64,000 nt of DNA. Origin: an uncultured Fidelibacterota bacterium (GTDB taxonomy: Bacteria; Fidelibacterota; Marinisomatia; Marinisomatales; UBA1611). The DNA is taken from contig CAJWHW010000005.1 of assembly GCA_913040915.1 (NCBI GenBank), positions 1-64,000 of the forward strand, in the 5' to 3' direction. A model generated the notes under the pieces. The model was not told where the DNA came from and searched no databases. It saw nothing but the letters and a program-made list of their open reading frames with translations. This document shows positions 1 through 64,000 of the stretch, piece by piece. The translations under genes were made by a program, and so were the position numbers. How positions within the stretch are numbered: the stretch's first letter is position 1; each line of letters opens with the position of its first letter.

Positions 1-383
1 TATTGAGCAGTAAGATAAGCGATCATAGATGCAAAAACTGCTGGGCCATATAAACCAAATACTGTACGAAACGTTTCATCTTTTACAGGAGACCAATCTG
101 TACTGTTTACAGCATCTGCAATTAGTACTATTCCCATGACAAATACGCTAGAAACCAATCCAGCAATCACAACCTGGTCTGCCTTTTTCTTACCATATAA
201 TTCAGAAATTAAATCTGTTGCCAAAAAAGTAATTGGGTATGGTAAAATCCCAACAGAAATTTCAAATGTATAAATTCCAAAGGGTGTCCATGTGAAAAAT
301 TTCTGAAATATCAAATTGCAGCTGACTAGAGATGCAATAAAAATTCCTGCAAGGATTAAATAGAATCGATCTTTAAAATTCAT
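1..383 (-). CDS. yhhQ: Queuosine precursor transporter (YhhQ/VUT family), truncated by window edge
   Basis: Not in ORF track. Manual translation from ATG at 383 (ATGA overlap with the queD-like stop): MNFKDRFYLILAGIFIASLVSCNLIFQKF...SVGILPYPITFLATDLISELYGKKKA..., matching the VUT family pattern G...YP..F..TD...E.YG; adjacent to a queD-like gene. Confidence 0.8.
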   Translation of the reverse strand, partial: MNFKDRFYLILAGIFIASLVSCNLIFQKFFTWTPFGIYTFEISVGILPYPITFLATDLISELYGKKKADQVVIAGLVSSVFVMGIVLIADAVNSTDWSPVKDETFRTVFGLYGPAVFASMIAYLTAQ

Positions 384-796
384 TCAGCACTTGGACCAAA
401 ATAATCGGTATAAATGGAATGTGTTTCTACCAGTCTTAGACGCTGTAATTCTCCTTGGGGGATACGCGGAGCGATTTCTTCCCAAGCCCAAACTAAAATA
501 TTTTCTGATGAAGGCTGTTTCCCTTGAAACCATGGGATATCTTCTTCTATTTGAGAATGATCTAAAACATTCACTACGCGCTTTTTAACTATTTGTCCCA
601 TTGCTTTTAAATCAACCAGCCAGCCAGAATCCTGATTTATTGGACCAGTAACTGAAACTTCCAGCACATAATTATGTCCATGGTTATTATAATCTTTTCC
701 AAAAACTTCCAAGTTTTTTTCATCTGACCAATCAGAATTTCCATATTTATGAGAAGCGCAAAAATGATATTTCTTTGTTATTATAGGATATGACAT
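380..796 (-). CDS. queD: 6-pyruvoyl-tetrahydropterin synthase / QueD family (T-fold)
   Basis: F.ASH, HGHNY, LDH, P(S)SEN and ET motifs; ATG at 796 preferred over TTG at 811; the expected catalytic Cys position is Asp. Confidence 0.8.
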   Translation of the reverse strand: MSYPIITKKYHFCASHKYGNSDWSDEKNLEVFGKDYNNHGHNYVLEVSVTGPINQDSGWLVDLKAMGQIVKKRVVNVLDHSQIEEDIPWFQGKQPSSENILVWAWEEIAPRIPQGELQRLRLVETHSIYTDYFGPSAE

Positions 797-861
797 ATTT
801 GTATGTTGCAATTAAAACTAGATAGTAAAATTACCGCCTAACATTGGAGCAGACAAAAGGA

Positions 862-1506
862 TTACAACTTGGCTGATGGGCATAAATCTAGCAATATACA
901 TTGATCACATTGCGGGCGACGAGCAATACAAACTGTTCTGCCGTGATCAATGATCATATGAGTCAATTTTACCCAATCATCTTTTTTAAAAATATCCATC
1001 ATCTCTAATTCAATTCTTTTTGGATCCTTTATTTTTGTAAAGCCTAATAAGCCCATGATTCGTACCATATGCGTATCAATAACCATGGATGGTACATTAT
1101 AGATTTCTCCTAATACACAATTAGCAGTCTTTCTACCTACACCTGGCAGTTTTACCAAATCTTCCATAGTATTAGGTACAGTTCCTTCATATTCTTCCAC
1201 TATTTTTAGACTAGCACCCTGCAAACTAAGTGCTTTCTGATTATGGTATCCGCATGAGTGAATATCTTTAGCTAATTCATTAATATTTGAATATGCGAAG
1301 TCTTCTGAAGTTTTGTATTTTTTAAATAATCGCTTAGTTACCAAATTCACTCTATGGTCAGTACACTGTGCGGATAAAATGGTAGCCATTAATAATTCAT
1401 GTGCTGATGAATAATTAAGAGAACATTTTGAATCAGGATATGCTTCTTTAAGCCGTGCAACAATATTTACAGCACGAGATTGTTTTTTTGATTTAGACTC
1501 TATCAA
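862..1506 (-). CDS. nth: Endonuclease III
   Basis: LSAQCTD, HhH motif LPGVGRKTAN, IDTH, C-terminal Fe-S motif C-x6-C-x2-C-x5-C. Confidence 0.95.
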   Translation of the reverse strand: MIESKSKKQSRAVNIVARLKEAYPDSKCSLNYSSAHELLMATILSAQCTDHRVNLVTKRLFKKYKTSEDFAYSNINELAKDIHSCGYHNQKALSLQGASLKIVEEYEGTVPNTMEDLVKLPGVGRKTANCVLGEIYNVPSMVIDTHMVRIMGLLGFTKIKDPKRIELEMMDIFKKDDWVKLTHMIIDHGRTVCIARRPQCDQCILLDLCPSAKL

Positions 1507-1847
1507 CTAATTAATTCATTAATCAGAGTTGGAAGTGTTTTTACCAGACTAGCGCGTGGAATAATTATATCACAGCCAGCAGAACGAAGTTTGGACTGAT
1601 CGTGGTTATTTATTTTTTTCATCGTCCCTACCACATTGATCCCTTTTCTTTTTAATTCAGCCACAAGCCCTACAGAAGAAAATATTTTTTCATCCATATC
1701 AACTACAGCCAGTTTGACTGATTTGGCGAAAGAGTCTGGATCAGTATTTTCATCCGAAAATTCCACCTGTCTATCATAGTCTATACAAGCTTCGGATAAT
1801 TTTGATCCTAATTCAAAGTCCTTAATAAATAATAAGATGTCTGCCAT
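1503..1847 (-). CDS. Hypothetical protein, degenerate single-domain receiver-like fold
   Basis: AVVDMD and LRSAGCDIIIPR resemble receiver beta3 and beta5 segments; ATG at 1847 directly follows the upstream stop. Confidence 0.5.
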   Translation of the reverse strand: MADILLFIKDFELGSKLSEACIDYDRQVEFSDENTDPDSFAKSVKLAVVDMDEKIFSSVGLVAELKRKGINVVGTMKKINNHDQSKLRSAGCDIIIPRASLVKTLPTLINELIS

Positions 1848-1849
1848 AC

Positions 1850-2215
1850 TTACTCCAGGGTTGGTACTACATCCCAATCAAATTCTTCTGGATGATTAAG
1901 ACTGTCATATGTAAGTCGAACCATTTCCATTTGGTTTAATAAAATTTTCACATTGATTCCCCTGTGCACTCCATCAAAAAGTTGAAATTTTTCTTTTGCT
2001 TTTCGGAGTAAATTTTTAGCTCCTGTTATATTTCCGTTTCCCAGGTGAACAAAACTAACCGATAACTGAATCAGCCCTTGAATAAATTTCCTATCTTCAT
2101 TATAATAATCCGACCAAAGATCTTCCCACACTTCATGAGCTTCAAAATAGTCCATGCTTTTGAATTGACGAATACCTTCTAAATATAATGATTCTTTTTT
2201 ATTATCATTATTCAC
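1850..2215 (-). CDS. DUF309 domain protein
   Basis: F...YFEAHEVWEDLW...QGLIQ..V..VH...GN..GA signature. Confidence 0.85.
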   Translation of the reverse strand: MNNDNKKESLYLEGIRQFKSMDYFEAHEVWEDLWSDYYNEDRKFIQGLIQLSVSFVHLGNGNITGAKNLLRKAKEKFQLFDGVHRGINVKILLNQMEMVRLTYDSLNHPEEFDWDVVPTLE

Positions 2216-3056
2216 TAATGGTTATTGCTTCCTTTAATTTAAAGTGTTTTCCATCCAAATGAATAGTACAGGCTTGTATATGGGGGTCATGCTCAAAAAA
2301 GAGAAACCAATTTTCATCTACCATTTTAATTAGCAAATTCTCTTTTTCTTTCACCGTTACAGCTGGCTGGATATCATAGGCCATGACCCAAGGTACAGGA
2401 ATATGAGCTGCCATTGGAATTATATCTGCACCATAAAAGATAGATTGGTTCCCGTCCGTAATAACTGGATGTAAAAGACCTGTTGTATGGCCATACGTTA
2501 AATAGGTTTCAATTCCTGTAATAAATGATTCTCTACCATCCACAATTTGAATCATACCATTTTCTGCTAATACTTTCCAATCAATCTCCATAAAACTACC
2601 TGCATCCTTTTGACTTGGATGGTTAGCTAGTTCCCAATTTTCTTTTGATACCCAGTATGTTGCATTGGGAAATGTAGGAACAATTTTCCCTTCATTAACT
2701 TTTGTATTTCCTCCTACATGGTCAAAATGCAGATGAGTACATATTACATCAGTTATCTCTTCAACTAGAAATCCATATCTGGCCAAAGAAATCTCTATAC
2801 TAAATCGACTTGTATCTATATTATAGATCTTTTTGAATTTTTCTTCCCATTTATTCCCATTACCAGTGTCAATTAGTATTTTTTTTTCATCACTAACAAG
2901 AAGTAGGGACCTAGTTACCATATTTATGCGATTCATATAATCGGATGGTGCCTGTTTTTCCCAAAGTGGCTTTGGTATGATGCCAAACATGGCACCACCG
3001 TCTAATCTAAATTCAGACGTCTCAATGCTATATAGTTTATATGGACCGATTTTCAT
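2208..3056 (-). CDS. MBL-fold metallo-hydrolase (YtnP-like)
   Basis: LDGGAMFG, THLHFDHVGG (HxHxDH), GHT, MAYD, FFEHDP. Confidence 0.9.
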   Translation of the reverse strand: MKIGPYKLYSIETSEFRLDGGAMFGIIPKPLWEKQAPSDYMNRINMVTRSLLLVSDEKKILIDTGNGNKWEEKFKKIYNIDTSRFSIEISLARYGFLVEEITDVICTHLHFDHVGGNTKVNEGKIVPTFPNATYWVSKENWELANHPSQKDAGSFMEIDWKVLAENGMIQIVDGRESFITGIETYLTYGHTTGLLHPVITDGNQSIFYGADIIPMAAHIPVPWVMAYDIQPAVTVKEKENLLIKMVDENWFLFFEHDPHIQACTIHLDGKHFKLKEAITISE

Positions 3057-4024
3057 AAACTGGCATTTAATCTTGTGATTAAAATATTATTTTGTTCAGC
3101 TGAAATAAGTCTAGATAAGGCTCTGACTGCTTCTAAAGTTACAACCTCTTGTGCTTTGACGGATTTTGAAATATCTGAAGTAATTATTTTTTCGGCTGCT
3201 TCTATAAATTTTTTGGGATTATCAAATTTTAACCAGTTGAAATCATTTTCTTCGATTCTATGGTAAATCTTATTAGCTTGGCTTAGTCCATAACTTAATT
3301 CTCTTCTGTAACTTCGAATTCGAACATAATCTCCATTCCAAAGACGCATTAAAGCAGAAAACCAGATTAAGTCTCCTGTTTTGATCATAATATCTAATAC
3401 ATTTTCCGGGTTTATACTTTCTGGTGGATGAGGCTCCGGGAGACCTTTATTTACAAGCCAGTTAAAAATACAAAAAGTATAAGCCCAATTATCTTCCTTA
3501 ATTTCCTGAAATTGGTAAGCACGGAGAATATGGAAAATAAATAATGTATTCCTTCTTGAATCCTGTAGAGCTAATTCACATAGTAAATCCAATACACCAC
3601 GTGAACGATCAGATGCTAAAAATATTTTAGCTGTATATATTTTTGCAGATTCCCAATCTCCTAGTTGGCAAGCTTCCTCCAAATCTCCCAAGAACGCTGT
3701 AGCTCCAATTCCATCTTTTGCTACATTATCCAAAATATTTGAACTATTATCAAAGTATTCATAATCGCCTAAATAATCTATTGCGAATTCGATCAATCGA
3801 AGTGACGGTTTTTTTCTATTATCACCAATAATATTCTTAATTGAATTCATGACACAGACAGGGTGTATAACCGTATTCTGTTTCGGTTTTATACTAGCGG
3901 ATACATATAGGAGGTCATTTAATGTAGGTACAAGAATTTCATGAAGATCATTGGATTGAAGAAATTCTTTAATAAGTTGTGAATCTTTTTTAAGCAAATA
4001 AGACCGAAAGGGATAATCAGTCAT
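3053..4024 (-). CDS. Hypothetical protein (predicted helical)
   Basis: 323-aa ORF overlapping the downstream gene by 4 bp; no family recognised. Confidence 0.6.
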   Translation of the reverse strand: MTDYPFRSYLLKKDSQLIKEFLQSNDLHEILVPTLNDLLYVSASIKPKQNTVIHPVCVMNSIKNIIGDNRKKPSLRLIEFAIDYLGDYEYFDNSSNILDNVAKDGIGATAFLGDLEEACQLGDWESAKIYTAKIFLASDRSRGVLDLLCELALQDSRRNTLFIFHILRAYQFQEIKEDNWAYTFCIFNWLVNKGLPEPHPPESINPENVLDIMIKTGDLIWFSALMRLWNGDYVRIRSYRRELSYGLSQANKIYHRIEENDFNWLKFDNPKKFIEAAEKIITSDISKSVKAQEVVTLEAVRALSRLISAEQNNILITRLNASL

Positions 4025-4034
4025 AGTTTATATT

Positions 4035-4733
4035 TTATTTTTTCTTTTTTTTTGTGGGCCCTAAATACATAAATAGTTGGAAGGATAAACCAGTGGAACG
4101 GGAATATTCTGATGGGAGGCCTTCAAACCTATGCGGGTATTCTTTGTAATTTGAGCCATATTTATTAATGTTAGTTGTATCGCTGGGATCCCAGGCAAGA
4201 AGTACTTTTGAAAAGGGCATAGATCTGAAATCATGAAAATATCCAAATTCTACAGCCCACTTTGTACTAAAGCGACGACCATAAAGCATACCGAATCTAA
4301 TACTTTCGCCTCCGGAAACACCTTCTGGAATATACATTAATCGATAACCTTTCCATGCTACACCAAAAGGGTTTTTAAGATTAATACGCTTATCACCTTT
4401 GAATTTATAGTAAGTGGCATCGAAACTAGAATTAGGAGCTAAATTGTATGAAATATTAATTACGTCCCATTTACGGTCTCTTTTATATAATACCCGATTT
4501 AAATCAATACCACTCCCAGAGAATGGTATCCCTGCTCTTAATCCCAGGTCTGTATATCTTCCCAATCCATGCCGCCACCAAATAACAGGAATCAAATTTT
4601 CAGCAGCAAAAGTAAACCCCATATTTGTTTCCCCTTTTTTCGGCATTTGAGGGAAAACCGGTGGGTGCGAAGCGCAGCTAGCACAAAATAAAATAATTGC
4701 CAGGTAAAGAAGGGATAGATTCCTTTTCAACAT
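4035..4733 (-). CDS. Hypothetical lipoprotein, possibly outer-membrane beta-strand rich
   Basis: Signal peptide with lipobox-like FCASC; Gly/aromatic alternating strands; C-terminal Lys run. Confidence 0.6.
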   Translation of the reverse strand: MLKRNLSLLYLAIILFCASCASHPPVFPQMPKKGETNMGFTFAAENLIPVIWWRHGLGRYTDLGLRAGIPFSGSGIDLNRVLYKRDRKWDVINISYNLAPNSSFDATYYKFKGDKRINLKNPFGVAWKGYRLMYIPEGVSGGESIRFGMLYGRRFSTKWAVEFGYFHDFRSMPFSKVLLAWDPSDTTNINKYGSNYKEYPHRFEGLPSEYSRSTGLSFQLFMYLGPTKKKKK

Positions 4734-4788
4734 ATCAACAGGGAAAATACAGATTTCTCTGTAGAGAATAAAATGGAAAAGGTAGCTC

Positions 4789-6558
4789 TTATTTCAAATA
4801 AATCATTTTCCGACTGAATGTTGTTGGAGCATGATTATCAACCTGTGTCTGAATCGTAAAAAAGTATATACCTGTAGATTTTCCTTCACCATTCCAGTTA
4901 TAATTATATGTTCCTGAAGAGATAAATTCACCTTCTAAAAATTTGGCATGAATACGCCCCGTCGCATCAGTTATATATAGTGAAACATAAGCATCCTCCA
5001 ATAAATCAAAAGTAATTCGGGTTGTACCATTGAAGGGATTCGGATAGTTTTGATAAAGAACGAATAATTCAGGTAATAAATCCGGTTTAAAAGATTCTTT
5101 AATCGACTCATTAGATATGCCCAAAGTCGTTGTCTCAGTATAATACCATGGACCTCCATCGGGCAAACGACTAATAGCAAAGGGCAATGAATCTAAAACG
5201 ATGTATTCAATAGGAGTAAACTCTTCTATAATAGCTTTTTTAAAAGAAAGGACTACGGGGAAGTTAATTTCGTCTTGAAGTATAATTGTGGAGTCCTGAT
5301 AATAAGGTTCATATCCGAGATTAGTTTGAATTTCCCAAATAATTTTATCTTTCATGAATATTGAGTAATGATCCTCAATATCAGGGTTACCTGCTATTTC
5401 CACTTGGATCGTTTTTAAATAAGGGTTCCATATTAATTCATTAAGCCAAAGTGAAGATTCCAACCGTCCAACATTGATAATTGTTTCTTTATCTGCCGGA
5501 ATAAAATCACCATCTAAAGTAAAACTTATGGAATCATCAAAATTAATGGGACAGGATTGAATAAAAATATCATCCATCATCAAATCAACTGATTGCCAAT
5601 GATCAGGTACAATTAATTTTATTCTTTGACCATTTTCAATAAAGAATTCTCCTAAGTTCACATATTCTTCATCAGCTAATAAAAAAATTTCTGATGATGC
5701 AAGCTGTTCGGGTTTAAAAATTTGCAAAGTTAATTCTTTTTGATATTCCTTTGTAATTCTATATCGAACTATACGAATGGGAGCTGTCATTTCTAATCTT
5801 TCCAGAGCCTGTGAGTGCCCTTTTATTAACTGTTTCCAAAGGCTCTGGATTTCAAAAATTGAATTTTCGACTTCGAAAAACCATGATTCGGGCTTTATTA
5901 ATAAATAATTACGGTAGAGAGTCTCTTTAAGTAATAATTCATCTAAAAGAAAAGAGCTAAGAAAACAATCATTTAGTATTTGAAGGGCAGGTTCAATTGA
6001 TTTTAAATGTTTAATTGAAAAGTCCTCAAGCCACATTCTTTCAACTGGTTTGTCTATGTTAATCAAACCAAGAATGGATTCATACTCAAGATACTTATCA
6101 TGTTCTTTTGCTTTGTTTAAAATATGTGATAATACTAAATCCTTTATAGAAAATATTTGTTTAGTATAAGCAGTAGAATCTTCTATAGATAAACAAGTCC
6201 CAAAATCCGAAGTAACCGTATCACTAGTAAATATTTTTCCAAATCTATCTTTTAATTTTATTTGGTAAAAATATCGGAGATTTTGTTTACAGCCATCATG
6301 CAAATAATAGGATTGTTCTGCTGGCAATTCTGTTAATATTTGAAAGTCATCGCTGCCGGATTCACGGACAAAAATTTGAATATTATTTCCTAGAATTGTA
6401 TCTGGATAATTCCAGTGAATTAATAATGTACCTTCACCATCATATACAGAAACATCGATGGGGAATAAATGTGTTCTATCAATATAAGGCTCACTTGCTT
6501 CTAAAAAACTGAAAACAAGAATAGCTTTAAGCGTGATGAATTTTAGTTTTCGTTTCAT
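4789..6558 (-). CDS. Secreted protein with N-terminal FN3-like segment and T9SS type-A-like C-terminal sorting domain
   Basis: Signal peptide; C-terminus LYQNYPNPFNGTTRITFDL...WNG...TGIYF...KMIYLK. Confidence 0.75.
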   Translation of the reverse strand: MKRKLKFITLKAILVFSFLEASEPYIDRTHLFPIDVSVYDGEGTLLIHWNYPDTILGNNIQIFVRESGSDDFQILTELPAEQSYYLHDGCKQNLRYFYQIKLKDRFGKIFTSDTVTSDFGTCLSIEDSTAYTKQIFSIKDLVLSHILNKAKEHDKYLEYESILGLINIDKPVERMWLEDFSIKHLKSIEPALQILNDCFLSSFLLDELLLKETLYRNYLLIKPESWFFEVENSIFEIQSLWKQLIKGHSQALERLEMTAPIRIVRYRITKEYQKELTLQIFKPEQLASSEIFLLADEEYVNLGEFFIENGQRIKLIVPDHWQSVDLMMDDIFIQSCPINFDDSISFTLDGDFIPADKETIINVGRLESSLWLNELIWNPYLKTIQVEIAGNPDIEDHYSIFMKDKIIWEIQTNLGYEPYYQDSTIILQDEINFPVVLSFKKAIIEEFTPIEYIVLDSLPFAISRLPDGGPWYYTETTTLGISNESIKESFKPDLLPELFVLYQNYPNPFNGTTRITFDLLEDAYVSLYITDATGRIHAKFLEGEFISSGTYNYNWNGEGKSTGIYFFTIQTQVDNHAPTTFSRKMIYLK

Positions 6559-6635
6559 TTAAAAATCTCTCAGGCGAGATGCAATTTCGGAGAATTATCA
6601 AATGGAGGCAAGTATTTCCTCCAAACTAAATGGAG

Positions 6636-8285
6636 TTATTTAAGGTAAGTTATTTTTTTGAAATTAGATCTACCATTCATATGCGATTTGACCAGAAAAA
6701 TTCCAGATGCTTGATGATCTGGGACCCAAATTAATTTTTCTGTCTTTCTAAAAAGTATACCTTCATACAGGGTCACAACCCTTTTACCATTTAATGAATA
6801 AATTTGGACTTTTAAATGTGAGCCAGGATCACCATATACCTGAACTGTAATGGCTGGATTAAAAGGATTTGGATAAGCTGTCAACATATGAAATTCAGAA
6901 GGTATTATATTCCCATCTTCCACATTTGCTGTTATGTTATATTCTATGGCAGCTGCAGCATCCATAATTCCATATCCATATTCATTATCTGGAATTTCAG
7001 AACGGGATGATGTCATCAATACAGCTTCTCTTAACTGCATAGCTGTCCAATCCGGCTGTGCTTGTCGAACCAATGCGACTGCTCCAGCGACTAAAGGGCA
7101 TGCCAATGATGTACCACTTAAATTAGTATATGCAGATGTACTGTTAGGACTAATACATGAAGTGGAAACACCTCGAGCACAAACTTCCGGTTTTATTCTT
7201 CCGTCAAAGGTTGGGCCATGAGAACTGAAGCTGGCAATTTGCCCGTTTTCCCGTACTGCTCCAACTGCAATAACAGAATCCGCATCTGCAGGAGCGATAA
7301 TATAATTCCAATCATCATTACCTTCATTGCCTGCCGCTGTAACACAGATCAAACCTAGTCCTGCAGCAATATCAATTGCATTTGTGGTTACAGCTGTATT
7401 CCCATCCATATCCCCATAAGTATACCAATCTAAATACCCTAAACTTGTAGAAACAATATCTGCACCATTTGCTTCACCCCATTCTAAACCTGCGACATAA
7501 TTATCTTCTTCAAGTTGAACTTCCTGAGTTACATCTTCCGTTTTGGCTAAAAGAAATTCTGCATCAAATGCTACACCAATTAAATCTCCCGGTGCATTAG
7601 CTGCAATTGTTGATAAAACCGCAGTCCCATGGTAGTCTTGATTTTGATCTATCTCAGTAGATGTCTCATTCGCTGTCTCATTATCATCATTGATCACATC
7701 CCACTGAGAAATCACATTAATATTTTCCAAAGCAGTATGAGTCAGATTAAATCCTGTATCCATAACTAATATACGAACACCTACCCCAGTATAACCTGCA
7801 TTATGCAACTCATGGACATTTATTTGTTCAATCTGTGATTGGGCGTATCCATAATCTAACTCACGAAAATTATTATTTATCTGTTTGGAATGTTCATAAC
7901 TTAGCTTCTTGTATCCAATCACTGGCTCAATTTTTTTTACAAATGGCATTGCTATAATTTTTTTAAAATCAGTTTTTTCGCATAAGACGGATATAGCATT
8001 AAGCCATCTACTCTCATTTTCAATTTTGAGTCCTAGTCTTAAAATTTCTTCTTTATAGGCAGATGTTAGATTTAAATCGTACCAGAGATTCATCGATTGA
8101 ACTCCACTAATAGCCCTACGATGAAATGATTTTGCAGATATTTGAGTCATTTCAGATTCGGACTTATCCTTGAAGTATATCCAAATACGATAAACATCTC
8201 CACGGACTCCTAATCCAATTTTATCATAGTCTACTTTTTCTGAAAAAACTAAAGTTATTGATAAACAAAAGAGTAATATTTTCAT
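6636..8285 (-). CDS. S8 subtilisin-family serine peptidase with C-terminal sorting domain
   Basis: Triad motifs VMDTG, HGTAV, SGTSLACP; AAGNEG oxyanion motif; YPNPFNP...KITYLK tail. Confidence 0.92.
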   Translation of the reverse strand: MKILLFCLSITLVFSEKVDYDKIGLGVRGDVYRIWIYFKDKSESEMTQISAKSFHRRAISGVQSMNLWYDLNLTSAYKEEILRLGLKIENESRWLNAISVLCEKTDFKKIIAMPFVKKIEPVIGYKKLSYEHSKQINNNFRELDYGYAQSQIEQINVHELHNAGYTGVGVRILVMDTGFNLTHTALENINVISQWDVINDDNETANETSTEIDQNQDYHGTAVLSTIAANAPGDLIGVAFDAEFLLAKTEDVTQEVQLEEDNYVAGLEWGEANGADIVSTSLGYLDWYTYGDMDGNTAVTTNAIDIAAGLGLICVTAAGNEGNDDWNYIIAPADADSVIAVGAVRENGQIASFSSHGPTFDGRIKPEVCARGVSTSCISPNSTSAYTNLSGTSLACPLVAGAVALVRQAQPDWTAMQLREAVLMTSSRSEIPDNEYGYGIMDAAAAIEYNITANVEDGNIIPSEFHMLTAYPNPFNPAITVQVYGDPGSHLKVQIYSLNGKRVVTLYEGILFRKTEKLIWVPDHQASGIFLVKSHMNGRSNFKKITYLK

Positions 8286-10532
8286 TTATTGAATACCAAG
8301 TATTTTATTGACCAATAATAAGATATCAACAATATCAATTTGATTATCATTATTTAAATCACAAAAGGTTAGTTGATATGCTGTGGCATTCATATTATTT
8401 AAAATTAAATCTGCTACACCAAATACGTCAAAAATATCTACAGAATTATCTGCATTAAAGTCACCAAATTTGTAACTAGAAATTCCTAAAACACGGAAAT
8501 TATCAATCGTAAATCCGTCCCCTTCTACATAATTATCACTGGTTTGCATAAATCGAAAACCAAATATTCTGGCATTACCTAATTGATTTAAATCTATACT
8601 CTCTGTGACCCAATCTTCTTGAGTACCATCATAGCCAGGTTCTCCTTCTGGCTGTGCTGACTGCCCACTCCCAAATTCAGTAAAGATGCCTTCCAGACTT
8701 ACCCAGCCTTCCCCTTCAATGTCAGCTTGAAATTGAACAAAATCCCAATTGGATTCTATCTCCCATTTCGCAGTGTATTCTACAATTGCTAATGGGAAAA
8801 AATTTAAATCTAAATCCGTTTCAAATTCAGCAACAGACTCCTGAGCTTCATCATAATCGCCGTTAGGGCTATCTGATAGTGCATAATTTCCATCAAGTGC
8901 ATCACCAGTTAGACCCCAATCGCCAGTAACGTACCAATTATTAATACCATTTTCAAAACCATCAAAAAAAATGGTTTCTAAATCACCTATCATGAATGAG
9001 ATTGTATCTATCCTGCTAAAACTCGATTCACTAATAATGGAAAGAATCAAGCCTATATCAGAGCCGTTTTGAATGCCATCATCAATAGAGAATTCAGTAA
9101 AGAACTGCACTGTATTCCGGGCATTCAGGTTATTAAAGGTGAAAGAAGAATCACTAATAATAGTCATGTTATTGAATGGCAAGAGTTCAATTTGGAATTC
9201 TTCAGATAAATCTGTTAGTCCACGGTTTTGAATTAAAATTTCAATACCTATTTGATCACCGGGATTTAATACATCTGCAGTTAATTCATATTCATACATA
9301 ATCAAATCAGGTCCAGCAACAAGAGCAAAAGTTTTATTCGCGTGTAATTGTTCTTCACATAATGGAAGAACATCACTTTCTGAAGGCCAAAATCCTTGAG
9401 ATTGTGAACCTACTTCAGGAGTAAAAGCAACTATTTCTTGATCACCGTATGACCAATCAACAGCATCGCCATTTACTGTATATCCAATGGTTTCATAACC
9501 AGTTCCAGATTGATAACCATTAAACCTAGACATTTCTTCTCCAATCTCCCTGTGAGTGGATAGATCAGGTTCATCGGGTAATGAAGCATCACCAAAAGCA
9601 TGTATATATACATTAGAAAAAGTGTGATAATGAAGTACATTCATGAACTCTCTATCATCCATAAAATCCCTTACGGCTTGTGTCTCCGGTTCAGAAAAGG
9701 CAGAAGTCCCTCGATATGTTGCAGAACAAGGATTTGGTGAAGAACCTGTATCATTTGATCCCCATCCATAACCATAATTTCTGTTCAAGTCTACCCCTCG
9801 TTCAGTATAATCGCCGCAGTTCGTATCTTGCCGGTTTTTTCGATGCATTCCACCGCCATCAGGTTGAATGGATTCATTAAACACATACCCATCTGGATTC
9901 ACTACCGGAATGAACCACAACTCCCTCTCATTGACAAGGTAAGTTAATTCCTGATCATTTCCATATTCTTCAGCCAATGATTGAACAAAATAAAATAAAT
10001 TCATCATGCCTAATGGCTCACGGGAATGTGTTAAAGATGTATATAAAACTTCAGGCTCATTTTCATCTTCATTTGGATTATCTGAAACTTTAAATGCCCA
10101 AATATCCCTGCCTTCTACCGACTCACCAATAATTAATCTTGGTGATATAATTCCTGGATATGCTTCTTGTAGTTCATCAAATCTATCATTTAATTCACCC
10201 CAAGTATAATTCCCCATCATTGATCCTAATGGAAATTCGCGTTGCGACGCAGGTTGATTTCTTTCTAAGTAATATGATGTCAGATCGGGAATTAAAATCT
10301 CCGGGTCTAACCCTAAAGACATAAGTTCAATAGTTTGTTCTTCCCTTGCAGTTAGATCAATATAAATTCCTTTTTTACCTGATATATGTTCTAAAGGGAT
10401 TCCTACTTTAGAGATTAACTCTAATCTTTCGTTTGAAGGGTTGAAAACTCGTATAGACTGATAAATATCTGATGCAATAGAAAATTGAGAAAGAAATAAT
10501 AATCTAAAAGATAATCTTACTATAATATTCAT
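8286..10532 (-). CDS. M14 zinc carboxypeptidase (carboxypeptidase T-like) with C-terminal dockerin-like domain
   Basis: HSRE, NPDG, RKNR, GVDLNRN, LHYH, FTPEVG; tail GDFNADNSVDIFD...DLNNDNQIDIVD. Confidence 0.9.
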   Translation of the reverse strand: MNIIVRLSFRLLFLSQFSIASDIYQSIRVFNPSNERLELISKVGIPLEHISGKKGIYIDLTAREEQTIELMSLGLDPEILIPDLTSYYLERNQPASQREFPLGSMMGNYTWGELNDRFDELQEAYPGIISPRLIIGESVEGRDIWAFKVSDNPNEDENEPEVLYTSLTHSREPLGMMNLFYFVQSLAEEYGNDQELTYLVNERELWFIPVVNPDGYVFNESIQPDGGGMHRKNRQDTNCGDYTERGVDLNRNYGYGWGSNDTGSSPNPCSATYRGTSAFSEPETQAVRDFMDDREFMNVLHYHTFSNVYIHAFGDASLPDEPDLSTHREIGEEMSRFNGYQSGTGYETIGYTVNGDAVDWSYGDQEIVAFTPEVGSQSQGFWPSESDVLPLCEEQLHANKTFALVAGPDLIMYEYELTADVLNPGDQIGIEILIQNRGLTDLSEEFQIELLPFNNMTIISDSSFTFNNLNARNTVQFFTEFSIDDGIQNGSDIGLILSIISESSFSRIDTISFMIGDLETIFFDGFENGINNWYVTGDWGLTGDALDGNYALSDSPNGDYDEAQESVAEFETDLDLNFFPLAIVEYTAKWEIESNWDFVQFQADIEGEGWVSLEGIFTEFGSGQSAQPEGEPGYDGTQEDWVTESIDLNQLGNARIFGFRFMQTSDNYVEGDGFTIDNFRVLGISSYKFGDFNADNSVDIFDVFGVADLILNNMNATAYQLTFCDLNNDNQIDIVDILLLVNKILGIQ

Positions 10533-10537
10533 AAGAA

Positions 10538-11809
10538 CTAAATGTTATTTTTAATCCATTCTGTAGTGATTGATTTTGGACGAGTTATGGGAATACCTAG
10601 TGCACGTTCCCAAACCATCTGCGCAATCATACCCATCGATCTTGAAATACTGAAAAGGACTGTATAATAATTGAATTCTTTGAGTCCATAGTATTGCAAT
10701 AATGCCCCTGAAGCAGCATCCACATTTGGCCATGGGTTTTTTGCTTTACCATGAGATTGAAGAACATCAGGGACTACTTCAAATAAACGATCAACGATTG
10801 AGAAAACCTCATCATCCTTAATATGTTTTTGACCAAAATTGATGAATGCTGTGAATCTTGGATCAGGACAACGCAGAACAGCATGACCATAGCCAGGAAT
10901 GACTCGCCCCTTATTTAATCGGTTCCAACAATACTCTTTTAATTCTTCAATAGAAGGCACACCATTGAATTCATCTCGTATTCCTAATACAAATTTTAGA
11001 CATTCCTGATTCGCCAACCCATGAAGTGGACCTGCCAATCCATTTAGACCTGCACAGACTGAGTAATAAGGATCAGAAAGCGCTGATGCAACTGTATGGG
11101 CTGCGAAGGCACTTACATTCCCACCTTCATGGTCGCAGTGTAACATGAAGTATAGTTGCATTAGTTTGTGGAAGTTACCTGACTCATCAGGTAGTCCAAT
11201 CATATGAACAAAATTCCCTGCCCAGTCTAAATTAATATCTGGTTGTATTCGGTCACCCTTCTTAAATCTCATTCTATAAATACCTGCACCCAAGTTTGGG
11301 AGTTTTGCCAAAAGACGAATTCCATCATCAAGAATCGCTTCCCAAAATTCAGACTTTCCCATACCATTATCATATCGTTCGCGAAAAACACTTTGGCCCT
11401 GCATAGCTAAAATTCCCGTGTTAAACATTGTCATTGGATGAGAATCATCTGGCATGGCATCCAATACATCCCAAACATAACCGGGAACATCTAGGTGCTT
11501 TGAAAATTCATTTTTTAAATCAGCTAATTCTTCATCACTAGGCAATTCACCTGCTATTAATAAATAGAAAACTTCTTCTGGGGAAATATGAGTTATATCG
11601 AGCAATGGAGTTCCACGTATGATAAGACCCTTGTCTGCAGAAACAGAAGATGTATCACATACAAAAGCTTTAATCCCCCTCAAACCAGAATAAGCCTGAG
11701 CCACAGTCACATCACTGATTTTTTCATTCCCCTTTTCAGTAATTAATTCATTAATATTATTCTGCACCTGTGGAATTTGTTGTCGTAATCTTTCTTTAAG
11801 TAAACTCAT
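10538..11809 (-). CDS. gltA: Citrate (Si)-synthase, eukaryote-like type
   Basis: DHEGGNVSA, GLAGPLHGLANQE, PGYGHAVLR..DPR, KNPWPNVDA, RPKS; GAGG SD upstream of ATG 11809. Confidence 0.93.
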   Translation of the reverse strand: MSLLKERLRQQIPQVQNNINELITEKGNEKISDVTVAQAYSGLRGIKAFVCDTSSVSADKGLIIRGTPLLDITHISPEEVFYLLIAGELPSDEELADLKNEFSKHLDVPGYVWDVLDAMPDDSHPMTMFNTGILAMQGQSVFRERYDNGMGKSEFWEAILDDGIRLLAKLPNLGAGIYRMRFKKGDRIQPDINLDWAGNFVHMIGLPDESGNFHKLMQLYFMLHCDHEGGNVSAFAAHTVASALSDPYYSVCAGLNGLAGPLHGLANQECLKFVLGIRDEFNGVPSIEELKEYCWNRLNKGRVIPGYGHAVLRCPDPRFTAFINFGQKHIKDDEVFSIVDRLFEVVPDVLQSHGKAKNPWPNVDAASGALLQYYGLKEFNYYTVLFSISRSMGMIAQMVWERALGIPITRPKSITTEWIKNNI

Positions 11810-11846
11810 ATGTTTATACCTCAAATAAATATTGATTAGAATTTAA

Positions 11847-12524
11847 TCATTCCATATTATCCAAAAAATGAATCACATCATCAAAAGACTCAGCAACCGC
11901 GTCGGCTTCCTTTACAACAGAGTCTCTTTTAATATTCTCTATATATGCTAAGAATGAAACTTGAGAACCTAATTTTTTCATTTCAGCATCTGTATTACCA
12001 TCTCCTACTACTACAAGTGGCATAGATAGTTTCATTTGTTTTACCTGCTCTAATTTCCCATTTGAACGAGAAAATGGGATGGAACGATCTACTCCTAAAA
12101 TATTTCCTGACTCGTCAAATAAAAATTCATTAGCAAATATATGATCTTCAAGAATATTGAATGGCTTTAATGCTTGAGTAATAATTTGTTTAAAACCACC
12201 GGAAAATATAAAAATTTGATTTGCATTTTTTTTCATCCAAGCACTGTATTTTATGAAACTTGATGAAATATAATTTTGAATGATAGAGCAAACTCTATCA
12301 ACATCACTTTGATGAATATTCAGCAAAGAAAAACGTTTATTTAAGGAATCCTGGAAGGTAATCTCTCCAGCCATTCCTGCTTTCGTTAAAGAAATAACTT
12401 TTTTTAATTTTTTTTCTTTTTCAGGATCATCCATTAAGGATATCTCGGCTAGGAGATCAAGAGATTCAATAGAGACAATCGTACTGTCAAAATCTAAAAT
12501 CAGTACCCAGGGAAGCGAACTCAT
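11847..12524 (-). CDS. serB: HAD-IB phosphatase, phosphoserine phosphatase-like
   Basis: DFDST motif I, SGGF motif II, K, GDGNTD motif IV. Confidence 0.75.
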   Translation of the reverse strand: MSSLPWVLILDFDSTIVSIESLDLLAEISLMDDPEKEKKLKKVISLTKAGMAGEITFQDSLNKRFSLLNIHQSDVDRVCSIIQNYISSSFIKYSAWMKKNANQIFIFSGGFKQIITQALKPFNILEDHIFANEFLFDESGNILGVDRSIPFSRSNGKLEQVKQMKLSMPLVVVGDGNTDAEMKKLGSQVSFLAYIENIKRDSVVKEADAVAESFDDVIHFLDNME

Positions 12525-12530
12525 CTTAAA

Positions 12531-13241
12531 TCAAAATAACTTTCTGGCAGATTCTAAATCCTCAATAAAATCTATTTCGAGACAAGGAAATTTGGAAATA
12601 TTTTCATAATGTACATCGATCTTATCGAGTAAAGGCTGAATCCCCGCTTCGAAATAATCATTCACACCTCCGGCGTCAATCAAGTTTTGTAAAGATTTAC
12701 AGAAATATTTATTAAACGATTTTGAAAATTTTGCTACCCCAATAAATTCGCCTAAACAATGGGTTTCGATTAAATCCTTTCCTATTGCAACAATCTTATT
12801 TTCACCACCATCAATAACCTTTACTTCCTCCCTCCCGCAAGATTTAGCATCCACCGCCAGTGCTGTTTCATATTTGGAGTTTACGGTCTGCTCAAGTAAT
12901 TCTTTGGGATAAACCACATCCGCATTCATCAGAACGTGTGCTTCTGATCTTAAAATATCCCGTCCAAGATAGACAGAATAAGCTGTGTTGGTTTCAAAAT
13001 AATGATGGTTCGTTAAAAAATTGAATTTCATTTTTGGGAAACTTGATATCACGTGTTCTGTAAGCATTTCTCGATGGTATCCTACAACCATTGTAACATC
13101 CTTAATTCCCAAACTACTCAATGCTTCTAATTGATAATGAATTATCGGCTTTCCTCCAACATCGAGAAGACATTTAGGAATATTATATGTATAAGGATAA
13201 AGCCGACGGGATACACCAGCAGCTAATATATATGCTTTCAT
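12531..13241 (-). CDS. Phosphocholine cytidylyltransferase-like (LicC/PntC-type) nucleotidyltransferase
   Basis: LAAGVSRRL..T..IPKCL, NADV, EEVKV, GEFIG, EIDF.ED. Confidence 0.8.
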   Translation of the reverse strand: MKAYILAAGVSRRLYPYTYNIPKCLLDVGGKPIIHYQLEALSSLGIKDVTMVVGYHREMLTEHVISSFPKMKFNFLTNHHYFETNTAYSVYLGRDILRSEAHVLMNADVVYPKELLEQTVNSKYETALAVDAKSCGREEVKVIDGGENKIVAIGKDLIETHCLGEFIGVAKFSKSFNKYFCKSLQNLIDAGGVNDYFEAGIQPLLDKIDVHYENISKFPCLEIDFIEDLESARKLF

Positions 13242-13262
13242 ATTAGGCCAAAATTATGGGTA

Positions 13263-14324
13263 TCAACATGCTGCACCAATTGGAATTCCTATCTCATTTA
13301 AATATTGAATTAAGCGATTTGTTGCATTACCATCGGATGAACCAAGAAATTTATCTTTGGCAAAACTCCTTTCTTTTTCCAAACGTTCAGGATCCCTTAA
13401 AGATTCTTGGCATATTTGCCATAAATTTTCTGGTTTATCACAAATTTCAGTAAAATTAATCTGAGACATTCTAGAAGTATCTAATCTTTTTTCTAATAAT
13501 TTAGGAAATAATTTATACTTTAAGCGGAGTGAGTAATAATCAGTTTGAATAATAGGACGATTGAGATGCAAAAATTCAAATAATGTAGATGAATAATCTG
13601 AAATGAGTACATCTGCCTCTTCAAATAATGGCAAAATAGAATATTGTTCAAATGGAACTATTTGGATATTGGGCAAAGAATTAATGGTCTGGGCTAATTG
13701 TTCTCTTATTCGAGCATAATAATTGTGAGTCCAATAAAAGTGATGCAGTTTTATTTTTATATTTACATTTTTGTAATCCGATAAAAATGGAATTGTTTTC
13801 TGCAGTGATGATGGGAAAAATGTAGGTGCATAGAGTAAGGTATCGTAATCATTGGATTTATGATGATCAAGTTTCAATAGATCAAGTTTTGTAAAACCTG
13901 TTGCTACGGCTTCAAATCCTTTTTCAGATAATTCCGATGCCCTTTCTTTAGATTCCACACAAATCAAATCCATTTCCTTCGATAAATCTGTGTAATAAGA
14001 TTGCTTTAAACCTATACCATGGTAAACCATGATGCAAAAAGAACTTTTATTTCTTATTGCAGAAAGAGACGATTTATTGCCAAAAAATATAAGGTCAAAG
14101 TTCATCTCCTTTAAAATTCGACGCCGCTGAGGTTCAAAATTTGCATCAATGCCTTCTAAGGATAAACGATTACATTCTTGTTTAAATATTTTTTTTTCAA
14201 GTTTTGAAACTGATTCATTTAATGATAAAAAAATTTCATGTTTACCCTGTTGAATAAACCATCTAACGATTGGTTCAAATTGTGGTAAATAATATAAATA
14301 GTCGTGTTCAAATAGAATTTTCAT
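13263..14324 (-). CDS. CDP-glycerol glycerophosphotransferase (TagB/TagF-like) family protein
   Basis: YHG..K, TGFTKLD, LYAPTF, KLH, ADVLISDYSS..FEF. Confidence 0.8.
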   Translation of the reverse strand: MKILFEHDYLYYLPQFEPIVRWFIQQGKHEIFLSLNESVSKLEKKIFKQECNRLSLEGIDANFEPQRRRILKEMNFDLIFFGNKSSLSAIRNKSSFCIMVYHGIGLKQSYYTDLSKEMDLICVESKERASELSEKGFEAVATGFTKLDLLKLDHHKSNDYDTLLYAPTFFPSSLQKTIPFLSDYKNVNIKIKLHHFYWTHNYYARIREQLAQTINSLPNIQIVPFEQYSILPLFEEADVLISDYSSTLFEFLHLNRPIIQTDYYSLRLKYKLFPKLLEKRLDTSRMSQINFTEICDKPENLWQICQESLRDPERLEKERSFAKDKFLGSSDGNATNRLIQYLNEIGIPIGAAC

Positions 14325-15337
14325 TCCGTTACTATTTTTCTAATTTTTCTTTTTTTTAGCCAGTTGGGAGATTTTTGCCTCATATCTACCAATTCATTTT
14401 TTTCAAGTATAGTTTGAATAGTTTCAATTATACGGTATGAAGATTTACCATCTTCATAGGGATGTAAATCATCCAAATATTCTTTTCGATTCATTTTAAA
14501 CTCATCAGGGTCATTCAAAGAACGTGTAATTGCTCCTAGAAGATCTTCTGGCGAGTAAATATTTATTCCTTTATCTAATCGCGTTGTTGCATTAAAGGTT
14601 ATGATTGGTCGGTCAAAAATTAAAAATTCATAAACTACTGATGATGTATCACTAATTAGAATATCTGCTGCTGGCATCCAGGGTAAAATATCATGTCCTT
14701 CAATGATTGTAGTATGATTGCGTAGCGCTGAAAAAAGTTCAACAGTCTCCCATTTTTCTAAATCATGAAATTTGATTACCCATTGCCAATTAACGTTTAT
14801 TTGCTGAAGAGCAGATAGCATTGCAGGTGCTGAAGTATATTTAGGTGAAAATGTTGGTGCATATAAAATAACCGGTTTCTCTGAATCTAATCCTAGCTTT
14901 GTTTTTGCTTTTTCAATTGGTATAGAATTGTCCACAGTATCCAATTTAGGCCAACCAGTTTCCTTTACTAAAAATGATTGATGTTTCTTTTGAAGCATTT
15001 TGAATTTATCAGTCATCACAGGCCCGGCTGTACAATATAGATCAAAAAACCCAGTTATATCATAATGTCCTTTTTTTTCTTCACCCAGGCCATGGAATAT
15101 TTGCACCTTCAATCCGGGCCAAAAATCAGGAACCACATTACCAGGAACTATCACAGCATCAGGATTATAGTTTCTTACTTCATTTGAAGATGAAAGAATA
15201 TTTCCAGTAAGATTTGCTGTAGAGGCGGAGCCTGCTTTATACCAAGCTATGTCTACATTTGTATTATTGCAGGCAATTTGGAGTGGTTTTAAAATTGCAA
15301 TAGAATATAGTTTTGTTATGAAAAAAAGAAATTTCAA
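14321..15337 (-). CDS. CDP-glycerol glycerophosphotransferase (TagB/TagF-like) family protein
   Basis: QIFHG, TGWPKLD, LYAPTF, KFH, ADILISDTSSVVYEF, DGKSS.R. Confidence 0.82.
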   Translation of the reverse strand: MKFLFFITKLYSIAILKPLQIACNNTNVDIAWYKAGSASTANLTGNILSSSNEVRNYNPDAVIVPGNVVPDFWPGLKVQIFHGLGEEKKGHYDITGFFDLYCTAGPVMTDKFKMLQKKHQSFLVKETGWPKLDTVDNSIPIEKAKTKLGLDSEKPVILYAPTFSPKYTSAPAMLSALQQINVNWQWVIKFHDLEKWETVELFSALRNHTTIIEGHDILPWMPAADILISDTSSVVYEFLIFDRPIITFNATTRLDKGINIYSPEDLLGAITRSLNDPDEFKMNRKEYLDDLHPYEDGKSSYRIIETIQTILEKNELVDMRQKSPNWLKKRKIRKIVTE

Positions 15338-15340
15338 TGC

Positions 15341-16468
15341 TTACCGTTGTTGAAGTCTGCCAAGGATTACATCTCTGACTCGTTCAGATGCTTTCCCATC
15401 TAATTTATACAACATTTTATGTTGGTATTCTTTCATAGCATCCATTTTTTTATGATTTTTATTTATAGCTGTGGTTAATACATATGGTAAATCTTTTGCC
15501 CTATGCATCTCAACACAAAAATCAGCTAAATCATTATTCATTTCCTTGCTCAATCTTTTACGGAATAATCTATAGCGAAATAATTTATGTGATAATTTGA
15601 GTTTGTAAAAACGATTCACGATGACTGGTTTATTTAATGCTATCATTTCAAAAATGGTGCTGGAAGCTTCTGTTAACAATAAATCAGAAATTTTATAATA
15701 AGGTGTAATATTATATTCATTTGGGCCTAACAATTTGATATGGTCAAATTTTTCAGCCAATTTATATATCAATTCCCGCTGAGGTTTTAAGTTGTATTGG
15801 GAGAATTCATCCAAAAAATAAGTCCACATGTGTGGTTTTAAAATCACATTATAATCTTGTGTATAATCACCAAATCTCATTCCGAATCGTTCGATTGAAC
15901 TGGGATAAAATGTAGGGGCGAATAAAATGGTTTTTTTCGAAGAATCTAATCCTAATGATTTTTTCAAAGCTTGAAATTTATTATCGGTTCTTTGAAATAG
16001 CGGATCAAGTTTCGTAAAACCAGTTAAAGCTAAATCCGTTTTTATACCCTTTTGACGAAGCTGTTCTATTCGGTATTCACCTTCAACAAAACGAATATCC
16101 AGACGTTTTTTATTATCTTTCCAATAAGACGGCTTTACTCCAATCCCATGATAAATCATACCTACTAAAGTAGAATCAGGTACAAATTTACTTATCTCAT
16201 AACGTGACCAACCGCAAATAAAGATATCAGGCGAAAGTGCTTTTATTTTTAATGCTCGAGTTTCTTCAGAATCTGCAAGAATTAATTCACCGGGTTTATT
16301 TTTTAAAATCGAGACGCATAATTCTAATTCTTGGGGTTTATTATGCGATGCGGTTGAAAAATATAGTTTGAACCTTTCGTCCTTACAAAGTAAATCAATT
16401 ACAGGATCAAACTGTGGTAAATGATAAAGATGAAAACTATCAAAAACGATTTTATATGGATTGGCCAC
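15341..16468 (-). CDS. CDP-glycerol glycerophosphotransferase (TagB/TagF-like) family protein
   Basis: YHG..K, TGFTKLD, LFAPTF, KPH, SDLLLTEASS..FE, DGKASER. Confidence 0.8.
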   Translation of the reverse strand: MANPYKIVFDSFHLYHLPQFDPVIDLLCKDERFKLYFSTASHNKPQELELCVSILKNKPGELILADSEETRALKIKALSPDIFICGWSRYEISKFVPDSTLVGMIYHGIGVKPSYWKDNKKRLDIRFVEGEYRIEQLRQKGIKTDLALTGFTKLDPLFQRTDNKFQALKKSLGLDSSKKTILFAPTFYPSSIERFGMRFGDYTQDYNVILKPHMWTYFLDEFSQYNLKPQRELIYKLAEKFDHIKLLGPNEYNITPYYKISDLLLTEASSTIFEMIALNKPVIVNRFYKLKLSHKLFRYRLFRKRLSKEMNNDLADFCVEMHRAKDLPYVLTTAINKNHKKMDAMKEYQHKMLYKLDGKASERVRDVILGRLQQR

Positions 16469-16470
16469 GC

Positions 16471-18303
16471 TTAATCAATTACCATATTTTCATATAATTG
16501 TTGATATAATCCACCTTCCCTAAGCAAGGATTCATGTGTCCCTTCCTCTATAACTTGTCCTTCATTTAAAACAATAATTTTATCCGCACGTTTGATAGTA
16601 GATAAACGATGAGCTATAACTAATGTCGTTCTCTCCTTCATTAAATTTTCTAGGGCTGCCTGAACTTTTCTTTCTGATTCAGTATCTAGAGATGATGTTG
16701 CCTCATCTAATATTAGGATTGGCGGATTTCTTAATATGGCTCTTGCTATCGCCAATCTTTGTCGCTGCCCACCAGATAATCTAATGCCTTTTTCTCCAAT
16801 CACTGTTTTAAAACCATCAGGTTGTTCACAAATAAAGTCATATGCATTGGCTGCTTTGGCAGCTGCCACCAATTCTTGTTCTGAAACATTTTCTAATCCA
16901 TAAGAAATATTGAATGCAATAGTTTGGTCAAATAAAATTGTTTCCTGGGTGACAATACCCATTTTATTTCTTAGCGAATTCAAGGTAACACTTCGAATAT
17001 CATTACCATCAATCTCAATTGAGCCGGACTGGATATCATAGAATCGTGGAATTAAATCTGCGATAGTAGACTTTCCAGCCCCACTGGGCCCAACGAGAGC
17101 AACAATCTTTCCCTTAGGAATAGTAAAAGAAACATCACAAAGAACTTTATCACCAGAATCGTAATAAAACCCTATTTTATTAAGTTCAATTTGTGAATCA
17201 AAATTTTCTAACTTGATTGCATTTTCTTTATTTGAGATATCCGGTTGGGTATCTAAAATATTAAAAACTCGCTCTGCTGAAGCAATACCCTTTTGGAGAT
17301 TCACACCTACATTAGATAGAAGTCTAACAGGCCCTAAAACACTGAACATTATCAATATAAATCGAATAAAATCTTCCGAACTCATTGTACCATTTACTAA
17401 AACATCCATTCCACCAATCCATAAAAGTGAAACACCGATAATAGAACCAATAGTTTCAGTAATGGGGGTAGTAGTTAATCTCAGTCTTGCCTGTCGAAAT
17501 ATCAAATGATAATATCGATCCTGTTCCTTTTTGAATCTGTTTCTTTCAAAATCTTCAGTGCCAAATGCTTTCACAACACGGATTGAATTAAGAATTTCTG
17601 TTATAATGCCCATGATACCTGCAATTTGCTGGGCTGTCCTTTTTGCTTTCCTTCGAATACTTCTGCCTATCCAAAAAATGATAGACGTAGTTAATGGTAC
17701 AATTATAAGAGCAATCGTAGCTAATTTTATATTTATGATGAACAGGATTATAATGAACACCAAAATATTAATGGGCTCCACGAATACTCTATGAAAACTT
17801 GTCCCAAGCGCTACCCGCATGTTAGAGACATCTGTTACCACAATTGATGTGAGTTCTCCGCTCCGTGCTTTATCAAAAAAAGATAAAGATAAATTATGGA
17901 AGTGATAATAAAGCTTATTTCTTATTTTAGTGATAAGATTGAACTGAATATAAGTAAGACAAATATTTTTCAAGTATAGAAATACATTTTTTATTAAGAA
18001 AACAATTAAAATAGTAAAACACAAAACCTTTAAAGTCTCTCTAGGAGATTCTCTTAAAATGATTTCATTTGTCCAATATTTCAATTGATCATTTAAACTG
18101 GAAATATTTACTGTTAAAGTTTCGTGATCACTAATCAATTGATCGAAATCAGTTAAAATATTATTTATTAGAGATGCAGTTAGCCATATGGATAAGCTAT
18201 TAAAAATAACATAGATCAAAGCAGCAATAGTTGAAACTAGCAGCAGGAGCCAATATGGCAAAATGAGTTTTCCCAAACGGGAATAAATATTTTGAGTCAT
18301 CAT
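16471..18303 (-). CDS. msbA: ABC exporter ATP-binding/permease, MsbA-like
   Basis: N-terminal TM domain plus GPSGAGKST, LSGGQRQR, ILDEATS, IAHRLST. Confidence 0.8.
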   Translation of the reverse strand: MMTQNIYSRLGKLILPYWLLLLVSTIAALIYVIFNSLSIWLTASLINNILTDFDQLISDHETLTVNISSLNDQLKYWTNEIILRESPRETLKVLCFTILIVFLIKNVFLYLKNICLTYIQFNLITKIRNKLYYHFHNLSLSFFDKARSGELTSIVVTDVSNMRVALGTSFHRVFVEPINILVFIIILFIINIKLATIALIIVPLTTSIIFWIGRSIRRKAKRTAQQIAGIMGIITEILNSIRVVKAFGTEDFERNRFKKEQDRYYHLIFRQARLRLTTTPITETIGSIIGVSLLWIGGMDVLVNGTMSSEDFIRFILIMFSVLGPVRLLSNVGVNLQKGIASAERVFNILDTQPDISNKENAIKLENFDSQIELNKIGFYYDSGDKVLCDVSFTIPKGKIVALVGPSGAGKSTIADLIPRFYDIQSGSIEIDGNDIRSVTLNSLRNKMGIVTQETILFDQTIAFNISYGLENVSEQELVAAAKAANAYDFICEQPDGFKTVIGEKGIRLSGGQRQRLAIARAILRNPPILILDEATSSLDTESERKVQAALENLMKERTTLVIAHRLSTIKRADKIIVLNEGQVIEEGTHESLLREGGLYQQLYENMVID

Positions 18304-18309
18304 CTGAAG

Positions 18310-18759
18310 TTAACCTGAGTAAACCATTTTTTGGTGCGGAATTTCTGCTTCCATAAATCTATCTCCTACTTGGGAAAATCCTAGCTTACCATAAAATTCA
18401 ATTACAGATTCCTGAGCATTCAAATAAATTATTTTCTCATTTTTCAATATTTCTAGAGTAAATAAAACCAATGACTTACCTACCCCAAGGTTCCGATATT
18501 CATTTAAAACAGCAAACCTCTCTAACTTAATACCAAGATCTGTTTTACGCCATCTAGCAGTTCCGACAGGCCTTTCTTTAAATATTGCCAAAATATGAGT
18601 TGCATCAATTTGACTATCATCTTCTTCTATTTCAATGGGTATGTTTTGTCCTAAAACAAAAACCTGCCTTCTAATGAAGAGACAGGTTTGATGATCTTTT
18701 TCAGATTCAACAATTATAATCTTGATATCCACATATAAAATTTCGCTTTTTCTCTGCAT
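18310..18759 (-). CDS. GNAT family N-acetyltransferase (ElaA/YjcF-like)
   Basis: IRRQVFV..Q, R.AV...YR.LGVG, LNAQ...FY..LGF, F.EA.IPH..M. Confidence 0.85.
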   Translation of the reverse strand: MQRKSEILYVDIKIIIVESEKDHQTCLFIRRQVFVLGQNIPIEIEEDDSQIDATHILAIFKERPVGTARWRKTDLGIKLERFAVLNEYRNLGVGKSLVLFTLEILKNEKIIYLNAQESVIEFYGKLGFSQVGDRFMEAEIPHQKMVYSG

Positions 18760-18804
18760 CTATTCACGAAAAAAGATTATATCTTAATTTTGTTAAATTG
18801 AACC

Positions 18805-19938
18805 ATGATTTATGCAGGTATCTATATCCATATCCCTTTTTGCGCCATAAAATGTATGTATTGTGATTTCTACTCCATAGCAGATGGTGAAGACAATATT
18901 CCTCAATTTGTTGATGCAGTTTCTTGGGAAATTAAAAACTGTTTAATAGATGTATCTGATTGGGAATTTGATACAATCTTTATAGGTGGCGGGACACCAA
19001 GTCTATTAAAAACAAGTCATATAGAAAATATCCTATCCTGTTTAAATAAAAAATTTGACCTTTCAAATGTAAAAGAATTCACAATAGAAGCAAATCCGGG
19101 AGAAATAACAAAAGACAAGTTAAAGGACTTCCGACAAATGGGAATCAATCGGTTATCCATTGGTGTACAATCGTTGGAGCCAGACTTATTGAAATTTTTA
19201 ACACGAATACATTCAGTAGACCAAATATTTGAGACATATGAATTTGCTAGATCTGCAGGATTCAATAATGTCAATTGTGACTTAATTTATTCCATCCCTG
19301 GTCAAACTTGGGATATTTGGCAACGAGATCTTAATCAAATCATTGAATTAGAACCGAACCATATTTCTGCTTACACACTTACTTTAGAAAAAGGAACAGA
19401 TCTTTTCAAATTAGTAAAAAATAAAAAAGTTACCATGCCAAAAGATGGGCAAACAGGCGATTGGATTTTACAAACACATGACATTTTAAAAAATGCAGGG
19501 TATCCCGCATATGAGATTTCCAATTTTTCAAAACCGGAATTTAAATGTATGCATAATCTTCATTATTGGCGCATTCAACCCTACTTAGCGTTTGGTCCTT
19601 CAGCGCACGGATTTGATGGACAAAATCGATGGAACAATTCAAGATCGTTAGATAATTATTTCAAACAAATTGAATCTGAAAAATCTCCAATCTCTATGAT
19701 AGAAATATTAAGTGAAAAAGATAAATTAAATGAAATGATCGGTTTTGGACTTCGTTTGAAAGAAGGGATTAATTATTCAAAAATTCCGGAGATTTTTTTA
19801 GATACTTTTAATCAAAATTTAGAAATTGCTCAACAAAAATGGAGTGGTTGTTTTATCTTAAAAGAAAAATCAATTTCACTAACTACCAAAGGCATGGCGT
19901 ACTGTGATGGGATTGGAGTGGATCTAATGATGGATTAG
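18805..19938 (+). CDS. hemW: Radical SAM heme chaperone HemW
   Basis: YIHIPFC..KC.YCDF, GGGTPS, EANP, YEISNF, HN..YW. Confidence 0.9.
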   Translation: MIYAGIYIHIPFCAIKCMYCDFYSIADGEDNIPQFVDAVSWEIKNCLIDVSDWEFDTIFIGGGTPSLLKTSHIENILSCLNKKFDLSNVKEFTIEANPGEITKDKLKDFRQMGINRLSIGVQSLEPDLLKFLTRIHSVDQIFETYEFARSAGFNNVNCDLIYSIPGQTWDIWQRDLNQIIELEPNHISAYTLTLEKGTDLFKLVKNKKVTMPKDGQTGDWILQTHDILKNAGYPAYEISNFSKPEFKCMHNLHYWRIQPYLAFGPSAHGFDGQNRWNNSRSLDNYFKQIESEKSPISMIEILSEKDKLNEMIGFGLRLKEGINYSKIPEIFLDTFNQNLEIAQQKWSGCFILKEKSISLTTKGMAYCDGIGVDLMMD

Positions 19939-20015
19939 GGATTTTTAGGCAGAAGATTGTGTATTTGAGTTCTATCTAACTCCCCAACACCTAATCACTT
20001 TTAAACTTAGAAACA

Positions 20016-20789
20016 CTAGTATGTGAAGTGTTTTATCTTCTCTCCTTCATCACCAATTCGCATCATCGCTTCAATACCCATTTCTAAATGAAGGTCCACG
20101 TATTGATGAGTGACTTCTTTATCCGATTCTTCTGTCTTTACCCCTTCCGGTGTCATGGGTGTATCAGAAACTAATAATAAAGCACCTCTGTTAATGCCAT
20201 TGGCAAACCCTGTAATGAAAACAGTGGCAGTCTCCATATCAATTCCAATTGCACGCACTTTTCGAAGATATGCTTTGAATTCATTATCATGTTCCCACAC
20301 ACGACGATTAGTTGTATATATCACACCGGTACGATATTCCATTTCATGTTCAAATAATACTTGGGACACATGTTTGTGAAGTTTAAATGAAGGCATCGCG
20401 GGCACTTCTTTGGGAAAATAATCATCACTTGTACCCTCTCCACGGATGGCTGCAATGGGTAAAATAAAATGACCCAACTCTGTAGATTGTTTTAACCCTC
20501 CACATTTCCCAAGGAATAAAACACCCTTTGGAGAGATACTAGATATTAAATCCATAATTGTGGCTGCATTGGCACTGCCCATTCCATAATTGATAATAGA
20601 TAACCCCTCGTTATTCGTGGCTGATGTCATAGCACCACTTTTGCCTTTCACATACACATCAAATTTTTCCGCAAACTTGTCTACGTAGTTTTGAAAATTG
20701 GTAATGAGAATCCAATCACCAAAATCATCTGGATCTGTGCCCGTATAACGGCGGAGCCAATTTCTTGTGATTTTTTCTTTATTCATCAT
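20016..20789 (-). CDS. amn: AMP nucleosidase (short, Bacteroidetes-type)
   Basis: NWL.RYTG, GMGSANAATIMDL, LFLGKCGG, AAIRGEGTS, TTNRRVWEHD, IDMETA. Confidence 0.9.
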   Translation of the reverse strand: MMNKEKITRNWLRRYTGTDPDDFGDWILITNFQNYVDKFAEKFDVYVKGKSGAMTSATNNEGLSIINYGMGSANAATIMDLISSISPKGVLFLGKCGGLKQSTELGHFILPIAAIRGEGTSDDYFPKEVPAMPSFKLHKHVSQVLFEHEMEYRTGVIYTTNRRVWEHDNEFKAYLRKVRAIGIDMETATVFITGFANGINRGALLLVSDTPMTPEGVKTEESDKEVTHQYVDLHLEMGIEAMMRIGDEGEKIKHFTY

Positions 20790-21550
20790 TTATCTAAGAT
20801 TAACGAAACAGGGCAATGGTCGGAACCAAAAATATCAGAATGAATATCCGCATCAATACAAAATTTTACCATATCTTCATTCACAAAAAAGTAATCAATC
20901 CGCCAACCTACGTTTCGTTCTCTTGCACCAAAACGGTACGTCCACCAAGAATATCGTTCTCCTTCTTCATGAAATAATCGAAATGTATCTACCCACCCTT
21001 CTTCTACATATCGGTCTAATTTTTCACGTTCGATGGGCATAAAACCAGATGTATTTATATTATCTTTTGGCCTGGCCAAATCTATGGGCTGGTGAGCTGT
21101 ATTCCAATCCCCTGCAACAATAACATTATTTCCAGATTCAACCTGCTCATTGATTATTGGAAGTAAATCATCATAAAAATCTAATTTATATTTCAGACGT
21201 ATATCATCTTTTTGCCCATTTGGGAAATAAATATTATAGATGAGAAAATTCTCATGCTCTGTCAATAGAACACGGCCTTCATCGTCATATTTTTGGATTC
21301 CCAATCCTTCTTGAACATAGAGCGGTTCTTCTCTACAGAAGGTTGCGACACCACTGTAACCTCTGCGTACACCAGAATGCCAATATGCATAATACCCATG
21401 GTCTTCTAAAATCTCCTTTGATAACTGATCAACATGTGCCTTTGTTTCTTGAATACATAAGATATCAGGCTGTTCATGATCTAAATAATCTAAAAACCCT
21501 TTTTTTACCGCTGCCCTAATGCCATTTACATTCCAAGAGATAAGTTTCAT
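20786..21550 (-). CDS. xth: Exodeoxyribonuclease III / AP endonuclease
   Basis: SWNVNGIRA, IQETK, GYSGVA, YFPNG, GDWNTAH, GWRIDY, SDHCP. Confidence 0.95.
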   Translation of the reverse strand: MKLISWNVNGIRAAVKKGFLDYLDHEQPDILCIQETKAHVDQLSKEILEDHGYYAYWHSGVRRGYSGVATFCREEPLYVQEGLGIQKYDDEGRVLLTEHENFLIYNIYFPNGQKDDIRLKYKLDFYDDLLPIINEQVESGNNVIVAGDWNTAHQPIDLARPKDNINTSGFMPIEREKLDRYVEEGWVDTFRLFHEEGERYSWWTYRFGARERNVGWRIDYFFVNEDMVKFCIDADIHSDIFGSDHCPVSLILDK

Positions 21551-21680
21551 GATTTTTTCCTAAAATTTAGTGATGAGTTTAATCCCACTTTTGATAGATC
21601 GCCAAATAGGGTAAATATGACTTAAATTTAGGTGAGTAGAATAGAATGTTTTAATTTCATGCACCAATTTTCTGGAAAAA

Positions 21681-22154
21681 ATGTCTCAAAAACGTAAAGG
21701 AATTTCTAAACCTCGGCATAAGCCATTTTTCCAAGAATACAACTTCGAAATTACTGTTTTATTGTTAATTAGTCTGGGCATTTTTCTATTAGTAGAGGAA
21801 ATGGAGATTAAACATTATATCTATGTAATTATTAGAAGTATTTTATTCTCAATTGGAGATTTCATAAAAACTCTCCGAGACGGAACAATTTTTTTAATTG
21901 ATAAGTTTGAAGTTTCGGATATAGTGGGCATTTCACTAATTATTTTTGCTCTCTTTCTTATTGCCAATCGCTGGCGGGAAAGAATGATTGAACGTTACTC
22001 TATTTTAAAAAAATGTCCTAAATGTTCCAGCGAATTAAAAAGGATCCGTAGGGAATTAAAACATAAAATAACCGGCTTTATTTATTTTGTTAATGTGAAA
22101 AATTATCACTGTAAAGAATGTGATTATAATGGCATAAAAATGATGAAAAATTAA
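21681..22154 (+). CDS. Hypothetical membrane protein with C-terminal zinc-ribbon
   Basis: Two hydrophobic segments, then CPKC...CKEC. Confidence 0.6.
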   Translation: MSQKRKGISKPRHKPFFQEYNFEITVLLLISLGIFLLVEEMEIKHYIYVIIRSILFSIGDFIKTLRDGTIFLIDKFEVSDIVGISLIIFALFLIANRWRERMIERYSILKKCPKCSSELKRIRRELKHKITGFIYFVNVKNYHCKECDYNGIKMMKN

Positions 22155-22166
22155 AAAGGGAAAAAA

Positions 22167-22487
22167 ATGGAATTAAAAAAACAGATTATTCAGGATATTC
22201 AGTCAAATCCAATCATACTTTATTTAAAAGGGACTAAAGAAATGCCAGTTTGTGGATTCTCAAATCAAGTAGTGCAAATATTAAACCATTATGGAGTAGA
22301 GTACAAAGATATTAATGTATTGGAAGACCCCATGATTCGGATAAAATTAAGTGAACATTCCAACTGGCCAACCATTCCCCAATTATTTGTGAATGGTGAA
22401 CTAGTTGGTGGAGCAGATATTGCAATGGAGTTACATCAAAACGGTCAACTATTAGATATCCTTGATAAGGTAAATTCTAACGGGTAA
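22167..22487 (+). CDS. grxD: Monothiol glutaredoxin Grx4
   Basis: KGT...P.CGFS, WPTIPQL, GGAD. Confidence 0.93.
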   Translation: MELKKQIIQDIQSNPIILYLKGTKEMPVCGFSNQVVQILNHYGVEYKDINVLEDPMIRIKLSEHSNWPTIPQLFVNGELVGGADIAMELHQNGQLLDILDKVNSNG

Positions 22488-22566
22488 ATCAAATAAAAAA
22501 GATTGGTGTAGCTTATCTACTTTAAATAAATTTTTCCCCAATTTTATTAATGAATCATCACTTTTT

Positions 22567-22638
22567 GGCCCGTTCGTCTAGTGGTTAGGACTCCAGGTTT
22601 TCATCCTGGCAACAGGAGTTCGATTCTCCTACGGGCTA
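22567..22638 (+). tRNA. tRNA-Glu (TTC)
   Basis: Cloverleaf: acceptor GGCCCGT/ACGGGCT, anticodon arm CCAGG-TTTTCAT-CCTGG, T-arm AGGAG-TTCGATT-CTCCT; CCA not encoded. Confidence 0.97.
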
Positions 22639-22644
22639 CAACTG

Positions 22645-22670
22645 AAACCCCGCAATTGCGGGGTTTTTTT
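22645..22670 (+). terminator. Rho-independent terminator after tRNA-Glu
   Basis: AAACCCCGC-AATT-GCGGGGTTT followed by a T run. Confidence 0.9.
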
Positions 22671-22690
22671 AATCCAATCTAATTTGGCTC

Positions 22691-23116
22691 ATGTATATTG
22701 AACTGCACCCAACTTTAGTACATTTTCCAATTGCTTTTATCACATTAGCATATTTTTTCCAATGGGTTATTGTAATAAAACCAGGTTGGGTTCCAAAACA
22801 TTTAAATTTATGGGTTTTAATCCCTGCTGCTCTATCCACTCTTCCTGCTGTTTTATCCGGTGAAAACGCCAAAGAATCTCTTAGTGACATTTGTCAGGAA
22901 GCACATGAAACATTAAAAAATCATGAGCTCTTTGCTAATATAACTACATGGGGAATTATTCTTTTAACCTTGGTATGGGTTTATATAACAATTAAAGGGA
23001 AAGCTGATGCCAAAGTTCAGCAACTTCTAACAGCATTTTTAACACTAGTATTTATAAGTGCTTGCATTACAGGCTACTTAGGTGGAGAATTAGTTCATAA
23101 ATGGAATGTGAATTAA
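22691..23116 (+). CDS. DUF2231 family membrane protein
   Basis: LHP.LVHFPIA, mid-protein H, C-terminal G..GG.LVH; four hydrophobic segments. Confidence 0.8.
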   Translation: MYIELHPTLVHFPIAFITLAYFFQWVIVIKPGWVPKHLNLWVLIPAALSTLPAVLSGENAKESLSDICQEAHETLKNHELFANITTWGIILLTLVWVYITIKGKADAKVQQLLTAFLTLVFISACITGYLGGELVHKWNVN

Positions 23117-23119
23117 TTT

Positions 23120-25531
23120 TTAATTTTTAAACCAATAATTTAATTTGAAATATAAAGCATTTGCATTTTCTGATGCCCACACTTTATCTATAGGAGAATA
23201 ATATCGATTATCATTTAGATTATATACTAAAAAAATTGTACTTCCAGAACGATATTCCCAGCGTAAAACAAAAGTGCCCACCGTATTCTTCAAAATAAAA
23301 TCAGGATTATTAGAATCATCTAGATAGTCATAGGATTCAAGGTCCATAGTCTCCGGTGCTAAAAGTCGATAGTAATTTTCATATTTCATTTCTGCAAGAA
23401 ATGGTTGTACAAAACATTGAAGACTAAGGTTTGGTGAAAAAGTCCAATTAAGGCGCAAAGTAACGTCCCTTTTCATGAGTATAGAGTTGGCATAAATCCT
23501 GGCAGTATCATCCAAAGTCTCCACAATATCAACCCATTGCATATATGTAGGAATACGGTCTTGCTTTGCTTTTATTTCAATATTTAGAGGCTCAATTGGT
23601 TTTATAACTACACCTAAATTTATTCCATGACCCCGTCCTCTATTTTTACCGTACCCAACTCCAATATTTGCTTCAAAAACCACTTTTTTTCGGCGGTCAG
23701 AGCTGATAACTGGACCTGCAAATCCCAAAAGTTCTGTTTTGTAAGCCCATGCATTATCAACCCTGAAAATATCATTATCATTGTAAGCAGGTAAAAATAC
23801 TTTACTAAAAAATCCAACTCTCCAATAATTACTGAATAAATTTTCTTGTACAATATCTAATCCTTTTTGCAGTACCAAACCATCACCCCGCCATTCCTGC
23901 TTGTATTTAAACTCTATTTTATTATTTATGAAGTTTCCCCAAGGTTCCTGCTTTCTTAACTCAACTTTACCACCAATCCAGTTTATATCGTTACGGCGTA
24001 AATAGCCTAGATCATTCACATCAAACTTATCACCATAATTACCATACCAGAAATTAGCGCTCCACCATAATGGATCAATGTAACCAAGGTTAAAACGGAT
24101 TGCATTACCAGTTATGTTATCAACATTAGAGCGAACCATTTGACCATTTGTAAATAATTTATTATCTAGTAAACCTAGATTCCAGTCTAATCCCGTAACT
24201 GTTGCACCGGGATTACTTTTACGTTGAACATTTGTAACCATTAAACCTATTCTGGAAATGTTATTGATCACTGGTAATTCAAAGCGGCCAATTGTATAGT
24301 TTGTCTTTGGCTCAATTACTATTTTTTGGTTTTTCTGAGCATCTGTCGAATCAGCTATCAATATGCCTATTTCTTCTGAAGTAATTGCACCAATTAATCC
24401 ATAATTCACACCAGATGCTGTATTCCCAATAATTTTAGTGGCCCCTAAAATTGTTGTATAATCAGGTACATTTTCTAGTTCACCTTCTTCTGGGAAATAA
24501 TATCCTGGAGTTTTGCCAATCCGCCTTGAATGAAAAAGAGATAGTCGTTGACTGAAAAACTTGGATCCTTCCGAAAAGAATGGTCTTTTTTCTTCATAAA
24601 ATGTTTCAAAAGCTGTAAGATTTAAAACTGAAGGATCTGCTTCTACCTGGCCAAAATCTGGATTGAAAGTCATTTTCATTATTGAATTTGGTGTGAGTCT
24701 ATATCTTAAATCGAGACCCATATCAATAAGTGTTTCAGAAGTACGTCCGAGTAAAGTATATGGGATTATCTCTAGCTGTTTTGGGTTAGGTATATCTTTT
24801 AAACCTAAAAGCACACCAAGTGGAAATACACTTCCACGAACTGCTTTAGTACGTCCCGGCCACATAAGTGTTTCCTGGATTCGGTGCACACTTCTTAAAA
24901 ATTCTATTCCCCATACTAAATCTGGTTTATTATCAAATTGGAATATCGCAAAAGGTAGCTTGAATTCTGCTGTCCACCCATCCTCGTTGATTGATACAGC
25001 AACATCCCAAACAGCATCCCAACTTGGATCGTAATTTTTATCTCCAGTTACTGCAACATCTATTTTTACTCCAGATGCATTGACAGCAATAAAATAACCA
25101 TTATAATTGTCATTTCTTGAATCAATGGTAAAACCAACCCAATCAGAATTATTGTTGAATCCATCCATCCAATTATCCCTTCTAGCCAGAGCACGTTTAA
25201 TCTGTTTTGCTTGGGAATCAAATGATTGAAAAGAAATGTATAGTGAATTATTATCGTATAAAACTCTAGTTGTAGTTATTTCTGAAGGCTGGTCTAGCTC
25301 TAATGGATCGATCTGAAAAAATTCATCAACAGGAATCGCAGATTGCCATACAGCATCATCTACTACACCATCAATCAATGGTGGCTCTGTGCATCTGATA
25401 GCTGTAGCTGTTTTGAATCTCAAAGAATCTGGATTAAAGTCTTTCAAATAATTTGAGTTACCAAAAGCTGTAGCTATATTAAACAATATGAAAATTATTG
25501 ATATAATAAAGAGCCTATTTTTATTTGCCAT
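23120..25531 (-). CDS. CBM9-like plus DUF5916 outer-membrane protein
   Basis: P.IDG..DD..W, GWTAEF.LPF, NPDFGQVEAD, FYEEKRPFF.EG, SRRIG; C-terminus KLNYWF; ATG 25531 preferred. Confidence 0.8.
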   Translation of the reverse strand: MANKNRLFIISIIFILFNIATAFGNSNYLKDFNPDSLRFKTATAIRCTEPPLIDGVVDDAVWQSAIPVDEFFQIDPLELDQPSEITTTRVLYDNNSLYISFQSFDSQAKQIKRALARRDNWMDGFNNNSDWVGFTIDSRNDNYNGYFIAVNASGVKIDVAVTGDKNYDPSWDAVWDVAVSINEDGWTAEFKLPFAIFQFDNKPDLVWGIEFLRSVHRIQETLMWPGRTKAVRGSVFPLGVLLGLKDIPNPKQLEIIPYTLLGRTSETLIDMGLDLRYRLTPNSIMKMTFNPDFGQVEADPSVLNLTAFETFYEEKRPFFSEGSKFFSQRLSLFHSRRIGKTPGYYFPEEGELENVPDYTTILGATKIIGNTASGVNYGLIGAITSEEIGILIADSTDAQKNQKIVIEPKTNYTIGRFELPVINNISRIGLMVTNVQRKSNPGATVTGLDWNLGLLDNKLFTNGQMVRSNVDNITGNAIRFNLGYIDPLWWSANFWYGNYGDKFDVNDLGYLRRNDINWIGGKVELRKQEPWGNFINNKIEFKYKQEWRGDGLVLQKGLDIVQENLFSNYWRVGFFSKVFLPAYNDNDIFRVDNAWAYKTELLGFAGPVISSDRRKKVVFEANIGVGYGKNRGRGHGINLGVVIKPIEPLNIEIKAKQDRIPTYMQWVDIVETLDDTARIYANSILMKRDVTLRLNWTFSPNLSLQCFVQPFLAEMKYENYYRLLAPETMDLESYDYLDDSNNPDFILKNTVGTFVLRWEYRSGSTIFLVYNLNDNRYYSPIDKVWASENANALYFKLNYWFKN

Positions 25532-25597
25532 TACAGTAACTCTAGTAGCACTTGATGGGTTATTTGATTTTGAAATCAAATGATTATAATTATTATT

Positions 25598-26272
25598 TTA
25601 ATGGGAATGGCCAAACCAATTATAACTCAAATAGATGAAACCGACTCCCATAATTAGAACTCCACTAACCAACTCAGAATTAATATTAAATTGAATTTTG
25701 TTCATTTTATTTATAAGAATATTTTTGGTATAATTAAATGTAACTACAATAAAGAATAAAACCAGGCCGATTCCCAAAACATAAATAGATATAAAACGTA
25801 AAATGTCACTTATACTAGGAGTTAGTCCAGTCATCATTATAACCGCAAGCGAAGAAGCACAGGGCAGCATTCCAGTTAATAAGCCCACCGTAATTGGATT
25901 TCCCACTTTTGTTTCATTGTATTGGCCGTGTTTGTGGCTGCAATCATCAGAATGGATATGTTTTACTTTGTAAAGTGCCCTAACAAATATATAAATGCCA
26001 AAGACAAGGATGATAAATGGACCTAACCAATGAGAAATATCATGAATAAAATCACTTGCTAATTCTGTCATAATTATATTAAAAACAATTGCGATCAAAC
26101 TAAGTACCCCAAAATGGGAAAATAATAAACTTGCTGTTAGTAAAAGAATTTTATTGAAATCCAATTTTCCGCCAATTGTGTAGGCCAGTAGGAATGTTTT
26201 ACCATGACCTGGCTCCAATGCATGAAGAGAGCCTAAAAGAAATATAGATGTAATAGTTAGGGAGTCTGTCAT
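25598..26272 (-). CDS. Nickel/cobalt transporter (RcnA/NicO family)
   Basis: LG.LHALEPGHGKT, short His-rich loop HIHSDDCSHKH, G..PC; ATG 26272 preferred because 26296 lies inside a terminator hairpin. Confidence 0.8.
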   Translation of the reverse strand: MTDSLTITSIFLLGSLHALEPGHGKTFLLAYTIGGKLDFNKILLLTASLLFSHFGVLSLIAIVFNIIMTELASDFIHDISHWLGPFIILVFGIYIFVRALYKVKHIHSDDCSHKHGQYNETKVGNPITVGLLTGMLPCASSLAVIMMTGLTPSISDILRFISIYVLGIGLVLFFIVVTFNYTKNILINKMNKIQFNINSELVSGVLIMGVGFIYLSYNWFGHSH

Positions 26273-26280
26273 ATCTATCC

Positions 26281-26311
26281 AAAAAAATAGCCCCATAAAT
26301 TGAGGCTATTT
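26281..26311 (-). terminator. Probable Rho-independent terminator after the C25 peptidase gene
   Basis: Minus strand AAATAGCCTCA-ATTTA-TGGGGCTATTT followed by TTTT. Confidence 0.7.
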
Positions 26312-26333
26312 ATAGGTAAAATATTATTTAGAA

Positions 26334-29300
26334 TTATTCATTAAGCACTGCATCAACGATGAGTAAAACATCGTAGAGGTTAACTATGCCATCGAGATTC
26401 ATATCAGCGTTCTGTACCTGTTCAAATGTAAAACCAACATTACCTACAACGTAATTAACAAGATAGATTACATCAAAAATGCTTATCAAACCATCCAGAT
26501 TAGTATCACCAAAATCAATATTTAAGGGTGGTACAGAACCAGCTGGGAATACTATACGGTCAATCCAAGCACAATCTTGCCCAGCACTTTGAGCTCCGTC
26601 TTTCATATATACCCATCGCAATGTATGCATACCAACAGGTATGTTAATTGTATATTCTGTCCAGTCTGTCTCTCCACCAATAATTATATTGACCGGTTCA
26701 TCATTAATAAAAAAAGTAAGATAATCATAAATACTACCACTGGCACCTTGCTCCGAAGATGATTTAGCCCAGAATGAAATTTCACCTTCATATAGTATAT
26801 TCATTTCAATAGCCAGCTCAGAAGTTTCACCATCATTTATATCCCCAGATTGTGCAGAATAACTTCCCGAGTATGCATTGGAACTAATAGACCATTCATT
26901 ATCTCCACTATGAATCCAATCAAATGCAGTAAAATTTTCTGACTCAAAATCTTCGATTAGCAGACCTAGAGTAATGGGTATAGGGAAGACATTTTCGTAA
27001 TCCGTCCCTGAAGAACCTATCACCAGACCAACCAGTGCCGTATGACCAATTGGCGCATCGTTGCTGGCAGTCAAATCAACTGTCACGCTGAGATTCCCAT
27101 TAATTTCCCAAAGGTATGCATTATCACTAGTCACAGTTCCCAATGTGATATTTGGATCACTGGTAGTGGCTATAAATGTTGGATAATTCAAAGGAGCATT
27201 ACCTAGATTATTAAGGACTAATTGCATCGTTGTAGACTCACCTGGGTCTAGGGTCCCATTACCCATATCCATAAATTCAACTGATAATAAATTGAATTCC
27301 GGAGCTTCCACAGGGATATTTGTTTCGTATTCCCAAGTTTCATTCCCATCTGTAACATTCAAAATAAAAGGTATGATTGACCCATTTTCAACGTTCCAAC
27401 TTACCATAAATTCGAAAGGGCCTATGGTCACCTCTTCGCCTGCTGCAATTGAAGTATGTTCAAGAATAGTATTATTCATATCTACCATATCACCATCATG
27501 AGATAAGCTAAAGGTCAAATCTCCTGATGAATCCTGGCCGACATTTTCAAAAGTCACGTATAAATATCCCGTCTCACCAAAATCGAGTATTTGATCTGAA
27601 CCTCCATTCACAGCAATATCGCCCATAAGCAGATATGCACCGTCTGGGGCAATAACATTTACGGCTGTCTCATAAGGGATTTTATTATATCCGGTAACAA
27701 CTAAATCTATGCTTCCAGGTACATCTAGAGGTGTATCAAAATTAATTGTTGCTGCCCCTGAACCATCCGTATATGTAGAGCCTAATAATTCACCATCTCT
27801 AGATATCGCTACTAATGCACCGCTTTCTCCAGTTTCAATACTAAATTCGGTAGCACCTATAATCATGACACCATTATGTGATGTATTCATATCTGTTGGG
27901 GTATCGGTCCGAACAACAACAGACGGATCACCGAAGCAAGTCCAATAATAGGTTTCATTGTATCCTGCACTACCATAACTGTCATTCATTTGTAACATTC
28001 CATTAAAAGAGAGCCCCCCAAAAGTACGTTTAATATTATTCTCATAAGATTCAACCAAAATGGCATTCATTTCATCCTGACCTTCCATCGGAGGATTCCA
28101 TCCCTGATTTACTGTGGACATGAGGGTAGCAACGGCCCCAATTGGTGTCCCATCACTTGCAGTTGCACGCAACCATGTTTCAGCAAAACAGGTACCAATA
28201 TGGAATTCGCCATTTACGCATGCGACTGACCAAATAAATGGATACATACCTATATTGACTAAACCGTTAACATCTGTTTGATTCATGGGACATCCGTTTC
28301 CCCAGGATCCATTGGAACCATGTCCTGTGTAATTAATGATAGAACGGCCTTCATTCAGAGCGGCTTCTCCATCCGCCACAGTTCCACTTGGGTCATAAAT
28401 CTGGTCTATTTCCATATAAGTATAATTTAATAATTGATCACGTATATTGTTTAAGTGCTCATCATCATATTCACCATCATCTCCAGGACCTTGGTCTGAT
28501 GCAAACCCGGATCCTTTTTTATACCAGTCTGCCATTGGATCTGGCTCCATTTCATAAGCTATTGTCCTATTAACCATTGTTTCAACATGTATACCTGTTT
28601 CTGCAGAAAAACGACCGATAAAAAGTTCAGGATATGCATCATTACCTGAAATAAAAGTTAAGGAATTATCAGAAGGACTATTTGAGCCATTACCATTTGA
28701 ACGACGTATCGATTCAATTTGAGCAATATCTCCTACAAGCAAAACATATGCGATACCGTCTTCGTAATATTTATCCGCAATGAATTGCTCCATATCAGGA
28801 ACACCACCAACATTTGCAACATCAACTATTTCTGTTGGGATACCTTTGTAATTTTTCCAATCAATAAATGCTTGCATCTCATCCATGAACTCGCCATGTG
28901 AAATAATTAGCATAGGACCATGTTCATCAAGGGGCTCATATCGGTCTGTTGTCTGATAGTTTAAAAAGTGTTCAGAGTATATATTTTCAAATTCCCTTGA
29001 ACCACCTTTATTTGGTCGACGTGTTAAAGGGTTGATGTTACTGATGCCATTTTCCTTAATAAAAATTTTTATGTATTTAAATACCCTGAGTTTTCTTTGA
29101 ATAGGATTAAATTGGATTGGTTGAAAAACAATAGATTGACCACGTGTATTTCGCATGACATATGGCTCCCGCAGAAAAACAATTTCATCAGGATAAAATT
29201 TATCCGTCTGGTATGCTTTTCCATAGGTATAAAGTATACTGGACGGATCTACATTACGTAGAAGGTTCCCTTTGGAAGAGCTCAAGTCTTCAAAATCTAT

Positions 29301-29627
29301 ATCCATATACTCTGACTCTAGAATTGAAATCTCCATATGGGCTAAATCTGGAATTTTAATCGATCTTGCCATTCGAGGTAAATCGGGTGCACCAGCTTCC
29401 AAAATAGGGATTCCACCAGGTAATGTAATTTTCTTTTTACCGTTTGGAAGAATCTCTACAAAATATCCACCTAAGTCAAAAGAAACTTCTAACTGGCTAT
29501 CAGAGATAATATTTACGTTCCATTCCGGTTCAGAAGGTTCAGCATTGCCTACATCTACCCACTCTCTCCCAAAAAGATTACCCAATGCAAATATGCTAAT
29601 AATATAAATTGTTTCGATTTGTCTCAT
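26334..29627 (-). CDS. C25 family (gingipain-like) cysteine peptidase with propeptide and C-terminal dockerin-like domain
   Basis: Propeptide G.PDLP, YVLLVGD, IGRFSAE, NYTGHGS (His), SVACVNG (Cys), FGDPS; tail GDTNLDGLISIFD...ADMNLDGIVNLYD. Confidence 0.9.
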   Translation of the reverse strand: MRQIETIYIISIFALGNLFGREWVDVGNAEPSEPEWNVNIISDSQLEVSFDLGGYFVEILPNGKKKITLPGGIPILEAGAPDLPRMARSIKIPDLAHMEISILESEYMDIDFEDLSSSKGNLLRNVDPSSILYTYGKAYQTDKFYPDEIVFLREPYVMRNTRGQSIVFQPIQFNPIQRKLRVFKYIKIFIKENGISNINPLTRRPNKGGSREFENIYSEHFLNYQTTDRYEPLDEHGPMLIISHGEFMDEMQAFIDWKNYKGIPTEIVDVANVGGVPDMEQFIADKYYEDGIAYVLLVGDIAQIESIRRSNGNGSNSPSDNSLTFISGNDAYPELFIGRFSAETGIHVETMVNRTIAYEMEPDPMADWYKKGSGFASDQGPGDDGEYDDEHLNNIRDQLLNYTYMEIDQIYDPSGTVADGEAALNEGRSIINYTGHGSNGSWGNGCPMNQTDVNGLVNIGMYPFIWSVACVNGEFHIGTCFAETWLRATASDGTPIGAVATLMSTVNQGWNPPMEGQDEMNAILVESYENNIKRTFGGLSFNGMLQMNDSYGSAGYNETYYWTCFGDPSVVVRTDTPTDMNTSHNGVMIIGATEFSIETGESGALVAISRDGELLGSTYTDGSGAATINFDTPLDVPGSIDLVVTGYNKIPYETAVNVIAPDGAYLLMGDIAVNGGSDQILDFGETGYLYVTFENVGQDSSGDLTFSLSHDGDMVDMNNTILEHTSIAAGEEVTIGPFEFMVSWNVENGSIIPFILNVTDGNETWEYETNIPVEAPEFNLLSVEFMDMGNGTLDPGESTTMQLVLNNLGNAPLNYPTFIATTSDPNITLGTVTSDNAYLWEINGNLSVTVDLTASNDAPIGHTALVGLVIGSSGTDYENVFPIPITLGLLIEDFESENFTAFDWIHSGDNEWSISSNAYSGSYSAQSGDINDGETSELAIEMNILYEGEISFWAKSSSEQGASGSIYDYLTFFINDEPVNIIIGGETDWTEYTINIPVGMHTLRWVYMKDGAQSAGQDCAWIDRIVFPAGSVPPLNIDFGDTNLDGLISIFDVIYLVNYVVGNVGFTFEQVQNADMNLDGIVNLYDVLLIVDAVLNE

Positions 29628-29724
29628 AATTTGATTATCAATAAAATTTTGTACCCTTAAAACGATTTCTCCAACAATAAAACTCATTGATTCTAGAATT
29701 AAACCATACCAGATAAATATACTT

Positions 29725-30555
29725 CTAATTGGACATAGCAGTCCAATCCTGAATCTTCTTTTCTACTATTTTTAATTCTTGCACTTTTTCTCGTTTTTTT
29801 AATCCATTTGCAAATATTTTTAATTTATTTAGCAGCATGTTTTTTACTGATTCGTATTGTTCTTCAGAAAGCGAATTGATCGCCAATATTTTTTCCAAGG
29901 ATTGAATACGAAATTGTTCAATCCCATCGGGTAGTTTAGACAGTTGATCTGGATGCCCGCCATATTTTTTGATTAACATTTCATCCAAAAATAAAACTGG
30001 ATATTTCATTGCTATCCGTAGCCATAAATCATAATCTTCGCAAACTTTCAGATCTTCATCAAAAATTCCAATATCATTTAATATAGCTTTATGAAGCAAT
30101 ACCGATGATGGTGATATTCGGCAAATATCTAGACATTTTTCAAAGATATAACCGCCATATTTTTGATGTTTTTTCATTTGATTTACCCTAACACCATTTC
30201 GAATCCAAATTTCATTAGTATGGCAAAGTAAAAAATCAGAATTATTTTCTAACGCAATAACCTGCTGTTTTAATTTAGTAGATAACCACTCATCATCTGA
30301 ATCTAGAAATGCGATCCAATCACCCCTAGCATGTTTGATGCCTGTATTTCTGGCAGAACTAACTCCCCTATTTCTTTGCTTAATCAATTTAATGCTGGGA
30401 TATTCAGATAGAATAAAATTTTTAGTACCATCAGTTGAGCCATCATCAATAACAATAATTTCTGATGGATGGTGAATTTGGTTTATTACAGAATCAATAG
30501 CACGGGACAGGGTATGTTTTCTATTATAAGTTGGAATAAGGACAGAAATATTCAT
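29725..30555 (-). CDS. Glycosyltransferase family 2
   Basis: SVLIPTYNR, IDDGSTD, GVSSARN, FLDSDD, EDYDLWLR. Confidence 0.92.
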   Translation of the reverse strand: MNISVLIPTYNRKHTLSRAIDSVINQIHHPSEIIVIDDGSTDGTKNFILSEYPSIKLIKQRNRGVSSARNTGIKHARGDWIAFLDSDDEWLSTKLKQQVIALENNSDFLLCHTNEIWIRNGVRVNQMKKHQKYGGYIFEKCLDICRISPSSVLLHKAILNDIGIFDEDLKVCEDYDLWLRIAMKYPVLFLDEMLIKKYGGHPDQLSKLPDGIEQFRIQSLEKILAINSLSEEQYESVKNMLLNKLKIFANGLKKREKVQELKIVEKKIQDWTAMSN

Positions 30556-30568
30556 CAGTTACTGGGTA

Positions 30569-30739
30569 TTAATTATTAATCTTTCCCATAATCAAATTAA
30601 CTAAAGCTAAACCCTGGATAACAATTCCTACAGATTTGAAAAGAGTGAATTCACCATCAACCTACCTTATTGGATATCTTTTTGATATGAGCTTACCTAA
30701 TTCACTTTGAACTTGATGAAATGCCCAAAATACTTCCCA
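30569..30739 (-). pseudogene. Remnant of ornithine cyclodeaminase/mu-crystallin C-terminus
   Basis: Manual translation ...HQVQSELGKLISKRYPIR*VDGEFTLFKSVGIVIQGLALVNLIMGKINN*; resembles the ELG...R...EITLFKSVG.A.QDLA motif; internal stop, no N-terminal part. Confidence 0.65.
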
Positions 30740-30800
30740 TAATTAAAATAATATACCAAATGGTTATTTTATTTAGGATTTTCTAACTCTCGTTTATAAT

Positions 30801-31682
30801 CTAAAACAATTGACTTGGATAAACGCCTTTTACTATTAGATCACTTATTTGCTGCATCACATAAGGTCGATCTTGTTTGTAAGTTACTCCAAACCATCTA
30901 GAACCACTTCTTAAAACATGAACCGATTCTTTACCGTTTTGGATTAAATCGTTTACCACTGTTGGTATCAAAAATTCACTTTTCATTTTACCACCATCCT
31001 TTTTCAAAAATTCAATAAAATTTAGTTTAAGGTAGTCAAATAATTTTGGTGTAAAGCCCCATACATTCATAGAAACTGTTTCTGTACCATTTAATTTTAT
31101 ATCCCGATCGGAAGTGATCCCATCGAGACTTTCCCTTAACTCGCTCGTTTCGATAACTGTATCCAATTCACTATTATTTACGGTGCAAAGTCCACGAGTT
31201 ACACCACCATATTGTGATAAAGTGTTGTTCAATTGAAACCCAACCATAGAAAAATTATCGGCTCCTGAGCGATAGTATTCCGCCACTACATTAAAAGACT
31301 CACTACCATAAAAATCATCACCATTGATTGCCACAAAGGGTTCGTTGATTAATTCAGAAGCTGCTAAAATGGCATGACCTGTTCCCCAGGGCTTTTTCCT
31401 ACCTGCAGGGCATTCAAACCCTTCCGGCAAATCATGAAGATCCTGAAAAGCAAATTCTACTTTTATTTTTCCTGCGTATTTATCTGTGATAACTGCTTTA
31501 AACTCTGTTTCAAAATCTCTACGAATAATAAAAACAACTTTGGTAAAGCTTGCCTTAATGGCATCATGTACAGAATAATCTATAATGGTTTCACCATTCG
31601 GCCCTACTGTATCCAACTGCTTCAACCCACCATACCTCGAACCCATTCCGGCAGCCATGACAAGAAGAGTCAACTCATTCAT
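30801..31682 (-). CDS. Sugar-phosphate nucleotidyltransferase (NTP_transferase family)
   Basis: MAAGMGSRYGGLKQ, KPWGTGHA, INGDDFYG, SMN.WGF, WFGVTY..D. Confidence 0.85.
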   Translation of the reverse strand: MNELTLLVMAAGMGSRYGGLKQLDTVGPNGETIIDYSVHDAIKASFTKVVFIIRRDFETEFKAVITDKYAGKIKVEFAFQDLHDLPEGFECPAGRKKPWGTGHAILAASELINEPFVAINGDDFYGSESFNVVAEYYRSGADNFSMVGFQLNNTLSQYGGVTRGLCTVNNSELDTVIETSELRESLDGITSDRDIKLNGTETVSMNVWGFTPKLFDYLKLNFIEFLKKDGGKMKSEFLIPTVVNDLIQNGKESVHVLRSGSRWFGVTYKQDRPYVMQQISDLIVKGVYPSQLF

Positions 31683-32081
31683 TTAAAAACCCTTTATAAT
31701 TTTATTCAACATTTGAAATTAATGTAAAAACTAAAGAGAAAATTACGCATTCATTATTTGGAATAATGTATTAATATGAATAGAAAGTTGTCGGCCCCAA
31801 TTTCTGCAATGCAAAAGGAAAATCAAATTGGTAACCCTAAAAGATAAAGAATTTCCAGAATTGTAGTAGCATCGGTAAGGAATGTTAGTACCACATGATC
31901 ATAATGAGGAAATATCTGGTTTTTTTATAGTTAATATCTAAAACTATTTAATATAATACCTGTCAAATTGCAATTAGAAGAACTGAATAAATGAATCCGA
32001 ACTAGATAGAAGACTAATTCTTCCTAATCCTACATAGAGAATGCACTAAGTGTATCTATAAGGATTATAGGATATAAGTTT

Positions 32082-32966
32082 TTAGATTATGATTTGTTTG
32101 AATTCGTTGTAAGTATAGAAGGTAAGATCAATAGACTCTTCTAAAATCGGAAGAGATTGCAGTCCCTGACCACCAAAAACAACTTTTATTCCTAAATCAT
32201 GTGCCAAACTAACGATAGATTTTGTCTGCTTTTCTGTTTTCTGTAGGTTCTTTTTTACAGTTGCCATACAGCATTGCATGTTACAGAGATAAAAAACGAT
32301 TATATCTATTTGCTTCTTTTTTAGAATGGCTTGTAGGTCTCCTAACTCAGCATGCGACCCGGTATTTAGTACGTTATATCCATAATGTCTTAAAATAATT
32401 TCAGACATTACGACCCCAAGATCCGGCAGATTATCCTCAAAATTAATACAGAGTGCAGTTTTACCATTGAATTTACCGTTGGGCTTATTTTGGTTTAAAT
32501 TTTCTGCTACCCTGGTTATTATCTTCCTACTGATAAATGTTTCAACCTGGGATAAGTAACCTTTTCTCAACGAATTTTCAACGATCATACTCGCTGGTTC
32601 AATGACTTCATCACAGATCTCTTCAACTTCGACTCCTTTTAGATAAATCCCATTGATAATCGTACTCACACTAAGATCATCAGATTCAAGGCTTGCATCT
32701 GCTAATATTACAGCTAATTCTTTGTAGCTCTTTTTGTTTATCAGGCTGTGAATCTTTTTATGATCCCGATTATTGATACCAAGTTTTGTATTTTTCCCAG
32801 CTTTTTCTTGAGCTTTGTAAAAATCACGAATATTTTGCATTGTGAACTTTCTATGACCGCCTGCAGTTTTAGTACAACTTAGTTTATCATTATCTGTCCA
32901 GCGTTTTAGGGTAGAGATATTCACACCCAATATTTCTGCAACTGTTTTTGAATTAAGATATCTCAT
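32082..32966 (-). CDS. MerR-type HTH regulator with degenerate cobalamin-binding (CarH/LitR-like) domains
   Basis: VA..LGV..STLKRW...GGHRKF HTH, then a four-helix cap and Rossmann domain; the cobalamin His motif reads DNLPDLG. Confidence 0.75.
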   Translation of the reverse strand: MRYLNSKTVAEILGVNISTLKRWTDNDKLSCTKTAGGHRKFTMQNIRDFYKAQEKAGKNTKLGINNRDHKKIHSLINKKSYKELAVILADASLESDDLSVSTIINGIYLKGVEVEEICDEVIEPASMIVENSLRKGYLSQVETFISRKIITRVAENLNQNKPNGKFNGKTALCINFEDNLPDLGVVMSEIILRHYGYNVLNTGSHAELGDLQAILKKKQIDIIVFYLCNMQCCMATVKKNLQKTEKQTKSIVSLAHDLGIKVVFGGQGLQSLPILEESIDLTFYTYNEFKQIII

Positions 32967-33106
32967 GAATAAATATACTTAAAATGGCCAATAAATTAAA
33001 CTAGTTAATGAGCGTTATGGGCTTTTTGATATAAAAATTAAATTATCTACTATATAGCATAAACAAAAAAAATTAACTAATGTAAGACTTATTTATTATT
33101 TCAGTT

Positions 33107-33748
33107 TTACTTTGTCGATACAATTAAGACATCAACAGTGATATCATCATAAATCAATTTATCACCTAAATTTTCAAAAAACTTCCCAGAGCGAAATCTC
33201 ACATCATAAAGTGAACGGTTAAATATGACTTGAGCATTGGCAGTCAGCTTACCATCTGAATCTTTTATTTTTGATATGAAGGATATCGGGTGAGTAATAT
33301 CTTTAATAGTTAATTGGCCATCAAATTTTAATTGTTCACTTGAAAACTTTTTTTCATCCCCCTGAAATTTTAAATAAGCATTAGGGTATTGGTTTACATC
33401 AAAAAAGTCAGGGCTTTTTAAGTGACCATCTAATTTCTGCTTTCCCCTACCCGTAAGATCAGTAGTATTTATAGTTGACATATCTATTTCAATATCACCA
33501 CTAATCATTCCATTATCATTTATTGCTATTCTACCACTTTTAATGTTAATGGTCCCATAATGTTCTTTGGTAGATACTTCTTTTCCAGTCCAGATTAATT
33601 TTGATTCTACGACATTCACAATATAATCTCCGGTACTTAATGGAAAGTGTTTCACAGATTCGGGTGCTGCTTTATTATCTTTTTTCTGGCCACAGCCATT
33701 AATTATGAAAGATGAAATTGTTAATAACAGTAATAATTTTTTCTTCAT
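33107..33748 (-). CDS. YceI family lipoprotein (polyisoprenoid-binding)
   Basis: Lipobox INGC; S...W.G, H.G, LDGHLKSPDFFDV..YP.A, G.LTIK.IT. Confidence 0.88.
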   Translation of the reverse strand: MKKKLLLLLTISSFIINGCGQKKDNKAAPESVKHFPLSTGDYIVNVVESKLIWTGKEVSTKEHYGTINIKSGRIAINDNGMISGDIEIDMSTINTTDLTGRGKQKLDGHLKSPDFFDVNQYPNAYLKFQGDEKKFSSEQLKFDGQLTIKDITHPISFISKIKDSDGKLTANAQVIFNRSLYDVRFRSGKFFENLGDKLIYDDITVDVLIVSTK

Positions 33749-33777
33749 TTTAGGTTTCTCTTAATTAGTATTTTTAG

Positions 33778-34092
33778 TTAAAAAAATTTATAAAGATTGG
33801 TCATTCTGTTGCAAGGGTGTTCACTAAGAATTGTCACCTTATCATTATAATTTCCAAGCCACTCCCAATCAATTTCGTTCCAATACTCTGACCCTGTATA
33901 TCCTTCTGTCTAATAATCTCTATATGTAAAAAATGAGCTTACCACTCCGTCACCAGCAGCAGATTCCATTCTCACTTCATATCTACCATATAAATAACTA
34001 TTTAATGTTCTTAGTTCTCCTCCACTATAAGGTTTTTGACTTAAACATATATTAATAAATAAAAGTATGATAATTAAAAATCTAGAAAGCAT
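33778..34092 (-). pseudogene. Truncated GH16 (lichenase-like) pseudogene
   Basis: Signal peptide plus YSGGELRT...YGRYEVRM..A.G.GVVSSFFTY; in-frame TAG at 33910-33912; the frame continues TEGYTGSEYWNEIDWEWLG (catalytic EIDxE), then loses similarity and stops at 33778. Confidence 0.8.
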
Positions 34093-34096
34093 GATC

Positions 34097-35074
34097 TTAT
34101 TTTTTCTTAAACATACGTACATAATCAATTAAATATTTACTTGGGAATATAGAATTATCAATCCCTTGTTGACCACCCCAGTCTCCACCAATTGCAAGAT
34201 TGATAATTATAAAGAAAGGGTGGTCATATGGCCACTTTTCATAATCCATATTTTCATCTTTACTATATTCAAAATATTGTTGATCATTAAAATAGCCTTT
34301 GATTTTTGTTGAATCCCAATCAACCGCGTAAGTATTATATTTGTTTTCAATTTCTTGAGAGTAATAAACACCTTGTTGTTCTGTACCAGATAAGTCACCC
34401 CAAAGATTGTTATTATGAAGACTAAAATATATGTGATTTGGATCGTACCCAACGTGTTCCATAATATCAATTTCGCCACATTTTGGCCAACCAACTAAAT
34501 CAATATTCCGACTCAACATCCAAATCGCTGGCCAAGTTCCTATGCCGGATGGTAATTTTGCTCGAATTTCAATATAACCATACTGAATTTCTAATTTATC
34601 TCTTGTATTAACTCTACCAGAATAATAGTTAGGGTCATCAGGGTTGAAAGGATTTTCCTTTTTTGCTTTAATATTCAAATTTCCATCACTTAGATATACA
34701 TTTTCTGAACTTTTAGTATATGATTGAGCTTCATTATTTACTACTCCTGCAGACATTACTTCTATATTCCAATAGTCAAGGTTTAAAGAATTTCCATTAA
34801 ACTCATCATTCCAATAATAATCGTATCCTTGAGGAATATCATCATCGCTAATACAATTCCCATCATCAATTGTAGCTTTGGAATCATAGTTTCCGGCTGA
34901 TGAATCAGTACATCCGAAATAATCACAATCCCCGTCATCAATTGAAGCTAATGAATCATAGTTTATTGCTAATGAATCGGTACACCCAATCAATGGTTGA
35001 TCTTTTTTCAGGTTTTCAGGATCTTCACAAGAAAAAAAGAATATTGGTAATAATGTGAAAAGAAAATTAATCAT
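34097..35074 (-). CDS. GH16 endo-beta-1,3-glucanase (laminarinase) lipoprotein
   Basis: Lipobox FFSC; WNDEFNG, NNE.Q.Y, YGYIEIRAKLP.G.GTWPAIWML, GEIDIMEH, INLAIGG, IDYVR. Confidence 0.92.
   Translation of the reverse strand: MINFLFTLLPIFFFSCEDPENLKKDQPLIGCTDSLAINYDSLASIDDGDCDYFGCTDSSAGNYDSKATIDDGNCISDDDIPQGYDYYWNDEFNGNSLNLDYWNIEVMSAGVVNNEAQSYTKSSENVYLSDGNLNIKAKKENPFNPDDPNYYSGRVNTRDKLEIQYGYIEIRAKLPSGIGTWPAIWMLSRNIDLVGWPKCGEIDIMEHVGYDPNHIYFSLHNNNLWGDLSGTEQQGVYYSQEIENKYNTYAVDWDSTKIKGYFNDQQYFEYSKDENMDYEKWPYDHPFFIIINLAIGGDWGGQQGIDNSIFPSKYLIDYVRMFKKK
34853..34987 (-). repeat. Two tandem GCTD..A.NYD..A..DDG.C peptide repeats
   Basis: GCTDSLAINYDSLASIDDGDC and GCTDSSAGNYDSKATIDDGNC; a third related copy at about 45812-45874. 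Confidence 0.85.
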
Positions 35075-36557
35075 GAGATGTCATTTTTGATCCATAATCT
35101 AATAGGTGGTCATCTGTCAAAATTGGAAAAGGTGGCTCTAGAGAATGATATGCTTGATTTGAATACATCGCAATTAAATCAATAGATGATAAGTGTATTG
35201 TTTCAAATTTTCCTGTGTTTATCTTAATCTTTTTTGAATATTTAACTTGAAGCGAGTCTATTTTATTAATCAATGAAGGATTAGGTAATTTATTTTCGGT
35301 CGTGTTTAAATCAATCTGCAGTCCCCCAGTATAATTCTCTTTAATGATTACGGCCTTAACATAATCATGCCATTTCTGTGTTGTTTGTATAACATTGGCA
35401 TCTTCATCAATCCCTAATTCATATCCTCTCTGGGTGATATGCATATCACGAATAAGATCTACAATCGCTAGCTTTAATTCGTTTGTGAATTGATTTGGAA
35501 TAATATTTTTTTTTCGAAAAACAAGAGGATGTTTTTTTATTAAAGCCATTAATTCATTAAGAGTCCAATATTTTCCATCATGATATAAAATATTATCATT
35601 TCCCATCTCATCGATTTGATTTAAAAATGTAAATTCCATTTTATTATCTAATTCCCAAATATGGTTTTGAATTATATTTTCCTTTTTAGAACGTTCAATC
35701 ATATAAACTTTAGCTACTTTTTCTGCGAAATTCTTATAATTAATTGTATTAAATATTATGTTTTTACCTCGCATTATATCAGAAACATACTCTGAATATT
35801 TATTTTTTGCTTTTTCATCAAGCATATCATTTTTCACTGATTCCCTAATTTCCTGCTTTTGTTTCTCTGTAATATTTACACGTTTAGTCCAACCCATAAT
35901 CTCTAAATAAAAAACTGTAGAATCAGGTAACTTATAAGGTCCGTAGATTTTATTTAATTCTGGACCTAGTACATACAGAAGTTCTTTAACTTGATTTATC
36001 ATTGGGTCGTTGAAAGTCAAGGTTTTATTGGTAAGTTTTTCTTCTATACCTAATAAATAGGCTGTCTCTCTTAAAGTATTTTCACCTGCAAAAGTCTCAA
36101 GGCTTTTTAGATCTCTTTCTTTACAAAGTATGAATTCTAATTCATATGTCCTGTTTCTTAACTCGATACGATTCAAAAGGCTTTTTTTATTTATTTTAAC
36201 ATGATCATAACCATATTTCTTCAACATGGCATGCCTCATTGCCTGCTCCTTTTGGCCTATAATGAAATATTTTTGGGTATCATTTATTTTCAAATCGGAC
36301 CGATCAAATTCAAGAGCCAATAGCTTTTCAGCAATAAGAGAATTCAAAGCTATTTTTTTATGAACGTAATTGTCTCCTATACAATAGATCGGTCTCAAAG
36401 AATATTCACATCTCTTCAAAAAATCATTGACAGTAATAACTTTATCTTCAATTTTTGCTAAGATTATTTCAGAATCAAGATTTACTTTAGGAGATTTATT
36501 GCATGAGATGTAGATTAAAAATAATAGACTATTAAATATATATAATTTTCTAATCAT
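35067..36557 (-). CDS. Lipoprotein with SurA/PrsA-N-like chaperone region
   Basis: Lipobox ISC; ILAKIEDKVITVNDF...LNSLIAEKLLALE resembles foldase N-domains; no clear intact parvulin motif. Confidence 0.6.
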   Translation of the reverse strand: MIRKLYIFNSLLFLIYISCNKSPKVNLDSEIILAKIEDKVITVNDFLKRCEYSLRPIYCIGDNYVHKKIALNSLIAEKLLALEFDRSDLKINDTQKYFIIGQKEQAMRHAMLKKYGYDHVKINKKSLLNRIELRNRTYELEFILCKERDLKSLETFAGENTLRETAYLLGIEEKLTNKTLTFNDPMINQVKELLYVLGPELNKIYGPYKLPDSTVFYLEIMGWTKRVNITEKQKQEIRESVKNDMLDEKAKNKYSEYVSDIMRGKNIIFNTINYKNFAEKVAKVYMIERSKKENIIQNHIWELDNKMEFTFLNQIDEMGNDNILYHDGKYWTLNELMALIKKHPLVFRKKNIIPNQFTNELKLAIVDLIRDMHITQRGYELGIDEDANVIQTTQKWHDYVKAVIIKENYTGGLQIDLNTTENKLPNPSLINKIDSLQVKYSKKIKINTGKFETIHLSSIDLIAMYSNQAYHSLEPPFPILTDDHLLDYGSKMTSHD

Positions 36558-36577
36558 CCAATAAAATAGGTTGATAA

Positions 36578-37654
36578 TTAAAATAAATTAAAACGAATCG
36601 TTATCAGGGAAACATCACCTAAAAGGCCTACGGACTGATAAGAGTAATCAATTCCAACATTTTGATTATTAACAAATTTTCTATCAAAACCAACGCCATA
36701 CGTTATTGTTGAAAAAGGTAATTCATAATCAAATATGGATTGATTTTCATTTGCTTGTGTAATCCCTAAACCTTTTACGCCAGCTCTAAGGTGGAATGTA
36801 TTTCCTCCCCCGATTGTATAACTGTATTGTAACCCTGAATTAATTGATTCACTATTATTATTTGGGTGCAAAACATCAACTGACATTATAAGAGATTGGT
36901 TATTTTTCGCAATCGGTTTAATTGAAGCACCTAATCTAAATATGAGTGGGAGCTCCCAAGATTCTGTTCTGAATTGACCTATAACATTATCATAATTACC
37001 ATTCTCATTTTCAAGTATATCTATAGGATTGATCAAATCGATACCATCATACTTCATTTTTGTACCGTAGTTTGATATACTCATACCAATTCTTATTCCA
37101 TCATTTCTATTCTTTGTTCTAGAAAAATAATTGGTTTTAATAATTACTCCTATATCAACAGCGTTAGCTCTTGCTGATGAATGCCAAATATTAGAATTAA
37201 TCATCTTTAAGGATACCCCAAAAGAGAACCAATTAACTAAACTCCTAGCATAGGCGATTGCTGCTGCTAATTCATTTGCCGAGTAATACTCTCCTGTACC
37301 ATTTTGGTTTTGTACATTTGTCACTTCTATAGAACCATAATCAAAATCAGTAAACCAAGCACTTATAACACCATAATTACCCATATTGAATGCTCCTGCT
37401 GTAGAAAAATGTTTTATGCCTGCAACCCAATTTTGAGATGAAATACCTATTTCTAATCCATTTACATTTGCCAAACCCGCAGGATTCCAATAAGCAGATA
37501 TTGCATCTTCCGCTAAGCTGACATATGCTTCTCCCATTGCGACAGCATTACTGCTGATCCCAATTTCTAAAAAATTTGCAGATGTCGTCCCATATCTATA
37601 TTGTGAATAAATTATATTTCCAAGGAGAATAATAAAAACAAATATATTTTTCAT
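36578..37654 (-). CDS. PorV/PorQ (UPF0164)-like outer-membrane beta-barrel
   Basis: GTTSANFLEIG..S..AMGEA......D..A.YWNPAGL; FSFG...K, D.G, LP..FR.G; terminal Phe. Confidence 0.85.
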   Translation of the reverse strand: MKNIFVFIILLGNIIYSQYRYGTTSANFLEIGISSNAVAMGEAYVSLAEDAISAYWNPAGLANVNGLEIGISSQNWVAGIKHFSTAGAFNMGNYGVISAWFTDFDYGSIEVTNVQNQNGTGEYYSANELAAAIAYARSLVNWFSFGVSLKMINSNIWHSSARANAVDIGVIIKTNYFSRTKNRNDGIRIGMSISNYGTKMKYDGIDLINPIDILENENGNYDNVIGQFRTESWELPLIFRLGASIKPIAKNNQSLIMSVDVLHPNNNSESINSGLQYSYTIGGGNTFHLRAGVKGLGITQANENQSIFDYELPFSTITYGVGFDRKFVNNQNVGIDYSYQSVGLLGDVSLITIRFNLF

Positions 37655-40600
37655 TTTATTATTGCAAACTTTCCGATTATTTCTTCATTGTTCAGAGTAT
37701 TATTGGGGTAATTTGGCTTAACGTGAAACAAATACATCCCTGCTGCAACTTCTAAGCCTTCTTCATTAAGTAGGTCCCAATGCACCATTCCGACGTCAGG
37801 TCCTGCATTATTGTTCGAAATAATAGTTTTAACTTTAACTCCACTTGGTGTAAAAATTGTGATTTTGCATTCAGATGGTATATTTGTAAACATAATTTTT
37901 CTAGGTTGATTCAAATATGGATTGATGACTGCTTCTTCCATTGCATTCGTTCCAACATAAGGATTAGGAACAACTCTTACTTTTTTTAAATCATTATTTA
38001 AATTATCTACGTTAATTGGTTTTAAAGAATCAATGGCAAACTCAAATGTATCAGTATTCCAAAAATTTCTATTCCAGCTTATTGCATATCGTGAATCTGT
38101 TTTGGGATAATCGATACTATCTATATTGAAGAAATCCATAATAAATAATGTTCCCTGCCAACTGTTCATCGAATCAATTTGGCCAACAATTATACGATCA
38201 TTTTTTAAATCAAATTCTTGATCGAGACTCCAGGATGATCCCTGATAGTCTTGCACAACCAAATCCATCAAAGTGTAGTTACCATTATCATCTAAAATGG
38301 ATTTATTTATCACATAAAAGGGAAAAGACTGATCTAGAATTATCCTATTTGGGAACCACAACCGATTGTCAAATTCATCATAAATACCAACCGGACTTCC
38401 AACTTGGGATGTATAACTTATATCACTTGTAAAAACAATTTCGCAATCCCATGGTATAAGTTTTGACTCCCTCGATGATATGGTAATATTAAAATCACCA
38501 GAGTTAGTTGTTATCCAACCAGTATTAAGTGTATCTAATTGGGGGATGGTAGAATTTTGACCAATTTTGAGTTGCAGGCCTTCAAACACATCGGAGAAAA
38601 CAATGTTATTAAGTGACCATGTCTCTGTTGATTCATTATATAACAAGTTTGTCCCTGAATAATTAGTACGACCTGGATTTAATGCATCAATCGGACTTTC
38701 TTTATAGACTATTTGTCCTGTAGTTTTATTAAATACAGAATACCCCGGATTAGTAAAATAAATTGGTAAACTTTCTTCATTATACGAAGTATCAAAGTCA
38801 AAAGTGACCATGTACTTATTTCCAGGTTTTAATTCACTTCGAGATGCAAGGTTAGGTTCGATTTTACCCGTCCCAAGAATATTGTTATTTAATGAATCTA
38901 TACTTATTGTCGGATCAACATAACCAGCAGCATTTGCTCTCGGTGTCACAATTGCAATGTTTTTTCCAATCCCACGAATGTTGTCAAATTCATCTATATC
39001 AATAACAGTGTTATTCTCTGATGGTGCAATTCCCGGGCCAATATCGGGGGCTCCATAATCATAGGCAACTATAGCATAATAATAAGTCCTACCATTCTGA
39101 ACATTATCATCTTTAAAGTAATGCTGGATTCCAGTATTATCACCAAGATTATAAGATGCACCATTGACAAGACCATATTCAGTAAAACCACTGTATTCAT
39201 TAATTATATCACACTGGAATATGGGTTTTAAAAACATGGGCGTACCGTATCCATCAGTGATAACTTCAGAATCAGAAAAGTATTTATCTGTTGATCGAAA
39301 TAATTTATATCCTTCAAAATCATTTACATTACCTAAAAATGGGTCACGCGTTAATTTATCGGCATCATCATCCCACGTTAGCATTACGAAGCCATCTCCC
39401 GCTGAAGCTGTAAGCGTTGGTGTTTTAGGTGGCTGTGCAAACCTATAGTCTTTTTCATATATGGTTTGTACTATTTCTTTTAATTTGAATAATGCAGGTG
39501 CACTATGGCTTGATGAATTAAGTCCTTCCAATGGGTCATAGGAATGAATCTCAGCCATAGAGATCCTTTCAGTTTTTCCTCGAAATAATGGAAAGGGACC
39601 TGATGCAAATAGTTCAACTAAATTTGAAATCGTTCCGTAAAACTCCATTAATGAATCAGCAGATACTAAATCCCACATAACGTCATCATTACGAAACCAT
39701 GGGCTACCAGGAGGGGCAGGATGTTGATCAAATATAGGAAAAAGCTGAAAGGATGTTAAACCAACCATATCAGATTCTGAAACATCTGTAACGGCAAAAT
39801 TTGGTTCACATCCAATAGATTCAACATAATCTGGTCGATGATTTCCCTCGCCTTCATCAGGTCCTGTATAGTTGATTTCTAAAGGACCTACACCATCAAG
39901 ACCAACATCATCACCAGGATTTTCACCTAAATCATATATACCATTTTCATTAATATCTTCTCCGTCTTGCCAATCCTGGTCTTCATCAGCATCCCAGTGT
40001 GGCTTTAGTTCAGCTGGACTTACTTTATAAAATTCTAAAAATTTATTTATATCATCAATACCATCGTAAGGACCAACGAATGCATCTGCAATATTATCTC
40101 TTTTTTCATCGATGATACCATCATCATCGTTATCAATTCCATCATAGGCCAAGCCAGGACTCTCTAAATACGCAAATCCCATTATTCCTGGCACAAGCCC
40201 CGAGAGACCTATTCCATTTTCATCCCAAGAATAAGAAAGGTCAAGCAAATCATTGAAATAGCCTATCTCATCAGAGCCATCTCCACCTATTGCATTATCA
40301 ACCCAATATCCAAAACAAACTTCAGGTAAATCATACTCCGAAATATTTGAAATATTATATTCCCAGAATATTGCATCTCTTGCCTGTGGATTATTCCATT
40401 GAAATCCTCTAGTTTCAACTCTTAGACCTAAACCACCCCACGGGCTTCCCCCTTGTATAGATGTATTTTCATCAATTATTTTACTACTATATCTAGGAAA
40501 ATATTTGACCATATCATCATTACCTAAATACTCTAGATCATGAGCATCATTAACGACAAAATAAGTTTCTAAATCAGCATAAGTTATTCCTCGGCCAAAC

Positions 40601-41154
40601 CGTCCATTCCATTCACCTGGCCAAATAGGTCCTTCAGCTGATGGCCATCCACCATTCGGCCATGAATCTGGCAAATTACTTAAAGCTGGATATTCACTAT
40701 TTTCATTGAAATATCCAAAAACTGGGTAGAAACCCCATTCAACCTGTCCGGTAGGATCTGTGTCCATTTCTTCCCGGTAGCTGGTTTGCAAGTAATAAAG
40801 AGTATGATAATTTTGATTTTGAAGATTAACTAAATTTGTAATTGGTAATGTATCAACTGTTGTTGAATCAAGATCGTCTTCTATATACACTTTAGCGCCA
40901 ACAAGAAGACCTACTCCATCAAGCATTTTTGTACCATCTGGATTATTAGGCCATTTTGATACGTTTGGCTTAGGCCAACTCGAAAGTTCAGTAGTATTTT
41001 GATAATATAGGTATACTCTATTACCATTCATATATCCTTCTCTTTCAGCTTCAATATCCCCTGCCGGATCATCGGGCCCAGCATAATCAGTACCCTGCCC
41101 AAACTGGAATGAATTTAAATAGGTAATTAATATTAAAAGTTTTAAATATTTCAA
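37651..41154 (-). CDS. Large secreted acidic protein (1167 aa) with FN3-like segment and variant C-terminal sorting domain
   Basis: Signal peptide; DGIDNDDDGIIDE Ca-binding-like loop; DFEGYKLFRS...NGRTYYYAIVAYD; tail VRVVPNPY...FTNIP...WDLLN..G..VAAGMY...GKFAIIK. Confidence 0.75.
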   Translation of the reverse strand: MKYLKLLILITYLNSFQFGQGTDYAGPDDPAGDIEAEREGYMNGNRVYLYYQNTTELSSWPKPNVSKWPNNPDGTKMLDGVGLLVGAKVYIEDDLDSTTVDTLPITNLVNLQNQNYHTLYYLQTSYREEMDTDPTGQVEWGFYPVFGYFNENSEYPALSNLPDSWPNGGWPSAEGPIWPGEWNGRFGRGITYADLETYFVVNDAHDLEYLGNDDMVKYFPRYSSKIIDENTSIQGGSPWGGLGLRVETRGFQWNNPQARDAIFWEYNISNISEYDLPEVCFGYWVDNAIGGDGSDEIGYFNDLLDLSYSWDENGIGLSGLVPGIMGFAYLESPGLAYDGIDNDDDGIIDEKRDNIADAFVGPYDGIDDINKFLEFYKVSPAELKPHWDADEDQDWQDGEDINENGIYDLGENPGDDVGLDGVGPLEINYTGPDEGEGNHRPDYVESIGCEPNFAVTDVSESDMVGLTSFQLFPIFDQHPAPPGSPWFRNDDVMWDLVSADSLMEFYGTISNLVELFASGPFPLFRGKTERISMAEIHSYDPLEGLNSSSHSAPALFKLKEIVQTIYEKDYRFAQPPKTPTLTASAGDGFVMLTWDDDADKLTRDPFLGNVNDFEGYKLFRSTDKYFSDSEVITDGYGTPMFLKPIFQCDIINEYSGFTEYGLVNGASYNLGDNTGIQHYFKDDNVQNGRTYYYAIVAYDYGAPDIGPGIAPSENNTVIDIDEFDNIRGIGKNIAIVTPRANAAGYVDPTISIDSLNNNILGTGKIEPNLASRSELKPGNKYMVTFDFDTSYNEESLPIYFTNPGYSVFNKTTGQIVYKESPIDALNPGRTNYSGTNLLYNESTETWSLNNIVFSDVFEGLQLKIGQNSTIPQLDTLNTGWITTNSGDFNITISSRESKLIPWDCEIVFTSDISYTSQVGSPVGIYDEFDNRLWFPNRIILDQSFPFYVINKSILDDNGNYTLMDLVVQDYQGSSWSLDQEFDLKNDRIIVGQIDSMNSWQGTLFIMDFFNIDSIDYPKTDSRYAISWNRNFWNTDTFEFAIDSLKPINVDNLNNDLKKVRVVPNPYVGTNAMEEAVINPYLNQPRKIMFTNIPSECKITIFTPSGVKVKTIISNNNAGPDVGMVHWDLLNEEGLEVAAGMYLFHVKPNYPNNTLNNEEIIGKFAIIK

Positions 41155-43979
41155 AATGATATCGTTAAACCCAGTTTAAATTGGCGAGGACCTGAAAACA
41201 TGGAAGGATCTTTGTATCTATCATCGTAAGTATTGAAATTACTGCGGTGGCCCATCAGCTCTGTATTATCCACTACAGCTGTATAGGCCCGACCCGTTTC
41301 TGAACTTACACTATACTCATTATAACGATCTGTTAAATTATAAACTAGCAATTCCAGTTTAGGAGTTAAATTGAATATTGTAGGAAGAAAAATATATCCG
41401 GAAATATCAGCATGATAATTAAATGGTTTATAATCATTATTTGGATACAGGTTTAATAAGGCCAAATTACTTTCATCTTGTGGGCTAAATGTATAAGGAG
41501 TGCCGGAGTTGTAATAACCAGTTACAGAAATTCCATATCTTTCAGTGTTATAAGCGATTGTAACATTAAAAGTATGTCGCTGGTCCCAACTCATTGGTAT
41601 AAATCGAATAACCTTATCAATACTGGCGCCCTGTCTATTGAATGTTTGGGCTGGATTATCAGCATTCCCACGGGTGAACTGATAAGTATAGTTGGTCTGT
41701 AAAAATAAATTTTTTCCGCTATAATCTAATTTAAACTCAAGCCCTCTTACATTACCATAGTCCTTATTTGTATATATCCCATATTCAATTTGATTGTATG
41801 TGCTTACAGTTGCTAAGCTCAAAAGCTTATAGATATCTCTGTAATAAAGGTTGACGTCCAGTCCTAAATTTTTTGTTAATTCCTGCCAAAGTCCAATTTC
41901 ATAGCTTATTGTTTTTTGTGGATTTAGACCAAGGCTATCTGAACCAAGGTTTGCATTGCCAACCGTTGTAGAGTAATCGCTGGGTCCAATTATGGAAGAA
42001 TGATTTGTGTAAATAGAATACATGGGAGGCATCTGTAAAAAATGTCCATAACTAAAATGAAGTACTGCAATACCGCCAAGTTCGTAAGCTAAACCAAATC
42101 TTGGACTCATTTGGTATGTTATTTTTGAATCTATTGGTACGGACATTTTTGTACCATCAATAACTAAATTTCCATCCTGATCCAGCGAATCAGTACCTGA
42201 TATATTTTCTAAATAATACGTAGATTTATTGGTTGGATTTCTTCTCTGACTTGGGAAAGTAGTGTTAGCATCAAAAGAATCATAGCGTAGTCCTATATTA
42301 ATGACTATTTCATCCAATTCAAATTTATCTTGAATATATGCAGAAAATTCTTTCGGCTTTACATTATAAACATCGGCATATATTGTACTATCAGGATAAA
42401 TAATTGGCCTATAAGATTGAGACTCATATGCAGTTCCACTGTAAGCATTTCTGATAGTATGATATTTATTATTTAAAAAATAATCTGTTAGTGAAAATCC
42501 CATTTTTATACTGTGCGCATTATTTATCTGCCACGTTAAATCAGTACGTATGTTTTCTGTTACAGTTTCTCGTTGCGTGTACCCTTTATCCTGGCCACCT
42601 GTAAAAAAACCGGGTCCATAAGTAGTATAATATTTATCATGGACATAATTATAAACCGTATCCCCTTTAGAATAATTTAAGCCATGGTAGATACCGTTAT
42701 CAGATGCAATAAAATATGAATCAATATCCTTAAATACATAATTACCATAGTTATTTATGGTTCTAGAGTACTTGATATCATAAAACATTTTTTGGTTAAT
42801 TAAATGATTTAATTGAAACATAGATAATACAGAATTAGTTGCTTCATGAGGCCTACCATCTGGATTATACTTGTAAAGATGGTTATAACTTTGTGATAAA
42901 CCATTATTTATATTTGTCATAAAAGAAAATTTTATATTTCCATAATTAAATGTTAGTTTACCCATCAAAGATTCATATTCACCAGTGTTCATGGAGACGA
43001 ATAAACTATCGCCTGTATTTTCACTAGTCCAGTTAGAAGAATCTTGATCGTAATAATTGCTTAAATCCCAAGTATTAAATCTCCTTAGACCATTCAAATG
43101 TCCATTGATATTTTGGAATCGGTAGTTTATAAAATAATTAACTCTATTTTTGATGATCGGGCCGCTCATATTTAGTTTAAAATCAGTATTTGAATTCATA
43201 CCAAAAGGATCAAGACCAATAAATATTTCTTCACCATTTTTTTCATTTTTTGTTAGATAAGATGATAAACCTGTATTTATGTTTGCTTCAAATTGATTAC
43301 TACCATCCTTGGTAACGGCATTTACGACTCCACTCATGGCATTTCCGTATTCTGCATTAAAGGTACCAGTAATTACTTCCAAGTCCTTGACTGCTTCTAC
43401 TTCAAGATTTGAAACTGCAGAGACACCGCCAAATGCATCATTAACGGGGACACCATCAATTAAATAACTGACTTCATCACTTCTTCCACCGCGAAAATGG
43501 CCAGCCACTACACCTGCCTGCATGTTTACAACCGCATCCAAGTTTTCTACAGGCAATATTTCAATTTCATCCGAAGAAATATTTTTAATTGTACCTGTTT
43601 GGTCCTTTTTTCTACTGAGTTTTGTGGCATAAATCACAACTTCATTCCCTTCAATCAAGCTCTGATTCATTTTGACATCTAAAGAAGTTGTTCGATTAAC
43701 TGACACAATTACATTTTCTATGATAATTGTTTCAAATCCAATCATCATTACTTTTACTGTATAGTCACCAGGACTGATATTAATCAGGTTAAAGTAACCA
43801 TCTTCATCAGCACTAGTACCACTATAATCAGATAGTATGATTATATTTGCTCCTACTAAGGGAGTGTTATTATCCCTATTGAGGACTCTGCCTGATATTT
43901 TTCCTGTTGTCTGCGCGTTGATGCTTATAACAAAAAATAATATTCCAATAATAGCTTTAGCAATTATTCTTATTCTCAT
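41151..43979 (-). CDS. TonB-dependent receptor with carboxypeptidase-regulatory-like N-domain
   Basis: GKISGRV...PLVGANI...DG.F.L; plug HFRGGRS.EV.Y.IDG, TG.FNAEYGNAMSGVVN; SPR.G, YE.G; terminal PRQFKLGLTISF. Confidence 0.92.
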   Translation of the reverse strand: MRIRIIAKAIIGILFFVISINAQTTGKISGRVLNRDNNTPLVGANIIILSDYSGTSADEDGYFNLINISPGDYTVKVMMIGFETIIIENVIVSVNRTTSLDVKMNQSLIEGNEVVIYATKLSRKKDQTGTIKNISSDEIEILPVENLDAVVNMQAGVVAGHFRGGRSDEVSYLIDGVPVNDAFGGVSAVSNLEVEAVKDLEVITGTFNAEYGNAMSGVVNAVTKDGSNQFEANINTGLSSYLTKNEKNGEEIFIGLDPFGMNSNTDFKLNMSGPIIKNRVNYFINYRFQNINGHLNGLRRFNTWDLSNYYDQDSSNWTSENTGDSLFVSMNTGEYESLMGKLTFNYGNIKFSFMTNINNGLSQSYNHLYKYNPDGRPHEATNSVLSMFQLNHLINQKMFYDIKYSRTINNYGNYVFKDIDSYFIASDNGIYHGLNYSKGDTVYNYVHDKYYTTYGPGFFTGGQDKGYTQRETVTENIRTDLTWQINNAHSIKMGFSLTDYFLNNKYHTIRNAYSGTAYESQSYRPIIYPDSTIYADVYNVKPKEFSAYIQDKFELDEIVINIGLRYDSFDANTTFPSQRRNPTNKSTYYLENISGTDSLDQDGNLVIDGTKMSVPIDSKITYQMSPRFGLAYELGGIAVLHFSYGHFLQMPPMYSIYTNHSSIIGPSDYSTTVGNANLGSDSLGLNPQKTISYEIGLWQELTKNLGLDVNLYYRDIYKLLSLATVSTYNQIEYGIYTNKDYGNVRGLEFKLDYSGKNLFLQTNYTYQFTRGNADNPAQTFNRQGASIDKVIRFIPMSWDQRHTFNVTIAYNTERYGISVTGYYNSGTPYTFSPQDESNLALLNLYPNNDYKPFNYHADISGYIFLPTIFNLTPKLELLVYNLTDRYNEYSVSSETGRAYTAVVDNTELMGHRSNFNTYDDRYKDPSMFSGPRQFKLGLTISF

Positions 43980-44017
43980 CGAACAAATTTTTCATATCAA
44001 ATAATATACTATATTAT

Positions 44018-44064
44018 AAAAAAAACAAAAAAAAAGGGCAGATTTATTAGCCTGCCCATTTTTT
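44018..44064 (-). terminator. Rho-independent terminator between the 972-aa gene and the TonB receptor gene
   Basis: Minus strand GGGCAG-GCTAATAAAT-CTGCCC followed by T9-G-T8. Confidence 0.8.
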
Positions 44065-44071
44065 CTAGAGT

Positions 44072-46990
44072 TTACTTCAGAAAGGTTATTTTTGAAATAT
44101 CACGGCCAGTCTTACGGTCAATCACCGCAAAGTAAATACCTGACTGGAGCACTTGTCCAAAACTATCTTTCCCATCCCAACGATATAGATAATGACCAGG
44201 TTCGTGGATTTTGTTAACTATTGTTTTTACTTCTTGTCCTAAAATGTTCAAGATAGTAATAGTTATCTGTTCACTCTCCGGTAATTCGTAATATATATTA
44301 ATATATGGATTAAACGGATTCGGATAGGTTTTGTAAGAAAATGTAGATGGTAGCATCTCATCTAAGTTTTCTTCATTGCTCAATTGATCACACGTGACAC
44401 ATGCACCCCAACAAACTTCAGCCAATTCCAAGAGACCTTCTATTGCCGTAAATCCATAGTTGGCATGCTCATCAGTAGGATTAAAGTCACATGCAGAACC
44501 TAAAGGAGCTCCAGCTTGTATCCCTGAATCCCAACCATTGATGACAAATAAATATTCATAATCTGAGCCAGCCATTAAATTAGATACTGTTCCTGTATAA
44601 ACCATATCTCCATCTTCATCTGTAAGTACAGCACCCCAACCACTCCAACCATCAAAACTTCCTGTTACACAAACTTGATAACCTTCTGGAAATGTAGAAG
44701 CAACTGTTGATACATCAACAGCAAACTGAGCCGATGAACCAAGAGGCTCTGTTGGGCAACCACCATATGAAATTGCATCCAAGACCAGGACACCACTCCC
44801 GCCAGCATCTTGGATAGGTAAAAGCCTCACATACATATCATAATCAGAGTCAAATATACCGCACTCTTCCGGCACTGTCTCGTAATTATCGCCATAACCA
44901 AATAGTAAGGTATGCTCTTGGTCAGACATTAAATCATTTACTGTGCCAGTATAAACCATGTCCCCATCTTCATCTACAAGTATAGTTTGACCACCAAAGC
45001 TATCCCAATCGTTAAAAGAGCCAAAGACATATGGTGCATCAGTACCATCAAAGTCCTCTACACCACTCATATCTAAGTTAAAGGTAACATCGACCGGACC
45101 TGCAGGTGCGCAATCTAAACATCCACCAAAACAAATAGGTCCAATTGTAGTATTAGTTTCAGGGAGAGTATACATTCTGTTAATTCCCCCGCCCCAATTA
45201 TTGATATTATCACAATCTGCAGGAACATCTTCAACAAGATCACCATTCATAAACTTAAACTCAATAATAGAGCCAGATGTCATATCTGGAATGGTTATTT
45301 CATATACACCATTAGCGTCATCATCTGTCATTGGCAGAGTACCCCATGAAAACCAGCTACCATGTAGAAACACACCTGTTTCATCTACATCTTCATACTG
45401 CATATTTACAGAAAAAGTAACATCAATCAGATCAAATGCTGGGCAAAATTCATTATCCGTGCATGTACCATAGCATGCATTAATTATTGTATCATTAGTC
45501 GACGTAATCAATTCCCTATCAGACCATGTCCCTACGGCACAATCCTGGCCAGCAATATTTTCTTTCCCTGACCAGTTTGTATTTCCATCTTTGGTGTATG
45601 AATATGCAAAAGTTGTATTTTCTTGCAACTGAACCGTTTTACTAAATACTAAGTGACCATCAACACTTAGTTCAGAATTGTAAGAAAGAGCATAGTTTTC
45701 ATTACCCGGTGCCCCAAAGAAAGCGCCACCAGCCAGATAAGGTGTATCTGATTCGGTGTATGTAGGTATACCGCTCATATCTAGATTGAAAGTAACTTCA
45801 ACACACTCATGACAACTTTCATCATCGACAGTTGCATCAGAATTGTAATTACAAGCATTTGGATCCATACAGCCTGGTACAACTGCCGAGTATATGGCCT
45901 GTATATCTTCCAGCAAAAACTCACCGTAATTAGTTCCAGTTCCACTTTGTATTACTTCAATCGATAAGCCTCCAATTTGATCTAAATCAAGAACTCCATT
46001 ACCTTCGATCCCGACTGTCCAACTTGCATACGTTAAGACAAAACCTTCATTGTAAGGGCCCATAGCGGTTCCGCCAACGAGTGGAATTCTATATTCAATC
46101 CAACCATCATCCGCTACGTTGTAAAACGGACTGTTTGCTTCTCCCTCAAAGAATGAAAACCAAACTTCGGTATCATCTCTGGTCTCCCAAGTGCTTGCAT
46201 CACTGACGTCAAACAGATTAACCCTAAAGGACATAGCGTCAAGATCACTTGGTTGCGCTAGATTACGAAACTTAAATGAAAGATAGTTGAAGTCAGATAT
46301 ATCAACTGCAGCATCATAGATATGATAAACACTAGTATAACCACCCCATGCTAAATCACCAACTGTGCCCCAAGACCAGGACATAACAGGAGAATCCGAA
46401 TCCGGCGCCTGGTCAGCTGGAATTTGAACAAGTGTGCTATAATTCTGTGCACTCTCAGATTCATCTGCTTCTACCCAAAATGCGCCATCCCCTTCATCAG
46501 TCGCACTTTCAAGGGTATTAAAATCACTAAATATAAAAGATGTAACAGCATTTTCTACAACAGTCACGTTAGTTAATGTAACTGGAGCATCTAGAGTTGT
46601 TACATATAATAAAAATGAACTATATGTATTCGCTGCATCTTGTGCAGGAATTGCTACCGAGTAGGCTGTTTCTGCTGTTCCACTAACCGTTACAGTCGCA
46701 GTTTCAAATTCTGGAACATTGTTTGGATGTGGCTGATACTGAAACATGAACTTCACATCTACGTCTGTTCCAGCAGTTGCACCTGTAAAGGTAATTTCAC
46801 CACCATTCGGGAAGCTGAATGGATAGATAGTTGCATCTTCATTGGCGAAGCCTGCCCATGATTCAGATCCTGTTGGGTTTGTATATGTATTGCCATCAAC
46901 AACTGCACCACCAAATGCACCTGAAAATACGATATCTTGTCCAATCGCGAGTGTAGCCATAATTAAGAATGAAATCATATTTTTTTTCAT
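44072..46990 (-). CDS. Secreted multimodular glycan-binding-like protein with T9SS type-A-like sorting domain
   Basis: Signal peptide; two N-terminal beta-sandwich-like modules; four VTF.(L/V)DM...G.(F/W)..W...D.D.D.VY repeats; YPNPFNP...KITFLK; AGGAG SD. Confidence 0.75.
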   Translation of the reverse strand: MKKNMISFLIMATLAIGQDIVFSGAFGGAVVDGNTYTNPTGSESWAGFANEDATIYPFSFPNGGEITFTGATAGTDVDVKFMFQYQPHPNNVPEFETATVTVSGTAETAYSVAIPAQDAANTYSSFLLYVTTLDAPVTLTNVTVVENAVTSFIFSDFNTLESATDEGDGAFWVEADESESAQNYSTLVQIPADQAPDSDSPVMSWSWGTVGDLAWGGYTSVYHIYDAAVDISDFNYLSFKFRNLAQPSDLDAMSFRVNLFDVSDASTWETRDDTEVWFSFFEGEANSPFYNVADDGWIEYRIPLVGGTAMGPYNEGFVLTYASWTVGIEGNGVLDLDQIGGLSIEVIQSGTGTNYGEFLLEDIQAIYSAVVPGCMDPNACNYNSDATVDDESCHECVEVTFNLDMSGIPTYTESDTPYLAGGAFFGAPGNENYALSYNSELSVDGHLVFSKTVQLQENTTFAYSYTKDGNTNWSGKENIAGQDCAVGTWSDRELITSTNDTIINACYGTCTDNEFCPAFDLIDVTFSVNMQYEDVDETGVFLHGSWFSWGTLPMTDDDANGVYEITIPDMTSGSIIEFKFMNGDLVEDVPADCDNINNWGGGINRMYTLPETNTTIGPICFGGCLDCAPAGPVDVTFNLDMSGVEDFDGTDAPYVFGSFNDWDSFGGQTILVDEDGDMVYTGTVNDLMSDQEHTLLFGYGDNYETVPEECGIFDSDYDMYVRLLPIQDAGGSGVLVLDAISYGGCPTEPLGSSAQFAVDVSTVASTFPEGYQVCVTGSFDGWSGWGAVLTDEDGDMVYTGTVSNLMAGSDYEYLFVINGWDSGIQAGAPLGSACDFNPTDEHANYGFTAIEGLLELAEVCWGACVTCDQLSNEENLDEMLPSTFSYKTYPNPFNPYINIYYELPESEQITITILNILGQEVKTIVNKIHEPGHYLYRWDGKDSFGQVLQSGIYFAVIDRKTGRDISKITFLK
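44389..45802 (-). repeat. Four tandem ~110-aa CBM-like modules
   Basis: Modules start VEVTFNLDM, IDVTFSVNM, VDVTFNLDM, SAQFAVDV and end CYGTC, CFGGC, SYGGC, CWGAC; modules 3 and 4 share the identical DEDGDMVYTGTV. Confidence 0.8.
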
Positions 46991-47183
46991 TTTGACATCT
47001 CCTTATTATTTATTCTTTATATTTGCTTTTTTATCTTAATTGCATCATCTCTCATGAAAAATAGCCTGCGGTGTAGAACATACTGTATCATAGCTCAAAA
47101 TGGATACCATTACGAAAATTTCGATACAATTATAAACAAATGTACCAGTATTCAAAAAAAATATAAGACATAATGTAAAAATA

Positions 47184-47240
47184 TGCAAATTATTTACTAA
47201 TTATTGTAAAATTATGAAAATAATTTGCAAATTATTTGCA
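47184..47240. promoter_or_regulatory. Candidate regulator-binding palindromes in the divergent promoter
   Basis: Perfect 20-bp palindrome AAATAATTTGCAAATTATTT (47218-47237); overlapping TGCAAAT-T-ATTTGCA (47226-47240); direct copy TGCAAATTATTT at 47184-47195. Confidence 0.55.
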
Positions 47241-47297
47241 TTTAGTGGGGATAATATTTACTTTTTGGGCAATCAGTAGTAATAATAAATTTAGATT

Positions 47298-48296
47298 ATG
47301 AAAGTAACTTTAAAACATATAGCTGAAGATACAGGATTATCAATCGCGACAGTCTCTCGCGCATTAAGTCGCGAAAAAAGAACTCATAGTTCTAATGAAG
47401 AACAAATTTTTTCATCAGCAAGAAAACTTGGATACCCTATTTTTATAAATTTACATACACCTTCCAAATTGCCTATATCGTTGGTAATAAAACTTTTTGA
47501 AGGTGAATTTTATGCATACTTATTAAATGGATTCTATCAAGCTGCTCATGAATACAATACAAAAATCAATTTACATGTTATAAAAGATGATGTTGACCCT
47601 GTCGATGATATTATTCAACTCAGTAAAAATCATAGTGGTATTTGTTTATTTCTACCTTCAATGACTGATGATGAATATGTCAATATAAAAGAAGGCGTTG
47701 GGCAATATCCTATTATATCTCTTTTACCATCAAAAAACCCTAAAATCGATACTGTATGTTTTGATTCCTATCGTGGTGGTTATATGATGGCTAAACATTT
47801 TGAAGAAAAAGGTTTTAAAAAGTTCGGTTATATTTCTGGGCCATCTAAGCGAGCAGATGCGTTATTTAGAAAAAATGGATTTTTAGACCATATAAATGAA
47901 AATGATGATTTGGAATTGGTATGGACTTATGAAGGTGATTTTACCACAACTTCAGGGAAAAAAGCTTTTAAAGCATTTAAAGAATTTGGTTTAAAAAATG
48001 TGGCTGTATTTGGCGGCAATGATTATGCCTGCTTTGGATTTATAAAAGCTGCAAATGACAATGGCTACAAAACCCCGGATGATTACATTATCGGCGGTTT
48101 TGACAATGTTTCTTTTTGTGAAAATTCCAATCCAGAATTAACATCAATTGCTACAGATTTTCATGAACTGGGTAAAAAATCAATTAAGACTATTGAAAAT
48201 ATTATAACAGAAAATGCTGATAGTATTGGACAAATATCTATGATCCCTGTTAAGATTATAATGAGAAACAGTTCCAATCCCATAAGCCAAACCTAA
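47298..48296 (+). CDS. LacI family transcriptional regulator
   Basis: VTLKHIA...GLSIATVSRAL HTH; periplasmic-binding-protein-like domain with R..GF, ND..A.G, P.D..I.GFDN, P.LTSI. Confidence 0.92.
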   Translation: MKVTLKHIAEDTGLSIATVSRALSREKRTHSSNEEQIFSSARKLGYPIFINLHTPSKLPISLVIKLFEGEFYAYLLNGFYQAAHEYNTKINLHVIKDDVDPVDDIIQLSKNHSGICLFLPSMTDDEYVNIKEGVGQYPIISLLPSKNPKIDTVCFDSYRGGYMMAKHFEEKGFKKFGYISGPSKRADALFRKNGFLDHINENDDLELVWTYEGDFTTTSGKKAFKAFKEFGLKNVAVFGGNDYACFGFIKAANDNGYKTPDDYIIGGFDNVSFCENSNPELTSIATDFHELGKKSIKTIENIITENADSIGQISMIPVKIIMRNSSNPISQT

Positions 48297-48308
48297 TTCT
48301 TTATTATA

Positions 48309-49592
48309 GTGTTTATTAAGCCCAAGTATATATCAGTTCTGGGTTACTTTTTTATCTTTTTTATTTTACATGCTGATTCTGGAAACAATACTGCTTTAGA
48401 TGACTGGAGTTTGATTTGGCAGGATGAATTTAATGACTCTACCATTAATACCGCTGATTGGGAATTTGATATAGGCACGGGTGCACCGGTTTTTGAAGCC
48501 TTTGGGGCCAGTTCTTCTGAGTTTTCACCGGAAGGTTTTCCCAAAGATAATTTTTCAGTACAATGGGATGGATATTTAAAAGTAAATAAGATAGGAAATT
48601 ATAAATTTTATATTATTGCTGACGATGGTGTCAGATTCTATTTGAATGACAGTCTCATAATTGATGAATGGCAACCCCAACCCGCAACAGAATTTACTAG
48701 TAAACTAAAACTCCGAGCGAATCAAGAATATAAAATTCGCATTGAATACTTTGAAGAAGGTGGAGGCGAAGCAATAATATTTGGGTGGGAATCTAATTCA
48801 TTTCCTAAAAGTCTTATTACTAGTAACAATCTGGTGACAAGCACCGGAGAGCCAGGACTAAAAGGAACATATTACCCAAATAAATCACTAAAACTTGCAA
48901 AAAACCAGAAACCCTTTATCCGAATAGATAAAGAATTAAACTGGGTAACAACAAGCGGTGGTTGGGGAAACAATGAATCACAATACTATACAGATAACCC
49001 AAATAATGTAAGAATTGAAGATGGCAAATTAATTATCGAAGCAAAAAATGAATATTATAAAGGTTCGAATTATACTTCAGCTAGAATCAAAACAAAAAAA
49101 AGTTGGAAGTATGGACGCGTTGAGATTAGAGCGAAGCTACCTTCAGGCATAGGCACCTGGTGTGCACTGTGGGCTCTTCCTACGGATTGGACTTACGGAC
49201 CTTGGCCTCATAGTGGTGAAATTGATATATTAGAACATGTGGGATTTAATGAGGGAGAAATTATTGGTTCGGTGCATACTTCAGCAAACTCCGGCGACTT
49301 ATATGGGACCGATCAGCAAGGTAAAATCAAAATTCCAAATGCTTGTAAAGAATTCAATAATTATATCTTAGAATGGCAAGATGATGAAATAGCTGTTTCA
49401 GTAAATAATAAGAAGTTTTTCAAATACTCTAAACAGAATCGTCCATGGAAAAAATGGCCTTTTGACCAAAATTTTCATTTAATACTTAATATTGCGATTG
49501 GTGGCTCGTGGGGCGGCGCTAAAGGTATTGATGATAATGCCTTTCCCACAAAGATGGAAGTCGATTACGTGAGAGTTTATACTCACAATTAA
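48309..49592 (+). CDS. GH16 beta-1,3-glucanase with inserted PA14 domain
   Basis: WQDEFN...WEFDIGTG-[insert]-GWGNNESQYYT, YTSARIKT, YGRVEIRAKLP, GEIDILEH; insert carries DNFSVQW.G, ADDGVR, IRIEYFE. Confidence 0.9.
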   Translation: MFIKPKYISVLGYFFIFFILHADSGNNTALDDWSLIWQDEFNDSTINTADWEFDIGTGAPVFEAFGASSSEFSPEGFPKDNFSVQWDGYLKVNKIGNYKFYIIADDGVRFYLNDSLIIDEWQPQPATEFTSKLKLRANQEYKIRIEYFEEGGGEAIIFGWESNSFPKSLITSNNLVTSTGEPGLKGTYYPNKSLKLAKNQKPFIRIDKELNWVTTSGGWGNNESQYYTDNPNNVRIEDGKLIIEAKNEYYKGSNYTSARIKTKKSWKYGRVEIRAKLPSGIGTWCALWALPTDWTYGPWPHSGEIDILEHVGFNEGEIIGSVHTSANSGDLYGTDQQGKIKIPNACKEFNNYILEWQDDEIAVSVNNKKFFKYSKQNRPWKKWPFDQNFHLILNIAIGGSWGGAKGIDDNAFPTKMEVDYVRVYTHN

Positions 49593-49607
49593 TTTTACAT
49601 TATAGAT

Positions 49608-51260
49608 ATGGAATTTATAAAAACACCTTTTCTTATCATTCTAAGTTTTTTTCTAATTAATGGGTGCGGTGATAAACAAGGAATAAATAATCGAGACGGA
49701 CTTATAATATATCAGGAGCCTCAAATATCTTGGGTACGGAACTTTAATCCATTAAGCCCTGCAGGTTCCGCCCGTTGGCCAACATCAGGTGGTATTTATG
49801 AACCACTATTTATTTACAACTCCATGTCTGGAGAATTTGTACCCTGGCTTGCACTCAATTATGAATGGGAAAAAGAGAATAAAGTTTTAAAGATGTCAAT
49901 CCGTAGAGAAGTAAAATGGTCTGATGGAAAACCGTTCTCTGCACAAGATGTGGCCTTCACGTTTAATATTAAACGGAAACATCGTGCTCTGGATACCAGG
50001 GACTCTTGGGGTTATTTGGAGGAAGTGGTAGCAAAATCAGATACAAGTGTGAGTTTTGAATTCAAACGTGTTTATGTACCTGGGTTTGACGCAATTGCGA
50101 CACAATCAATTATTCCAAAGCATATCTGGAATAAAATTGAAGACCCTGTAAAGTTTACCAATCCAGATCCGATTGGGACTGGACCCTTCACGGAAATTAT
50201 TCGATTTGATAATCAATTATGGGAACTTGGAAAAAATCCAAATTACTGGCAAAAAGGAAAGCCTCATATAGAGAAACTCATTTTTCCAGCCTTCCCCAAC
50301 AACGAACAGGTCACCCTTGCATTACTCAGCGGTAAATTGGATTGGGCAGGTGCCTTTATTCCCGCTATTGAGCGTGTCTTTGTCTCAAAAGATACTGAGC
50401 ATCACAAATATTGGTTTCCATTGACGGGCCATACAACTTTTCTTCATACCAATACAAAAGATCCCATACTTAATGATGTAAGAGTACGAAAAGCAATCAG
50501 TCACTCTATAGACCGTAATCTTGTTGTTAAGGTTGGGATGTACAATTATACAAAGCCAGCACATGTTTCAGGTATATCGGGCCCAATGTCTAAATGGCGT
50601 TCACCGCATATAAATCAAAAAGAAGACTGGACTATCTATTCCCCTGAAAAGGCAAATCAACTTTTGAATGATTCTGGTTTTTATCAAAAGAAATCTGGGT
50701 TTAGATATAATCAGAGCGGGCAGGCTCTGGAATTGGATATTATCATTGTATCAGGTTGGAGTGATTGGATTAGATCTGCACAAGTCATAAGTCAGAATCT
50801 TAAGAATATCGGAATAAAAGCGAATGTGAAAACTTATGATTTTGGCACCTGGATAAGCCGTATGCAAAAAGGCGAATTCCAATTAGCAATCGGGTGGGGC
50901 GAAAAAGGAGCAACACCATATCCAATGTATAAAGGGATGATGGCTTCCGAATATTTACAGCCTATTGGAGAAATTGCCGATGTAAATTGGCACCGATTTA
51001 GTCTGGCTGCTGCAGATTCACTGTTTAGAAAATATGAAACGACATCCGATCCAACGGAAATAAAAGAAATCATATACGAATTACAAAATTTATTTGTAGA
51101 GCAAGCACCATCAATCCCGCTTTTTGCTGAACCATCTTGGGCTGAGTGTAATACAAAATTTTTCAAAAATTTTCCTAGTGCTGAAAATCCATATGCCACC
51201 TTATCCCCAAATTATTCCCCTGAACAGCTTTTCGTTTTGGTAAACGTAGAAAATCGATGA
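49608..51260 (+). CDS. ABC transporter substrate-binding protein, family 5 (oligosaccharide-binding type), lipoprotein
   Basis: Lipobox INGC; NFNP, IYEPLF, PWLA, KWSDGKPFSA.DV.FTF, PIGTGPF, GWSDW. Confidence 0.88.
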   Translation: MEFIKTPFLIILSFFLINGCGDKQGINNRDGLIIYQEPQISWVRNFNPLSPAGSARWPTSGGIYEPLFIYNSMSGEFVPWLALNYEWEKENKVLKMSIRREVKWSDGKPFSAQDVAFTFNIKRKHRALDTRDSWGYLEEVVAKSDTSVSFEFKRVYVPGFDAIATQSIIPKHIWNKIEDPVKFTNPDPIGTGPFTEIIRFDNQLWELGKNPNYWQKGKPHIEKLIFPAFPNNEQVTLALLSGKLDWAGAFIPAIERVFVSKDTEHHKYWFPLTGHTTFLHTNTKDPILNDVRVRKAISHSIDRNLVVKVGMYNYTKPAHVSGISGPMSKWRSPHINQKEDWTIYSPEKANQLLNDSGFYQKKSGFRYNQSGQALELDIIIVSGWSDWIRSAQVISQNLKNIGIKANVKTYDFGTWISRMQKGEFQLAIGWGEKGATPYPMYKGMMASEYLQPIGEIADVNWHRFSLAAADSLFRKYETTSDPTEIKEIIYELQNLFVEQAPSIPLFAEPSWAECNTKFFKNFPSAENPYATLSPNYSPEQLFVLVNVENR

Positions 51261-52243
51261 ATCAATCATTAAATTACCTGCTACGGCGATTAGGGTTTTA
51301 TCTCGTGGCAGCATGGGCAGCTTTAACACTTAATTTTTTTATTCCTAGGTTAATGCCAGGCGATCCAGCTGCGATCATTTTTGCCAGATTTCGAGGAAAA
51401 CTTAAACCAGAAGCAATAGACGCTCTTCGCGAAACCTTTGGCTTAACGAATGAGCCTTTGCTGGGGCAATATTGGTCCTATTTGAAAAGTATGCTAATTG
51501 GAGATTTAGGCATTTCTATCGCTTATTTCCCTGAGCCGGTAACGAATATAATCTCTAATGCACTTCTATGGACAATTTTCCTCGCGGGAGTTTCCCTTAT
51601 CATATCTTTTTCCATAGGAACCCTTTTAGGAACTTTTATTGCGTGGAATAGAAGTAGGAAATTAGACTCCGCACTCCCGCCTATTCTTGCATTTATAGGC
51701 GCATTTCCATATTTCTGGCTAGCAATGCTTACATTGTATGTTTTTGGTTTTGAACTGAATTGGTTCCCTCTCGGACATGCATATGGGGAAAATGTAACTC
51801 CAGGGTTTAACGTACCATTTATTTTAAGTGTTCTGCATCATGCCGCACTTCCCGCTCTAACTATGATACTGGTTAGCCTTGGTGGTTGGATGCTTTCAAT
51901 GCGAAATATTATGATTACTACTTTAGGAGCAGATTATATTTCTTTTGCACATGCAAAGGGGCTCCCCTCTTTACAAATAATGCTGTGCTATGCAGCAAGA
52001 AATGCAATCTTACCAAATTTAACTGGTTTTGGAATGGCATTAGGATTCGTTCTTAGTGGAGCCTTATTAACAGAAATTATTTTTTCTTATCCGGGGCAGG
52101 GATATTTGCTGCTGCAGGCAGTCAGAGCTCAGGATTTCCCGCTTATGCAAGGACTGTTCATGACAATTACATTTGCAGTCTTGGCTGCAAACTGGATGGT
52201 TGATATTGCTATCCTGATATTTGATCCAAGGACAAGGAAATAG
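51257..52243 (+). CDS. ABC transporter permease (DppB/OppB-like)
   Basis: PRLMPGDP, GDLG.S, A.AKGL, RNA.LP, E..FSYPG.G, DPR. Confidence 0.92.
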   Translation: MNQSLNYLLRRLGFYLVAAWAALTLNFFIPRLMPGDPAAIIFARFRGKLKPEAIDALRETFGLTNEPLLGQYWSYLKSMLIGDLGISIAYFPEPVTNIISNALLWTIFLAGVSLIISFSIGTLLGTFIAWNRSRKLDSALPPILAFIGAFPYFWLAMLTLYVFGFELNWFPLGHAYGENVTPGFNVPFILSVLHHAALPALTMILVSLGGWMLSMRNIMITTLGADYISFAHAKGLPSLQIMLCYAARNAILPNLTGFGMALGFVLSGALLTEIIFSYPGQGYLLLQAVRAQDFPLMQGLFMTITFAVLAANWMVDIAILIFDPRTRK

Positions 52244-52250
52244 ACAAAGT

Positions 52251-53180
52251 ATGAATTATTCACAAGATAGTATTTTTGTCCGTTGGATCATAGGCATTAT
52301 TCAAAACCAAAAAGCAAAAACAGGTGCAATTATTATTTTTACTTTTATTTTTCTAGCAATATTGGGGCCTATTTTCTCTAAGGACTCCAGCGCATTTTTA
52401 AGTACACCACTATCTCCTCCATCATGGGAGCACCTACTTGGAACCAATGGTCAAGGTCAAGATGTTTTGGCCCAGACAATTTCCGGATCACGACAAACTT
52501 TACTTGTTGGTTTCTCCACAGGGTTTCTGGTTGTTTTAATCGGTGCACTGATTGGTGGTATATCTGGATACTATGGAGGGCGAATAGATGATTTTTTATC
52601 TCTTCTGATTAATGTTTTTCTTGTTATGCCCGGTTTACCACTTATGGTAATCCTCGCAAGTTGGCTCCCGCCAGGTCCTGCAACATTAACCGGTGTTTTG
52701 GTGCTTACAGGATGGGCTTGGAACGCACGTATCATTCGTTCTCAAATGATGACATTTCGAAGTCGTGATTTCGTTTCATCAGCAATTATTAGCGGAGAAA
52801 GAAATATCAGAATTATTATTGTTGAAATTATGCCGAGGATGCTATCTCTGCTTGCATCTTCCTTTATAGGTGCATCTATTTATGCCATAGGCGCACAAGT
52901 AGGATTGGAATTTTTGGGATTGGGTGATGTAAGTACAGTTACATGGGGAACAAACTTATACTGGGCAAGTAACGATATGGCTTTACTTACCGGTTCATGG
53001 TGGACTTTTGTACCGACTGGGTTGAGCATTGCCATCGTTAGTTTTGCTCTGACTTTAATCAATTTTGGGATTGATGAAGTAACCAATCCTCGCTTGATTG
53101 CGGAGCGTGTATGGCGTGAAAATATTCCAATAAATAAAATTGTTAATGGAATAACTCCTGTTTTGAAAGAACATGAATAA
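52251..53180 (+). CDS. ABC transporter permease (DppC/OppC-like)
   Basis: PPS..H.LGT..G.D, W...ARIIR, L.FLGLG, WG, NPRL; ATG 52251 preferred. Confidence 0.92.
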   Translation: MNYSQDSIFVRWIIGIIQNQKAKTGAIIIFTFIFLAILGPIFSKDSSAFLSTPLSPPSWEHLLGTNGQGQDVLAQTISGSRQTLLVGFSTGFLVVLIGALIGGISGYYGGRIDDFLSLLINVFLVMPGLPLMVILASWLPPGPATLTGVLVLTGWAWNARIIRSQMMTFRSRDFVSSAIISGERNIRIIIVEIMPRMLSLLASSFIGASIYAIGAQVGLEFLGLGDVSTVTWGTNLYWASNDMALLTGSWWTFVPTGLSIAIVSFALTLINFGIDEVTNPRLIAERVWRENIPINKIVNGITPVLKEHE

Positions 53181-54837
53181 ATCTCTGCTCACTGTAGACA
53201 ATCTTTCTGTGAACTATATCACTACTGATAAGCCGGTAAAAGCAGTGAATGATGTCTCTTTTGCAATAAACCAGGGTGAAATTTTTGGTCTGGTAGGAGA
53301 ATCCGGAAGTGGAAAGAGCACTGTAATTCAGGCAATACTCCGTACTCTTCCCCCTCCTGCAGTGATTACGGACGGTAAGGTTATTTTCAATGGTAAGGAC
53401 ATCCTTTCTATTTCAAATACTGAAGTATTAAAATATCGTTGGAAAGAAATTTCTATCGTTATGCAGAGTGCTCTTAATGCCTTAAACCCTGTTTTAACAA
53501 TAAGCGAACAAATCAAAGATATATTAAAAGAACATAGTAATCTAAAAGGGGACGCGGCGCAGGACCGTACAAAGGAATTATTGTCTTTAATTGATATTGA
53601 CAAAAGTCGATTAGATAGTTACCCACATCAATTATCCGGAGGGATGAGACAAAGAGTCGTCATTGCCATTGCCCTAGCGCTCATGCCGCCACTCATTGTC
53701 ATGGATGAGCCAACAACTGCACTTGATGTGATAGTAGAACGTGAAATTCTCACAAAAATCATTCAGTTGCAGAAAGAGCTTGGTTTTACAATCCTATTTA
53801 TTACCCATGACCTCAACCTATTATTGGAATTTGCTAATAGGGTTGCAATTATGAAAAATGGGGAATTAGTGGAAATGGATGAAGCACAAATGATACGTAA
53901 CGGTGGTAAACATAAATACACCCAAAAATTAATTGGATCCCTACCGTCTGCGTCAGGACCGCGACAGCCAGGACTACTTTCAAAACCAGAAAATCTTTCT
54001 TTTGGAAAACAACCCATTTTGGAGGTTCAAAACCTTTATAAGAGCTTCAGTGAATCTGGAATCTTTACTTCAAGATCGATTGATGTTGTTAAAAATGTAT
54101 CATTCAAAATTTATCGTGGCGAAATCATTGGTCTGGTAGGTGAATCTGGAAGTGGCAAAAGCACAATCGCAAAGCTAATTGCCCGGTTAATTCGACCAAC
54201 ATCGGGTAACATCATTTTAAACGGCTCAAATAAAAAAGTTACTGAAGCCCAAAAAGTATCCTTGGAATATAGAAAACAAGTACAGATGGTATTTCAGGAT
54301 CCATTTGGATCATTGAACTCTGTTCATACAGTATTTCATCATCTAGCTAGACCTTTAATAAGACATCGCTTAGTATCTAAACAAAATCTTATTCAGTCAA
54401 TTATAGAAATTCTTGAGACCGTAGGTTTAAAACCTGGCGCAGCATTTGCAAGTAGATTCCCTCACGAGATGTCTGGCGGCGAACGTCAACGTGTAGCAAT
54501 AGCACGAGCACTCAGTCTAAACCCTGAATTGATCATAGCAGACGAACCTACATCTATGTTGGATGTATCCATCCGTATGGAAATTTTAGAAATTTTTGCT
54601 CGTATGCGTATTGAAAAAAATCTTACAATTATATTTATCACACATGACCTAGCTTCAGCCAGATACCTTGCTGACAGAGTTATTGTCCTTCATAAAGGAT
54701 CAATTGTTGAAGAAAATATAGCAGAAGAACTGATACAATCACCGAAGGAAGAATACACAAAACAGTTAATTAAAGCAGCCTCACCAGGCTGGTTAGAGAA
54801 TTTATCATTAAATGATGGAGATATGAGTGATGTATAA
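53173..54837 (+). CDS. Fused double ABC ATPase (DppD/F-like)
   Basis: Two GESGSGKST Walker A motifs, YPHQLSGGMRQR and FPHEMSGGERQR, two DEPT. Confidence 0.93.
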   Translation: MNKSLLTVDNLSVNYITTDKPVKAVNDVSFAINQGEIFGLVGESGSGKSTVIQAILRTLPPPAVITDGKVIFNGKDILSISNTEVLKYRWKEISIVMQSALNALNPVLTISEQIKDILKEHSNLKGDAAQDRTKELLSLIDIDKSRLDSYPHQLSGGMRQRVVIAIALALMPPLIVMDEPTTALDVIVEREILTKIIQLQKELGFTILFITHDLNLLLEFANRVAIMKNGELVEMDEAQMIRNGGKHKYTQKLIGSLPSASGPRQPGLLSKPENLSFGKQPILEVQNLYKSFSESGIFTSRSIDVVKNVSFKIYRGEIIGLVGESGSGKSTIAKLIARLIRPTSGNIILNGSNKKVTEAQKVSLEYRKQVQMVFQDPFGSLNSVHTVFHHLARPLIRHRLVSKQNLIQSIIEILETVGLKPGAAFASRFPHEMSGGERQRVAIARALSLNPELIIADEPTSMLDVSIRMEILEIFARMRIEKNLTIIFITHDLASARYLADRVIVLHKGSIVEENIAEELIQSPKEEYTKQLIKAASPGWLENLSLNDGDMSDV

Positions 54838-56203
54838 AGAAAATACATTTCCGAAAAATTTTATATGGGGAGTAGCCACATCAAGCTATCAAATTGAAGG
54901 TGCGCCTACAGTTGGCGGTAAGGGCCCTTCTGTTTGGGATACTTTCAGTCACAGTCCGGGAAAGATTAAAAATAACGATAATGGTGATATCGCCTGCAAT
55001 CATTATGAGCTATGGCCGGAAGATATAGCTATAATGAAGGAATTGGGTATCAATGCGTATCGCTTTTCTATAAGCTGGCCAAGAATATTTCCTACGGGAA
55101 GTGAAAGTAAACCGAATCAGTCTGGATTGGATTTTTATAGCAAATTAGTTGATGCACTTCTTGAGAATAATATCACCCCTTTTATTACTTTAAACCACTG
55201 GGATATTCCTCAAGGGCTGGAAGATAACGGTGGCTGGCCAAATAGAGAGATTGTAAATGAATTTGTTAAGTACAGTTACCACACAAGTAAACATTTAGGA
55301 GATAGGGTAAAATTTTGGATTACCCATAATGAGCCTTGGTGTGTAAGTTATCTAGGATATGTAATAGGTCGTAAACCACCTGGACAAATTCAAAATTGGT
55401 CAAAAAGTCTGGCTGCCGCACATCATTTAATACTTTCCCACGGAATGGCTATCCCTGAGATAAGAAAGAACTCGAATAACTCACAAGTGGGTATCACTCT
55501 TAATTTGAATACAGCAATTCCTGCTTCGACCAGCAAATACGATGAAGATGCATGCAGATTTTACGATGGTCAATTTAACCGTCTATATCTTGACCCGCTT
55601 TATAAGAAAGAATACCCCGGCGATGTATTTGAATATCTCCATTCCCGGAATTTAATCTCTGAATCAGACCTTAATTATATCCAAGATGGTGATTTGAACG
55701 TCATTTCAACTAAAACAGATTTTTTAGGAGTTAACTACTATAGCAGAGCAGTTATTCGAAATGAAGAAATTGACGAAAAAAAGAACTATCCAAGAAATGT
55801 GAAAATCAAGGAAAAAACAGAATTCGGCTGGGAAATTTATCCTGCAGGTATTTACGACTTACTTATGAGACTGAAAAATGAATACAATATAAATAATATT
55901 TATATTACTGAGAATGGATGCTCCTATGGAGACGGCCCAAACGCAGAAGGTAAAATAAATGATGTTAAACGAATTGAGTACTATGATTCACACCTTAAAG
56001 AACTCAACAGAGCAATTATAGATGGTGCCCAATGCAACGGCTACTTTGCATGGTCACTTATGGATAATTTTGAATGGGCAGAAGGATTCAGTCAAAGATT
56101 TGGTTTGGTTTGGGTTGACTTTGACACATTGGAACGAATCCCAAAAGACAGCTATTATTGGTATCAAAAGTTCATTTCATCAAATGGAATGGAAGTAAAA
56201 TAA
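54827..56203 (+). CDS. GH1 beta-glucosidase
   Basis: FP..F.WGVATSSYQIEG, YRFSISWPRI, HNEP (acid/base), ITENG (nucleophile), WSLMDNFEW; no signal peptide. Confidence 0.95.
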   Translation: MMYKENTFPKNFIWGVATSSYQIEGAPTVGGKGPSVWDTFSHSPGKIKNNDNGDIACNHYELWPEDIAIMKELGINAYRFSISWPRIFPTGSESKPNQSGLDFYSKLVDALLENNITPFITLNHWDIPQGLEDNGGWPNREIVNEFVKYSYHTSKHLGDRVKFWITHNEPWCVSYLGYVIGRKPPGQIQNWSKSLAAAHHLILSHGMAIPEIRKNSNNSQVGITLNLNTAIPASTSKYDEDACRFYDGQFNRLYLDPLYKKEYPGDVFEYLHSRNLISESDLNYIQDGDLNVISTKTDFLGVNYYSRAVIRNEEIDEKKNYPRNVKIKEKTEFGWEIYPAGIYDLLMRLKNEYNINNIYITENGCSYGDGPNAEGKINDVKRIEYYDSHLKELNRAIIDGAQCNGYFAWSLMDNFEWAEGFSQRFGLVWVDFDTLERIPKDSYYWYQKFISSNGMEVK

Positions 56204-57556
56204 ATGTCAGAAAAACCAAAAGAAGCAATATCTGTTTTTATCACGATAAAGGATACTGGGGAAAAAATTGAGCAAATTGATCTGTCCCGCTTAATTACGG
56301 AGAAAAATGAAGATTTTGGCACCATCCTAATAAATAAACATCAGGCCAAACAAAAAATTCTGGGCTTTGGCGGAGCTTTCACTGAAGCGGCTGCAAGTGT
56401 TTACGACAAACTAGATGATGAAAAAAAAGATGAAATTATTCAAGCATATTTCGGGGTAGATGGAAATGGCTATACCATGGGAAGGACCCATATTAACAGC
56501 TGTGATTTTTCACTTGGAAATTATTCATATTGCGATACTCCCCGAGATATAGAATTGCAAAGTTTTTCAATATCGAGAGATAGAAAACTATTAATCCCCT
56601 TTATAAAAGATGCCCTAGAAGTAACAAAAATACCACTAAAACTACTGGCATCTCCCTGGAGCCCGCCACCATGGATGAAAACGAATGGAGAAATGAACCA
56701 CGGAGGAAAGTTAAAAAAAGAATACCGTGATGTATGGGCCCAATACTACTGTAAATATATCAATGCATATGAAAAAGAAGAAATTCCGATTTGGGGTATC
56801 TCTATCCAGAACGAACCAGAAGCAAAACAAATTTGGGATTCCTGCCTCTATACCGGCGATGAAGAGCGTGATTTTATTCGTGATTCTTTAGGACCTGCAT
56901 TAGAAAAGAATAAACTACTGCATAAAAACATTATCATATGGGATCATAACCGTGATGTTATGGTAGAGAGAGCCCGAGCTATATTAAATGATCATGAAGC
57001 AGCAAAATATGTCTGGGGAACCGGCTTCCACTGGTATAATGGTGATAATTTTGACGAAGTGCAAAAGGTTCATGATGAATTTCCAGGTAAAAAGCTAATA
57101 TTTACTGAAGGCTGCCAGGAAAATGGGCCACATCTTGGTTCCTGGGATTTAGGAGAACGTTATGCCACTTCAATTATAAATGATTTAAACCGTTGGACAG
57201 TGGCTTGGATTGATTGGAATCTGATTTTAAATGAAAACGGAGGCCCGAATCATGTCGGGAATTACTGCAGTGCTCCAATTATTGTAGATACAAAAACACA
57301 GGATATAATGTACCAAAGTTCTTTCTATTATATGGGCCATTTTTCACGGTTCATAAAACGAGGGCACAGAATTATTGTATCGGAAAATAAGACAGAAAAT
57401 CTGTTGGTACTGGCTGCAATTAATGATACAGGAAGTACAACCCTAATCCTTATGAATAAAAATAGTGCCACTGAGAATTGTAATTATAAAGATGGAAATA
57501 TTGATATCAGTTTATCCATCCCTGCCAGATCTATCGTGACTATGGTAAGTAATTAG
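56204..57556 (+). CDS. GH30 glycoside hydrolase (glucosylceramidase-like; probable beta-1,6-glucan debranching)
   Basis: Q.I.GFGGAFT, SCDFS, ASPWSPP.WMKTN, QNEP, FHWY, FTEGC, DWNL, GHFS; no signal peptide. Confidence 0.9.
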   Translation: MSEKPKEAISVFITIKDTGEKIEQIDLSRLITEKNEDFGTILINKHQAKQKILGFGGAFTEAAASVYDKLDDEKKDEIIQAYFGVDGNGYTMGRTHINSCDFSLGNYSYCDTPRDIELQSFSISRDRKLLIPFIKDALEVTKIPLKLLASPWSPPPWMKTNGEMNHGGKLKKEYRDVWAQYYCKYINAYEKEEIPIWGISIQNEPEAKQIWDSCLYTGDEERDFIRDSLGPALEKNKLLHKNIIIWDHNRDVMVERARAILNDHEAAKYVWGTGFHWYNGDNFDEVQKVHDEFPGKKLIFTEGCQENGPHLGSWDLGERYATSIINDLNRWTVAWIDWNLILNENGGPNHVGNYCSAPIIVDTKTQDIMYQSSFYYMGHFSRFIKRGHRIIVSENKTENLLVLAAINDTGSTTLILMNKNSATENCNYKDGNIDISLSIPARSIVTMVSN

Positions 57557-57557
57557 A

Positions 57558-60500
57558 TTGAAAAATAAATTTATAGATCAATCACTATTTAAGATTGCTA
57601 ATGTAGATCATATTGATCCATTCCTAATGAGTATTACGAGTAGTGCTGATCATTGGATGTATCTTTCCAGTACAGGATGTCTTACCGCTGGTAGGAAAAA
57701 AGCAGAACAGGCTTTATTCCCTTATGTTACAGATGATCTCCTACACCGTAATGCTCATTTTACCGGTCCTGTAACTGTCATACGAATTAGAAAAGGAAAA
57801 AATGATTTAGTTTGGCGTCCCTTCTATGATGCTGGACAGAATTATAAAATTGAAGTAAATCTTTACAAAAACAGTTTAGGAAATACTGTACTTTTCGAAG
57901 AAAAGAACCATTCTCTGGGATTGACTTTCTTTTATAAATGGCAATCAAGTATTGAGTACGGATTTGTTAGAAAATCGACATTAGTCAATCACAGTGGTAA
58001 ATTGATTGATATAGAGTTGATAGATGGGCTGAGAAATATAATGCCTGCTGGTATTGAATTACGTACTCAGCAAGAAATGAGTAATCTGGCAAATGCTTAT
58101 AAAGTATCTGAATATACTCCAGAAACTGAATGCGCCCTGTTTTATATGAATGCACTAGTGATGGATCGACCTGAACCAGGGGAATCACTATATGCTAACC
58201 TTATTTGGTCATATTATCGTGAAAATAAGATTATTACTTTGAACGAAAAGAGTATCAATGAATTTGTAGAAAGTGGAAAAATAAAAGAAGACCACTTCAT
58301 AAAGGGGAAGCCTGGATGCTATTTAACAAAAATTAGCAAAGAACTGGAACCTAAAAATGAAATATATTGGTACACCATTGCTGATGTATCTAAAACACAA
58401 TCTGAAATAACCTATCTTATCTCCCATCTAAAAGATCCATTAAAAATTGAAAAAAAACTGGAAAAAAGTATCTTGGAGAATCACTTACTTCTTGAAAGTG
58501 CAGTTGGAGCTGCTGATGGCTTTCAATGTACCAGTGAAACAATCAATGATTACCACCATACTGCAAATTCCATGTATAACTTTTTTCGAGGTGGTATCTT
58601 TGCAAAAAATTATGATGTCCAGAAAAATGATTTTCTCAGATTTTTAGAAATCAGAAATAAATTAATTTTTGAAAAATACTTCGATGAAATAAATGCCCTT
58701 CCAAGCCAAATCAGGATGAAAGAATTGATTGAATTCGGAGATAGAATTAAAGACTCTAGTCTTAGAAGACTTTGCAGAGAATACTTACCACTTACTTTAG
58801 GTAGAAGACATGGCGACCCAAGTCGCCCTTGGAACCATTTTGAAATCCGTACTAAGGATAACCAGGGTAACCAACTTTTCTATTATGAAGGAAATTGGCG
58901 GGATATATTCCAAAATTGGGAAGCTTTAGGATATAGCTATCCTGATGCTTGGGAGTCTATGGTTGCAAAATTTCTAAATGCGACCACAGTAGATGGGTTT
59001 AATCCCTACCGTCTTACCACTGAAGGTATAGATTGGGAAGTAAGCAACCCTGAAGATCCTTGGAGTTTTATTGGCTATTGGAATGATCATCAAATCATTT
59101 ATTTATTGAAATTGCTTGAGCACCTAAAAAATAATAATCCAGACTCGATAAATAGGCTATTCAATGATTCCATATTTAGCTATGCCAATATACCCTATCG
59201 AATCAGAAACTTTAATCAAATTGTAGCCAACCCGAAAGAAACCATTGACTTTGATTTTGATAAAAATGAATCTATAAATAATAAAGTAGCTCAGTTAGGT
59301 AGTGATGGCAAACTTGTTTTATGTGAAAATGATCAGGTTTATCATGTCAATCTGATTGAAAAAATTCTAGTTCTTCTTTTAGCAAAAGTTTGCAATCTTG
59401 TACCTGGTGCTGGCATTTGGCTCAATACACAAAGGCCAGAATGGAATGATGCAAATAATGCATTGGTTGGCTCCGGTACATCTATGGTTACAGTATATTA
59501 TATGAAAAGATTCCTGTCTTTTTTTCGTTCTGTTTTGAAAAAAGTAGATTCCAAAAATATTGATATTTCAATTGAAGTAAGATACTGGTTTAATAGTGTT
59601 CATGAAGTTATTTCAGATTTCCAGAGTATAAGTGGAAACCATGAAAAAAATAACCAAAACAAAATGGAATATATCTCAAGGTTGGGCAATGCATTTTCAG
59701 AATACCGGATTATCATTTATGATAATGGTTTTAGCGGTAAACAAAAAATAGCAATTGAAGTAATCCGTGATTTCATTAATAAAATGATGGCTGAGTTAGA
59801 CCATAGCATTATGCTAAATAAGGATAGTCGTGGATCTTACCAAGCTTACAATACGATCAATATTGATAAGAAAGAAAACTCAATCAACATAAATCAATTG
59901 GGACTTATGCTGGAAGGACAGGTAGCAGCCCTGAGTTCCGGATTACCAAACATTGATGATTCGATTAAACTACTGGAATTACTATTTAATAGTGACTTGT
60001 ACCGTAAAGATATGAATAGCTTCATACTATATCCTGAAAAAGATGTGACACCATTTCTAGATAAAAATATTATTCCAACAAAAAGTATTTCAAAAAGCAG
60101 ATTACTGACAAAAATGCTACAGAATAATGATTGTTCTTTAATTGAGAAAGATATGCAAGGTTTAGTTCGATTCAACCCTGATTTAAGAAATTTGTTTGAT
60201 CTTCAGGCCAGACTTGTAAAATTGAAAACTATTGAGAATTATGAAAGCCTATTGACACAAGAGAATGACCTAATTTTGGAAATTTATGAAAATGTATTTG
60301 AACATAGAAATTATACTGGCAGATCAGGAACCATGTTTTCATACGAAGGGATTGGGTCTATTTACTGGCATATGGTTTCTAAACTTCTCCTTGCAGTACA
60401 AGAAATATATTTTACAGCGGTAAAACTAGATGAACCTGAAGAAAAAGTAAAAAGAATAGGACACCTGTATTACGATATTCGAGGTGGATTAAGTGCAGCA

Positions 60501-60974
60501 AAATCACCTGAAGAGTATGGCGCATTCCCATTTGATCCTTATTCCCACACACCTAACCACTCAGGTGCGCAACAACCGGGAATGACAGGACAAGTTAAGG
60601 AAGAAATACTTACACGATTTGGTGAACTGGGCTGTTTTGTACGTAATGGAAAAATACATTTTGATACTAGTTTGCTTAGACGATCTGAATTTCTTAATGG
60701 ATCAAAATTATTTTCTTTTTATAATATAAATGCAGTCAAAGAAAAGCTGAAAATCAATAAAAACCAGCTGGCATATACTTATTGTCAGGTACCAATAATG
60801 TATACTATTACCTCTGAAGATCCAAATATAGAACTCATAATGCAAGATGGAGCGAAAACTCAATACAATAAAAATAAAATCGATTCACATATGAGTAACT
60901 TAATCTTTCAAAGAAGTGGAAAAGTTGCACAGATTGATGTGCAAATTAATGCGGGAGATTTGTTCAAAGATTAA
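57558..60974 (+). CDS. GH149 beta-1,3-glucan phosphorylase
   Basis: ALFPY.TDD, RRHGDPSRPWN, YEGNWRDIFQNWEAL, IGYW.DHQIIY, NTQRPEWNDANNALVG, YEG.GSIYWHMVSKL, PYSHTP...GAQQPGMTGQVKE. Confidence 0.85.
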   Translation: MKNKFIDQSLFKIANVDHIDPFLMSITSSADHWMYLSSTGCLTAGRKKAEQALFPYVTDDLLHRNAHFTGPVTVIRIRKGKNDLVWRPFYDAGQNYKIEVNLYKNSLGNTVLFEEKNHSLGLTFFYKWQSSIEYGFVRKSTLVNHSGKLIDIELIDGLRNIMPAGIELRTQQEMSNLANAYKVSEYTPETECALFYMNALVMDRPEPGESLYANLIWSYYRENKIITLNEKSINEFVESGKIKEDHFIKGKPGCYLTKISKELEPKNEIYWYTIADVSKTQSEITYLISHLKDPLKIEKKLEKSILENHLLLESAVGAADGFQCTSETINDYHHTANSMYNFFRGGIFAKNYDVQKNDFLRFLEIRNKLIFEKYFDEINALPSQIRMKELIEFGDRIKDSSLRRLCREYLPLTLGRRHGDPSRPWNHFEIRTKDNQGNQLFYYEGNWRDIFQNWEALGYSYPDAWESMVAKFLNATTVDGFNPYRLTTEGIDWEVSNPEDPWSFIGYWNDHQIIYLLKLLEHLKNNNPDSINRLFNDSIFSYANIPYRIRNFNQIVANPKETIDFDFDKNESINNKVAQLGSDGKLVLCENDQVYHVNLIEKILVLLLAKVCNLVPGAGIWLNTQRPEWNDANNALVGSGTSMVTVYYMKRFLSFFRSVLKKVDSKNIDISIEVRYWFNSVHEVISDFQSISGNHEKNNQNKMEYISRLGNAFSEYRIIIYDNGFSGKQKIAIEVIRDFINKMMAELDHSIMLNKDSRGSYQAYNTINIDKKENSININQLGLMLEGQVAALSSGLPNIDDSIKLLELLFNSDLYRKDMNSFILYPEKDVTPFLDKNIIPTKSISKSRLLTKMLQNNDCSLIEKDMQGLVRFNPDLRNLFDLQARLVKLKTIENYESLLTQENDLILEIYENVFEHRNYTGRSGTMFSYEGIGSIYWHMVSKLLLAVQEIYFTAVKLDEPEEKVKRIGHLYYDIRGGLSAAKSPEEYGAFPFDPYSHTPNHSGAQQPGMTGQVKEEILTRFGELGCFVRNGKIHFDTSLLRRSEFLNGSKLFSFYNINAVKEKLKINKNQLAYTYCQVPIMYTITSEDPNIELIMQDGAKTQYNKNKIDSHMSNLIFQRSGKVAQIDVQINAGDLFKD

Positions 60975-60993
60975 TTCAATGAAAAGAATATAA

Positions 60994-62781
60994 ATGAAAA
61001 ATAAATACATAATCTTATTAACAGTTTATATGAGCTTAGGCCATGCTCAGATTGGGGATACCATTTGGGAAGAGAATTTTGATAATCTAGATAACTGGAT
61101 GAAGATTACGGGTAATGGATCGTGGGGCTGGGGAAATGGAGAACTGGAGTTTTATAAGGAAGAAAATGTCCAGATATCTGAAATTCCTAATGAAGATGGC
61201 AATAATGCTTTACACATCACAGCTAAGGAGGAATCCGGCCCTGGGGTTGTTGACCAATGGGGGAACCCATTAAACTATACATCCGGAAGAGTCACCACGA
61301 AATCAAAAGTTTCAGTTCAGTACGGAGTGATTGAAACAAGAGTGAGAGTTCCAGACTTACACCTTGGAGGATGGCCTGCAGTATGGTTGCTTGGAACATC
61401 AAATCTCAATTGGCCACGTAGCGGTGAACTTGATATGATGGAAATGGGATCTAGACAAGATTTCAGAGATTTACATGATGAACATAATGGGGGAAATGGA
61501 TTAGATAATTCAACTGTTAACCAAGTAGTAGGTGCGAATGCTATTTTTTATACAGAAGAAGCTGTAACCCCAGAGAATCCATCTGGTGCCGCTAGTATCT
61601 CTTGGGATCCTGATGATAATTATTGCAGACCATACTATAATTATGATAACCTTAATGACAGATTTCTAATATATAGAATATACTGGGATCCTGATAGTAT
61701 TCGATTTACTGTGATTGATGGTAGCGTTGAGTATGATCTATATACTGATCCATTTCCAATAGATAGTGTTAGTGCAGAATTCCAAGATCCATTTTATTTA
61801 ATAGCAAATCTAGCTATAGGGGGCACATTTACAGATACAGATTATATTGGTGGTAGCGGCCTTCCAATTTCTATGATATTCCCTGCACACATGTATGTTG
61901 ACTACATTAAAGTGATGGAATGGAACGGACAGGGTAAAGTTCATTTTGGACCGCCTACTTTTCAAGAAGGTACCTTCGGCATATTTACAGATACAACTCC
62001 AGTTGACAATCGTTTGATAGCCGGAGACGATGCAGAAATCTATGTCTGGGAAGGCACATTAACTGGAGGTAGTATTCCCCCCTACGAAGGTGAGAATGGA
62101 ATATCATGGCAAACCACTGGATTAGGCTGGTTTGGTGCAGGTATCATGTCCATGCAACCAGTCAATCTATTAAACTTTAGTGAAGGGAGTTTAAAGTTCA
62201 TGATCAAAATCCCCGCAAATGTTTCCTTCAAGATCGGAATTATTGACGCATGGGGGAACCAGTCTTATGTTGATTTTCCATCCAATCAAACTACATATGG
62301 GCTCGTTAGGGACGGAAATTGGGGACAGGCATCTATCCCGGTGATTGATATCCGAGGAGAATTTATTGATTTAAGAATGTTGAGCTATGAATTTGTCATT
62401 TTGGAAGTAAATGGTTCGGGATGTGAATTTGGGTTAGATGATATTTACTGGGAAGGCGGTGAAACCGTAAGCATTACTAAAAGCAAACTAGATAGGTCCC
62501 CAATTAAATATAGCTTAAATAATAACTATCCTAATCCTTTTAATCCATTGACAACTATCAGCTATGATTTACCGGATGATGGATTCGTAAATGTCACTAT
62601 CTACAATATGATGGGTGAAATAGTGAAAATTTTAGTGAACGAAAAACAAATCGCTGGTTTTAAATCCGTACAATGGGATGCTAATAATAGTTTTGGTAAA
62701 CCAGTGAGTGCGGGTATTTACCTATACCAAATAAAGGTTGGTGAGTATCTGCAGAATAAAAAAATGGTATTATTAAAATAA
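60994..62781 (+). CDS. GH16 glucanase with additional CBM-like module and T9SS type-A-like sorting domain
   Basis: GWGNGELEFY, YTSGRVTT, WPAVWLLG, GELDMME, NLAIGG, VDYIKV; tail NYPNPFNP...SAGIYLY...KKMVLLK. Confidence 0.9.
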   Translation: MKNKYIILLTVYMSLGHAQIGDTIWEENFDNLDNWMKITGNGSWGWGNGELEFYKEENVQISEIPNEDGNNALHITAKEESGPGVVDQWGNPLNYTSGRVTTKSKVSVQYGVIETRVRVPDLHLGGWPAVWLLGTSNLNWPRSGELDMMEMGSRQDFRDLHDEHNGGNGLDNSTVNQVVGANAIFYTEEAVTPENPSGAASISWDPDDNYCRPYYNYDNLNDRFLIYRIYWDPDSIRFTVIDGSVEYDLYTDPFPIDSVSAEFQDPFYLIANLAIGGTFTDTDYIGGSGLPISMIFPAHMYVDYIKVMEWNGQGKVHFGPPTFQEGTFGIFTDTTPVDNRLIAGDDAEIYVWEGTLTGGSIPPYEGENGISWQTTGLGWFGAGIMSMQPVNLLNFSEGSLKFMIKIPANVSFKIGIIDAWGNQSYVDFPSNQTTYGLVRDGNWGQASIPVIDIRGEFIDLRMLSYEFVILEVNGSGCEFGLDDIYWEGGETVSITKSKLDRSPIKYSLNNNYPNPFNPLTTISYDLPDDGFVNVTIYNMMGEIVKILVNEKQIAGFKSVQWDANNSFGKPVSAGIYLYQIKVGEYLQNKKMVLLK

Positions 62782-62932
62782 AATTAGCCACTGTAATTGG
62801 GCCGTAAATAATAAAGAAGAAGAATGGTCTATTTTAGATTCTGGTGCTATTACAACTGGTGAATGGTCTGATGATGGACTTATAAAAGAGGGAAAGTTAG
62901 CAAAGAATATTATTCGTAATTGGCCAAAATAA
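62777..62932 (+). pseudogene. C-terminal remnant of a GH5 (subfamily 2-like) glucanase
   Basis: Manual translation NKISHCNWAVNNKEEEWSILDSGAITTGEWSDDGLIKEGKLAKNIIRNWPK*, resembling the GH5_2 tail ISH.NW..NDK.E..S....GA...G.W....L...G...K.II.NW; no start codon. Confidence 0.7.
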
Positions 62933-63008
62933 ATGGATAAAATCCAACTCAACTTTAATAGTCATTATTTCAAATAGTTTTACAAAATAATATTAATCTT
63001 AAGAAAAT

Positions 63009-64000
63009 ATGAAAAATATATTATACATTATATTTTTATTTGAATTTATTCTAGGGCAAAATATTCAGATTAATGAAATAGTATCTTCTAATGGTATAAT
63101 GTTATATGATGAAGATGGAGATACACCGGATTGGATTGAATTATATAATATTGGTGATCAAGAAATAAATTTAAATGGTTATGGTATCACGGATGATCCT
63201 GAAAATTTATCCAAATGGATCTTCCCCTCAATAGTTATTGAGCCGAATAATTTTCTGTTAATATTTGCTTCTAATAAAAATAGAAAGGAAATTGTAACTC
63301 AATGGGATGCAGTCATAGACTGGGGAGATTCATGGCACTATTGGGTTGGTTTAAGTGAACCTGTAAATAATTGGGAATTGCCAGAAACTGATATTTCATT
63401 CTGGAATGTAGGTAACAGTGGCTTTGGCTTCGGAGATGACGATGATAACACAACTATAACTCAAACGATTAGCATTTATATAAAAAAAGAGTTTACTATT
63501 GATGATCCTTCAATTGTTAATAAACTAATATTTCATCTGGATTATGATGATGGATATGTAGCTTATTTGAACGGCATTGAATTCTCAAGAAGGAATTTAG
63601 GTCCAGCAGGATCACCAGTATATTATAATACAACAACCACTGGCCTCCACGAAGCAGAAATTTATTCTGGAGGGTCCCCCGAAACAGTGGAAATTGATCT
63701 CGCTTTATTTCCCCTTCATGAGAATACAAATACCTTAGCAATCGAAGTTCACAATTATTCTTTTAACTCTTCTGATCTAACCTGTATACCATTCCTTACA
63801 TTAGGTTATAATACAGAATTACAGAATATATCAGGACCTGATCCACTACTTAATCTTCCATCTGTACATCTTCATAGTAATTTCAAATTAAATTCGACTG
63901 GAGAGACTCTTGTAATTAGCGATTTAAATGAAGTTATTTTAGATTCAATCTCATTTGACAGCATTAAGACAAATATGTCCTTCGGCCGAAATCTTGAAGG
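63009..64000 (+). CDS. Secreted lamin-tail-domain protein (CotH-associated type), truncated by window edge
   Basis: Not in ORF track. ATG 63009: MKNILYIIFLFEFILGQNIQINEIVSSN...DEDGDTPDWIELYN...L.GY.ITDD...KW.FP...LHSNFKL...GE.L; open to the window end. Confidence 0.8.
   Translation, partial: MKNILYIIFLFEFILGQNIQINEIVSSNGIMLYDEDGDTPDWIELYNIGDQEINLNGYGITDDPENLSKWIFPSIVIEPNNFLLIFASNKNRKEIVTQWDAVIDWGDSWHYWVGLSEPVNNWELPETDISFWNVGNSGFGFGDDDDNTTITQTISIYIKKEFTIDDPSIVNKLIFHLDYDDGYVAYLNGIEFSRRNLGPAGSPVYYNTTTTGLHEAEIYSGGSPETVEIDLALFPLHENTNTLAIEVHNYSFNSSDLTCIPFLTLGYNTELQNISGPDPLLNLPSVHLHSNFKLNSTGETLVISDLNEVILDSISFDSIKTNMSFGRNLE

Follow-up and report, generated by a model that had tools for sequence, protein, structure and literature searches.

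The locus studied here raises the question of how a TonB-dependent receptor that lies among glycan-degradation genes, with no SusD lipoprotein gene after it, might capture its substrate. The window, 64,000 nucleotides from an uncultured Fidelibacterota bacterium, carries the receptor in a run of five genes (Table 1). From the letters alone, the original prediction proposed a SusD-free uptake module of receptor, 1167-aa secreted partner, PorV-like barrel and foldase-like lipoprotein. Our analysis leans slightly towards the view that the first three, here called the trio, are an outer-membrane uptake unit that serves the purpose of SusC/SusD but is built from other components.

Table 1. Features of the locus, with coordinates in the window.
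Feature	Coordinates	Strand	Basis or remark
GH16 glucanase, final gene of the run	34097..35074	-	PF00722, E 2.3e-23
SurA/PrsA-like lipoprotein, 496 aa, Cys19	35067..36557	-	optional module member
PorV/PorQ-family outer-membrane barrel, 358 aa	36578..37654	-	NF033709
Secreted partner, 1167 aa, TTG start	37651..41154	-	signal peptide without lipobox; large unannotated family
Variant T9SS CTD of partner, VVPNPY...GKFAIIK	37654..37983	-	PorZ-like
Variable all-beta region of partner, residues 746-1045	38020..38919	-	separate model, pLDDT 90.7
FN3-like domain of partner, residues 576-745	38920..39429	-	profile and Foldseek
Beta-supersandwich and linker helix of partner, residues ~25-575	39430..41082	-	AF2 model, VIA-align
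Acidic insert of partner, residues 336-465	39760..40149	-	30% D+E, Dx[DN]xDG-type loops
TonB-dependent receptor, 942 aa	41151..43979	-	PF13715 CarboxypepD_reg N-extension, PF07715 plug, PF00593 barrel
Terminator-like hairpin and T-run, between 972-aa gene and receptor	44036..44057	-	hairpin scan
Ordinary type-A T9SS cargo, 972 aa, upstream of receptor	44072..46990	-	TIGR04183, 27 against cut-off 23
Beta-1,3-glucan (laminarin-type) utilisation operon, divergent	47298..62781	+	Pfam/NCBIfam calls

An ORF check of the window placed the whole run on the minus strand and agreed with the original prediction in the gene positions, in the GH16 gene at the end of the run, and in the overlaps of the 1167-aa ORF with the receptor (TTGA, 41151-41154) and with the barrel (ATGA, 37651-37654). 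The barrel and lipoprotein genes are separated by 20 bp, and the lipoprotein and GH16 genes overlap by 8 nt; the GH16 product is itself probably a lipoprotein, judging from the Cys after its signal. The 972-aa cargo gene upstream encodes weak CBM48-like repeats (CBM_48, E 2.2e-5 in Pfam). The hairpin between it and the receptor is weak evidence alone, 7 such sites having been found against 7.1 expected in shuffles. The divergent operon includes LacI, a PA14-GH16, a family-5 ABC transporter, GH1 (BGL, above cut-off), GH30 (nearest to endo-1,6-beta-glucanase, below cut-off), GH149 phosphorylase (1485 bits, cut-off 1150) and a GH16 with a type-A tail. The locus thus has the clustering expected of a PUL, with three GH16 genes, GH1, GH30, GH149, ABC and LacI beside transport genes.

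The receptor does not belong to the SusC/RagA family: it scored 50.8 bits against the SusC model TIGR04056 (cut-off 368), over the N-terminal part only, and TIGR04057 (SusC/RagA) was not listed at E<=0.01. That no SusD lipoprotein follows it was borne out for the locus and for the 85%-complete genome, in which SusD model PF07980 had no match. SusD is a helical (TPR-type) protein. The partner, in contrast, has no Pfam match and no lipobox, and its AF2 model is nearly all beta, with a longest mature helix of 15 residues, so that it is not itself a SusD lipoprotein. Among 151 genomes of the same phylum, SusD model PF14322 was found in only 10 and a strong partner-family match (best E<=1e-80, counted by eye) in 127. 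The partner family was found in only 1 of 33 genomes with at least 8 SusD matches. Trio and SusD are not mutually exclusive: of 89 carrier genomes in a neighbouring phylum (that of genome G151), 53 have SusD as well.

As predicted, the partner is an acidic secreted protein, with 15.3% D+E against 6.3% K+R and a signal peptide. It matches nothing in Pfam or NCBIfam and belongs to a family of 2557 clusters (50% identity) at E<=1e-3, or 1094 at E<=1e-10; a lipobox-like pattern occurs in 2/104 homologues. The AF2 model (pLDDT 88.2, pTM 0.78) gives residues ~25-575 a galactose-mutarotase-like fold, as in the N-domains of GH15, GH94, GH149 and GH65, interrupted by the acidic insert. VIA-align matches include 9ju0 (Z 20.1, 261 aligned, rmsd 3.1), 1lf6 (Z 18.3, 229 aligned, rmsd 3.0), 2cqs (Z 18.1, 261 aligned, rmsd 3.7) and the GH149 structure 6hq6 (Z 15.3, 259 aligned, rmsd 3.8), and nearly all of the best structural matches are carbohydrate-active proteins. 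With GH15, GH94, GH149, GH65, GH116 and aldose 1-epimerases the partner shares fold and linker helix (Z 14-20 over 210-275 residues). It differs from these enzymes in its low identity (7-13%), its 130-residue insert and the lack of a helical catalytic barrel. By DSSP the linker helix leads into beta domains with short scattered helices, not an (alpha/alpha)6 barrel, and a GH15/65/94/149-type enzyme was rejected. In the AF2 model, then, the partner is neither a SusD fold nor a helical-barrel hydrolase.

We infer from its loops that the acidic insert binds calcium; D341, D343, D345, E460 and D462 are invariant in 149 sequences, and the insert has little secondary structure in the AF2 model. The FN3-like domain has a weak profile match to the Fn3-like 3mpc (E 0.015) and Foldseek matches to FN3 chains, and by HMM it is common to all five variant-tail proteins of the source genome. 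Pairwise identity in the variable region is 36-37%, against 63-65% in other parts of the partner. VIA gave this region no clear structural relative, the best match, the FlgK beta-domain (Z 8.7, 86 residues, rmsd 2.2), being marginal.

The partner's tail proved distinct, as claimed, from the four complete YPNPFN...LK tails elsewhere in the window (4789-6558, 6636-8285, 44072-46990 and 60994-62781). The type-A model TIGR04183 was not listed for it at E<=0.1; 75/79 homologous tails match this model weakly (best E 2e-5), compared to 88/88 ordinary tails (best 1e-15). Conversely, the PorZ model was matched by all 79 variant tails and by 26 of the 88 ordinary type-A tails. The tail's best matches among solved structures and in NCBIfam are PorZ and PorU, with PorZ 5m11 aligned by VIA at Z 12.1 (94 aligned, rmsd 2.1). 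On these profile comparisons the tail is related to type A, but divergent. The type-B model TIGR04131 was absent from the 15 families matched by the 79 tails at E<=0.1, and CHU_C had no Pfam match on the 1167-aa protein. The tail is as conserved as the partner's core domains, with 60-64% pairwise identity against 31-48% for neighbouring type-A tails.

The call of a PorV/PorQ-like barrel was upheld by NF033709 (193.6 bits, cut-off 90, positions 1-326 of 326) and by a profile match to PorV 6h3i_F (E 4.5e-18). It is not PorV or PorQ proper, since it falls below both equivalog cut-offs (82.9/250 and 85.1/220), nor is it PorP/SprF, as it matches PF19572 PorV and NF033709 and not PF11751. A higher-scoring PorV candidate on contig C33 lies outside the module-barrel clade, and by this tree the module barrel is a paralogue apart from the genome's top-scoring PorV candidate. 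An interface between tail and barrel was predicted, with a complex model score of 0.88 against 0.00 for the best of 3 controls, a score that possibly stems from likeness to solved PorV-CTD complexes (PorV entries, 8gl6) and does not discriminate the module barrel from a housekeeping PorV as the specific partner. The docking mark is reached by 116/157 solved pairs and 2/215 mismatched pairs; here the runs agreed in at least 90% of contacts, with partner pLDDT of at least 70. The modelled interface segments on the tail are VVPNP, FTPSG, AAGM and GKFAIIK, and in both barrel (0.77 vs 0.63) and tail (0.83 vs 0.59) conservation is higher at interface columns than at other columns. A conserved insert in the tail (residues 1070-1087; 37894-37947) lies outside this predicted interface.

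We fetched 79 near loci, 36 of which were flanked by 4.5 kb or more on either side. In all 36 of these well-flanked loci receptor, partner and PorV-family barrel occur within 4.5 kb, which argues that the trio is more than a chance association; they occur in several gene orders. The conservation of gene order put forward in the original prediction was supported: among the top 30 same-phylum loci, the partner gene directly follows the receptor in 28/28 visible cases and directly precedes the barrel in 28/28. The paralogue set comprises 20 additional regions drawn from four other genomes, of which 19 had their own receptor and barrel. The exception, L150, lacks both receptor and barrel, and its N-domain is joined to an ordinary type-A tail, an arrangement of domain and tail found in 3/121 long representatives. 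Pairing is not always one to one: in L080 a single barrel is followed by three partners, C26 carries a pair of identical barrels, and the contig of G000:C31 encodes a partner and an adjacent receptor-like gene but no barrel. The N-domain, receptor and barrel trees contain the same sister pairs, across phyla. N-domain distances track the receptor barrel (rho 0.74, 300 columns) more closely than the PorV-like barrel (rho 0.40), and the tail co-varies with the barrel at rho 0.39 compared to 0.51 with the receptor, which weighs against the uptake-unit reading; these distances, like the presence counts, are not independent among kin.

The dedicated foldase of the original prediction fared less well. 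A SurA/PrsA-like lipoprotein is present, with weak matches to SurA_N_2 (E 9e-4, below cut-off) and PrsA 4wo7 (profile E 3.4e-4); its homologues match SurA_N_2 in 16/30 and Rotamase_2 in 8/30, with weak E-values, C19 is kept in at least 90% of them, and in L138 and L142 clear Rotamase genes fill the slot. It is optional, however, being found in 28/36 near loci and 7/19 paralogue trios. The association with glycans likewise held in part: a GH, PNGase or sulfatase gene is present in 30/36 well-flanked loci, but 6/36 have no GH among the scanned genes. A GH gene adjoins 11/19 paralogue trios, with 8/19 lacking one among scanned genes and one lying amid peptidases. Paralogues adjoin xylan, galactan, starch, mannan and GH94 genes, and those of the source genome have nuclease-type genes nearby or no CAZyme. 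Clade tracks substrate partially, as the source clade also has GH92/GH29/GH89/PNGase loci and one GH16/GH3 locus lies outside it.

These observations suggest the following mechanism. The partner would be exported by Sec and then by the type 9 translocon, since it has a signal peptide and CTD and the genome encodes SprA (above cut-off, split over two contig ends) and PorU (563 vs 420). Against this, GldM had no match in the source genome, with the control also matching nowhere, and a GldK-like match was below cut-off, so that the secretion motor is not accounted for. In the model, the variant CTD would stay uncleaved on the co-encoded PorV-family barrel, as PorZ does on PorQ, and we consider this retention quite probable. 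The barrel would then hold the partner beside the cognate TonB-dependent receptor, where the supersandwich, stiffened by calcium loops, would capture or cap oligomers released by surface GH16 enzymes and pass them to the receptor. Gene linkage, fold and co-divergence point to this step. That the trio forms a functional unit with the receptor is likely; for direct substrate capture by the partner we see an even balance. From its context, the cargo here would be beta-1,3-glucan oligosaccharide, delivered to the ABC transporter and GH1/GH30/GH149, and the optional lipoprotein may help to fold or deliver receptor or partner.

The barrel-anchored partner might instead dock on the receptor as a scaffold, gate or folding canopy, much as BamH/BamM do on the FadL-type barrel BamG, without binding substrate and with specificity residing in the receptor alone. 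This would fit the conservation of the same N-domain residues in paralogues with starch, xylan, beta-glucan or peptidase genes nearby, as in a substrate-independent job. The calcium-type loops and foldase neighbour also resemble BamM (PMC12611786, in part), and BamG, itself docked on BamA, carries BamH (PMC12578637, in part). Each receptor paralogue, however, keeps a diverged partner of its own, which is superfluous for a generic assembly factor, and the best matches of the fold are almost all carbohydrate-active proteins; we think this reading unlikely. If the barrel were only a shuttle or anchor, the partner could be a co-regulated surface adhesin or polymer binder without receptor contact, like SusE/F-type glycan-binding proteins or type-B cargo. 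Shuttles encoded immediately behind their cognate cargo are known (PMC12618676, PMC9143113, both in part), and L150 and its like, where an N-domain carries an ordinary type-A tail and no receptor is present, fit it too. Yet receptor and partner stay adjacent despite shuffled gene order, with a stop-start codon overlap in many cases, and N-domain divergence follows the receptor, which makes this quite improbable.

A catalytic supersandwich, mutarotase-like or GH174 fucanase-like, trimming or anomerising oligomers at the pore, is suggested by aldose 1-epimerases among the VIA matches (Z 12-14), by GH174 9k1g (Z 13.7, 243 aligned, rmsd 4.1) and by conserved D194, E196, D203, R249, W253 and D260. 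Mutarotases use His/Glu, and the catalytic residues of aldose 1-epimerase are His/His/Glu. Residues 1-575 of the partner family have no conserved His, the best column reaching 72/149, which speaks against an aldose 1-epimerase, and the invariant residues are common to paralogues with unrelated substrates. We give a cryptic enzyme little more than a slim chance.

Compared to known systems, the preferred uptake unit resembles SusC/SusD (RagA/RagB) in its TonB-dependent receptor with CarboxypepD-like N-extension, its tightly linked surface partner, and its many paralogues per genome, each with different glycosidases and often a LacI regulator. It differs in that the partner is twice the size of SusD, nearly all beta, without lipobox and with a T9SS tail, and in having the PorV-family barrel as an obligate third gene at the examined loci. 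For the anchoring, the original prediction looked to type-B cargo with PorP/SprF, which likewise has the barrel directly downstream, cognate pairing and cargo that is probably uncleaved (PMC9143113, PMC12618676, both in part). The module tail lacks TIGR04131 and is PorZ-like and type-A-related, and the barrel is PorV-family, not PorP/SprF; by sequence the closest precedent is instead PorZ/PorQ, with PorU/PorV also nearer than type B. In both of these pairs a type-A-related CTD sits on a PorV-family barrel (PMC10202324, in part), an arrangement predicted for retention in the module. Unlike PorZ/PorQ, the module cargo is tied to a nutrient receptor outside the secretion machine, with many cognate pairs per genome, a barrel below the PorV/PorQ equivalog cut-offs and a tail with a conserved ~18-residue insert. 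In BamG-BamH a FadL-type 14-stranded barrel lies against a large barrel and its extracellular face holds a surface partner (PMC12578637, PMC12611786, in part); in that system the surface partner, BamH, is a lipoprotein and BamA serves as the large barrel, and the likeness of the module is a predicted one.

Our literature search found no description of the receptor/partner/barrel trio. It could, with the case for and against in balance, be a second, undescribed polymer-capture paradigm in the FCB superphylum, complementary to SusC/SusD: an outer-membrane complex made up of a supersandwich protein, secreted by the T9SS and stabilised by calcium; a private PorV-family barrel, to which a retained CTD of a distinct class clamps this protein; and the cognate TonB-dependent receptor, which the protein caps. 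In Marinisomatota, KSB1, Calditrichota and Ignavibacteria, duplication into many substrate-specific units per genome would then make it the main core of PULs. PUL prediction relies on SusC/SusD, and glycan uptake is therefore hard to see in these lineages. SAR406/Marinisomatota is an abundant marine lineage. The trio offers a marker for such uptake loci, with a strong partner-family match in 127/151 sampled same-phylum genomes and several paralogues per genome, different enzymes lying next to each. If the mechanism is true, a T9SS cargo would act as a transporter subunit. The trio would also be a direct test case for the published hypothesis that cognate PorV-like barrels shield CTDs from cleavage (PMC10202324, in part), and its relatives in lineages with cultured members (Calditrichota, Melioribacteraceae) make it testable. 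The trio recurs over several related phyla and may be a polymer-capture route peculiar to them.

All five minus-strand genes of the run lie where they had been predicted, and they overlap at TTGA (receptor and partner) and ATGA (partner and barrel). The receptor comprises a CarboxypepD_reg extension, a plug and a TonB barrel. It scores 50.8 against the SusC model, for which the cut-off is 368, and the SusD profile PF07980 found no match in this genome (85% complete), in agreement with the predicted absence of SusD. The barrel belongs to the PorV/PorQ family (193.6 vs 90) and falls under both the PorV and the PorQ equivalog cut-offs. The lipoprotein had been described as foldase-like; a SurA_N match is indeed present, though only at a sub-cut-off score. 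No Pfam or NCBIfam match was obtained for the partner. Genes around the receptor-partner-barrel trio encode three GH16 enzymes, GH1, GH30, GH149, an ABC transporter and LacI, and judged by these surrounding genes this is a beta-1,3-glucan locus. The ABC transporter lies within the beta-glucan operon, as it does in L036, L037 and L042 from relatives, and probably imports oligosaccharides. A promoter scan returned chance levels (91 sites vs 81.6 expected), and no LacI-type palindrome was seen in the intergenic stretches scanned.

Locations of the trio, its neighbors and related features (w, window; C, contigs of the same genome, G000; L057, locus from a relative)
Feature	Location	Strand	Description
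Receptor	w:41151-43979	minus	
Partner	w:37651-41154	minus	1167 aa
Barrel	w:36578-37654	minus	PorV/PorQ family
Lipoprotein	w:35067-36557	minus	496 aa, SurA/PrsA-like
GH16	w:34097-35074	minus	last gene of run
ABC transporter	w:49608-54837		family 5 (peptide/nickel-type)
Peptidase C25	w:26334-29687		gingipain-like; C-terminal end a dockerin-like domain, not a T9SS tail
CBM9-like protein	w:23120-25579		also DUF5916
L057 protein	L057:17619-20198		supersandwich N-domain, ordinary type-A tail
L126	C26:8058-21711		receptor (1154 aa), 1058-aa variant-tail protein, barrel, 1665-aa PKD-repeat variant-tail protein, second barrel, in this order
L127	C31:15809-21090		1057-aa variant-tail protein overlapping 703-aa plug-containing receptor-like gene
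L128	C25:9430-21772		710-aa variant-tail protein, OB-fold/DUF5689 type-A protein, lipoprotein, receptor, barrel
Atypical-tail protein	C12:42749-49761		1426 aa, together with adjoining PorV-like gene
Atypical-tail protein	C33:7636-11793		931 aa, together with adjoining PorV-like gene
SprA	C14:60-3008; C25:28840-31953		split over two contig ends
PorU	C9		

Searched by sequence against solved structures, the partner retrieved nothing significant, and its 30 ESM Atlas matches have no Pfam family in common. An AlphaFold2 model built on a 63-row alignment (pLDDT 88.2, pTM 0.78) is nearly all beta. As a whole it retrieved with Foldseek only multi-domain FN3/Ig chains at TM <0.25. Structural alignment with VIA showed that modeled residues ~35-573 resemble the supersandwich and linker helix of carbohydrate enzymes: dextran dextrinase (Z 20.1, 261 aligned, rmsd 3.1), glucoamylase (Z 18.3, 229 aligned, rmsd 3.0), cellobiose phosphorylase (Z 18.1, 261 aligned, rmsd 3.7) and GH149 (Z 15.3, 259 aligned, rmsd 3.8), with aldose epimerases and GH174 at Z about 14. 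No helical catalytic barrel follows the supersandwich in the model. No SusD chain appears in the VIA list, an absence that by itself excludes nothing. This N-domain carries a 130-residue insert, 30% acidic and with invariant Dx[DN]xDG loops, which would bind calcium. Next along the chain are an FN3-like domain, then a variable region without a clear structural relative, and finally the tail. Folded alone, the variable region gave no clear match to a CBM (best FlgK, Z 8.7 over 86 residues, Foldseek E 7.7e-4). The partner has no lipobox, a pattern present in 2 of 104 homologs, and so needs another anchor.

Gene order was compared in 79 loci that come from named records of Neomarinimicrobiota, KSB1, Calditrichota and Ignavibacteria and from unclassified ones; 36 of these loci are flanked on each side by at least 4.5 kb. 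The neighborhood is conserved: receptor and barrel lie within 4.5 kb of the partner in all 36, and the lipoprotein is present in 28. The dominant order is receptor-partner-barrel; partner-receptor-barrel and receptor-barrel-partner also occur, and such alternative orders account for most misses when strict adjacency is scored over all visible cases (receptor upstream 59/71, barrel downstream 49/57). In three loci (L030, L053, L074) no receptor lies upstream, and the downstream side is truncated. Because single-linkage neighbor clusters were contaminated by common CTD and CBM domains, CAZymes were recounted on catalytic domains only; a GH, PNGase or sulfatase domain was found in 30/36 loci, which supports an association with CAZymes. 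In L079, L080 and L072 a single receptor/barrel pair is followed by two or three partner genes in tandem, along with partner fragments, and in the subgroup L063, L067, L069 and L071 a small C-type-lectin-like gene follows the barrel, with no GH nearby.

Since these loci are near relatives (44-69% identity), 20 further regions were taken around stronger paralog matches in four other genomes, leaving weaker tail-only matches aside. In 19 a protein with N-domain, FN3 domain and variant tail is accompanied by a receptor and a barrel of its own; in the remaining region the N-domain is joined to an ordinary type-A tail, and both receptor and barrel are absent. Proteins that carry the supersandwich on an ordinary tail are L150, a protein of L057, and the homologs P0137, P0138 and P0140; L150 lacks receptor and barrel and adjoins a GH57 gene. 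With 86 of 100 neighboring ORFs scanned, a GH was found beside 11 of the 19 trios: PF10091/GH94 (PF10091 we take to be GH144), GH67+GH10, GH53+GH2, GH13, GH130 and GH16+GH3. One trio lies among M16/M28 peptidases and several have no recognizable neighbor. The lipoprotein accompanies five, and in two a clear PPIC rotamase gene occupies the same slot.

At 60-64% pairwise identity the partner tail equals the core in conservation and exceeds neighboring type-A tails (31-48%). Its noted difference from ordinary tails is borne out by profile: the PorZ model matches 79/79 variant vs 26/88 ordinary tails, and the M36-type CTD model 0/79 and 88/88. The type-B model was not listed for the 79 variant tails. 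The nearest solved CTDs are those of PorU and PorZ; the sequence matches are weak (E 0.04 and 0.09), and by structure PorZ gives Z 12.1 over 94 residues (rmsd 2.1). According to a review (PMC10202324), the PorU CTD stays on PorV and that of PorZ on PorQ, and cognate PorV-like barrels are hypothesized to shield CTDs from cleavage. Complex prediction with barrel residues 19-358 and tail residues 1033-1167 returned the anticipated interface with a score of 0.88 (best of three controls 0.00), a pass that, since PorV-CTD complexes are already solved, may reflect likeness to these and is no demonstration of pair specificity. The mark used was reached by 116/157 solved and 2/215 mismatched pairs, counts only rough for the alignments used here. 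Contacts agree at least 90% between runs with partner pLDDT of at least 70, and in both tail and barrel the columns at the modeled interface are better conserved than the rest. Beyond this interface the tail has a conserved insert (residues 1070-1087; mean 0.74), which may touch something else.

The FastTree trees of N-domain, receptor and barrel (34 trios) share sister pairs across phyla; all module barrels but that of L144 separate from the C33 PorV candidate (support 0.91). A 40-trio distance set leaves out L020, L037, L051, L073, L079, L080 and truncated loci; the label of L134 was assigned by nearness to L133. At equal column number, N-domain distances correlate with the receptor barrel at rho 0.74 vs 0.40 with the PorV-like barrel. 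Tail distances correlate with the barrel at 0.39, not above 0.51 with the receptor, so that tail-barrel co-divergence is not elevated. Clade and substrate match only in part. As co-inheritance alone yields such correlations, they lend slight support to a tie of N-domain and receptor and none to tail-barrel co-evolution.

Clustered at 50% identity, the partner family is large, with 2557 clusters, 1094 of them matching at E<=1e-10, and the nearest named homologs are mostly Marinimicrobia. Each of the 151 genomes sampled from the phylum matches at E<=1e-3, weak matches being tail/FN3 only; in 127, counted by eye, the best match is E<=1e-80. SusD-like PF14322 occurs in 10 of the 151, of which 8 also carry the family. 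In the neighboring phylum of the Melioribacteraceae genome G151, with only three candidates scored per genome, the family is found at E<=1e-40 in 89/201 genomes, SusD in 112 and both in 53; among 33 genomes with at least eight SusD matches, one has the family. At the genome level these 53 of 89 carriers, and the 8 of 10, rule out a strict replacement of SusD. As kin are not independent, the co-occurrence counts are descriptive rather than a test.

Five proteins of this genome combine FN3 and variant tail, and a barrel directly adjoins three of them, compared with 3/51 other CTD proteins (two of the three with atypical tails). The two L126 barrels (both 339 aa, same ends, identical scores) point to a duplication of recent date or to a collapse in the assembly; no CAZyme adjoins. 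L128 adjoins an endonuclease/exonuclease/phosphatase gene and is possibly a version for nucleic-acid uptake. No barrel lies on the contig of L127. The C12 and C33 proteins with their PorV-like genes, one of which encodes 911 aa and is PorV-like in its N-terminal part, are perhaps further retained-CTD/barrel pairs. Searches for GldM (no match, control likewise blank) and PorP/SprF (controls matched nowhere) were uninformative.

The analysis itself shows the genes, their linkage, the family and the fold models. On balance we lean towards a T9SS-exported partner retained on a private barrel, where it captures or caps oligomers at its cognate receptor. The partner would pass through Sec and then T9SS, of which SprA and PorU are present; it would dock by its tail, as modeled, its CTD presumably uncleaved, and would contact the receptor and bind glycan, here laminarin fragments. 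The lipoprotein may help to fold or deliver the receptor or partner. A substrate-independent scaffold or assembly canopy, as for BamG/BamH (PMC12578637, PMC12611786), seems unlikely. A surface adhesin that acts independently of the receptor and has its own dedicated shuttle (compare PMC12618676 and PMC9143113) we hold to be improbable. A cryptic enzyme appears slightly more doubtful still.

The open literature, with subscription papers and supplements outside its scope, yielded no description of the trio. The main text of a 2026 glycoside-transporter review (PMC13543919) does not mention PorV, T9SS or Marinimicrobia, and passages of the M. roseus (PMC3534657) and C. abyssi genome papers do not describe it. 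Melioribacter roseus Mros0761-0759 is named SusC/D/E in PMC3534657; these genes may be true SusC/D or this trio. The preferred reading, retention on the barrel with capture at the receptor, would make the module resemble SusC/SusD in its putative working and PorZ/PorQ in the predicted anchoring of the partner, although it is a member of neither. The module itself is real and widespread.
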